Shown one piece after another: positions 1-64,000 of a DNA stretch of 64,000 nt. The stretch lies in the NCBI GenBank assembly GCA_030704615.1, contig CM060733.1:41664001-41728000 (forward strand), given 5' to 3'. Each line of letters begins with the position of its first letter. Position 1 is the first letter of the stretch. The stretch comes from Takakia lepidozioides. Taxonomy: Eukaryota; Plantae; Bryophyta. The notes beneath the pieces are model-generated. The model saw only the letters and a program-made list of their open reading frames with translations. It was not told where the DNA came from and searched no databases. The translations under genes were made by a program, and so were the position numbers.

Positions 1-341
1 ATGTCACATATGTCCTAAGTTAGATACTAATGGCCCTTTCCTGCGCTGGAAGTTCTGCAAGGTGAAGTGAGTGTCCCAGTTGCGTGCTAAGTTACAGAGT
101 TGCGTGTCCGTTTGTGTAGACTGCAGACGCCTCACAAGTCAGGTGGATTCCAAGCAGCTCGCAAACAAACTTGAGGTTCATTTCATTCGTCTGGAGGACG
201 CAAATATGAGTACCGAGCAATTTCTACGCTGCCTGTGGAGCACTGCAGAAACGTCTGGAGATTCACAGCTGTACATACGTCCTGGATCACCTTTTGCATC
301 ATGCTAAAAGCATCGCAAGCGTCTGGGTTGCAGAGAGATAT

Positions 342-3300
342 ATGAGAATGGAACATGGTGGAGCTTTAGTCGCTGCTATACTCGTTCTCTTGGGGAGTTT
401 GTTGCTTAAGGGCACGTTCGGGCAGGGAGACACTCTGAGCCGAAGCAAGGGTGAGCAGGTTGTGTGGGAGACAGCAGGAGTATTCACGGATTCCTGTACA
501 CATGGGGAGTCTCCATATCGCCTTTCAAAGTTCCAGTCGCAGCAAGCTGCAGGGGTTTCAACGCTGCTTACGGAGGTGGCACAGATACTTGAAACTTCTT
601 CAAAACATAGAGAAATATGGATTCACCATTCAGCTTCCGAGTTTCGAGGGGCTCCAAAGAGTGATCGGGAGGCGGCAGGAGCTTCCACGGATGATGATAT
701 GCTTTCGAAATTCGTTTTCAGGCAGCCCAAATCCCAGCAAAGCCCATCAAAGGAAGTCCTGGAAGCCCCAGGAATTTTGTTCACACTCTCTGAGGCTGGA
801 CTCACATACGTCAAGGAAGAATTAGTTAACCAAATACTGTCAGAGATAACGCCCCTTTACTTACCAGATATCCAGACGCGGGTGAATTCTCCCATTGGTC
901 ACATTGACACTGAAATCACAGACATAGTTCTTTCCGGGGCGAATGTCTCCTACTCAGACATTGATTTGGGGAAGACAGGTATCACGGTGTTCGCTGAGGA
1001 TATTCGGGCCAGCTTAGGCCTCCACTGGAAGTACGAGTACTCAGCGAGCTATATTCCATTCCCTATTGGTGATGGTGGGCGGGCAGACGTTCAGGTTAGG
1101 GCCTTTTCTGTACAGTTCAAGCGTACCTACAATGAACAGGGTTTGTTTTGCTAGACTGGCACGCTCTTACCTGGTGGACTAGGATTTAACGGAAATGTTA
1201 CACAGGAGAAGTGGTTGTCTTGGAGGAAAGGGCCCTCTGACGCATTTAGATCAATACCCTGGGTCTGCAAAGTATTTGGTGACTCTATTAAACTCCATGG
1301 ATGATGCTCGATCTGGAGATGTTACCCCACGATACCGGGTGTGATTATTCCCGTTGGTGATTGTTGTGAAAGCCGAGTGCTACAGAATTGCAGAGTGATT
1401 GGTTGTGTCTTTTGTCAGTTTGGCAAAAATATCCCTACAAGACAAGGCACAGATGCTTGCCATCCGACTAAGTTACAATTGCCTCGGCCAGGCAAACTTT
1501 GCCAATATGCATTAGGAAATGGAAAAGACAGCTGCAAATTCTAACCATTGAGCAAAGGTTTAAGGGAGAGAGGGAGAGAGAGATGATCTACCCCTGGACC
1601 GTTGCCACTTATCATAGTCCCTGTGGATTCGAAACGGTTGCTGGGTTTCAACCCACCAGTGTACATGAGACTCAACTGTCCACAGGCCAACAACAATCTG
1701 ATTACAGGGAAGAAGTCTCAGCTGGTGTCTAAACAGTAGGAGGTTGATTCCAGCGCTGGGAATAAAGCCTCTAGCTGGAATGTGACAAACGCGGCTGTTT
1801 AAGTGGTTTCACTGATGGGTCACACCAACACAGAAAACGGCCAGAAGAGAGAGAGAGGATAAATTCTAAGGGGGATCGTCTGGTGGGTCCAGGTGACAGG
1901 TTTACAAGCAGGCGTGACATTCACTCTGAAAGAAGAGAATGGAACGTTGCGGTTAGCTGTGGTGGAGTGTGGAACTTACATTGATAATCTTGACATTGAA
2001 TTGCATGGTGGTGCTTCATGGCTCTACCAGTGGTAAGCGGTCTTCTATATATGATTGCAACATGGTAGCAGTTTGACAAAGCAGATGTTGGAGATCGCAT
2101 GGCTCCAACAGTCCTCTTATGTTGTTTCTTATCTCTCATAGGCACCTGTGCTGGAAACAGGTTTGTGTATGCATTTGAAGATGAGATTCGCGCAGTCATT
2201 GAAGAAGCATTGACGGCAACGATTGTCTCAGGAGTAGAACAGCTTGACTCTTTCCTTCTTGGGCTCCCACGGCGTGTTCCTATCGATGAAACAGCAGCCA
2301 TTGATGTCACTATTGTTGAAGATCCTCTGGTGAGCCCTACATACTTGAGTGTGGGAGTAAAGGCCCAGTTTGTCTCTCTTGTGAATCCAGTGGACTATCC
2401 GCAGCCTGATCAACGATTGCCAGCAGGGCTATCTTGTAGTGACTCACTCAAGATGGTGACCATTGCCACCAGTGATTATGTTATTAACTCAGCAGCTGCG
2501 GTCTATTATGAGGTAAAATGTCTCTCCTTGTGTTTGCAATCGGTTTGGGCCATTGTGTGTGTAATTCTCCTTTCCCAGTCCCGTACCTATCTGCTTCCTG
2601 CGCACCCCACTCCCCCTGCCTCCTTTATTCCAACAACCTTTTTTTTAGTGAAAGTCTGGTCTTGCTGGTTCTGGTAGTAAGAGTGCAGGGGATGTTGCTT
2701 GCTACAGGCAGGGTACTTGGAGTGGTTGGTGGATAAGTTGCCCGAGCAGTCCCTGCTGAACACTGCTAGCTGGAGGTTTATTATACCGCAGCTCTACAAG
2801 AAGTACCCCAATGATGACATGGTCCTTGACTTCGCTGTGTCAGCAGCACCTCAAGTGGAACTCTCTAAAGATGGAGCAAGGGTTGTGGCTGCTGCGGAAA
2901 TGACAATTCTGGTTTTGACCAAGTCGGGGTCTGTGCCTGTGGCCTGTATATCGACGGTGTGTGTTCCTCTCAATCTTTGCATATGAGTGAACTCTTTGAG
3001 TTTTTTTTTAAAATTTTGGACCCTGGAAAAATCCATCTGGTGTGGAAACAGCAGGACTTGTACATTATATTCAGAAATGCTGTAGCTTAATATTGGAGTC
3101 TGCCAAGGATATTAACTCTTCCAGGTTCCATTGGCTCGGTGTTAGCACATTTGTTCATAGTCCTGGTATAGACCGAGTGTTCATCTAAGCGCCAGCATGG
3201 ACCAAGCCACTGAATAGCACATGGCTGATATAGCTTTCTAGTTCCACAGGCATATTCTGGAGTGGGTCAAAAAGCTAGCCAATTATGAGTCATAGTGTCC

Positions 3301-4383
3301 AGGTGTTTGTCTGTTACAGAGAAACAAGATGTTCCATGGTTGTGAAGATGCTTTTGAATGCTTGGGTTGTGCCGGCATTCCACACTTCATTCCTCTCGGC
3401 TTGGGGCTTCTATGGAAATCGGGATAGAACTAGAGCCACACATGCAGAGGGAATTTTTATCTAACATTATACCTGAACAGTGTCATACTCTTTGCGAAAT
3501 ATGCCTGTCCCTTTCACAAGAAATTTGCTTTTCCAGATTCTTGAATTTGGTGATAGGCGCATGATGGTCTCTATTGCAATCATGAGAGCCAATATAGTCT
3601 ATTTACACCAAGCAACTTTGAACAGAAGTACCCCACCTTTCTGTATCATGGATTAATTTGTGATACTGCTGCTTTTCTTCTTTGGCAGACTGTGTCAATG
3701 GATGCCATAGCCAGCCTTGTTGCGAACAACATCACGGCGGAGGCGTCACTGAATGATCTCATACTGGAGCTCAAATGGAGTGATGTTGGCAAATTTCCTG
3801 TGAAGCTTGTGCAGGTAATTCTCCATGGATGAAAAGCAATGAGTCACAGATAGCATAGCTGTACAAGGCAGGGTTGTTCTGGGTTTGGCTACGCCCTGAA
3901 ATGCTGTAAATTCAGAAGGAAACATGGGTCAAAGCTCAAATCGATCGATGTTGGAAAATCTCCTGTATAACTTGTGCTGGTATTTCTTGATGGTTGACAT
4001 GAAGCAACGAGTCACAGAGAGCATAGATGTACAAGGCAGCATTCTTATAGGTTTAGCTATGGCCTGAAACGCTACATATGCAGACGGGAACATGGGAGGA
4101 AAAAAGAAGACTGAAATTTTGCTGTGTGGATGGGTGTGTCACTCTCGGTCAGACAACAGTGCGCACATTGCTATCGAAGGTGATCCTGCCCTTATTGAAT
4201 CGCAACTTGAAAAGAGGGTTTCCTTTGCCTATTTTACCAGCCGTGGACCTCCAGGATGCAGATATAAGGTATGAAGATGGCTACATTCTTATCTGTAGCA
4301 ATGTGTACTATAAAGGTGGGTATCTTGGCATGGCTGGACAAAGCATTCATCCCACGAGCCGCATAGACAAGTTTCCAATCTGA
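342..4383 (+). CDS. BPI/LBP-family lipid-binding protein, 6 exons (342-1094, 1893-2032, 2161-2512, 2708-2956, 3689-3814, 4153-4383)
   Basis: Hydrophobic signal peptide. Plant BPI/LBP motifs LSEAGLTYVKE, LHGGASWLYQW, LNTASWRFIIPQLYKKYPNDDM and LKRGFPLP. GT-AG junctions join the ORF pieces in frame; stop TGA at 4381. Confidence 0.88.
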
Positions 4384-4995
4384 TTGGATGGCAAAGATGC
4401 GAGAAAGAGACCACCGAGATCTGTATATGAAAAGAATATAATTGGGAAAAGATTTTGCCCTTTCTTAAACACTACACACACAGGTTGCAGGTCCGAAGAA
4501 CTCAGGCATACCTCCAAGGCTCTAGGAGCCGAAGGCAACTTTTCCTCAGCCTGGGATCTACACATATGATAGATGCCATTGGCCTGTATTGAGCATAGTA
4601 AAATGTGTTCTCTCAAATCAGATTGTGTCATACTCCCTTCATAAATGTTTGTTACGCTTTTAGCTTTTTGGTGCTAATCAGCATTCTATAGCATTGTAGG
4701 TACCGGGCACCTGTGAATGGAAGAGGCTCTTATTTACACTAACTTGGGTTAGCTTAGAATATCCCAGTCTTTTCAATGTAGATAAGAAAGGGTACTGAAG
4801 GAGTAGAAAAGGGATAAGAAAGGGATGTTTCTGAGGCTTATTTGGGAACCTTCATTACCTGCCTAAAAGTTTTTTCCATCTTCAATCTTAGCTGCCTAAG
4901 AAACCGTTGATCACAAGGCTGAAACTAAAAGGGCATTTCGAGGCCATGTGTATGGCCTCTCAATTTCCAGTTAAGGAGTGACGATAGTTAGCTAC

Positions 4996-5410
4996 AACCC
5001 AGCTTGTCAGGGTCCCCAAGCTTTTGGAGGGGAACTTGAGAATCTCCTGTAAGCAGCAGTCAACATGATGAACAGCCAAATTCAAAACTGTCCTTTTCCA
5101 ACATGATCATGACTCTTGAGGCATTTTTTTTGTAATGGACCAGTGCAGATCATGAAGAAACAGCCCAACAGTTGACTTCATAGGCGGTTGACCCAAAGTA
5201 ACCCCACCTTTTCAGGGTCACCAAGCTTTTGGAGAGGAGCTTGTGATCTGCTGTAAGTAGCAGACAACATGATGAACACTCAAACTGTCCTTTTACATGA
5301 GCATGACTATTGAGGCATGTCCTTTGTCATGGACCAGTGTGAAGATAATAGAAGAGTGAACAAACAGCCACAAACAGTTGGCTCCATATACAAACCAGTG
5401 GACCCCAAAA
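4996..5410. repeat. Diverged ~205-bp tandem duplication between the convergent BPI and RPC2 3' ends
   Basis: cagggtc.ccaagcttttggag...aacatgatgaac...ggaccagtg...gaccc occurs starting at ~4996 and again at ~5201. Confidence 0.7.
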
Positions 5411-5617
5411 AATCTGAACATATGAAACCAAAGTCACTGACATCATCACCATTAGATGTGATCCCATACAGATCCAACCACATTAACAAATATATAAGAA
5501 TTTGAAATTTTATATTCAATCATGCCCATCAATGTTGCAACCATGACATGCGTAAGATACTAATTATCCTGGCCCTTTGGCTGGTGTCTTCAGCTGGTAT
5601 TTTACAGGACTCTGGAC

Positions 5618-19071
<13,454 letters not shown>

Positions 19072-19429
19072 TGCGGCATGCAGAGCAGGACAATTTGGTC
19101 TTCTCTAAGCAGGCGGTTGCGTTGCTCTCAGAAGACAAGCTGCACCCACCACGCAGCGTTGCAGGGGTGCCGAGCTTTTCTTCTCAAGAGGGGGGCAAGC
19201 GTCAGAACCCCGTCGATTACGTCCGATGGACGGCGCAGATCTTTTAGGTGAACCGGGGCTTAGGAACCTATTTATTTTATTACTATTTTCGGGTCAGTTT
19301 TAGGATATGTTCCCGCAGGCGCGTGTTTAAACCCTGCACGGTGCAGAGTGCAGGGGTAGGGAGTGACGAGAGCGGTTGGTGGGCAAAAGCTGGGCCAAAT
19401 CTGAGAGGTTGGAAGGGGGTGGAGCAGAG
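19072..19429. promoter_or_regulatory. Short bidirectional promoter/UTR region between RPC2 and LTV1
   Basis: Only ~360 bp separate the divergent start codons. Telo-box-like AAACCCT at ~19329 and site-II-like TGGGCC at ~19391. Confidence 0.5.
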
Positions 19430-22087
19430 ATGGTGAAGAAGAAGTTTATAGACAAGAAGAAATCGGCCACTTTTTCATTGGTGTACCGTGAGGCTGCAGA
19501 TGACGATGATGAAGGTCCTGCCCGCGTTTTCACGCGGGTTGATGGTGGCCTCTCTCATGTTCCCGGCTTCTCTGAGGATGACCCTCGAAGCCAATCCGGC
19601 TATGGCTACGGCTATGGTGAGGGTGAGTGTGATGGAGAACCCGTCGATGGCTCCTCTGTGTTTGCAGACGCGGAAGAGGATACGGTGAGCAGCGGTGATG
19701 AGTTCGATTTACAACAAGTTGAGAGTACCGCCACTAGACAGCGGGGTTTGACTGCCTGCAGGACGAGAGGGAAGGGCGTTGCCCTTCCAGACCATGTGAG
19801 AAGGGAACTTGTGGAGTTAGGGTTTCCAGACGATGGGTATGACTACCTGCAGCATGTGCGCAAAATTGGGACTGCTGGTGTTGGGGCCGCCTTTGTGCCG
19901 AACAATCGTGTCCAGCTGGATCGACTTCGGACTGATGTGAAGGTATTGTCGTATCCGTAGTAATACACTTCACTCAATGCATCTATACGTCGTAATCTTG
20001 GTGATAGGCGCTCTCATTCTTTAGCCGATTCTTCCCTTTTAATCGTTCTCCACAAAAGCTGCAGTAGCATTCGAGTGATGTCCATTGACCCCCCCTACTT
20101 CGGCTTGACATTTATCATAGCTTCTGACACGTTTTATCAATTTTCGTAAAGCTATTTGGATTGATGGTGTTGGGACTTCTACGTCTGTGTCTTTCTTTTG
20201 TTAGGTGTACGATGCGTCAAGAGTGGCTGTGCATGCAGCAGCAGCTGAGGAGGACATGCGGCAAGTTATCAAAGTGGTGGGCTCCAGCACTCGTCCCCTC
20301 AATCGGCCTTCCTATGTTGAGGAGGGCCTTGACCCAGAAGTAGCAGCTGCCTTGGCTAATAGCGAAGAATCGCAGTATGATTCAGATGATGCGCTGGAAG
20401 ATGACTTCGTGCTTCAGGCTAACGGTACTGCACAAGGCTCTACTTCTCAGCCGACGCCGGGACAGACCATTGGAAATCCAGAGCCAGAGAATGAAAATGC
20501 TGATTGGGACTTGGTTGAAGAGCAGAGTAATGAAGACGATGTCAAATCAACAGTGATAGCTGATAACGTCCAACAAAGACCAACCCGACTCCTGGATGAG
20601 CAGTTTGAAATGGTAGGTGGTAACGTTTAATTTGTCTTTGGACCATTGGTTGGCTCTACATAATCCTTCCCATCCATGGAAGATGTCATATTATATCTAG
20701 CACTTCTAAGTTAACTTGATCATCATTGTCTTCTGTGAGAGCCTAGGACCTCCCCATTGCTGTTGTTTGTCACCTTTCTTGTTACTTTTGTGGCTTGTGT
20801 ATGCTTCATCAATCATCCTTGGAGTTGTTTAGTGTTCTCCTTAGGCTGGGCAATAGCCACCTGCAGTAGGTTTTGGAGTATTATCTGTGATTTGTTGAGT
20901 ATCATGTGGATGGGTGATGAAGTTGGCATTGCGCGAGTATGACGACTATGTGTTGGGAGAGCTGGATGAGGATGATCCAGAGGCTAGAGGACACGCCGAC
21001 ATATCCATGTATTCCAGTGTGCTCTTTTTAGCAGATTCCACCATTTTTGGTGACAAGTATAAGACACCTGTGGAGGCTTCAACAGAAGCCATGTGTACAG
21101 TGAGTCCACATACAACTGCAGTTGGTCAAAATATAACCATCCCAAGTTTATCTGATGACAGGGATGAGAATGGGGTCCTTGAATTCTGGGTGCAAAATGG
21201 AGAGGAGGATGTGCAGATTAAGGCTTTGTCTTTGGGGATACCAGAGGACATGAAGGCAGCCTTGGGTAGTGCTCTCTTGGATGAGGACCTAGTTATAGTT
21301 GAGGACGAGGGTGAAGATGAGTGCAGCATGTGGGACTGTGAGACCATTGTGTCCTCGATGTCAAACCTGGATAACCATCCTGGTAAGATACCCGCACCAA
21401 GCAGGCCCCGAAGAAATGAGCTAACACTTGAGAGGGTACTGGAAGGAGGTGAAGGCAAAGGAGGACTCATTAGGCTACGTGGGAGGCAACAGCTACCTTT
21501 AGATTTTCTGCTGGAAAAAACAGGGGTGGCAAAGAGTAGTGGAAAGGCGAAATTTGTGAACAGGAACACAGGAGACGCAGGAGAAGTAGCAGCGGAGTTG
21601 GCTGACAGAAAGGTGGGATCACATGTCGGCGAGAGCCCTGAGGAACGGAAAGCTCGCAAGGTTTGAACATGAACTGGAAGAATGTCACCAATGTCTGTGA
21701 AAGGCTAGAGGTCACACAGTATCAGAAATTTATTGCCAGAGAGTGGATGATCTTCTATGGCCTAAACAAATACTTATTTTTTAAGGCATTTTCTGCTCAA
21801 TAACTGTCACTTCTGTGAATTAAGAGGGGCCCTTGCTGAAGTTGTCAGTGGAGTTATAGAGGGCTTCAATTTTAGAGCTGATAGAGGTTGATACTCAATC
21901 TTCAAGTTATAGAAGTGACACTGTTGGTACTCTTGGTGGGTCAAATTTGGCACAGGCGGGTGTCAAGGAGGAGAGAAGGAAGGCCAGGGCAGCGAAGAAG
22001 GCTCTTAAAGTTCGCTACAGAGGTGAATCCCAGCGTGCACAACTTGGGGCAGCACACACTCTGCCTCCTGCGATTCATTTGCCTTAA
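19430..22087 (+). CDS. LTV1: LTV1 homolog (40S ribosome biogenesis factor), exons 19430-19942, 20205-20612, 20923-21660, 21956-22087
   Basis: MVKKKFIDKKKSATFSLVYR, ELGFPDDGYDYLQH, WDCETIVSSMSNLDNHPGKI, ESPEERKARK..VKEERRKAR. GT-AG junctions are in frame; TAA at 22085. Confidence 0.9.
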
Positions 22088-23391
22088 GCATATTTCACAA
22101 GCATCTAAACTTGAAAGGTAGCAAGCCCCTATCATGGCCATTGTATGTATCGCAATTAGTTTTTCTGCCCAGATGACTAGACAACAATTGTTTGCGCAGT
22201 AGGTAGGCTTCATCCTTTTTCGTGAGGGTAGAGATCATAGGTAACCTGAGGGCACACAGTGTGCCCATGGATGAGCACTGCAAGTCTGCGGTTTACAAAG
22301 GGCAGAAGCTAGTTTTGAGACACGCACAGAAGATGCCATATAGTGAAATGAAAACTGATACATATCCACAAGTGAAACCAGACATTTGTCTACCTATATT
22401 GACTGAGTACACCATGGTAAATGCATCCCGCATGTAGCAGCCAATCTTAAGTCCCTCATCTATGTTTTATGTTTTTGGATAAAGACAGCCAAAATAAATT
22501 AGAAACGGCTAATTGACCAACGTCATTTCCAGTGTTGGTCTGGTATGGGTATCAGACGCGGGTATCGACGCCGGTATCAACCCTGGTATCAGTGACCAGA
22601 CCAGCCTGGTCTTAAGTTCTACATACCAGGTCATATACCAGACCAGGCTGGTTTCCGTTTTCTCATACCAGCCACAATACCAGTACCCCCTGCCTTCTTC
22701 CTCATTTACTCTGGTATGTGTACTATATTAATTTATGTATACATACGGACAAACACAGTAAAGCCCTCAACTTTACGGTCTGCTGCGGCAGCCGCCCCAC
22801 ATCTTAAACCACCGAAAAAGGAATACGAGCAAACAAGTACAGACTCATAAAAAGGTGCAAGACAACTAGCATCAGATGTGATAGCCTCCTCAATCCTACC
22901 AAACTAGTATCCGTCCTCAATAGGCAATTCACACAAGGAATAGTCGAATTCCTGTGTTCGCTCAACCTCACTCTCAAACTCTCCGCTCTTGTTGCCTGGG
23001 GTCAAGATGGTCAAGACCAGGATCTTAGAAGTTATCAAAGTTATAACGTTCAGGATTACACTATCCTGAGAACTAGACGATCGCTCAGCCTCACCTTTAA
23101 ATGTCCATGCCTCAGCAGCGAAAAGACCAGCATAATCACCATTCTTAGGAGATGTTAGTCGAACAACATGACCTTGAGCTTAACAACGGGTGGTGCGTGG
23201 TAGCACAGAGGCATCAATGTCAGACGACACTACTGAAACACGATTATCCTAAACCAAGGTAAGCGAAATGTCAAATTGAATATACACAGTTTCACCTTCT
23301 CTGCCCGTAACACAATTAGACACAACTGCAGAAATGGTCCTAAGTCCTAACCCTGAATTACGGCCATGGCAGAAAGCAACAACAGCGGCGT

Positions 23392-23804
23392 TATTGTAGA
23401 CAGAGTAAGATAAAGGTTGACCCAAATACCTTTCTATCAGCCACTCACATTAACACATGCACACACACACGAATATGCAAAGTACTGCTTTACTGAATCA
23501 CAGTCATAAAGCTTGTACACGCTCAGGTGGATATGACATTCCACAAATGAGCCACTAGTTGACTTAGACTGCTAAGACTAAGCCGTGAACACAGCGAGTC
23601 CCTGACACCAAGCTCACTCTCCAGGACACAGGACGAAAGAGAATTAGCTTGGCCCTGGAAGCGTCCTAGGAGCATTCATGTGACATCTGTCAAACGAATT
23701 TTGAAGTCATAAGCCAGAGGTGCGAGTCACACTGACTTGGGCGGGAAAGTACATAGCCTACATTGCTCTGTACTGTATACGTATGCTGTATACTACCTTC
23801 TACA
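23392..23804 (-). repeat. 3' LTR of the Copia element
   Basis: Closely similar to 26724-27419 apart from indels; adjacent to the PPT. Confidence 0.9.
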
Positions 23805-23834
23805 CTCCCACTCAAGAGTAATGGAGGCTGAACA

Positions 23835-24385
23835 GTAGCCTCTGTAAGTCCAAGGAGGGAGCGAAGGCGAACGAACGGATCGCGAGGCAGAGGCTTGGTT
23901 AGCAGGTCTGCGAGCTCATCTCCGGTTGGAATGTAGACCACATTGATCTCCCCATTGGCTTGATACTCACAGATGATGTGATATCGAAGATCAATGTGCT
24001 TGGTGCGGCGGTGAAACTGTGGGTTTCGAATGAGCCGGATTGCTGATTGATTGTCACTCCACAGCGTGGTTGGTTCGTTCTGGCAATAGCCAAGATCATT
24101 CAACAGTTGGCGGAGCCAGACTGTCTCGCGTGCACCAAGATGTGCGGCAATGTATTCTGCCTCGGTCATACTGCCTGTAGTGCACTCTTGCTTCCGACTC
24201 CCCCAAGCAATTGGACCATTGTTGTGCATCAGAATAAAACCTAATCTTGACTTTCGGGAATCGGTGTCGGCTGCAAAATCTGCATCCACATACGTCTCAA
24301 GCTGATTCGGATTATTGCCACGGCTGTATGTGATGCGCATGTGGGGGTTTCCCTTGAGGTACTTCAGGATGCGTTTGACCAGAAT
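23835..24385 (-). pseudogene. Copia RT C-terminus / RNase H fragment
   Basis: VKRILKYLKG, YVDADFA, SMTEAEY, WSDNQSAI, RRTKHIDLRYH, ADLLTKPL. Confidence 0.92.
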
Positions 24386-26256
24386 TGTGCGGAGTCTTGT
24401 GCTTGGAACAAAACTGCGATGCGTTGCCGACGGCATAGGACGTGTCGATCTGTGTGCCGAGACTGGAGAACTATAGGCTAGTCAGCAGGCTCGACCAGGG
24501 AAGGCTTAGCTGATTAGTAGATGCTGGGGCGGTGATTAGAAAGTAGAGACTTGGGAAAGGAGCGATTTCCAAGGACTGCTGCAGGGTACAAGGTAGCAGA
24601 CAGAGATCATTAAAAAAGAATGGATAGAGAGACGATTCACTTTGAAGTTAGAGAGGCGATGGAGACAGAGCAGAAGAAACATGGACTAGACTGAGTAGGT
24701 TTAGTGAAGTGATTAGTGAGATGCTTGCACAGTGTACAGAACGTGTTGATACCAGGCGGCCTTCATCGTAAGCCGTGTGATATAAAGAAGATAGACTGGA
24801 CTTACGAAGAAAAGCATGTACAAGCTGAAACCAACGATCAAGAGAGTAATACTGGAGAACGTCTGAGGTGCAATAAGTGTAGAGAGAACGAAAAGAGACA
24901 AGTTGAGGGTAGCTGGTCTGGATTGCAATCCATGCAGGCCCTGTAAATGACAGATCGAGATGATATGTAGAGATATAACGATGAGTAGCATGCATTGAGG
25001 GACAGATCGCACAAGTAAGCAGAAAAGCCAAGGGTCACTACCATGAAGGATGCACGGAATATGAGTTAAGTGACTACCTGTGCACATGGTGAACCAAGCA
25101 TACGAGATAACGGAGTGCGGGTGTTGCAGGCAAGAGGCCTACGAGGGGTTGATATATCTTTTCTGAGACTTGCCATACCACGAACGGAATGGTGACATGA
25201 TGTTTAACAAACGAACGAGTAGAAGAACGGTCCGGTCTAGGTGTCATGATGTTTTCCTGCTTCCGCTGCGGCTCATGTAGCATCGAAATTGGACTAACGG
25301 GTTGTTTGATCAAGAGGGAACGGATAGATTTAGCCCGGGTGGTGAAACAAGGCCCCCATTTTTGGTATCAGAGCTGCTAATCGCGGCCATTTCAAGTTTA
25401 AGCTGGCGCAAGAGAGAGCTGGCGATTTGGTAGCACAATGGATGCACAGTTCTAACTATACAACTCAAGGGCCAGACACAATGGAGCACAGTTTAACGTA
25501 TACAACTCAAGGGCCAGATCTCACTTGCAGGTTTGAATCCACTGTCTTTCTATTGTATGCCGGGAGATATAGCGATTTGTATTGTGCACACTGGTGGAGG
25601 AACATAGGCTAAGGCATGGATACTATGCCATGATAGAAACACTTGGGCAGATGCAGGATATGATGTTATAAATCACACCAGTCATGTCCGATCAGTCCAT
25701 TTCGGACGACGAATCTGAACTTAGGAATCAGCTAGTAGAACATACACTAGATGATGTAGATCCCGATCTAGCAGCACTGCACAGGCTTCCCGAACCAAGG
25801 ATATCTTTGTGGATCTGAGGCCAACGGGCAATACTAGATACAGTTTATGGACAACGGGAGAAGTAGTAGAGTTCAAAGAAGGTGATGTGCTCATCCGCTT
25901 GGAGCACCAAGGATATAAGTCTAAGATGCTTGTGTGGGAAACGATAGATACCATCGGTAGAGGTAGAGAGTGGTTGGTCACCAAATCGTGAGATCTTGTC
26001 ATACAAGAACTCACTAAGGGGTGTAGTCAAACACTGATAACACTGGTGAAAGATGCCAGGTCTGGATCAGACTTCAGTGACTGATCATCCAGAAGTAAGA
26101 GATGTATTGATTTCATATAGTTTAGATCCGTCGGCATATACTAACCCAAGACCAGTGTTTTACCATCAATCGTCAAGAGCGCATAATGGAGACCTCAGTG
26201 TACGAGTCATACATGCTGGAAACCGGATGCGCTCTCTGATTGTGGATCAAGCGTAA
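24386..26256 (+). mobile_element. Foreign opposite-strand retroelement fragment (probable LTR end, tRNA-Met PBS and degraded ORF) replacing the Copia interior
   Basis: TGGTATCAGAGC at 25363-25374, preceded by ...CA-tttt. Copia coding similarity stops abruptly on both sides. Boundaries are approximate. Confidence 0.55.
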
Positions 26257-26540
26257 CTGCGTCCATATGACAATGGACGTTCGACAAGCCATGATAAGAT
26301 CGAGAAACTTCTCGTCTACACTCTGACAAAGAAGACTGATACAATAGTTGTCATCTACAATAGTTGTCATCTTTGATCCACTGCTCAAGCTGAACGGGGT
26401 CAACTGGGTTTTCATTTGTCCCTGTGGGTTTCAGGCGGGTGCCTTGACTATACCCATAAGCCCCTTTCCCATGAGCAGTGCTCGGATTTGAAAACTCCAT
26501 ACAGGGAAGTTTTCACCTGAGAATCTCCTTAGGTTTCCAG
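26257..26540 (-). pseudogene. Copia gag N-terminal fragment
   Basis: RFSGENFPVWSFQIRALLMGKGLMGIV and LLCQSVDEKFLDLIMACRTS..IW, frameshifted. Confidence 0.8.
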
Positions 26541-26723
26541 ATCTTTGACAGGGTTACGGTCCTCTTCGATCGGCTCTCAACAGTACTCTCAGACACCCTT
26601 TCAAGCTATACTCTCTCTTTCTTTATGACATAAAATAGTGCTTTCTAAGAAAAGAAGTAAACGAAATAAATAGACGGACACTAGTACAGCGGAAAAAGAA
26701 CGCTCGTAGAAGGGCCCATAACC

Positions 26724-27419
26724 TATTGTAGACAGAGTAAGATAAAGGTTGACGCAAACACCTTAATCAGCCACTCACATTAACACATGCACACACACAC
26801 GAATATGCAAAGTACTGCTTTACTGAATCATAGGCATAAAGCTTGCACACGCTCAGGTGGATATGACATTCCACAGCTGGGCCACTAGTTGACTTAGACT
26901 GCTAAGACTAAGCCGTGAACCAGTGTTTTTTTTTCAAATTTTGAAAAGAACAGGACTGGCTACTGAGTTTTGCAGGAAATAGCCATATTTTCTGCTCATC
27001 CACTGAAATTTGGACAGAATCATCCTCCTCTGTACTTTCATCCATGTATATCATCCATATTAGGCAAATTCATCCAAGATTTTATTTTATTTTTGAGAAT
27101 TTTGGCGATTTCATCCATGAGGAAACAGGGAATTTATGACAGAATATTCGATTTTGATTTATGAGGTCGAAAAAGTGCGAAATTTTGCCATAAATAAAAA
27201 CACTGTCGTGAACACAGTGAGTCCCTGACACCAAGCTCACTCTCCAGGACACAGGACGAAAGAGAATGAGCTTGGCCCTGGAAGCGTCCTCATAAGCCAG
27301 AGGTGCGAGTGAGCAATCATGCTTGCATACAACGCCCAGCTGTGACACTGACTGGGCGGGAAAGTACATAGCCTACATTGCTCTGTACTGTATACATATG
27401 TTGTATACTACCTTCTACA
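26724..27419 (-). repeat. 5' LTR of the Copia element (contains the MITE)
   Basis: Repeat of 23392-23804; adjacent to the PBS. Confidence 0.9.
26921..27205. mobile_element. 285-bp non-autonomous hAT-like MITE inserted in the 5' LTR
   Basis: TIRs CAGTGTTTTT / AAAAACACTG. 8-bp TSD CCGTGAAC / TCGTGAAC (one mismatch). Absent from the sister LTR, which shows the empty site. Confidence 0.9.
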
Positions 27420-27924
27420 GGCGTCGGTAAAAGCACAGGGAAAAAACACGAGAAGAGCCAACAATGAGGCAAGGTGACAGGCCACCATGACTAAATCAGG
27501 GCTTACTGCCCAAAACACCCGCGCAACTCTAGTGAATGTCAAGTGAAAAATAAAACAAACAAACTACGCACTATTCGTCGCCTCCACCATATTTTGGACT
27601 AGAGAGAAAGTCGCTCTTCCTCTCCCTGGTGTCACAGAGATCCGGGAGAAGTAGATAGGAACAACAGGCTTCCCCACAAATAGACAGGCTTCGCCACGAA
27701 TAGGCTTGCCACATGTCTTGACATGAATGCCAACATAAAGGATTTTGCCTGCCTAGTATGGCGTATTTGGAGGAGGATTAAAAAGCAGAATTCTACACCT
27801 AATGCCACTCCCACATTATGCCATTTGCACTAGCACATTATGAAACATAATGTGTTTGATTAGGACTTGCAGGCCAATGAGAGGGCAGCAGACGCAATCT
27901 ATTTCTTGCCCTCGGCTGAGAAAC

Positions 27925-30532
27925 AGCGCTAAACCAAACGAAAGTGAGTGGGAAGGTATGCCCCTGAATCCTTTCACCCCAGGGCTTGCCCCTCCCAAAA
28001 CCAATACTTTTGTGTGCAGGTTCTGCAAACTTTCCCCGTCTTGTGTTTCTGTGTGCCACGCTCGTATGTACCAGGTGGCACACCGATGCAAGACAATGAC
28101 TCGTGACTGCATTCATATGGGTACACACGAGCATCTTGTGTCCAAAGGACGTTGCAGGGATAGCGTGGACATCGCTAGAAATCTGCTGAAGCAGGATTTC
28201 CACAATGCCCCTTGTGCAACACCTTCTGCTATAGCGCTTGCAGCTAGCAAGACATTCCTGGAAAAACACATACTGGGTGAAGGGGATGCGACACAACCAA
28301 TGCTGGATGCAGATTCGTTTGATGCAGTGATAGACCATTTCTCCGTGTTGAGCTATGTCCACAGTGGGCGAAGGCAATGGTGTGAGCATAGTCCGCCGAA
28401 TGCAACCTAGAGGAGATTTGGCTAAATGTTGATTAATGTTTGATCACTGCAAACGGGTGAAGGGTTGGACAACCATGGCGTGCCATGTGTACGATCCAGC
28501 GTATCATCGTGTGCTCTCCATAGCAATTTGTGATATGCAGTCGGAGGACACTGAATTCCAGATGCTAATGTGGAATTCGCTCCTGGCCGTCATGCAACGC
28601 AATGGAATACAGAACACAAATTTTGCGGGCTTCATGGCTGATAGTGCACAGGCAAATTTCAATGCAGTGCGGCGCGTGTTTGGTTCGGGGGATCCTAAGG
28701 TCCCAATGGAAAATAGGGAGCGCACATGCCTCTTCCATTGGAGTCAATCTCTGGCACGTCATACAAAGCGCTGCATTCGCCCTTACCTTCAGTTGGAACA
28801 CAGAAGGCTCTGTCTCAAGTACAAAAATGTCACCTCAATGGGAGAAGCTGAGAGCACTTACCAGGCAATCCGGGCTTGGTGGTTCTCCTCTAGTGCTGCT
28901 ACTGGTATCCACCTGAAGGAGTTGGAGGACTGGTTGGTTTTCTGGCACTTCAAGTACAGACAGTGGGGAGCTTTCATGACGACGGTAAGCCTCTTCAATC
29001 CCAGAAACACAAATTTCACTTTACATCGTGCCTGTTCGTTTGGGGTTGTTGGATTGTCACTTGCAGAACCTCTTCCATTTCCTTTCGTTCCTCACATTTG
29101 CATGCAATGCCTCCTACAGGACATGTCCTTGGAGGACTTGGCCGACATGCCATCCTGTAATTTGGCGGAGACTGTTCACAACGCCTGGATGCAGCAGTCT
29201 ACCAAAGCAGGACGTGACTTGTATGTGGCCATTGCTGATGACATGGTGCGGGCACTTACACAACAAACCAGGTACCGCAATTTTCTGATGGGACGGGGCG
29301 GAGGCAAGGGCCCTGATACAACTTTATTGATGCTAAGGGCTGCGAGTAGGTCCGGAGACCCATCGAAGATGGCCAGAGCTCTGAACAAGTGCACAGAAGG
29401 CTCCCATTTGCAATCCAGGGTCCCCCATTTGGAAGGCGAGGAAAGATTTGGATCATGCAAAAGAAAATTGAACACTCCTCCAGGGTCGGATGGAGATTCC
29501 CATCGGCCAGACAGGGTCAATTTCTCTGTACCAAAGGTGTCTCCAGTGCAGACTAAGTCGTGTGCCCGCCCCTTCCCAGGTGGGTCCTCCTCCAGTGGAG
29601 CAGGTGCAGATCATGCAAACACAGCAGCAGGAATCCCACTGGAGGAGGTGGTGGCCATAGTGCATGAATCTGATTGCATTGATAGTGAGTGGCATATAGA
29701 ACGCACCCCACCAGGATCTAGAGTGGCTTGCATGGCAATTCAGACCCCCTCTTTCAAGAAATGCAAATCAAAAATATGCAAAGGCTCCAGGGGGACTCCA
29801 GCTCCAACATTCACAGGGTTGTTCCGACCTTATCATAGTGGGGAGTCAAAGGACCACAAGTTCTGGTTCTGCCCAGACGATATGGCACGATGCGTCAAGG
29901 GAACAGTTCGTCCTTCGGTGATAATGAAGCCCCCTCCCCCCGCAATTTGGCCTGTGAAACTTGGGACGTTGCTGTCATCAACCGAGATAAGCATGCTGGA
30001 GGAGGGAGGGTTCTGTCTTGCACGGTCCCGGGTGGTGCCCTCATGCACTGTCGGCACAGATGTGCCACATGCTCCGGCAATGCCTCCACCCGGTGCCGAC
30101 TCCCACCCAACAAAAAGAGATGGAAAAACAGTGCGCCGTGTTGCTTCGAGTGCAGATCACGAATGCAAGATGAAATCGGCTAGAATTTTGCAAGCTCGGG
30201 TGACTCGTATCACCGAAGTCCCTGCCCCGGGGTACGGACAGATTTACACAGTGCTGTCTATTGGCTCAGTTCTTCATGGCAAAGAATATCAGGTTATCGT
30301 GGGGAATTTCCCTACGTGCACTTGTCCAGATTTTGTAACGATGCGTGAGGGCGCTCTCGGCATGAGAGGGAAGTGGGTCCCCTGTAAGCATCAATATTAC
30401 ATATACCTTGTAATTATGTGCTGCGACGGTAAGAGAGACCAATTCATTCACCAAGCCACACTAGGCTACAGAGAAGTCATCACCCTTCTGCAGCGGGACA
30501 CCTCACGTAGGGCTCCGCCAAATTCTCTTTGA
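27925..30532 (+). pseudogene. GCM/WRKY-like + MULE-type DDE + SWIM transposase, copy 1 (5' truncated, internal deletion near 28360-28435; intron 28985-29119)
   Basis: MFDH (D1), FMADSAQANFNA (D2), CLFHW (CxxH), CNLAETVHNAW (E), SWIM CTCPDF...CKH. Paralogous to 56776-60284. Confidence 0.75.
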
Positions 30533-31284
30533 ACACATACGAGCCATGCCCGCTTCCCATGCTGGTTTCCAGGTTACCGTGTGAAGACTTTGCATTTAGG
30601 ACAAACACATACATTTCATTCACAGAACCAGGGCAAATGCACATGCCATTCATTGTAAGCGTCTATCTGTGAATTGAAATAAAGTGTGTCAATCATTCTG
30701 AGCTCAAATCTGCCATATTTTCATATTTCTATTCCTCTTTTTGTGCAGGCATTGCAGACATGGTGCATGGTGGCCCCCTTTGTTTTGTCCACGGTAATAG
30801 GCCCTCTTCCTGCAATCCTCGCCTATAGGACCTGCTTCTCCAGCAGATTTGTGCCGCTCACGCTTCCCTGAAGCGTGAGCTCAGCTCCCAGGCTCACGGG
30901 GCTGGGCTCACGCCGTAGCTACGCTGCCAGGAGTCCAAGGTTGCATGGGGGGATTAGTGAAAGGGGATCAATTATGGGATCAGTGATCAGGGACTTTGGA
31001 CACTCAGGATACCAGGGGATCAGGACCAGCAGATCTTTGATCCGACAATGTGATTTTTATCGGCCTTTCACTGGCCATAGGAGGGCTCATGTATTCCCCT
31101 TTCATTGCTTTCACCGGATCTGCATGAGGGGTTTCATTCAAAGGGGATCAGGGGTTCAATGAAAGGGGATCAGGGGATCACGAGCAGGGAGCACTTATCA
31201 GAGATTCATACTTGTATCTGATTTTGTGGTGGTCCTGTTGTGGTATTGTAGTGGCCTTGCTAATGCCGTTTTGTGGATGGTTCA

Positions 31285-31880
31285 GGCATACGTTCCCAGG
31301 GGTGCCGGTTTTCCTGTGTCTTTGGCATGTACGAAGGGCCTGGCTGAGGAATGCCATCGAGAAGATCAAGGATGCCCAGTTAAGGGCTGATGTCTTGCAA
31401 GGTATGGGTGACATCATGTACAATAAAGGTGGTCCCATTGGTGACTCTTCACAGGCCTGGGCTGTGTTTAGATTGTATGAGTTATAAATAAAGTATCCCG
31501 CAGCTAAGCTGTTCTTCTTGTATATCCACAAATGGTGGATCCCGAAAGTGGACATGTGGGTTGTTGGAGCTCAAAATATCCCACATGTCGGACAAGATAC
31601 GAATGTTGGAATTGAAGCGTACCATGCGAACCTGGAGAGGCGCTTGTCCCAAACAAGACAAAAAATGGACGGGCATCGACTGGATTGGTTGGTCTACATC
31701 CTAACAGGTAGCCTCCTCACACATTACTGGTACATTTTGACCTTGAAAGCTGAAGGGTTCATTCGCAACTCTAGGATGGAACATTTCGTGCAAAATGCGG
31801 TGTGGATGGCTGGGCAGATACCGGAATCCAATGTGGAATTGCCCGAGCACATGGGGGATCCTGCAAAGGTAAAAAACATG
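31285..31880 (+). pseudogene. Fragment of a different MULE/SWIM-type transposase, cut by a CACTA insertion
   Basis: FPGVPVFLCLWHVRRAW (CxxH), DTNVGIEAYHANL (catalytic E region), RLDWLV. In-frame stop at ~31485. The frame runs into CACTAG at 31881. Confidence 0.75.
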
Positions 31881-32699
31881 CACTAGAAGCATTCGTGTCA
31901 TTTACCACTGGGGTAACGACTCATTTTGAGTCGTAAAAATCAAAAAATTGGGATCGACTGGAAGTTACAAACGACTAGTTACAACAGACGTGGTAGTTGG
32001 GTTGGACATCCAATGATTGGAGTGGTAAAGGACGCAGACGCGTGAACAACTGCTCAGCGATTAATGCGATTAATGTTGAAGAACCACGTGGCGTAACCAC
32101 GCGGGCCGCCCGTGTGTCTGACCTTTTGGTTGACTTTGACTTTTCCCTCCGGATGAGTGGACCGACTCACCGAAGCGCGGTGACACATGGACGCGGACGT
32201 GGACGACGATGTGGACGCCGACGTGGTGGCGCCATGACGAGCAGCACTGCTGCCACGTGGCCACGGGCCCGGGGCGCCACGTGGTAGTAGACCACATAAC
32301 TTGCAGTGCTACATGCCCAGTGGCAATTGCGATTGAGGAAGTTGGCGCAACCACTGCTTTACTACTTTACATGAAGTGCTCAAAATTACTTGAACAATCA
32401 TTCATAGTGATTCATGCTTTGGAGTTTTGGTGTTTGTAGTGAGTCGACTAATAATGCCATACAAGAGAACTAATCATGCATTAGAAATGCACAAACGATG
32501 AAAGACATGCCATGAAACAAAATGAAATGAAAATGAATGAAATGAAACAAAATGGTACTTTATTACATCTGCGGAAAGCTCAAAGAGCTTATGGGACAAA
32601 ATGAAAAACACAAAGTAAAAAAACAGCCCAAAAGCTATTGCTGCTCTGGGGATTGCCTAAGGGTCAAGGCCTCGTGCAAGTCAGCTGCCAAGCAGTTCT

Positions 32700-33640
32700 G
32701 ATCCTCATAATGCAAGACTTCAGTGAGTTCCACGGAATAGACCATCTACCCATGGAGGTTTCTTGTAGTTATTGATCCATAGGGAATCATAGGTAATCTT
32801 GTGCTTGAAATTTGGCCCTTTAGGATGAATTTGGACCACACTCTATCCCTGCTCCTTCAGCTATCCATGCCCCTGCACAAATCATGCATTCATCCTCGCC
32901 TTGCTGCTAGTAGCTGACAATGACAACCTACATTTGTTCTAGGAAACACCCAACTCAGCTTATCACACTAGTTCATATGCTCAATTGCGTCTGCTACTCT
33001 CTGAAATGTAGCAGGCATTCACCTTTTTGCCTCGGTTGTCCCATCATTGACTGGGGGCAAAAAAGTATTCATTCCACAGCTTGTCCTCATGTCTGTTACT
33101 TGTTTTTTGATACTTTCATGTTGTCACATAGCAGTATCATGTCAAAGTCACTCCAAACTAGATTCACTCAACCAGCTAACTTGCAGAATTCAACATGGAA
33201 ATTTTGGGCCGATTCTGATAAGAGGGAAAAACAGGGTGAAATGTGCTGAAGAAGATGCCTTCATTAACAATGTCTGATTTTATCAACTATGTCGTTGCTG
33301 CCAGTTGACCATCTACCCATGCAGGTTTCTTGTAGCTTCATAGTTAATCTGGAGCTTGAAGTCCGGCCCTCTTGGGTGAATCTGCACCCACACTCTATCC
33401 TTGCTCCTTCAGCTATCCATGCCTCGCACGAATCATGCATACAACCTTGCCTTGTTGCTAGCAGTTGACGATGATAGCCTAGACTTGTTCTAGGAAGCAC
33501 CCAACTCAACTTATCACACTAGTTCCTACGCTCAATTGCATCTGCTACTCTCTATAATCCAACAAACATTCACCTTCTTGCCTCGATTGTCCCACCATTG
33601 ACTGGGGTAAGAAAAGTATTCATTCCACAACTTCTCCTTG
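32700..33640 (-). pseudogene. Two captured, intron-containing OSB-type PDF-motif cassettes
   Basis: Spliced peptides WNEYFSYPSQWWDNRGKK|IHPRGPDFK and WNEYFFAPSQ*WDNRGKK|IHPKGPNFKHKITYDSLWINNYKKPPWVDG. Confidence 0.7.
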
Positions 33641-33864
33641 TCTGTGTTACCTGTTTCTGATACTTTCCTGTTGTCACATTGGCAGAATCATGTCAAAGTC
33701 ACTCCAAACTATCAAAGCTTCACTCAACCAGCTAACTTGTAGAATTCAGACATGAATAAATAGGGGCGATTCTGATAAGAGGGGAAAACAAGGTGAAATT
33801 GAAGAAGGTGCCTTCATTAGCAGTCATTACACTCTATCCTTCGCTCAGCCATATTGTTGAACAC

Positions 33865-33975
33865 TCCCTGTCCACAAGGGTATTGTTCAGAATGACATCT
33901 GCCACAATTCCAGCTTTGACGATGCAACCATGGACCTCTTTGCCCTTCCCCAGCAGGCTCGCACATGCACTACAA
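33865..33975 (-). pseudogene. PLS-class PPR fragment
   Basis: SACASLLGKGKEVHGCIVKAGIVADVILNNTLVD. Confidence 0.75.
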
Positions 33976-34948
33976 ACGCAAAAAAAACTGGTTGTGGCAA
34001 ACTGGGAGTAATATGTGTAAAAAGAAACCACTGATACAAATCTACAGCTTGCAGGTTGTCTCTATTCTCAAAATTGGCAGCACATCACCTGCTGCTATGA
34101 CATATATTGCCCTAGATACACATTGCCCTAACTGCCATCCCCCAAGATGCTACCCCCACCAGACTTCTCTCACTTGGGTCCTTGCAAGGCTGACTTCCAG
34201 CTTTGACTCTGTGCGTGGGGCCTATCAGACAACATATACCAGCAAGCCCTCCCCCTATCCTGCATCAACTCATCTCAGTCTTATCAACTGCACAACGTGT
34301 GATAGGAGTGAGTGCAACATGAGAAAGAGTCACAACACATGATGAGCTGTAGGGAAGAAGCAACATCGTGCAAGTAAAGCAAATGATGAAGCAGAAAGAC
34401 GAGGCAACATGGGAGAAGGGAAAATGGGGTCCAAGGGCTGAGAAGGTCAGCTGGTCAACAATGAGGAACTGGCTCTGGAGCACTATGTTGACGATTAAAG
34501 GGAGCAGCAAATACATGTGGGGCATCGCAGCAAAGTGCATGCCAACGAGGGTCAGAATAGTGCAAGAAAGACTCCACGGATGGTGGGTAGCCAAGGGAGA
34601 TGCAGTGAGACAAGGCACTCATGGCAAGGGAGCTGCCAAGACAAAACAGTTGATTAAGCTACGGAGAAAAAGGAAAGCACAAGATCAACTACGAGGGAAA
34701 GTAGACTTTTTGATCTAATTTAAATGTTTACAGAGCCTGGTTGGTCATATCTTTGTCAAATGAGCTCCATTTGACTCAGTTTTTGAGGGGATAGCTGCAG
34801 AAAGGGGAAATCTGGTTTTTGCTTTTGGGACTCTGCTAGAAATCTATGGAATTTTTAGAGTGTGAGTGTGCCATGAAAGATCCACAATCCTGTTTCTAGA
34901 ACCTGTTCTGGTCTACATGAGAGATAAATCTGGGGATGTATTCCTTGT

Positions 34949-35698
34949 ATGGCTGGGGGAAATGAGGACGTAATTGAAGGGCAGATCTCCTCTCTTAGCC
35001 TGTGCACCCAAGGGGACAAGATTTATGTTTCCCAAGGAACTCAGACTGATTTGAGTGAAGAACAGTTGGACGAGTTGATTGCATACTGGGAGTCAGGCAT
35101 TAGCAGTGGACAACAAAATGCTGTAGTTGGCGTTGAGGGCCTCAATATTGCCTTGGACAGTCAGAACTCTGTTGGAGCCAGCAGTTCTGCAGCTGTAAGT
35201 GAAATACCAAAGTGGGTGAAAGCTAGGCTTGGAACACAGCCAAAGACAGCCCCGGGGACCAAGGTGTTCAGCCACAAGGCTGTGGTGTATTGGAGTAGAG
35301 GAGCAGGAGCTACACAAGTTTGTGCAATCAGACAGCGTTGCAGCCGGACACGCTCTGCACAAGGCAACCACGAGCGGGGGTTCATTAGCGAGGACAAGTT
35401 TGTTCTGTTTGAAGGAGATGCAGTCATTCGCAATGAGGATACCCGTAACCGTCTCAAAGCTTTCGAGTTGAGAGACTATCAGACCCTACCTTTGTTTTCT
35501 TTAGTGTTCAGTGAGCGGGAGATAGCAGAGTGTTGCTTTGTCTCTACCTGGCAGAAAGAGGAGGAGGGTTGGTTAGAGCGAGCTACTGTAGCTTGGGACA
35601 AGGTTAGTGGCAGGTTTCTGGACATAGATATACCTCCTACACCTTACCATCATGCAGAGCGAGGCACTTTGAGAGAAGTCTGGCAGTTGATAGCATAG
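34949..35698 (+). CDS. Uninterrupted 249-aa ORF of unknown function upstream of gag
   Basis: ATG-to-TAG open frame with no recognised domain. Membership in the Gypsy element is inferred from position only. Confidence 0.4.
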   Translation: MAGGNEDVIEGQISSLSLCTQGDKIYVSQGTQTDLSEEQLDELIAYWESGISSGQQNAVVGVEGLNIALDSQNSVGASSSAAVSEIPKWVKARLGTQPKTAPGTKVFSHKAVVYWSRGAGATQVCAIRQRCSRTRSAQGNHERGFISEDKFVLFEGDAVIRNEDTRNRLKAFELRDYQTLPLFSLVFSEREIAECCFVSTWQKEEEGWLERATVAWDKVSGRFLDIDIPPTPYHHAERGTLREVWQLIA

Positions 35699-36318
35699 AT
35701 CAGGATTAGATCTTGCTTGGGCGGGCTTCTATTCTTCCCCTCTATCTCTGTACTATTTTCATTACCTTGTACTTGTAGTTGCCAAAGCCTCTCTTGGTGG
35801 AGGCCAGTCAGTCCGGGTTTTGGGCTGGGCTATTCTGCAGGATCAGCATTGCAGCTGGATTTTGGTGTGGGGGTGTTGATGTTTTGATTTTTTGTGTTTG
35901 GATCCCCCCCAACACCTGCATGCTTGACTGTGCGCCATGTTGGTTTTGTGTGGGCGCTTGCTTTCATAGGGATTAGGCCGGATTTGATCACCGGTCAATC
36001 CTAGAGTATGCTGTCGGTGGTGAGGCTGGAGTGATGACCAGCAAGACCACCAGTGTTTCTTCTGTGGTGAGACTGGGTTGATGACCAGCCAACCATAGGA
36101 GTTCTTGCGGTGGATGCAGGTGCAAGTGCCCTGAGCCACTGGCCCTGACCCTTAAACTGCAACAGGTGCCCACCCGTGTCACTATTAGAATTAGTACTAG
36201 AGCCTTATAGTGTCACGTGGGGGAGGTGCACATTGTTAGTGTCATCACGGAGTTACCCAAGGGTTTTGAGGGGAGTACGGCTACAGGTAGTAACAGTGAG
36301 AGTGGGTTCACAAGATGA

Positions 36319-37510
36319 GGTATTCGGTTCAGACCACCTTCACCTCCACCCTCAACTACTGTAGAGTCTGACACAGACCCGGAGGCTTCATCAACAAGTG
36401 TGCAGTTTGCTTCGCCATTGTTGTGGGACGACATGGAGGAGATGTATGGAGCTACCAAGGGGCCTCGTAGGTACTCTGGAGCTGTGGGCACAATCGAGCT
36501 GGATGACTTTATCCAGGAGTTCGACAGTTGGTGTGATTTGCAACAGATGCGCAATTCACAGCTGTTCACCCCATTCATGGCGTGGAAGGGATTGTTCCAG
36601 CATTTGGAAGGCCCGCCTATGGACGATTACCACGAGTTCAGGCAAGGACATGAAGCAAAAATTGAAGAGTGGAGGATGTATTGGTCACCTGACTATGTCT
36701 CCATTACTCGGGGAACAACACGACCAGTAGCGGCATCAGCACCAATACCTCCCACGGCTAGCATTAGTAGTGGAACAGGTAATGCCAGTACTTCTGCAAA
36801 AGGTGCTAGTACTCATCCTCCCACGACTACAACACATGTGCCAAGGTTCAGCCCGGTGGTGGAGTTCTTCCAGGAGTTGTGGAGGAACTACCAAGGTGTA
36901 CGGACTGAGAAGCTGCGAAGTTTGCAAGACTTCCAGCGCAAACCCAGTGAGAGCCTGCGAGAGGCGTACAGTCGTATGAGGCGCTTGATAAGTGTGACCC
37001 AAGGGGTTACTAAAGCTCAGGCAATCTAGTTTTGGTATGGAATTTTGGACAAGGAGCTCAAGAGAAGGGTGCGAGATGCAACCCTCTTACAAGCAGCCCA
37101 ACCCACATTAGCAGATGTGTTTCTGCTGGCTGAGCGGATTGAGCTCAACATGGTGGAGGAGCAAGTTGTTACCATTGGATTTGGCAAGGACATGCTTGCA
37201 CGAGGCGCAACTGCCAGCCCACAGGCACAAGGGACTGCCCAACAACGTGGTCAGGGGGGCAAGGTTGCCCAGCCCAAGTTCCATGGAGCTTACAGGGGAC
37301 CTCAGGTGCAGAGGTCCGTGGCATCTTTTGCAGGCCAACAGCAACCAAGGGTGATATATTGGACATGTGGAGGACCCCATGTCAAGAGAGATTGCCCAGA
37401 GAGTGGCAGAAGGCCGGCACAAGCACATCCTGCACAGTTGCAGTGTGGGCATTGTGGCAAGTATGGGCATGGAGATTTCCAGTGTTATGACTTGCACCCT
37501 GAGTTGCGCC
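36319..37510 (+). pseudogene. Gypsy gag (capsid-like region and two zinc knuckles), premature TAG at 37027
   Basis: LDDFIQEFDSWC, FQRKPSESLREAYSRMRRL. Knuckles YWTCGGPHVKRDC (first Cys lost) and CGHCGKYGHGDFQC. Frameshift at ~37510. Confidence 0.8.
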
Positions 37511-38761
37511 CAAAGAGGACGAGGTGGCCGGGCACGAGGTGCAGGCCAAGGGCAAGCTCAACATGGCCAAGGACGCGGAGGTCAGGGTGTTGACCAAGGC
37601 ATGGCCAACCGGCTTCACCAGCTAGAGCAGAGGCTCCCTGCCATGGCTATAGCTCAAGCAGTACCGGCTCCCGGGCGGGATGGTCCACCTCCTGTTCCTG
37701 AGGGAGGAGATATGGGAGGCATGGGATTCATGTGTGGAGCAGCGCTACCACTAGAGCAGGTGGAGTCTGCTGCAGCCGTGACTCGAGGAGCATCACGAGT
37801 CCCTGAGCCACGAGGTGCAGAGGTGGAATTGGATCCACAGTGTGGGGAGGCAAGCCGTCAGGCGAGGCTTTCTCAGTCATTCACATTGGCGGAGACTGTG
37901 TCGACGCCATCCATGGCACCTAGTTCTCGCCCGACTGTTACCGAGGCGGAGGTCACTATGCCATTGGGGAGAGCTACACGTGCAGCACTGACACCTGCTA
38001 CCAAGGCTAGTGCGGCCAGTGTGTTATTGGGGGCAGCCACCTCTGTGTGTCAAGCCCCACTGTTCTCGGCAACCATGATTGCGACGCCGGGAATAAGACC
38101 AGCTGCAGTGTTCAGACTAGCAGCAACACTCTGTGAGAGTGGGGAGGTCACTTCATCTTCTACGGAGTTAGTGGAAGGTGTAGTGGCAGAGGGATCCTCG
38201 GATTTGAGGGTCAAGACTGCCACGGCTGCGCCCTGGCAAGCTGCAGCTGCCAGATTGACGGAGCTGCCAGCTAGGCCAGCCTTTGAGCGCGCCATGGTGA
38301 CACTTGGAGTTGTCTTGTTAGACAACCATGAGGGCATTTTCTCATTGAGTGGACCGACAGGCAAGAAGTACTGGCCACTTCGGGTCTTGTTGGACTCGGG
38401 AGCTCAGCCACTGATGTTGGGCAGAGCTGCTATCACAGGTTTGGGCCTCATGGAGGCGGATATGGAGCCTTGTCCTTTCCAGATACAGACATCTATGGGA
38501 GGATCAGAGCAGGCTCGGGGCATGACACGGCGTGAGTTGGCCATTAGACTGCAGCCGGATCATCCTAGAGATGGCTCAGTGATGCGAGCCAAGGCCATTG
38601 TGACAGACGCGGTCTCTTACGATGTCCTCGTTGGTGGGGCAGTGTTATACCCCATGGGCTTCACCCTGGACTTTTGGGAGGAGTCAGCATCCTACAGGCA
38701 TGGATGGCAGTCAGGGGATGGTCGTCGTGCACAGCTCCCTGTGACATTCATTGGGGGTATT
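37511..38761 (+). pseudogene. Gypsy polyprotein linker and aspartic protease
   Basis: VLLDSGAQPLMLG, IQTSMGG, YDVLVG. The frame ends only because CACTAG supplies a TAG. Confidence 0.85.
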
Positions 38762-39725
38762 CACTAGTACAGAAACTGGTTTTTTTAACGGCTCTTCTCA
38801 CACATTTTGGTGTGAAAAAAGCGCAAGTTCACACCCCCCCTTGGTGGGTTAACCTAGTCCTTTGCACCACATGTGAACTTTCTTGGTCCTGTGAAAAAAA
38901 CCATCTCACACCAAACTTGCACCTGATGTGGCAGTAGGCTTAGGTGGCTCTTTTGACGGATATTTTGACGGTCGTTTTGACTGGTTAGTTCAACTACTAT
39001 TTTGACTAAGTAATCTTAATGGTCTTTCTACGGTACTTATTACACCTCGGCGCCACCATGTTTGCCACATGTATGTCAAAGGGAATGCCACGTAATAGAG
39101 TCCATCAGAATTATTAAATAAATAATAGATATTAAGGGCTCTTCTTACGGACTCTCTCACACAGATTTAACACCAGGTTCAAGTCGTGGTGTGATCGCAA
39201 TGACACTAGTGTGAATACTGTCACATCCACTGTTTTGTTCCTATTGGATGAAAAGTAAACAATTATTATTTGTTGACAAATGCCAAAATGAATAGTCATA
39301 TTATTATTATTATTATTCTTATAATAAATGGGATAGCACCCCAAAAGCCATTGGCTGCTTGATTTAATATGTAATATATTATTGTTTTAGAATTTTGATT
39401 TGTTTTGTTTCATTTAAACAAAAGCTTATTTAAAACATGGATAATAATTGTATTATGAACCACATTGACCAGTAGTAATGTTATTAATATTAAATATAGC
39501 AAACAACCAGCAAAATACCACATTCATGTCTACACAAGTTTAATTTGGCTTGATGTGGGAAAATGAAGTTGCCTTTGAACAAGGGGATCTTGTGATCATA
39601 CATGAGAATAGCAAGAGCATCAATTCAAAAAATATTGTTCATGTCAGAAGAGCAGTTTTGTTCACCTGTCTCAGCAACCTTCAATCCATAAAGAAAACTA
39701 AACTAAACTTGTAGCATCTTCAATA

Positions 39726-42700
39726 TCACGCGTGTTTAATAAACTTTTCAGACCATAAGGTGGCACTTCCCTGCGTGTCACCCAATGTGGTATGATTAGG
39801 GGTAACAGAGTAGTCCGGGTACGGCAACACAACCTCTGAAATCATGACCGATTTCACATGGATACGGTAATAGTTGTCTGGCACATTTGCTTTCGGAAAT
39901 CCAGCAATATATCCCACACCTGCCCTTCTTTTTGGTGCACAAGGATCAAACAATAACACCTTGTCGCCGATCTGAAACTGCAACAAAAACCAGATTCCTA
40001 TATCAGAAATGAACCCTGGAGAACAGAGACTGACAGCTTGGCACTCCTGCAAAATGCATCCTCGTTCTTCCAGCAAACACCCCAACCCTACCTATTGCAG
40101 TACTTCCAATTCTGAATTGCATTTGCCTGTCTCTATACTCCATGCTGACATGATCAAAGGTGGAACGGTGCCATACCTAGTTGATAGCAGGTTCTGCATG
40201 GTCAACATGGATGTGGTAGGACGATGTCACAAAACTACCTTTGTAGGTTGTCAATCCTGCAGCTACACAGCGATACATAGGGGGTGTATTGATCCAGCAT
40301 CAGACAAGGAAACAAAAGAGGACAAAGGAAGTACTTACACTGTGCGGATTTTGTTGGTCACCCCATGGTTCAGTTACATCCACTGTGGTTGTAGTCTGAT
40401 TGATAGCACATATTGTGCTTTCCCTGCCCATTGAACGCTTCACTGGTTTCACCATCTGCATATTGAATGACACATGATCAAAAAATGAGAATAGCACGAA
40501 TGACACACATTGTGAAGTAGCATTAACAATACAAATCCACCCACGCGCCCAAGCATTGAATCTTTTGCTCTCACCTTTCTTTGATTATGCTTTGTTGTTG
40601 CATCGGGAGGCAAAGTCGTTGGAACTCTGGCAGCAGGAAGCCCTGGTTCGGATGCCTTTGCAGATTGTTGTGATCCACTACCCATGGCTGCAGTATTGAA
40701 CAAGTAGTTGGGCTGCCCATATCTGTATGGGTGCCCTGACACATACTCAGGGATGTGTGCAGCCTTGGATACACCCTCTAACCAAGGCAGTAATTCTTTC
40801 ATAAGCCTCTTGCAGTTTGGCTGATCCCTCAACTTCCATGGATACGGGAAGATGCAATTATTTGCAGGGTTGGGTAAGCAAGTGAGTGGGGAATCGTCCA
40901 CCAGCAAAGTATTGGTTGGATTGTAATGGCTGTAGTCCTTCCAAAACTTACATAAGTTCTTGTACATGACAGTTTTAGAAGGATTGAGAGGGTCCACCAT
41001 TCCCACAGGTTGGTCACAATAGTCTTGGTGAAGCACCATCTTTGGTTGCTTCCCAGGAAACAATGCTTTCACAACTGGAAGGACATTACTCAATGACATG
41101 GAAGACCATACACCTACATCAAAAATCTGAAGGCATCGGTCCAGAAACTCCTGACACCCAGGTCTGGAGGTGACAGTGGGCTCTAGGTGTTCCCTTGTTC
41201 GTAGTCTGCTCTCACATAACAATCCATTCAAGTCAAGTATAAGGATGTGTTTCTGCCTCTCAGTTGCCGAAGGGCAATTACCAACAACTTGTACATGATT
41301 ATCATGTACAAAAGACACACCTTTCTGTGGGGCACTCTGCAAATTCATGGAGACCTCACAGGCATATTGAGAGGGTAGTACATATGCCGGAAGTGCTACT
41401 GGTGTAGGGGACAACAAAACGGATGAACACTTTGCAGTTGCCTCAACAATATGGGGGGATGGATTGAGTTCACCTTCAGACCAACCCTCCATGTCATCAT
41501 CCCCCTCCATTTCTGAAAGCCCAAACAATGAGCCTATTGTGTTTGGCTTTGGTGGCGGTGAAGAAACTGCCTTGAACAGGTTGAGTGGTGAGCCCATAAC
41601 ATGAGAAATAGTCTCATTTGTTGTGTGTGGCGCAAAGGTGGTGCATGGTGGACCTGTAGGTTCCGAATCTGGCACATTCATGCCAAGTTTAGCTGCGAGC
41701 GCAATGTTGAATGCAGCTGCTGCCTCCAGTTGGCCTTGGACTGCTTCCAAAGCTGCCTTGGAGCTGGCTTCCATCTGCACTTGTTTGTTTTCCATAGCAT
41801 CGAGGCGAGCTGCTAGTGAACCAATTCCCTGCCCCATCACATAGAACACCTCCAAAGTAACAATTCACTACACTGACTGATGAACTAGTAAGAAAACAGA
41901 ACCAAACGGCAACTAGCAATGGCATGGAAATCACGAATATGTAATTCACACCAGAATTGGTACTGAGTTTATATACCGTTGTGGCTGCACTGCCTGTACA
42001 CCCCGAGCCGTAGCCTTTGTCACTCCTGGCGCTACCGGCGATCTCCTGCAAACTTGGTGTACGTCCAGTCTCCTTCTCCTGTGATTGCAACAAACTTGCA
42101 AGTGTTAATGACTAGCATAGCACACTGCCAACAGTAAAGAATTATCTAGGATAGCGTCAATGACTCCCCCTCAATAAGAGTGCTTAGTTTCTTGCTGGCG
42201 CCCAACTCTGAGAAGGCCCCCAAGTAGTAGCAATGTGTACTAATTCAATGGTGATAGGAATAGACTCTGAGCTCCAGCCAAAAAAACCCAACACATAAAG
42301 TTTGTCAATGCAAAACAATGTGGGAACTTCCTATGTTGTAAGAGAAGTATACCAGTCGTGCTACAACACCGCTGATTCCACTGCGACCTGATCGAGATGT
42401 ATTCTTCACACATCCCCGCGCCTTGACACCATTTGCCTGAAATTTCTTGAAATCAGTGGAACCCCAACTAACAACTAGTTGTGCCCATGTCTTGTCTGGC
42501 ACATGATGGGGTTTGGGCAGCCCCACACTATAGTAATTTTTGAACAGCTTATTTCGTTGGTACTTGAGCTGCCCGCAAATTGTTTTTGTAATAGCCTTTA
42601 TGTTAAGACCAGGAGGTCCGTATTCCCAATCTGAAGCCAGGATCTCCATGATCTTTTCAATTAAGTGTAATGGTTGATCCTGAGCATACAATGACCAGTC

Positions 42701-45453
42701 CAACAAACGTTGACACTGCCCTCGCAGAGCTGTCATCCACTGGTTCCGAGCAGGACCTTCAGGGTTTCCAAGTTCATCACAAGAAATGAAAAATTTCCTC
42801 CTCCCTACAGCCACATTCTGAGCAGCCTGGTCTCTCAGATCTTTTGCAAGTGCCCTTCTTTCCCTCCTTAAAGCATTTTTGCGTTCTATAGGAGTCACAC
42901 CTGATGTCCCCCCAGGACTAAGGCTGGAATCCTGCAAGGTTTCAGCAGTACCATGCATGTTACCACCTTCACTCTGTTGGGGCTGGACTGCTGTCTCCCA
43001 CCCCACAGGATGATGCGGAGCAAATGCATCCTCGGTCTGTTTCAGAATGCCTTTCCCTTTCAGGGTATTAGGTGTACCTGGAGATGTTGGATAAAGAGGT
43101 GGCCGCGGTGCAGTGAAGCTCGAAGGTGCCGGCAGTTGTACTCCACTGTAGTTGGATCCTGAAGGTTGGTGGCCACCATACTGGACCTGCCCCTGGTGTG
43201 GTCTTGCAGGGCTGGTAGGATAGAGGGAGGAAGTAGGTTGGTTGTACATAGGCCGAGGAGGATACATACTATGGGGATGCATTCCATAATGGTGGTAAAT
43301 GGAATACCCACCTTGACTAGGATCATGCATTGGAGCGCCTGCAGGTGGAGCAAAAGAATTGTAATTCTGGCACTGAGAATCATTGTTTGGAGGTTGATAG
43401 TGAGGATACGGCATGTGCCCATGCAGATTATACCCTGACATGGCAGGATACTGTGGGTACATAAGCGGATACGAGGGAGGAGCCGATACTGGTGGATACA
43501 AGGGAGCTGGAACGTCAGTCTGTGGAGTGGGCGGGGCTGGTTTTTCGTAAGGGGGAACAACCGCGCCACTCATCACAGCAGTTGGCGCAATAGTTGGTGC
43601 ACACTTTGCTGGAGTAAGAGACTTATGCTCGTTCGCATCCTTCCCTGCAATTCCCTTCCTTTTTTTGACTGAACTCTGCACACATTGCTCAACAGAAACA
43701 TGTGAAACAATACGACCATACTACTAGGGATGGCAAACCACGTGGGTAAGCCAAGCCCAAAGGCCTATGCAAGAAGACCCTGTCAGTCAGACCTATGGTA
43801 CAGTCAGCTGAATCGCATGCCTCATACCAGCGACCCTATGATAAATACCTGAATATTAGGAAGGAAGAACTCACCCTGCTAGATGAATCTGACGTGGAGG
43901 CTGAAGTGTCTAAGGCCATGTCAAAAGCATGAAGAATGTCCGAACAAAACAATGTTAGGCATAAACTTCCCTGAACTCGTTTCCAGTTTGTGACATGGGT
44001 GAGGACTTTGAGGATGATCTGAAGGGCAGACCTACCCTTGGCACTAGACTGAAAATTTAACCTCCGGATGGGGAGTCTACCTTTGAACAATAAACAGATG
44101 CAGAGAGGAAAGGGAGATTGTCGATGCTCACTGGTGTGGGTGGCCTGAAGACAATGTCCATTTTGTGATACAAGTCTGGGGTATTCTCATCAGAGAGCGA
44201 CCCTCTTCAGGACCATCAAGAACATAGTCCCTGCACCTCTGTTCACCAACTATCAATATCTCAAGGCTGAGTCTAAAGCGGTGGGCCCTGTTGGGGTCTC
44301 ATTGCTTGGTAGCCCACATACAACAAAACTGATGAACGTGTGAAGGGCTTTCTAAAAGGAATCTGGAAAGCCTGAACTAATGTTTATAACACGGTAAGTC
44401 CTACTAATGGAGTGAGCCCCTCATTCTAATGGCAGACAGTTAATTAACTGTCTAGAAGATCTTCAGCTTTTCACCTTGAATATCAGGACAAGAGGTGACC
44501 AAGTGCAGTGGACTCGTGAGAAATCCCAAACTGGGGAACGCTCCATTGTGGATTATATCATAATGGACAAAAATTTGTTCCCCAAGTGTGCGAATGTGTT
44601 GATCGACAGAACTGATATTGCTACCTCTGACCAGTTCCTGGTTTGGAATGAGATCAAAAGGTGTTTTCCCAACACCAAGAGATATGTGAAACATTCGATT
44701 CGGAAGTGGCGCATAGAAAAACTTCATAATGAGGAGGTCAAGGTTGAGTATGTCCAGGCCTTGCAAGAGGCTCTCCCTCTCGATGCAATCGCTCCAAGAA
44801 CTTCAGTCTCGCTCTGATAACGCAAGAAATGAAGTCGAAAGAGCAGGGGACTCTTGGGAGAGTTTCGTTTCCTCCGTGGTTGACAAGATCATTGGGATGA
44901 AACTAATTGTCTGTGCTAGAGCTGTTAATTGGTGGACCAATGAGATTAAACTCAAGATAGCTGAGAGACGAGCCCTCTATAAAGAGTGCTGCAATTTGGA
45001 AACCAACAGAGAATTGTGGGCGAGGTACTACCAGCTCCGTAAAGATATCAATCAGCTTGTTAGGTCTCAGAACCCTAAATTATACTGGGACAAGTTATAT
45101 AGTGTTTGAAACTCGGAACTTTGGTGCAGATCGCAAACCTGCTGATGGGTTGGGGAGTTTGCAGGGTGCTTTGCGCGCTTTCTCTTTGTTGGGGCTTCTT
45201 TCATCGTTTCCATCTCTGACTCCGAGCTGGTCTCATTCAAGTCTTCATGTGCGGCATAATCTTGGTCTCGCTGCAATTCTTGCTCTCGTGCCTCCTCTGT
45301 GTCTGACTCCGCTACCACCTGCGCTTCCTCCTCTTGCTCTACCTCTTTCTCCCGTTGTGACATTGCAGAGTGCAGGAGTTGAACTCTGTGACTTCGGCGA
45401 GGAGGACCTGTGTGTTTGAGGATTTCCTCAACGAGGCGTTTAGGGCGACTCAA
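39726..45453 (-). CDS. Multi-exon CACTA accessory (TnpA-like) gene with an embedded FCP1/NIF HAD-phosphatase-like domain; exon structure approximate
   Basis: Pro-rich region plus WAQLVVSW...SRSGRSGISG (42305-43681). LILDLNGLL, RPGCQEFL, FDVGVWSS, NTLLVDDSP (~40740-41255). C-terminal En/Spm-type domain YYRIHV..V...LPYP...TLGD..G...LW (39726-39980). Joining these pieces into one gene is inferred. Confidence 0.6.
44470..45085 (+). mobile_element. LINE ORF2 remnant (end of APE endonuclease plus linker) in an intron of the accessory gene
   Basis: RSIVDYIIM...DIATSDQFLVW (SxIDY/SDH motifs) and WWTNEIK..IAERR, frameshifted. Confidence 0.7.
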
Positions 45454-45762
45454 TCTCGCTTCGACGCTGCAAAGAAGAAGAAGAAAGACAATGTCAGCAG
45501 CAGCAAAACCCTAACATATCCTCTCTGCAGGTTTGGAGCTTTTAATGCGGTTTCATGGCTAGGGCTAGGTAGGGCATATGAAAAAACGCAAGTTCGGACC
45601 TCTTTGCAATGTCGTAGATCTTCAGTCGTGCGAAGAATGCCTTGTTCTCCGCTTGACGCTTTGCTCGTTCTACCTCCCTCGCTGTAGGCTTGCGCCCTGG
45701 TGTAACTTCTGGACACTCTATGTCTGTCTCCATTTCCTGACGAGTCTCACTCAGTCGCCAAG

Positions 45763-48700
45763 ATGATCCCTCCTACTGCCCATCGATTGCAAAGGCGGAC
45801 ACAAGCAGAACATGACGATGACAGATTGTGGAAACTAGAGGAAGCGCGAGCAAGAAGACTGGGTCTTCGGAAAATTCTATGTCCATGCAATGCCTGTCAT
45901 GGTGGGAACTGGCAAACCATTGGCCGGGCTAAGCGTCATCTGCTTTTGAACTTGCGAGATCCTAACTTGCGAGAACTCCCGGTGCATATCTGTGGATTCT
46001 CTTCCCTTAACCCTGATGCATACTTTGAAATTATAAGAAACAGTTCAAATTCCTGGTATTGTTGTAAGGTGTAGAGTATTGTACATGCCCGTTTTCCTAT
46101 TGCCACGTGCCTGTATTATGGCACGTTCCACATCCACCATTTCCAACCCTAAACTCCCCATCTTATTGTGGATTGACATGTGGACTGATATGCTTATAAG
46201 CAGGAAAACTCTGGAGACGAACATGAGGGGTTTAGAACGGAAACCAGCCCTGCAGGTGGTCCTGATACCTTGGATCGTAATCTTGACATGCTTAGAATGC
46301 TCCGGGAGACATTCGCAACTACAGATAATGGGGTGCAAACTGGTGATGCACATGAGGAACCGGGAGATGGAACACAGGGCCAATGGGACACAGATGGAGT
46401 GCCAGAGCAGACTGATGGTGGACTGAAGAGCGATGGTGATCGTGGTGCAGCGAGTGCCTTACGTTTTGAGCAGGAGGCATCCAGGGCTTTGTATGTAGGG
46501 AGTTCTTCCTCTCGATTGTCTGCTACCTTACTGCTGTTAAATGCTTGTCAAACCCATGGTGTGTCAAACACCTTTGTCGATGAACTCCTTACATTGTTAG
46601 GAAGACAACTGTTGCCAGCAGACAATTGCCTGCCAAAGTCCCACTATGAGGCAAAACAACTCATAATGGAACTCGGGCTTCATTACAAGAGTATACATGC
46701 ATGTCCGAAAGGTTGTGTGTTGTTCAGAAGGGAGCTTCAAAATTTGGAGGTTTGTCCAAAATGTCAGGCATGTCGTTATGTGGTGGGTACGAAGACACCA
46801 GTACCTCGTAAGGTCCTTCGACATTTCCCTATCATTCCAAGGCTGCTTCGAATGTATAAAGCCAAATCCATCTCAGAGTTATTGTCATGGCACTTTAAGA
46901 ATCGAAGTTTGGATGGCTTGGTTAGGCGCCCAGCAGACAGCAAGGCTTGGGCCCACATTGACCAAAAATGGCCTGAGTTTGCAGCGGACCCCAGAAATCT
47001 GCGATTGGGTCTCGCATGGGATGGTGTCAATCCTTACAGTGATAAATCAAACAAATGGTCAACTTGGCCTGTCATGTTGATAAACTATAATCTTCCACCA
47101 TGGCTGTGTACTAAGCCATTTTTCACGATGTTGGCTTTATTGATTCCTGGACCACAATCTGTGGGAAATGACAATGCAGATGTTTATCTGCAGCCCCTTG
47201 TGGATGAGCTGAAATTGTTGTGGGAAGTTGGTGTGGAGGCATTGGATGGAAGTAGCCTAGTGGGGCAACAGTCATTTGCATGAGGGCCATCTTGATGTGG
47301 TCAATCCACGACTTTCCAGCTTATGGGTTGCTAGCAGGATGCGCACACGGGGGATACAAGGCCTGCCCAGCTTGCGGCCCTAATGTTGATTCCAGGTACT
47401 CCAAGGCATGCAAAAAAGTTTTGTATCTTGGTCATAGGAGATACTGCTATTCATCCCTATAGGAATAACTCGTCCCACTTTAATGGACATGTGGAACATA
47501 AAGCAGCTCCTATGGTGATCACTGCAAGTGAGCAATTTGACCGGGCTACAACCAGAGAGTTGTATCTCACAATGGGAGGGGCTGAGGGGGGAAAACTGGA
47601 CCCTTCAAAGGAACATGGCATGAAACGGGTCACTGTTTTGAAGCAATTGCCATACTGGAAAGACTTACTCATCCGATACACACTGGATGTGATGCATTGT
47701 GAAAAAAATTTGTGTGAGAATGTGCTGAGAACCATTCTTGGGGAGAAGGACACAGCCACATCTAGGAAGGATATGGAACTCAATGTCATTCGTGAACACT
47801 TGTGGTTGAGACCCCATCCCTCTCACCCGAACAAGTTGGTCAAGCCTTTGGCCCCATATGTTCTTACTGAAGATGAGAAGGTGCTGTTTTTGGAAACATT
47901 GGCTGCAGTAAAGGCCCCCACAGGTTATGCTGCCACATTCCAGAAACATGTGGCTGACAATAAACTGTCTACAATGAAAACCCATGACTACCATGTAATG
48001 ATGCAGCAGATTTTACCTCTTTGCATTCGAGGGGTATTGGGAAAGGGTCCACGGATGGCAATTATGAGGCTTTCTCGAGTCTTCCAAAAAGTGTGTGCAA
48101 AGATCATTAATCCAGCTGAGGTACCGGCCTTAAAAGAAGATGTTGCAATCACTATGTGTCTGCTGGAGAAAGAATTCCCTCCGTCATTTTTTGATATCAT
48201 GACTCACTTGCTTGTACACCTTGTGGACGAATTGGAGGTGTGTGGTCCCGTGTCTAGCCGTTGGATGTATCCTATGGAACGGTATATGAAGACATTAAAA
48301 GGCTATGTAAGGAATATGAGCCGACCTGAAGGGAGCATGGCGGAAGGGTATGCTTTGGATGAGGCCCTAGGGTTTCTAACTGAGTATATGGCTGAATTTC
48401 ATGCTACAAGCCGAAGGGTGTGGGACTCCAATGAAGAAGACTCAGTTAGTGGGGAGGTGGTTGAAGGATTGGGAACTGTACGAGTCCTCACCATTCAAGA
48501 ACGAGACAGTGCACACAAGTATATTTTGCACAACACAGATTGCATGAAACCATTCCTTGAGTAAGTATGTTGCTTATCATATCCTGTGTGTTTCATTTCT
48601 GCCAATGGTATAAGCTGTAATCCTAATTTGCAATTCTCATTTGGATAGGGCCTATGAAGAGGAGATGGCACTCATAGAAGCATCCCGCACTGAGTTCAGA

Positions 48701-49561
48701 ACAGCATACCTTTGTGGACAAGACCAAGACCACCACAATGGAGAAATTCCATACCCAACAGATATGCGCTTACTGGCTCCATTCCATGAATGGATTGAAG
48801 GTGCTGTCCAACGCAAGGTGAGTTCAGGTGAGTTCTATGATTTGGACATATGCCATTTATGTATACCACCAGCAGTACAGTCATTGGGCTTCAAGTCCAT
48901 GTATGCTTACGGCAATCACTTTCGAGCAATAAGTGATGGGACTGGCGCCAGAGACAGGGTGACATTTGATTCTGGAGTTGCTCAAGTATTCCATCAGGAA
49001 AGCGAAAACAGAGCAGGTATGTCCAGACGAGTGTTATCCCAATTGGAATATGTGGGTGTTGTAAGAGAAATAATTCAACTGGATTACGGAATTCTTCACC
49101 CAATTCTGTTCTTGTGTACATGGGTGAGGTCACACATGGTGGGCCGGAATGCCACCATGAAACGAGATGATTATGGCTTTCTCTTGGTTGACTTCAGTCG
49201 CATGTTGCCTGGGATGGAGCAGCCCTGGACATTCCCTAGTCAGGTGGAGCAAGTTTTTTTCTCGGATGAAAAAAGTTCACGAGGGAACTGGAAGGTGGTC
49301 CTTCACAAGGACCCTCGATCCCGACGAGTGGTTCACGATATTACAGAAGTGGCACTGGGTGAGGGAGACATTTATGTAGGCATGGTGCCTCCTGAAATTC
49401 CTCATAACATCATGACTGAGCTTGTTGTTTGTGTTCCTTTGAGTGAGGCAGATGAATTGGCCATTGCCAACTTGAATGCACCTGCAAGGCAGAGGCGAAA
49501 TGGTAGAAGGCGGAGGCAAGCTCCACATGGGAGGTACCAAGCCAGTTGTGCTATGGTGTAG
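45763..49561 (+). pseudogene. CACTA transposase (TnpD/Tnp2-like) with frameshifts at ~47280 and ~47450; introns ~45983-46203 and ~48561-48648
   Basis: CPCNAC, IHACPKGC, RNLRLGLAWDGVNP, STWPV..YNLPPW, DVYLQPLVDEL, HDFPAYG, LDVMHCEKN, PPSFFDIMTHL, RWMYPMERYM, YVRNMSRPEGSMAEGY, SQVEQVFF. Confidence 0.93.
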
Positions 49562-51160
49562 AGTTGGTTTCTGCTATTGCATGTACTTTTCCAGGGTTTA
49601 GACTTGATACAGCATGGTACCTTCCATGGGTGGGAGTGACTGAGCTGTTGGGGTGGGCAGAATTCTGACAAACACACTTTCATTTGTGACAGTGAACCCT
49701 AAACAGTCATGAAGCTGTGGCATGAATACTTTTCTGACCCTAATCAATGGTGGCCCAATTGTGGGAAAAAGGTGAATGCATGTTGGATTATAGAGAGTAG
49801 CAGATGCAATTGAGCATAGGAACTAGTGTGAGAAGTTGAGTTGGGTGTTTCCTTGAACAAATGTAGGCTGTTATTGTCAGTTGCTACCAGCAAGCAAAGA
49901 TGTATGCATGATTTGTGAGAGGCATGGATAGCTGAAGGAGCAGGGATAGAGTGTGGGTCCAGATTCATCCAAGAGGGCCACATTTCAAGCACAACATTGC
50001 CTATGATTCCTTGTGGAAGGATTGGTACAAGAAACCTGCATGGGTAGATGGTCAACTGGAAGCCGCAGCAGCAGCGGCACAATTGGTAAAATCAGGCGAT
50101 GAGGGCACCTTCTTCAACACATTTCAGCCTGTTTTTCCCCCTTATCACAATCGGCCCTAAATTTCCATGTTGAATTATGCAAGTTAGCTGGTTGACTGAA
50201 TCTTTGATAGATTGGAGTGACTTTGACATGATACTGCCAATGTGACAACAGGAAAGTATCCAGAAACAGGTACAAGAGATGAGGAGAAGGTGTGGAATGA
50301 ATACTTTTCTGATTTGGTCAAGTTTAGGGAGTGTTCAACACCATGGCTGAACAAGATGTGGTGTGTGGAGCGCGATGCTTGCAGGATGTGCACAGCAGTG
50401 AATGGGATGGAGCCTTTGAATTGCTGAATTGGCCATTGCCAACTTGAATGCACTTACAAGGCAAAGGCGAAATGGTAGAAGGCGGAGGCAAGCTCCACAT
50501 GGGAGGTACCAAGCCAGTTGTGCTATGGTGTAGAGTTGGTTTCTGCTATTGCATGTACTTTTCCAGGGTATACTTGATACAGCATGGTACCTTACATGGG
50601 TGGGAGTGACTGAGCTGTTGGGGTGGGCAGAATTCTGACAAACACACTTTCATTTGTGACATTGAACCCTAAACAGTCATGAAGCTGTGGCATGAATACT
50701 TTTCTGACCCTAATCAATGGTGGCCCAATTGTGGCAAAAAGGTGAATGTCTGTTGGATTACAGAGAGTAGCAGATGCAATTGAGCATATGAACTAGTGTG
50801 AGAAGTTGAGTTGGGTGTTTCCTAGAACAAATGTAGGCTGTTATTGTCAGCTGCTACCAGCAAGGCAAGGATGTATGCATGATTTGTGCAGAGGCATGGA
50901 TAGCTGAAGGAGCAGGGATAGAGTGTGGGTCCAGATTCATCGGTGAGGGCCACATTTCAAGCACAACATTGCCTATGATTCCTTGTGGGAGAATAGCTAC
51001 AAGAAACCTGCATGGGTAGATGGTCAACTGGAAGCCGCAGCAGCAGCGACACAATTGGTAAAATCAGGCAATGAGGGCACCTTCTTCAACACATTTCACC
51101 TTGTTTCTCCCTCTTATTAGAATCGGCCCTAAATTTCCATGTTGAATTCTGCAAGTTAGC
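49454..51160 (+). repeat. Direct duplication of ~735 bp (49454-50188 and 50426-51160), each copy holding the transposase tail and an OSB-type PDF cassette
   Basis: Closely similar copies beginning gaattggccattgccaacttgaatgcac. Spliced peptide LWHEYFSDPNQWWPNCGKK|IHPRGPHFKHNIAYDSLWKDWYKKPAWVDGQL. Confidence 0.85.
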
Positions 51161-51174
51161 TCGTGGTGGACACA

Positions 51175-51520
51175 TGTATAGCAAATGTGGGAGCACTGAG
51201 GATGCGTGTTCAACACTATGGCTGAACGAGATTGTGCGTTTGCAGTGCGTGTGCAAGTCTGGCAGCTTTGGATGCATCACCAAAGTTGGAATTGTAACAG
51301 ATGCGATCCAAATGTGGGGAGCATCAAGGGTATGCCAAATGCCTCATATGCCAAATGTGGGAGCATCAAGGGCAAACCTGGCAGCTCTGGAAAAATGGAA
51401 GAGGTCCATGGCTTCATTGTCAAAGCTGGAATTCTACCTGATGTGATTCTGAACAATGCCCTCGTGGACATGTATGCCAAATGTGGGAGCATCAAGGATG
51501 CGAAGGCAGTTTTCCAACAC
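51175..51520 (+). pseudogene. PLS-class PPR fragments
   Basis: MYSKCGSTEDA, YAKCGSIK, VHGFIVKAGILPDVILNNALVDMYAKCGSIKDAKAVF. Confidence 0.85.
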
Positions 51521-52509
51521 TATGGCTTTTGGAGGCCCTCAGTAGACGAGTTGAAAAGCACTAGTTAAAAAGCACTGGCGCTTGATAGGGTGGGGCAAAA
51601 TTCAGGCTGGGGTGATCATTGATATCTCGGATGCAATGTAAAAAAGACGGTTGTGAGTGAAGGACACCCGTAGCAAAAAAACCCTGTTGTCTCAAAAAAA
51701 GAGGCAGTCACAAAGAGCAAGGCACTTTGTCCAAGCTTCTCGAATCTAGCAACAATGTGGACAGGGATTGAGTCATTGGGAACAATTTATGTAAGGTGGC
51801 GAAGAAAACCTTGTCTGAGGATCACTGGATATTTCTCTAGTACGGTTGGACTAGTAGAGATTGAAATCCGTGCTCAGCTCAGCTTCAAACTGTCTCATTG
51901 TGAAGGGTCACGGTTGACTGGACAGAAATGGGATTGACATTGTCGGGCTCCCAAATCTCTGAGACGACATGTGGTAGTTTTATCTATAGCTTCTCAAAGC
52001 AATTGTTTTACATTGTTCATTATAGTGTGACATTCTCATAACGATATTGTCGTCAGCTGCATGAGCAGTGCATCTTTTTGGATTGTTGGTCCCCATAACC
52101 CTAATAACCTTTTTGAACTTTTTAAATTCTCTAAACAAAAGTCTATGTGTTATGTCGTCCAGGGCATGTTGAATAGAGGTGGAAGTCATTTTATCCATCC
52201 ATCTTCCACCTGGATGGTCAATGTGCCACGCCATATAGTTGCCCCAAATTCCTATAGGACATCTGACACTCACCTCACACTCCATGACTCATTTGACACT
52301 CATGTCAAATGCCCCATATGAATTATCTTGGTCAACATCTGTTGACCGTATGGGTGTCATTCGAGTGTGAAATTTGTAACACCATGTGGCTTTTCCTACA
52401 ATGATCCAAATCACACCTTGCCTCGTCTCACATGGGTGTAAGAAGAGCCGTTCAAAGTGCCAGGTGTGAACTATGGGTGGTGTTGGAAAACCCGGTTTCT
52501 GTAGTAGTG

Positions 52510-54105
52510 ATTGCGACTGCCCAGCGGGGCAAGATACCAACACTAGCCGCCTTTACAGCTGCAGTTAGTTGGCCTGGAGAGTTGCTGGAGGGCAATGCCC
52601 ATGCAGAGGATGTGCCACCTCCAGCAGAGCAGGATGACATGCATGGTATGGCGGAGTTGCCTGCCATGGTTGCTCACACTCCATTGAGGGGTACGAGCAA
52701 GGATTTGCAGCAGGGTGCTGATGGACGGGTACAACAAGCTTGGGTAGAAGCTTTCGTACCGTCAGGAGAGGGGGAGAGTGCGGTGATTGCACCAGGATCA
52801 CCCCAGTTGTTGCCATTGGACACCACACCTCTTGTGTGGCAGCGCCTGGATGAAGGCATATGCCTTCTGGACTTGTTTGGCGGGATCAACACTGGATTGG
52901 CTGCAGTGCTGCAGGCAGGTGTACGAGTTCGACGTTACCTGTATGTGGAGAGGGATGAGACTGCACGACGCGTCTCACTGCGCCATGTGGCTCAGTTGGT
53001 ACAGCAGTACCCTGACTTGTTGCCTGTGTCTGCAGTTCGTGGATACCAACAAGCCTTGCCAGCAGACATTTCCTTGTTGGGGGCGCAGGATTTGGAGCAG
53101 GTTGGCTCCATTGATCTGATAGTGGCAGGTTGGCCCTGCCAAGGGCATTCATCAGCCGGGCATGGCAATGGATTGCGAGACTCAAGGACGGGTCTATTTT
53201 GGGAGATGGTGCGGGTTTTGCGCCACTTGCAGCTTCATCAAGCTGTATCTCCAGCATACATCTTGGAGAATGTGCCACTGATGGGTGATTCTCGGGCCAA
53301 GGTGATGGCCAGTGTGCATCAAGTCCGGTCGTGGCTTGGGTCAGCAGTGTTGTTGGATGCAGCTGCAGTGGGGTCACGGGCTCATCGTCCACGGCTTTGG
53401 TGGACTAACTTGATGCCACCCGCACTGCTCAAGCGTGCATTTGATGGGGTGCAGCGGCCAGCACACCTCACCGTGGATGGCATTTTGGACACGGGGAGGC
53501 AGTCTCAACGTGTGAGACACGACGACCGTTCGCCTTTGGTAGTGGTCAACAGGGTGGGTCAACCACGAGCAGCATTACCTATACTGCTCAGCTTCCCAGG
53601 ATCCCATGCTTTTCGGGATGGTGGACCTGGCCTCTTGTGGGATAGCCAGTTGCAACAGTTAGTGGAGCCTAATGCCGACGAGCGAGAGCGGGCTATGGGA
53701 TTTTCCACTGGGACCACGGCGGTGCCTTCTCTTTCTGAGGCATCACGTCGTCAGGTGTTGGGGCAAGCAATGGATCTCAATTGCTTGACCTGGATTATCA
53801 GCTTGGCTATGGCTGAGCAACGTAGAGTGCGGAGTGCACTTCCCTTGACGGTCTCTCTGCCTACTGAGACGGTACAGGCAGCGAGTGGGGGCGAGTCGGT
53901 GAGGACCACGGGGTGTAGACATCCATGGCACACGTGGGAGGTGCTCGAGGTTCAGAGGGAGTTGGCAGCCAAGGCAACTGTGATGGATGAGGTTGGGGAT
54001 TCTTCTCGGGATGAGGAGGTTCTCAATGATGAGATGATGGGGCATGATGAGGCCTTGTCATTGATTGAGCAGGAAGGGAGTACTGCTCAAGAGGTTGCAG
54101 CATAG
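52510..54105 (+). CDS. C5 cytosine DNA methyltransferase domain (DNMT3-like) of the Gypsy polyprotein
   Basis: Motif I LLDLFGGINTG, IV DLIVAGWPCQGHS, VI YILENV, VIII AHRPRLWWTNL, IX ERERAMGF, X RRQVLGQAM. The order is canonical and the domain has no internal stops. Confidence 0.92.
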   Translation: MATAQRGKIPTLAAFTAAVSWPGELLEGNAHAEDVPPPAEQDDMHGMAELPAMVAHTPLRGTSKDLQQGADGRVQQAWVEAFVPSGEGESAVIAPGSPQLLPLDTTPLVWQRLDEGICLLDLFGGINTGLAAVLQAGVRVRRYLYVERDETARRVSLRHVAQLVQQYPDLLPVSAVRGYQQALPADISLLGAQDLEQVGSIDLIVAGWPCQGHSSAGHGNGLRDSRTGLFWEMVRVLRHLQLHQAVSPAYILENVPLMGDSRAKVMASVHQVRSWLGSAVLLDAAAVGSRAHRPRLWWTNLMPPALLKRAFDGVQRPAHLTVDGILDTGRQSQRVRHDDRSPLVVVNRVGQPRAALPILLSFPGSHAFRDGGPGLLWDSQLQQLVEPNADERERAMGFSTGTTAVPSLSEASRRQVLGQAMDLNCLTWIISLAMAEQRRVRSALPLTVSLPTETVQAASGGESVRTTGCRHPWHTWEVLEVQRELAAKATVMDEVGDSSRDEEVLNDEMMGHDEALSLIEQEGSTAQEVAA

Positions 54106-55359
54106 CAACCATGGGACGCGTCCTCTACCTCTAAGCCCACTGGACTTAAGGTTGCAGTTACGGAGGACAATTGGGAGCCTGACATTGGACCCATTGTCAC
54201 CGGAGGAGAGAGACGACGTATACGGCGGTTCCTGAGGGCTTACAGGAATTGCTTTGCCTTCAGTTTGAAGGACTTGGGAGCACTGAAGGGTCAAGAGATC
54301 CGTATTGAGTTGGCCACTGACATGCCAATCTTTCGGAGACCCTATAGATACAGTGACATGGAGAGGTCTTTGATTCAGATGAGGACTCAAGATCTCTGGG
54401 AGGCAGGTTTGGTGGAGCTTTCTGGTGGAGAGTATGTTTTAGCCACAGTGATGCCAGCCAAGAAGGATGTCTATGGCAATTGGACGGAGAGACGTATGTG
54501 CGGTGATTACCGGCCTGTAAATCGTCAGACCAAGTCTGATAGGTATGCCATGCCGACACCAGAGGAGATCTTTGATGCCATTGGGCATTCCAAGGTCTTT
54601 AGCACGTTGGATTTACGATCCGGATATCACCAGTTGCCAATCAAGGAGGCTAATAAGCAAAAGACGGCATTCTGGGGGATGAATGAGCACGAGAAGGATT
54701 GCCTATACCAGTGGCGGTTCTTACCATTTGGGCTTAAAAACGCTCCCGCTGAGTTTCAAAGAGTCATGGACAGGATTCTAGCAGGGGTGGAGTTTGCTCG
54801 GTGCTACATAGATGATATCATCATCTTTAGTGCTACGGTGGAGGAGCATGAGAGACACCTTCAGGGGGTATTTGAGCGCTTGAGGACGCACGGATTGAAG
54901 TTACATCCGGGCAAGTGCAAGTTTTTCCACAACCAGATTGAGTATCTGGGTCACATGATATATCCTGGAGGATTGGGGGTACAGCAGACTAAGGTAGAGT
55001 CCATTGCACAAGTTCCACGCCCCACGGATGTGAGCCGAGTTCGAGCTTTCATGGGGTTAGCAAACTATTACAGACGGTTTGTTAAGGGATTTAGTGCCAT
55101 TGCAAAGGCTCTAACCAAGCTGACCAAGGTGGACCAAGAGTGGCAGTGGGAAGATGAGCAAGAACAAGCTTTTCAAGAGCTCAAGGTGAGGTTGACCTCG
55201 GCGCCCATCTTGAGACGACCTATCAGGGGGCGTCTTTTTCAGCTGCATACAGATTGGAGCATGCTGGGGCTTGGAGCGGTGCTCACACGGGTGGATGATG
55301 AGGGAAGAGAGTTCGTAGTGGCTTATGCTAGCCGCTCAAACAATGCTGTAGAGTCTAAG
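54106..55359 (+). pseudogene. Gypsy reverse transcriptase and truncated RNase H
   Basis: YRNCFAFSLKDLG, MCGDYRPVN, LDLRSGYHQ, LPFGLKNAP, YIDDIII, FMGLANYYRRF, LHTDWSMLGLGAVL, VAYASRSNN. Same frame as the DNMT, separated by one TAG. Confidence 0.95.
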
Positions 55360-55500
55360 ATTGTGGCAGACTACTTTATTGTGCATATATGTGTGGTGTG
55401 GTTTGGACAGCGATGTAGTTGTGTAGCGATACGTATGCGCACGACAGTAACTTTGATGTTATTGAGAAATTGAGTATGGCTCCCAAAGAGGGTTTAGCAC

Positions 55501-56018
55501 TTACTCACATGAAAAGTCGTTGTCGACCTGCTTATCTTCGGGATCGTTATCATTTCGAATTTGAATCCGATCAGTCTGTGTGCCTGAAGTGGAGCCAGAC
55601 AAAAGGGGGAGGAGCACTGTGTTGTAGAGGTCAGAATCACCCTCCATGCCAAAAAGGCTTCTTCCGCCTGACTTGCATGCATGGTAAGTTGCTCATGCAC
55701 TAGACAGGAGGACATGAACAGTTTGGTGGGGGGGATTTAAGCAAATGAAACTGTTGAAAGAAAACCAATTCGGAAGGGAAAGAACGAACCTGTGGACACA
55801 GAAAGATCGACCACCCGTGCAGAGCGGTGGCTGCATGACTCCAACAGTATTTGCATGAACGCTGGGGATTTTTCCTTTGCACCTCTCCAGGGAGTGCCAT
55901 CTGGTCTCTTCAGAGTCATTTGCTCTCTTGCTCTGTGTCTCTCTCTAAGGGAAGTAAAATAAAGAGACTTTCTTCTCTTTCGTATTGTAGAAGGAACCCT
56001 CTCCAGCTTGACTACCAC
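55501..56018 (-). pseudogene. Degenerate amino-(N6A/N4C) DNA methyltransferase-like C-terminal domain; exons 55790-56018 and 55501-55694
   Basis: Joined peptide WRGAKEKSPAFMQILLESCSHRSARVVDLSVSTG|ATYHACKSGGRSLFGMEGD resembles the beta-class consensus QKPxxLxxxLIxxxSxxGDxVLDPFxGSGTTxxAAxxxGRxxIGxExD. The acceptor reads CAT instead of CAG. Confidence 0.55.
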
Positions 56019-56775
56019 TCTCTCTCTAAGTGCAAAAAGTAGAAAACCGCAGTGACTCCCGATTTCTTGCGGGATTGCATGCGTTGTTGCTTGTCTCTAG
56101 AAGCATCGGATTCCCTCTCGCGTGACCGTTACACATAGTCGTTCCCTTATTAGTGCACATGCCAGCAATTGGTGTACAACTGTTCGTATTCAGCTATGGA
56201 TGTCTGACGTGTGTCGCCCAAAATAAACGGCGTGTTCTTTCTTAGAACGGTTTCAATATTTAAAAATAACAGCGAATCCCAGAAATCTTGGCGCGCAGTC
56301 TTACACAAATAAATGTAAATGAACGAGAGTTTGATGACAAATTTTGGAATATCATACACGGTCATCCTTGTTAGCCAAACCCCACATTCGTTTCACATTT
56401 GGAACTTTCTAGGTGCGCATGATCATTGGTAGTAGTATAAAGATACATTTACTTAATCTGCAATCCCATCCTCAGATCCTGTGGCATGCTTCCAGGAAGT
56501 CGGCTTTGTTATTGGGTTTATTGATGAGATTTTGATTAACGGTTTAACAGCTGCCGACGCTGCTCCTAGGGATACTCTGACCACTGGGCCCACAAGAAAA
56601 GTAATTAAAATGGACGGCTGCATATCTGGAAAGAATAACATAATATGCACAGTCGTTGTCTGAGCTTCCTCCGCCATATTCTCTGCTCATTCTTCAACTG
56701 TGTTCTGGAGACATCAGTAAACCGATTTACACTAGATCTGCGATAACAAGGTATAAACGTACGCGAGGAAAGAAG

Positions 56776-59700
56776 ATGGCTTCCTCTGAAGCGGAGTTCT
56801 TCTCTGACGACAAACCAGTGCCGTTCTCCCAGGAAGTCCTTGACAATGGATTTGCAATTGTTCTGGAACATGTCTTGGCTACCCGTTTTCAGCTGCAGAA
56901 TGGCTCCATCTTTTTGGAGAAAGAGGTGTACGATCTTAAAGGGAAGTTGTTGAAATACTCTTTCCAAAACCGTGATGAGACGGCTCATATCAGCCAGTGG
57001 AGAGTGCGTCCTGGTCAATACAGAGTACTTGGAGAGCCTCGGCGAAAGTCCCTTGGGTCATATGTGACGCCCGGGACTGCTGCTTCGGTCGTTGAAGACA
57101 AGAGGGAGGTGGTGGTGAAAAAAGAACAGACGTCCTCCACTCCAATTGTTGAGCTTTCGGATTCTTCCGATGATGACATAAGTGAAATTCCAAATCCAGT
57201 CCTTCCTACTGTGGTTGGAGAAGCTGATGAAGAAGAGATTTGTAGTGTCATTCCAAAATTGCGGGTGATGGGAGGAATGGCTGGATTCAAAAGTGAGTTG
57301 CGGGGAATTGATTGGGAATCTTTGAAGCAGGTGCCTGTGAAGTTCTTGCCAGAGACTTTGAATGGCAATATCCTATTCGAGCTGCCTCCTCCTCCGCGAG
57401 TTGGAGGTGTAACAATCATGATGCATGGAATGGACAAGAAACACGACGGGCACCCATGGTGCAGAACAAAAACATCCAATATTCAGTATGATGACAAGCT
57501 TGTTTTCAGGAGGACAGTTTGCAATGGATACCTTAGGTGTGATAATTTGAATTGCAGACACTTTCTTCAGTCTGGGGTTCATAATCAAAGCGAATGGGAG
57601 GGTCTGGCGGAAAATCCATTTCAGCCTGGGACTGCCCCTCCACCGGCAAACACTTTCGTCTGCAAATTCTGCAAACTTGTGCCATCCTGCTTGGCGCTCT
57701 GCGGAGCAAGAATGTACTATGTTGTCCACCGTTTGAAAACAATGACAAGAGCTTGTGTGCATTTCGGATTCCATAATCATCCTGTCTCGAAGGGGGATTA
57801 CATGGAGAGTGTTGAGACAGTATCGAGGTTGATTAAACAGGAGTTCGGGAGAAACCCATCCGCAACAACATCTGCAATTGCTCTTGGCGCAAGCAAGTCC
57901 TTCTTGGAAAGCCATATTTTGAGTGAAGGGGATTCTGTGGGGACTAAACTTGACGGTGCAGCATTGGACCTGGTCATGGATCATTTCTCCACTTTAAGTT
58001 CACCTAACATTCGGCATCAGATCAATGCATTGAGAATGGGCTCTGGGATCAGAGGCTACATAGACAACATTTTGGAATTGAAACGAGTGAGCAAGTACGA
58101 TTACATCCAGGACAATGTATTCCCAGGTCAAGGTGTCATCAAAGTTTTTCTTTTCAAAATGTCGACTGTTGGGGAGGGCAGTGGGGTTAGCCTCGTGAAG
58201 CGGATGCAGAAGACTGGGGACTTGCAGAACTGTTTTCTTATGTTTGATCATGTGAAACGAGTGAAGGATTGGACGACAATGGCTTGTCATGTCTACGATC
58301 CAGTGTACCAACGAGTTATGACAATTGCAGTTTGTGACATGCAATCCGAGGATACGGAATCCCAGAAGCTCATGTGGAATTCCTTGATACGTGTCATGGG
58401 CTGCCATCTCCAAATTTCGCAGTTTTCATGGCGGATAGTGCTCAAGCAAATTTCAATGCTATTCGTATTGTCTTCGGATCGGGCGACCCAAAAGTGCCTA
58501 TGCCAAGAAGAGAGCGTACATGTCTATTCCATTGGACACAATCTCTGGAAAAACATACAAAGTCGGACATCAAACCAGAGATGCAGACTCAGCACCGTAA
58601 ATTGTGCAAAGAGTACAAAGATGCTAGAACAATGAAGGAGGCGAACACTTTGTTCCAGACAATTTGTGCCAGGTGGTTCTCCTCTGGAGCTGCATCACTT
58701 GAGAGTATGAGAGCATTGGAAGATTGGCTGGCGTTTTGGCACTTCCGGTATAGACAGTGGGGAGCAGCCATGCCATTGGTACGAGGCTTATATTTATTGC
58801 TTTATTCATACATTTGCTTTCCATTTTATTGTGTCCTCGCTTTCTTTATGTTGTTTTCTGTTCACTGTTTTGAAGTGTGGTTATGCACTTTGCAGAACAT
58901 GTCCATTGAGGAAATGGCGGGCATGCCATTTTGCAATTTGGCAGAAACTGTGCACAACGCATGGTTGCAGCAGTCTGGGAAACGAGGTCGGGATTTGTAT
59001 GTGGCAACAACAGATGATTTGATACGTGCCTTGCAACAACAAACCCGATACCGTGATTTCTTACGAGGTGGGGTTGGTGGCAAGGGTCCGGACAAATGGG
59101 AGTTGATGTTGCGTGCTGCAAACAGATCTGGGGAACGCCCAGGGAAGATAGCACGGGCGGTGAGCATGTATGCCCAGGGAACGCCACTTGTTTCTAGAGT
59201 TCCACATCTTGAAGGGGAGGAGAGATTCGGCTCCTGTAAGAGGAAATTGAACACTCCACCTGGTTCGGATTCAGATTCCCACAGGGCAGACCGTGATAAC
59301 TTCTCGAAGCCTCGTGTTCCCCTGCATGACAGCTCCATGTCCGGAACCTCCATTGTGGAGGAACCTCCAACACGACGGCAAGCTCCAGCATCAAATAGTG
59401 CCACTGAAATGGTGCAGGAGAGAAACAACCCCCTTGATGTGCTTGAGTCCGCATGCCCCGACCACGTTTGGCACATAGAACGCACAAGTGTAGGGTCTCG
59501 TGTGAAATGTACAGCGATCAGGGCAACTAATTTCGAGAAGTGCACTTCATCTATATCCAGAGGTGGTGCCCGAATTCCTGCTCCGACTTTCACGGGCTTG
59601 ATGCGTCCATACGGTCAACCAGAAGCCAAGAACCACAAGTTCTGGTTCTGTGCAGATGATTGTGCCAGATGTGTGCATGGAACTGTGCGTCCTTCCGTAG

Positions 59701-60284
59701 TGATGAAGCCATCTCCTCCAACCGTTTGGCCCGTGAAGGTGGGAACATATCTCAGCTTTCAGGAGATTGAAATGCTGGAGGAGGCAGGTTTTTCCCTTGC
59801 AAGACAACCCCAACTCCATGCATGTGCTACTACTTCTGCGTCCTCCCGGGTCCCCCCGGCAAATCCTGACTTGTGGCCAACCAAACGAGATGGAAAGCTC
59901 GTTCGGCGTTTCCCTCCAACCGCTGAACACTTTGGCAAAGTGAAGTCCGCAAGAATGCTCCAAGCTCGTGTTGGAAGCACCACGGAAGTACCCGATCCAA
60001 GATATGGTCGGGTATTCACAATCATCACTTCCACATCTGCTGTTCATGACAGGACCTACGACATCACGGTTTCCAATTTCCCCAATTGCACATGTCCTGA
60101 TTTTGTGAATATGCTATCAACCAGTTTGGGCAAGAGAGGTAAATTCATACCCTGCAAACATTTGTATTTCATATTTTTGAAGAGGATGGTTTGCGATCCC
60201 AAACGTGACAACTTCATTCACCAGGCCACTATGAGTTTCAACGAGGTCGATACTCTTTTGCAGCGGGATACAACACATGGGTAG
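56776..60284 (+). pseudogene. GCM/WRKY-like + MULE-type DDE + SWIM transposase, copy 2 (near full length, one frameshift at ~58400; intron 58779-58895)
   Basis: DGHPWCRTKTSN..RRTVCNGYLRCDNLNC..CKFC..CGARMY..HFGFHNHP (GCM-like), LMFDH, FMADSAQ, CLFHW, CNLAETVHNAW, CTCPDF...CKH. Confidence 0.8.
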
Positions 60285-60911
60285 CATCAACTATGCAATG
60301 TGGTATGTGGACGACCATGATTTGAAATGTGTAATTCACATCAATTCGTCGGCGGTGCAGTGATATGGCCTCCAACTATACGGAGTGAGCTCTGAGTGAC
60401 AACTTTTAGGTGGTGCACATTTGTCATTGCACCGTTCGAAGTCTACAGGTCTTGCTGTCGCTATGCACTACAATCATCTTTTGAAGATGATCCTAACTCT
60501 CATTGTTATTTGAGGAGGGAGGAAGGTCTTCCCGTGGCAGCCTTTATGGCGCACACCTTGTGAGGATATTTTTTCGTCCTCGTAATTGTAAAAGTGAAAC
60601 AAGCATTTGTAATTGCACAATGTTGGATGTTGCATTTGTAGGCTCAACGCTCGTCTTGATTCTATTTAGGCAAGATTCCCTGTATTAATTCCACGGTCAT
60701 AGGACCATCCACGGTTATAGGCGGCGCATGTTAATGCTGACGTGGCAGATGACGGACAGTGACATGTCATCATTTACCGCCACATCAGCATGCTAACACG
60801 ACGCTCACACCACGTCAGTGTGTGTGCAGGCTCACGCCACGTCAGCTGGCGTGAGCGTACGCTCGCGCGCTCACGCGCAACGCTCACGCCATTGCGTCGT
60901 TGTTGAATGAC

Positions 60912-63575
60912 CATTACAGAGAGGCCCCTGTGTGCACGATTTTCACATGAAAAAAACAATGACAAGGGGGCTCAAACAGTGTGCGTCAACGCACACTGTT
61001 TGAGCTGCCACGTAAGTTTGGATTGAGCCTGACAGAGATGCCATTTGTGGCCGTTTTGAACAAGAAAAACAAGGCAAAAAGCAAAGCAAAATGGGGGTTC
61101 AAACAGTGTGCGTTGCCGCACACTGTTTGAGCTTCCAAGTGGGGGTGGAATGAACCTTACAGAGAGGCCCCTGTGTGCACAATTTTCACATGAAAAAAAC
61201 AATGACAAGAGGGCTCAAACAGTGTGCGTCAACGCACACTGTTTGAGCTTTGACAGAGATGCCATTTGTGGCCGTTTTGAACAAGAAAAACAAGGCAAAA
61301 AGCAAAGCAAAATGGGGGTTCAAACAGTGTGCGTTGCCGCACACTGTTTGAGCTTCCAAGTGGGGGTGGAATGAACCTTACAGAGAGACCCCTGTGTGCA
61401 CGATTTTCATATGAAAAAAACAATGACAAAGGGGGCTCAAACAGTGTGCGTCAACGCACACTGTTTGAGTTGCCACGTAAGTGTGGATTGAGCCTGACAG
61501 AGATGCCATTTGTGGCCGTTTTGAACAAGAAAAACAAGGCAAAAAGCAACGCAAAATGGGGGTTCAAACAGTGTGCGTCAACGCACACTGTCTGAACTTC
61601 CAATAAGGGGTCATTTGAACTTAGCATAGTGGCTATGAGTGGCCGATTTTGAAATCAAAAAACAGGCACTAAAGGGGGCACACAGTTTGAGCTTCCCAAT
61701 AGGGGTGGAATGAACCTTACAAAGAGGCCCATGTGTGCACGATTTTCAAATGAAACAAACAATGAGAAAGGGGGCTGAAATAGTGTGCGTTCCCGCACAC
61801 TGTTTCAGCTTCCAATAAAGGGTGGATTGAACATGCCAGAGTGGCCCTTTGTGCGAGAATTCCACACCAGAAAACAAGGCAAAGGGGGGCTCAAATAGTG
61901 TGCGTTGACGCACACTGTTTGAGCTGCCACTTAAGTGTGGATTCAGCCTGTCAGAGATGCCATATGTGGCCGACTTTTACATGAAGTACACAATGAGAAG
62001 GGGGGCTCAAACAGTGTGCGTTGACGCACACTGTTTGAGCTGCCAGCTAATTGTGGTTGTACCTCAAAAGACATGCCCTATGTGGCCAATTTTAACATAA
62101 AACAAACAATGAGAAGGGGGGCTCAAACAGTGCGCGTTGATGCACACTGTTTGAGCTGCCACTTAAGTGTGGATTCAGCCTATCCAAGATGCCATTTGTG
62201 GTCGATTTTTACATGAATTAAACAACAAGATGGGGGGCTCAAACAGTGTGCGTTGATGCACGCTGTTTGAGCTGCCAGGATATTGTGGTTGAACCTCAAA
62301 AGAGATGCCCTATGTGGCCAATTTTAACTTGAAACACACAATGAGAAGGGGGGCTCAAACAGTGTGCGTTGACGCACACTGTTTGAGCTGCCAGGATATT
62401 GTGGTTGAACCTCAAAAGAGATGCCCTATGTGGCCGATTTTAACTTGAAACACACAATGAGAAGAAGGGCTCAAACAGTGTGCGTTGACGCACACTGTTT
62501 GAGCTGCCAGTTAATTGTGGTTGTACCTCAAAAGACATGCCCTATGTGGCCGATTTTAACATGAAACAGACAAAAACAAGCGGGGCTCAAATAGTGTACG
62601 TTGACGCACACTTTTTGAGCTGCCACTTAAGTGTAGATTCAGCCCGTCCAAGATGCCATTTGTGGTCGATTTTTACAAGAATTAAACAACGAGATGGGGG
62701 GCTCAAAGAGTGTGCGTTGACGCACACTGTTTGAGCTGCCAGGTACTTGTGGTTGAACCTCAAAACAAATGCCCTAAGATTGCAAATTTGGACATGAAAC
62801 AAACAATGAGAAGCGGGGCTCAAACAGTGTGCGTTGACGCACACTGTTTGAGCTTCCAGGCAAGTGTGGATTCAAACTGCCTGAGTGGCCCTGTGTGCAC
62901 GATTTCCGCACCAAAAACCAAGGAAAAAGGGGGGGCTAAAACGTTGTGCGTTGATGCACACTGTTTGAGCTGCCACGTAAGTTTGGATTGAACCTGACAG
63001 AGATGCCCTTTGTGGCCGATTTTAACATGAAAACATTATGTCGAGTGGGGGCTCAAACAGTGTGCGTTGCCGCACACTGTTTGAGCTTCCAAGTGGGGGT
63101 GGAATGAACCTTACAGAAAGGCCCCTGTGTGCACAATTTTGATATAAAAAAAAGAATGAGAAGGGGGGCTCAAACAGTGTGCGTTGCTGCACACTGTTTG
63201 AGCTTCCAAATAGTGGAGGATTGAACCAGACAGACATGCCCGTTTTGGGGCCGATTTTCGTATCAAAAAACAAGCACAAAGTTGGGGCTCAAGCGGTCGG
63301 CGTTGCCACACACTGTTTGTGCTTCTTAATACGGGTGGATTGAACCAGAGAGAGATGCCGTATGTAGGCAATTTTCATATAAAAAATACAAGCACAATTG
63401 GGGTCTGAAACTGTGTGCGTTGCCGCACACTGATTGACATTCCAGTCAGTGGTGAATTGAACCAGACAGAGAGGCCCAAAGTGGCCGATTTTCACATCAA
63501 AAATGAAGCACATATGTGGGTCTCAAGCAGTGTGCGTTGCCGCACTCTGTTTGAGCTTCCAAGTAGGTTTGGACA
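60912..63575. repeat. Tandem array of ~23 units (~116 bp), each with a 36-bp near-perfect palindrome GCTCAAACAGTGTGCG-TTGA-CGCACACTGTTTGAGC
   Basis: Palindrome starts at about 60970, 61097, 61213, 61318, 61435, 61562, (61678 partial), 61774, 61889, 62005, 62121, 62237, 62353, 62469, 62585, 62701, 62818, 62935, 63051, 63168, 63286, 63402, 63520. Confidence 0.95.
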
Positions 63576-64000
63576 TCACTTGTACCTTTTTCTTGGCTGC
63601 TCCAGAAGACTCCCCAATTGTCGGAGACCCTTTGCGCTTTGGACTGCTCTCTACGCCGACCATGTTCTGGAGCATCTCCCCCATCCTCTTTTCCACTATC
63701 TGGTTCTTCGTGAGGCCAGCATCAACATCATCTTCGGCGTCCGTCTCTCCCTCGGATGCAGTCTCCTCCTCACCAATTCTTGGAAGTATGGCGGGCTGTT
63801 GTTCTTCTCCAGAATCTTGCTCTTCCATCGCCAGACTTTCCTCTTTGCCCTCTTCTTCCTCCTTTTCCTCTTCGTCTACTCTTTCCATCCTCATTCTATA
63901 TCTGGCTCTATTCTTGTCCCTAGTGCTCGTGAAGTATAATGACTTCCTTCTCTTCCTCCTCCATTGGAAACAAGGGCTCCCCACGCTGCCTCTAGAGCTC
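63576..64000 (-). pseudogene. Acidic ORF fragment paralogous to the N-terminal part of the 55501-56018 gene, running into the palindrome array
   Basis: Shares RKRRKSLYFTS.R...RAR with ORF 55737-56018 but uses different codons. The frame may extend beyond the window edge. Confidence 0.55.

Follow-up and report, generated by a model that had tools for sequence, protein, structure and literature searches.

The analysed locus represents a degenerated member of a bryophyte Ty3/Gypsy retrotransposon family in which a first open reading frame (ORF1) encodes Gag, protease (PR) and a DNMT3-like cytosine methyltransferase (DNMT), and a second (ORF2), separated from it by an in-frame UAG, encodes reverse transcriptase (RT), RNase H (RH), integrase (IN) and a PHD finger. 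We assign a probability of roughly 65% to the overall explanation that this is a two-ORF readthrough element whose DNMT is likely to act on the element's own cDNA. The reality of the family and its presence in land plants are practically certain. In the 64,000-nt stretch of Takakia lepidozioides DNA analysed here (the window), the domains occur in the order Gag, protease, DNMT3-like C5-methyltransferase, RT and partial RNase H, and they are split by a 13.7-kb CACTA DNA transposon. The features of the locus are as follows:

35977–36006, + strand: motif of 30 nt within the element's 5' leader, conserved (96.7% to L089:8501-8530).
36319–37590, + strand: gag, opening ORF1 and carrying zinc-knuckle-like Cys/His motifs (weak PF03732 match).
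37355–38761, + strand: Gag linker and aspartic protease (LLDSGA, with DSG at 38393–38401), by comparison with P0016.
38762–52509, no strand assigned: CACTA DNA transposon of 13.7 kb, foreign to the retrotransposon (terminal inverted repeats; Transposase_21, DUF4218, DUF4216).
52513–54102, + strand: linker, DNMT3-like C5 cytosine methyltransferase (PF00145; core 52837–53841) and variable tail, the end of ORF1.
54100–54114, + strand: GCA-TAG-CAA-CCA-NNG at the ORF1/ORF2 boundary, predicted from motif conservation to be a type I readthrough signal.
54106–55359, + strand: ORF2, with RT (YIDD) and the N-terminal part of RNase H (PF00078, PF17919, PF17917).
54116–54219, + strand: tentatively predicted 3' stem-loop about 10 nt past the stop (MFE z −2.4).
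55360–55446, + strand: terminal repeat B, whose final CACGACA closes the element at its 3' end (alignable with B of L037).

The assignment to Ty3/Gypsy, already proposed in the first-pass annotation, was borne out by the RT and RNase H profiles in the window, where the ORF at 54106–55473 matched RVT_1 (2e-32) and RT_RNaseH_2. PR, RT and part of RH from the Ty3/Gypsy domain set (PR, RT, RH, DDE integrase) are present in the window, and the complete RT-RH-IN-PHD series was found in L033 and L089. ORF2 of these two loci carries a PHD finger (PF00628) and no chromodomain, unlike the chromoviruses, which have a chromodomain after the integrase. The gag of the window was 45–61% identical to that of the uninterrupted relatives P0069 and P0075. 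The protease ORF alone gave no Pfam match in the window; its product shared 46% identity across 168 aa with P0016 in the Asp_protease_2 region. ARAGORN found no tRNA. The window copy itself is dead. Its gag contains a stop at 37027–37029 and a frameshift near 37520, and the site at 37027 was open in all five loci matching the local motif, so the gag stop there results from decay. A deletion at 55359/55360 has taken away the last part of RH along with the integrase and PHD finger; in contigs of other copies RH runs on past 55359, and relatives extend through IN and PHD.

The protease frame stops at VTFIGG-ATT (38761), directly before the CACTAG that begins the insert at 38762. On the right, the insert finishes with GTAGTG at 52509; this end, reverse-complemented (CACTACTACAGAAAC), agrees with the left one (CACTAGTACAGAAAC), as terminal inverted repeats. 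The trinucleotide ATT is duplicated at 38759–38761 and 52510–52512, and in both flanking frames the break falls between codons (469.0 and 36.0 codons). A contig of run X7 passes from the protease end directly to 52513 with the insert absent, and in the relatives PR and DNMT share a frame. The earlier claim that excision of the CACTA element joins PR and DNMT in frame was thus borne out by the codon-boundary break, the insert-free contig and the relatives, and the uninterrupted course of the DNMT frame through a single TAG (54103–54105) into RT, free of any frameshift, was confirmed.

The ORF at 52405–54105 matched PF00145 (E 2e-13, above the cutoff). Motifs I to X are intact and in canonical order within one ORF: I (LDLFGG), IV (GWPCQ, 53134–53142), VI (ENV, 53266–53274), VIII (AHRPRLWWTNL), IX (ERERAMGF) and X (LGQAMD); the domain is intronless and not rearranged as in DRM. 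Among PDB sequences, DNMT3A was the best phmmer match (E 3e-9) and ranked above DRM2 and HhaI. The AF2 model of the core had pLDDT values mostly of 85–95, and Foldseek retrieved DNMT3A at E 4e-17, with a TM-score to target of 0.73–0.81 for catalytic-domain chains. Thus, the DNMT3-like domain with catalytic motifs described in the first pass was upheld by PF00145, phmmer and Foldseek. The catalytic domain of animal DNMT3A/B is the best match in both sequence and fold and has the same motif order; however, identity in the structural alignment is about 20%, and the element's DNMT contains neither a PWWP nor an ADD domain. The motifs and the fold suggest that the enzyme is probably active. A search of viral contigs returned 17 weak methyltransferase matches with 24–45% identity.

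The DNMT is under purifying selection. Between lineages, its dN/dS was 0.065–0.18 in the eight estimable pairs, three further pairs being saturated, and that of RT was 0.046–0.068. In five pairs of decayed Sphagnum-type copies the values were 0.39–0.55 for DNMT and 0.30–0.48 for RT. The first-pass annotation had allowed that the DNMT might evolve neutrally or be a one-off capture; dN/dS well below 1 argues against the former, and DNMT-bearing relatives were found family-wide.

Of the 39 loci that contain the junction, the window included, 38 carry a stop codon at the corresponding position (TAG in 29, TAA in 9) in an alignment anchored by tblastn on the RT N-terminus. Over the 38 stop loci, the +1 position is C in 37, and A at +2, a purine at +3, pyrimidines at +4 and +5 and G at +9 are each present in all 38; 29 of these loci come from a single Sphagnum-type family, in which assemblies partly duplicate one another, and only about seven lineages are independent. 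For Marchantia and Calypogeia the comparison covered proteins. The post-stop consensus is CAR-YYH-NNG. The residues that it encodes vary (QPW, QPV, QPM, QLE, QSP, QSQ), and the flanking linkers diverge. The exact CAR-YYA form follows the stop in the window (TAG CAA CCA) and in 8/9 non-Sphagnum-type loci; all 29 Sphagnum-type loci are off at +6, having CAA-CCC or CAA-CCT; nine of them have TAA, and in most an in-frame ATG comes next. Two exceptions were noted: a sense codon at the site in L025 and TAG-TAG-CCA in L024. In the control set, CAR-YYH-NNG followed none of 39 decay stops, and the background frequency of CARYYA was 18 of 6969 in-frame hexamers. Within the window's own family, 15 substitutions were listed over 141 nt and none of them fell at 54101–54111 (1031 contigs of run X1 and 1229 of X2, together one sample); no variant of at least 1% was listed there in four runs.

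These results bear on whether a single PR-DNMT-RT-RH pol simply suffered a decay mutation at the TAG, or whether the DNMT was captured just once and evolves neutrally. Further lesions in the window copy and the single-ORF relatives P0100, P0110 and P0382 would fit such a reading. However, the stop is shared across lineages with saturated dS, the window's family lacks a listed variant at the site, and the dN/dS values contradict neutral capture, which leaves this combined alternative a negligible probability. The TAG at 54103 is not a decay product, and a decay stop was rejected on the conservation data, barring mis-aligned loci. Since the stop is conserved together with a readthrough motif, it is not incidental, and the DNMT is part of the frame that encodes Gag and PR. 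The first-pass description of a DNMT built into pol, in one frame with PR, RT and RH, therefore did not stand.

We consider it likely that ORF2 is made by programmed readthrough of the UAG, a prediction from sequence. The locus L033 consists of exactly two abutting frames, of 1369 aa (counted between stops) and 1047 aa, the second being RT-RH-IN-PHD; ORF2 has the same length of 1047 aa in L035 and L089. Among the 37 best long DNMT relatives, 24 end 53–139 aa past the DNMT core, including Marchantia and Calypogeia proteins. The candidate 3' stem-loop had z values of −2.4 to −4.0 in four of seven junctions and near 0 in three, and 54 of 500 shuffles covaried as highly; no two-sided change in it was found in the second clade.

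Reinitiation, or a separate mRNA for ORF2 with the stop as a true terminator, appears very improbable. The in-frame ATG two codons past the stop in most of the Sphagnum-type family and the early Met at 4 and 13 in L027 and L035 are compatible with it. The start of ORF2, however, is not conserved: its first Met ranges from residue 2 to 116 overall and lies at 116 in L033, L045 and L089 (where RT starts at 74), at 72 in the window and at 47 in L005. Moreover, CAR-YY-NNG would be left unexplained; where ORF2 truly terminates in L033, L035 and L089, the codon is TGA and purines come after it. Slightly less remote, and still quite improbable, is the removal of the stop from part of the transcripts by splicing, as in Ogre. 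The NCBI gene models P0006, P0007, P0011 and P0038 do connect DNMT to RT by skipping the junction, but they skip four different stretches. About 274 bp separate the ORFs of Ogre, whereas a single codon lies between the abutting frames here; the frame is held across lineages with different linker lengths, the conserved nucleotides are those of the readthrough motif, and only one listed joint spans the site, a skip of 37 nt seen in a single contig. A contig of run X7 crosses the stop unspliced; X7 is only guessed to be RNA, and that contig was left out of the evidence on this point.

The suggestion made earlier that the host is a land plant was supported by the LTV1 exons, which best matched Sphagnum and Ceratodon; the sequence evidence points to a bryophyte, probably a moss. 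The ESM Atlas placed the host no more narrowly than Streptophyta. Annotated relatives of the element occur in Marchantia, Calypogeia, Riccia and Sphagnum. The proposed extension of such elements into embryophytes holds for bryophytes and not beyond them, no vascular-plant name being present among the named DNMT matches listed. On the RT tree, the stop-type clade (SH-aLRT 90) was nested among single-ORF elements with DNMT before RT (99), and the stop therefore looks derived; a Closterium element with DNMT before RT fell into the same RT clade. Both trees are quick IQ-TREE runs drawn with midpoint rooting, with neither host DNMT3/DRM nor a named Klebsormidium sequence among the taxa, and partial candidates were dropped (13 of 90 for DNMT; 2 of 36 for RT). 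The name Klebsormidium was absent among the matches of the relative searches. In the literature, as far as the sources were accessible, we found no account of bryophyte DNMT-bearing Ty3 elements or of their stop, though the supplementary trees of the 2025/2026 'streptophytes' papers may include them, and nothing on CARYYA readthrough in a retrotransposon.

The closest described system is KnitGypsy-Dnmt3 of Klebsormidium nitens, which, by its published description, shares the Ty3/Gypsy domains, an intronless and non-rearranged DNMT3-like domain, purifying selection (Ka/Ks <0.2 on DNMT) and DIRS-like A-coding-B-A-B repeats, the latter seen here in L037 (PMC5890265). According to the same description, its DNMT lies in one ORF with RT and RNase H, whereas UAG-CAR-YYA separates Gag-PR-DNMT from RT in the bryophyte family, whose host is a land plant. 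The bryophyte family is a derived relative working like KnitGypsy-Dnmt3, and we keep it outside that group because the stop separates DNMT from RT in 38/39 loci. SymbioDIRS-Dnmt3, SymbioLINE-Dnmt and the EpiLTRs are likewise described as retrotransposon-borne C5-methyltransferases (PMC5890265; bioRxiv 2026.05.21.726589), but they are reported from algal or protist hosts and represent other retroelement classes or a DNMT4-related enzyme. SymbioDIRS-Dnmt3 is reported to methylate CG de novo in yeast.

The junction resembles type I readthrough, defined by UAG with CAR-YYA (PMC2754532, PMC3159437) and described for the TMV replicase, benyviruses and pomoviruses with an xxG third codon and a polymerase downstream (also PMC11166343), all of which is the same in the moss element. 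Unlike these viruses, the latter is a nuclear retrotransposon in which readthrough is predicted, and its Sphagnum-type branch departs at +6. An in-frame stop also sets the ratio of upstream structural to downstream product in MuLV, Tj1 and Tosmo1-3 (bioRxiv 2022.12.06.519325), and Tca2 and SIRE1 are reported as in-frame-stop retroelements (PMC2194720). In those elements, however, the stop follows Gag and precedes PR-RT-IN, or else separates pol from env, whereas the bryophyte family has PR and an enzyme cargo upstream and only RT-RH-IN-PHD downstream. Ogre (Tat) shows a comparable split, with GAG-PROT in ORF1 and RT-RH-INT in ORF2; its description gives an intron of about 270 bp, an additional RNase H and ordinary LTRs, with neither DNMT nor PHD mentioned (PMC6317226), whereas the moss ORFs abut and ORF2 has one RNase H region.

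Because the DNMT frame ends at a probably leaky stop, the enzyme is likely to be made in much larger amounts than RT. In the proposed mechanism, ORF2 would arise through readthrough of the UAG with an efficiency between a few and tens of percent, like that of the TMV motif in plants, and PR and DNMT would be present at Gag-like copy number, about 5–20 per RT-IN. The protease would free the DNMT inside the particle, where it could mark cytosines of the new cDNA before integration; the methylated insertion would then arrive resembling host heterochromatic or 'self' DNA, and the PHD finger of the integrase may read chromatin at the target. That the element's own cDNA is the main substrate has, in our estimate, an even chance. 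An alternative with the same readthrough layout has the DNMT acting mainly in trans, on host chromatin or on older copies (self-limiting silencing), or serving as a nucleic-acid-binding part of the particle. High ORF1 dosage suits such roles as well as it does action in cis. Also consistent with them is the base composition: CpG observed/expected was 0.42–0.56 in the element and 0.33–0.83 in neighbouring host DNA and other transposons, so that in the window no self-methylation signal was detected, CpG being no lower than in the surroundings. Furthermore, the KnitGypsy-Dnmt3 enzyme produced no methylation in yeast, a result that its authors called inconclusive, and host-benefit and trans options are among those named by de Mendoza et al. 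(PMC5890265). A purely structural role is contradicted by the retention of PCQ and ENV in 26/26 stop-type proteins and of AHRxR in 25/26, and fusion to Gag-PR would place the DNMT in the cDNA-making particle; a role mainly in trans is on balance unlikely.

Transposons bearing the enzyme that usually silences them were described in algae and protists. The presence of the family in Marchantia and mosses, with methylation mutants and transformation, makes the question of their purpose testable, and the leaky stop suggests that selection has shifted the DNMT from RT-level to Gag-level dosage, which constrains its role. In addition, the stop explains why annotation presents the elements as free 'DNA methyltransferase' genes or as false spliced models, which inflates DNMT counts in bryophyte genomes.

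A further feature of the family is its terminal structure. The A-coding-B-A-B arrangement is complete in L037, its 3' part (B-A-B) was found in L018 and L052, and L002 shows A...B-A. The window copy retains only repeat B; its 5' repeat A was not found, the search of the window with the family A start giving chance-level matches only. In run X1, 39 contigs exit at 55446 into unlike flanks, and 35 go on at 55447 into a TGTCA start. A more speculative and rather doubtful extension is that the leaky stop loads DNMT at capsid-level number, that the cDNA is fully methylated before insertion, and that a circle is opened by the DDE integrase at the ACA-GC-TGT B/A junction; such opening would explain both the A-coding-B-A-B and A-coding-B forms with 4-bp duplications. 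The relatives show 4-bp target-site duplications and a palindromic CA-GC-TG junction, which, together with the split repeats, tentatively suggest a way of integrating that is uncommon among DDE retroelements.

Reading frames and features of the Ty3/Gypsy copy in the window were located as follows.

36319-37590: gag, from the window reading frames
up to 38761: protease frame, from the window reading frames
38762-52509: insert of 13.7 kb with CACTA termini, from the ATT duplication and transposase domains
up to TAG 54103-54105: 566-aa frame, matching PF00145
from 54106: 455-aa frame, matching RVT_1 and RNase H

The domain search thus confirmed a methyltransferase (DNMT) frame followed by reverse transcriptase (RT) and RNase H. 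The in-frame separation of protease and DNMT by a CACTA transposon, proposed in the first-pass annotation, was likewise borne out by the termini, the ATT duplication, break points at a codon boundary on both sides, and one contig of sequencing run X7 in which the protease end was joined straight to 52513 with the insert absent. The copy is dead because of a stop at 37027, a frameshift near 37520, the CACTA insert, and a deletion at 55359 that fuses mid-RNase H to the 3' repeat. Directly 5' of the element leader lies a 256-aa ORF (34928-35698) with no Pfam match.

When the 566-aa frame was aligned to DNMT3A, the major C5-MTase motifs I, IV, VI, VIII, IX, and X were all legible, as had been read from the sequence. 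DNMT3-like identity also held: DNMT3A ranked first among PDB sequences, followed by DNMT3B and then DRM2 and HhaI, and the AlphaFold2 model, with a confident core and disordered flanks, had DNMT3A/B as top Foldseek matches. The dN/dS values (Nei-Gojobori; 3 pairs saturated) were 0.065-0.18 for the DNMT across the 8 between-lineage pairs that could be estimated, with the pair of loci L033/L027 at 0.14 (dS 0.25), and 0.046-0.068 for the RT between lineages. Five pairs of decayed copies of the Sphagnum-type family gave 0.39-0.55 (DNMT) and 0.30-0.48 (RT). PCQ and ENV were present in all 26 full-core proteins, and AHRxR in 25. A one-off capture and neutral evolution, either of which would have contradicted the earlier proposal, were rejected in favor of purifying selection.

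The first-pass annotation had the DNMT frame running through a single TAG (54103) into the RT, as one pol frame. The two are indeed in frame; however, the TAG is conserved and not incidental, and it places the methyltransferase on the Gag-protease side, a readthrough-type arrangement that is new here. Among the 37 best long relatives, 24 terminate 53-139 aa past the DNMT core, where the window TAG lies. The window and 54 fetched element loci yielded 39 DNMT-before-RT junctions (38 located by anchoring on the RT, with L050 added separately), of which 38 carry an in-frame stop (29 TAG, 9 TAA) and one, L025, a sense codon. Counting from the first base after the stop, the 38 loci have C at +1 (37/38), A at +2, a purine at +3, pyrimidines at +4 and +5, and G at +9 (38/38 each); +6 is A in 9, C in 28, and T in 1. 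Of these loci, 29 belong to a single Sphagnum-type family (CAA-CCC or CAA-CCT), some of them present as duplicates in more than one assembly. Exact CAR-YYA (CAACCA, CAGTTA, CAATCA) occurs in eight of the nine other loci, the ninth (L024) reading TAG-TAG-CCA. The motif is constant while the encoded residues differ (QPW, QPV, QPM, QLE, QSP, QSQ). In plant viruses, UAG-CAR-YYA is described as the signal for type I readthrough (PMC2754532; PMC11166343), and an xxG third codon as part of the tobamovirus motif (PMC3159437).

That the TAG is itself a decay mutation of this dead copy can be almost entirely discounted. The stop context was found at 0 of 39 decay stops, CARYYA made up 18 of 6969 in-frame hexamers, and contigs of the window family (runs X1 and X2 being one sample) showed 15 substitution rows (1% or more) in 141 nt, none at 54101-54111, where the site was covered. 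Reinitiation at ORF2 is very improbable; a conserved ORF2 start codon was sought among the relatives and none was found. In L033, where the layout is uninterrupted, a single codon separates frames of 1369 and 1047 aa, the second encoding RT-RH-IN-PHD. Removal of the stop by splicing, as Ogre is reported to resolve the known plant GAG-PROT/RT-RH-INT split (PMC6317226), is improbable as well. Four NCBI models fusing DNMT to RT omit four different stretches, as would be expected of a gene finder working around a stop.

On the RT tree, all DNMT-before-RT elements formed one clade (99), within which the single-ORF proteins P0100, P0110, P0382, and P0500 fell outside the stop-type clade (90). This quick, midpoint-drawn tree suggests a single gain of the stop, in an ancestor with one ORF. 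A stem is predicted 10-18 nt past the stop in each of the two main clades, whose sequences there are unrelated; its covariation is not significant.

Beyond the observed layout, motifs, selection, stop, and termini of the family, we infer that most ribosomes would halt at the UAG to give Gag-PR-DNMT, and a minority would read through and add RT-RH-IN-PHD; readthrough at the TMV motif in Arabidopsis is given as 6-10% (PMC2754532). The protease would then free the DNMT inside the particle, so that each RT would be accompanied by many DNMT copies, and there the enzyme would methylate newly made cDNA. Action of the DNMT in trans or as a binding component is unlikely, yet less so than splicing, reinitiation, or decay. 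Element CpG content gave no independent support for cDNA methylation, and the enzyme of KnitGypsy-Dnmt3 from Klebsormidium nitens is reported to have produced no methylation in yeast, a result that its authors do not treat as decisive (PMC5890265). The window family shares four features of KnitGypsy-Dnmt3 and works like it, whereas the DNMT of the latter shares the ORF of the RT, according to the peer-review file (PMC5890265). In-frame-stop expression is also described for MuLV, Tj1, Tosmo (bioRxiv 2022.12.06.519325), and SIRE1 (PMC2194720); however, their stops separate Gag from Pol, or pol from env.

The suggestion of a land-plant host was supported by three LTV1 exons, closest among named proteins to Sphagnum and Ceratodon, then liverworts, then vascular plants; this points to a bryophyte host, probably a moss. 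Named DNMT relatives, on chromosome-scale contigs, came from Calypogeia fissa (75%), Marchantia polymorpha (up to 76%, many models), M. paleacea, Riccia sorocarpa, and Sphagnum spp., with no vascular-plant names among the matches listed. The window DNMT clustered (99) with liverwort and Sphagnum-type proteins, and the land-plant range of the family is solid. Our literature search, which covered few subscription journals, found no published description of bryophyte DNMT-bearing Ty3 elements or of the conserved stop; PMC12344493 and bioRxiv 2026.05.21.726589 speak of "streptophytes", and their supplementary trees may include land-plant copies.

A profile search gave 465 clusters (50% identity, E up to 1e-30). 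In the best 150 representatives, the commonest multi-domain order was RT-RH-DNMT-IN-PHD (32). Together with P0387, P0504, and locus L047, these representatives make up a large and varied set of Ty3 polyproteins in which a related DNMT sits after RNase H and before integrase. This order was named once, as Scenedesmus: DNMT3-like Gypsy elements seem to extend into chlorophytes, where the DNMT takes a second position. The DNMT-before-RT order was named as Closterium. A near-complete element in a cyanobacterial MAG contig (L089) and a protein named as an Obscuribacterales DNA cytosine methyltransferase (P0130) most likely represent transposon DNA of eukaryotes that was assigned to bacterial genomes during binning. 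AT-rich repeats and ORFs with few or no interruptions set the L033/L035/L089 clade apart from L016-type loci.

The terminal repeat parts A and B are arranged in L037 as TSD-A(1679-2017)-coding-PPT-B-GC-A-B-TSD, with TG...CA ends and TSD AAGG, as in the DIRS-like A-coding-B-A-B layout described for KnitGypsy-Dnmt3 (PMC5890265). A 3' B-A-B was visible in L018 and L052, and the element in L019 has the short A-coding-B form, bounded by a perfect TSD. Of four loci with both ends, three have identical 4-bp TSDs and the fourth agrees at 3/4 bases. No TGG-type primer site was found after A. The palindromic B|A junction ACA-GC-TGT, also new here, occurs in L002, L035, L037, and L089, was obtained from loose ends in the window family, and differs by one base in L018, L033, and L052. 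A staggered cut across CA-GC-TG of circular cDNA would leave 2-nt overhangs and two CA-3' ends, which is how retroviral integrases take their substrate. The long form would then come from a circle with two repeats, and the short form from a circle with one; B-B recombination explains the short form as well.

The CACTA transposon (38762-52509) holds a NIF-like phosphatase ORF (40449-41864, minus strand; PF03031, E 9e-18), a proline-rich ORF (42305-43720, minus strand), LINE-endonuclease-like pieces recognized by eye (44416-45109), a stretch of about 970 bp duplicated in tandem (49453-51164), and PPR fragments (about 51075-51568). An internally duplicated, inverted copy (84-93%) of its positions 49711-51470 lies outside it at 32740-33940. 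Two long-ORF elements (27844-30532 and 56644-60284), about 76% alike and with a weak C-terminal SWIM finger as their sole Pfam match, are probably Mutator-like transposases. Elsewhere, the window contains host genes at 210-21666 (an LBP/BPI-family protein, the second-largest RNA polymerase subunit on the minus strand with many exons, and LTV1), a region at 23436-27419 with a Ty1/copia-like RNase H fragment recognized by eye (23690-24481, minus strand) flanked by 96-98% direct repeats, and, at 60900-63600, an array whose 116-bp units contain palindromes.
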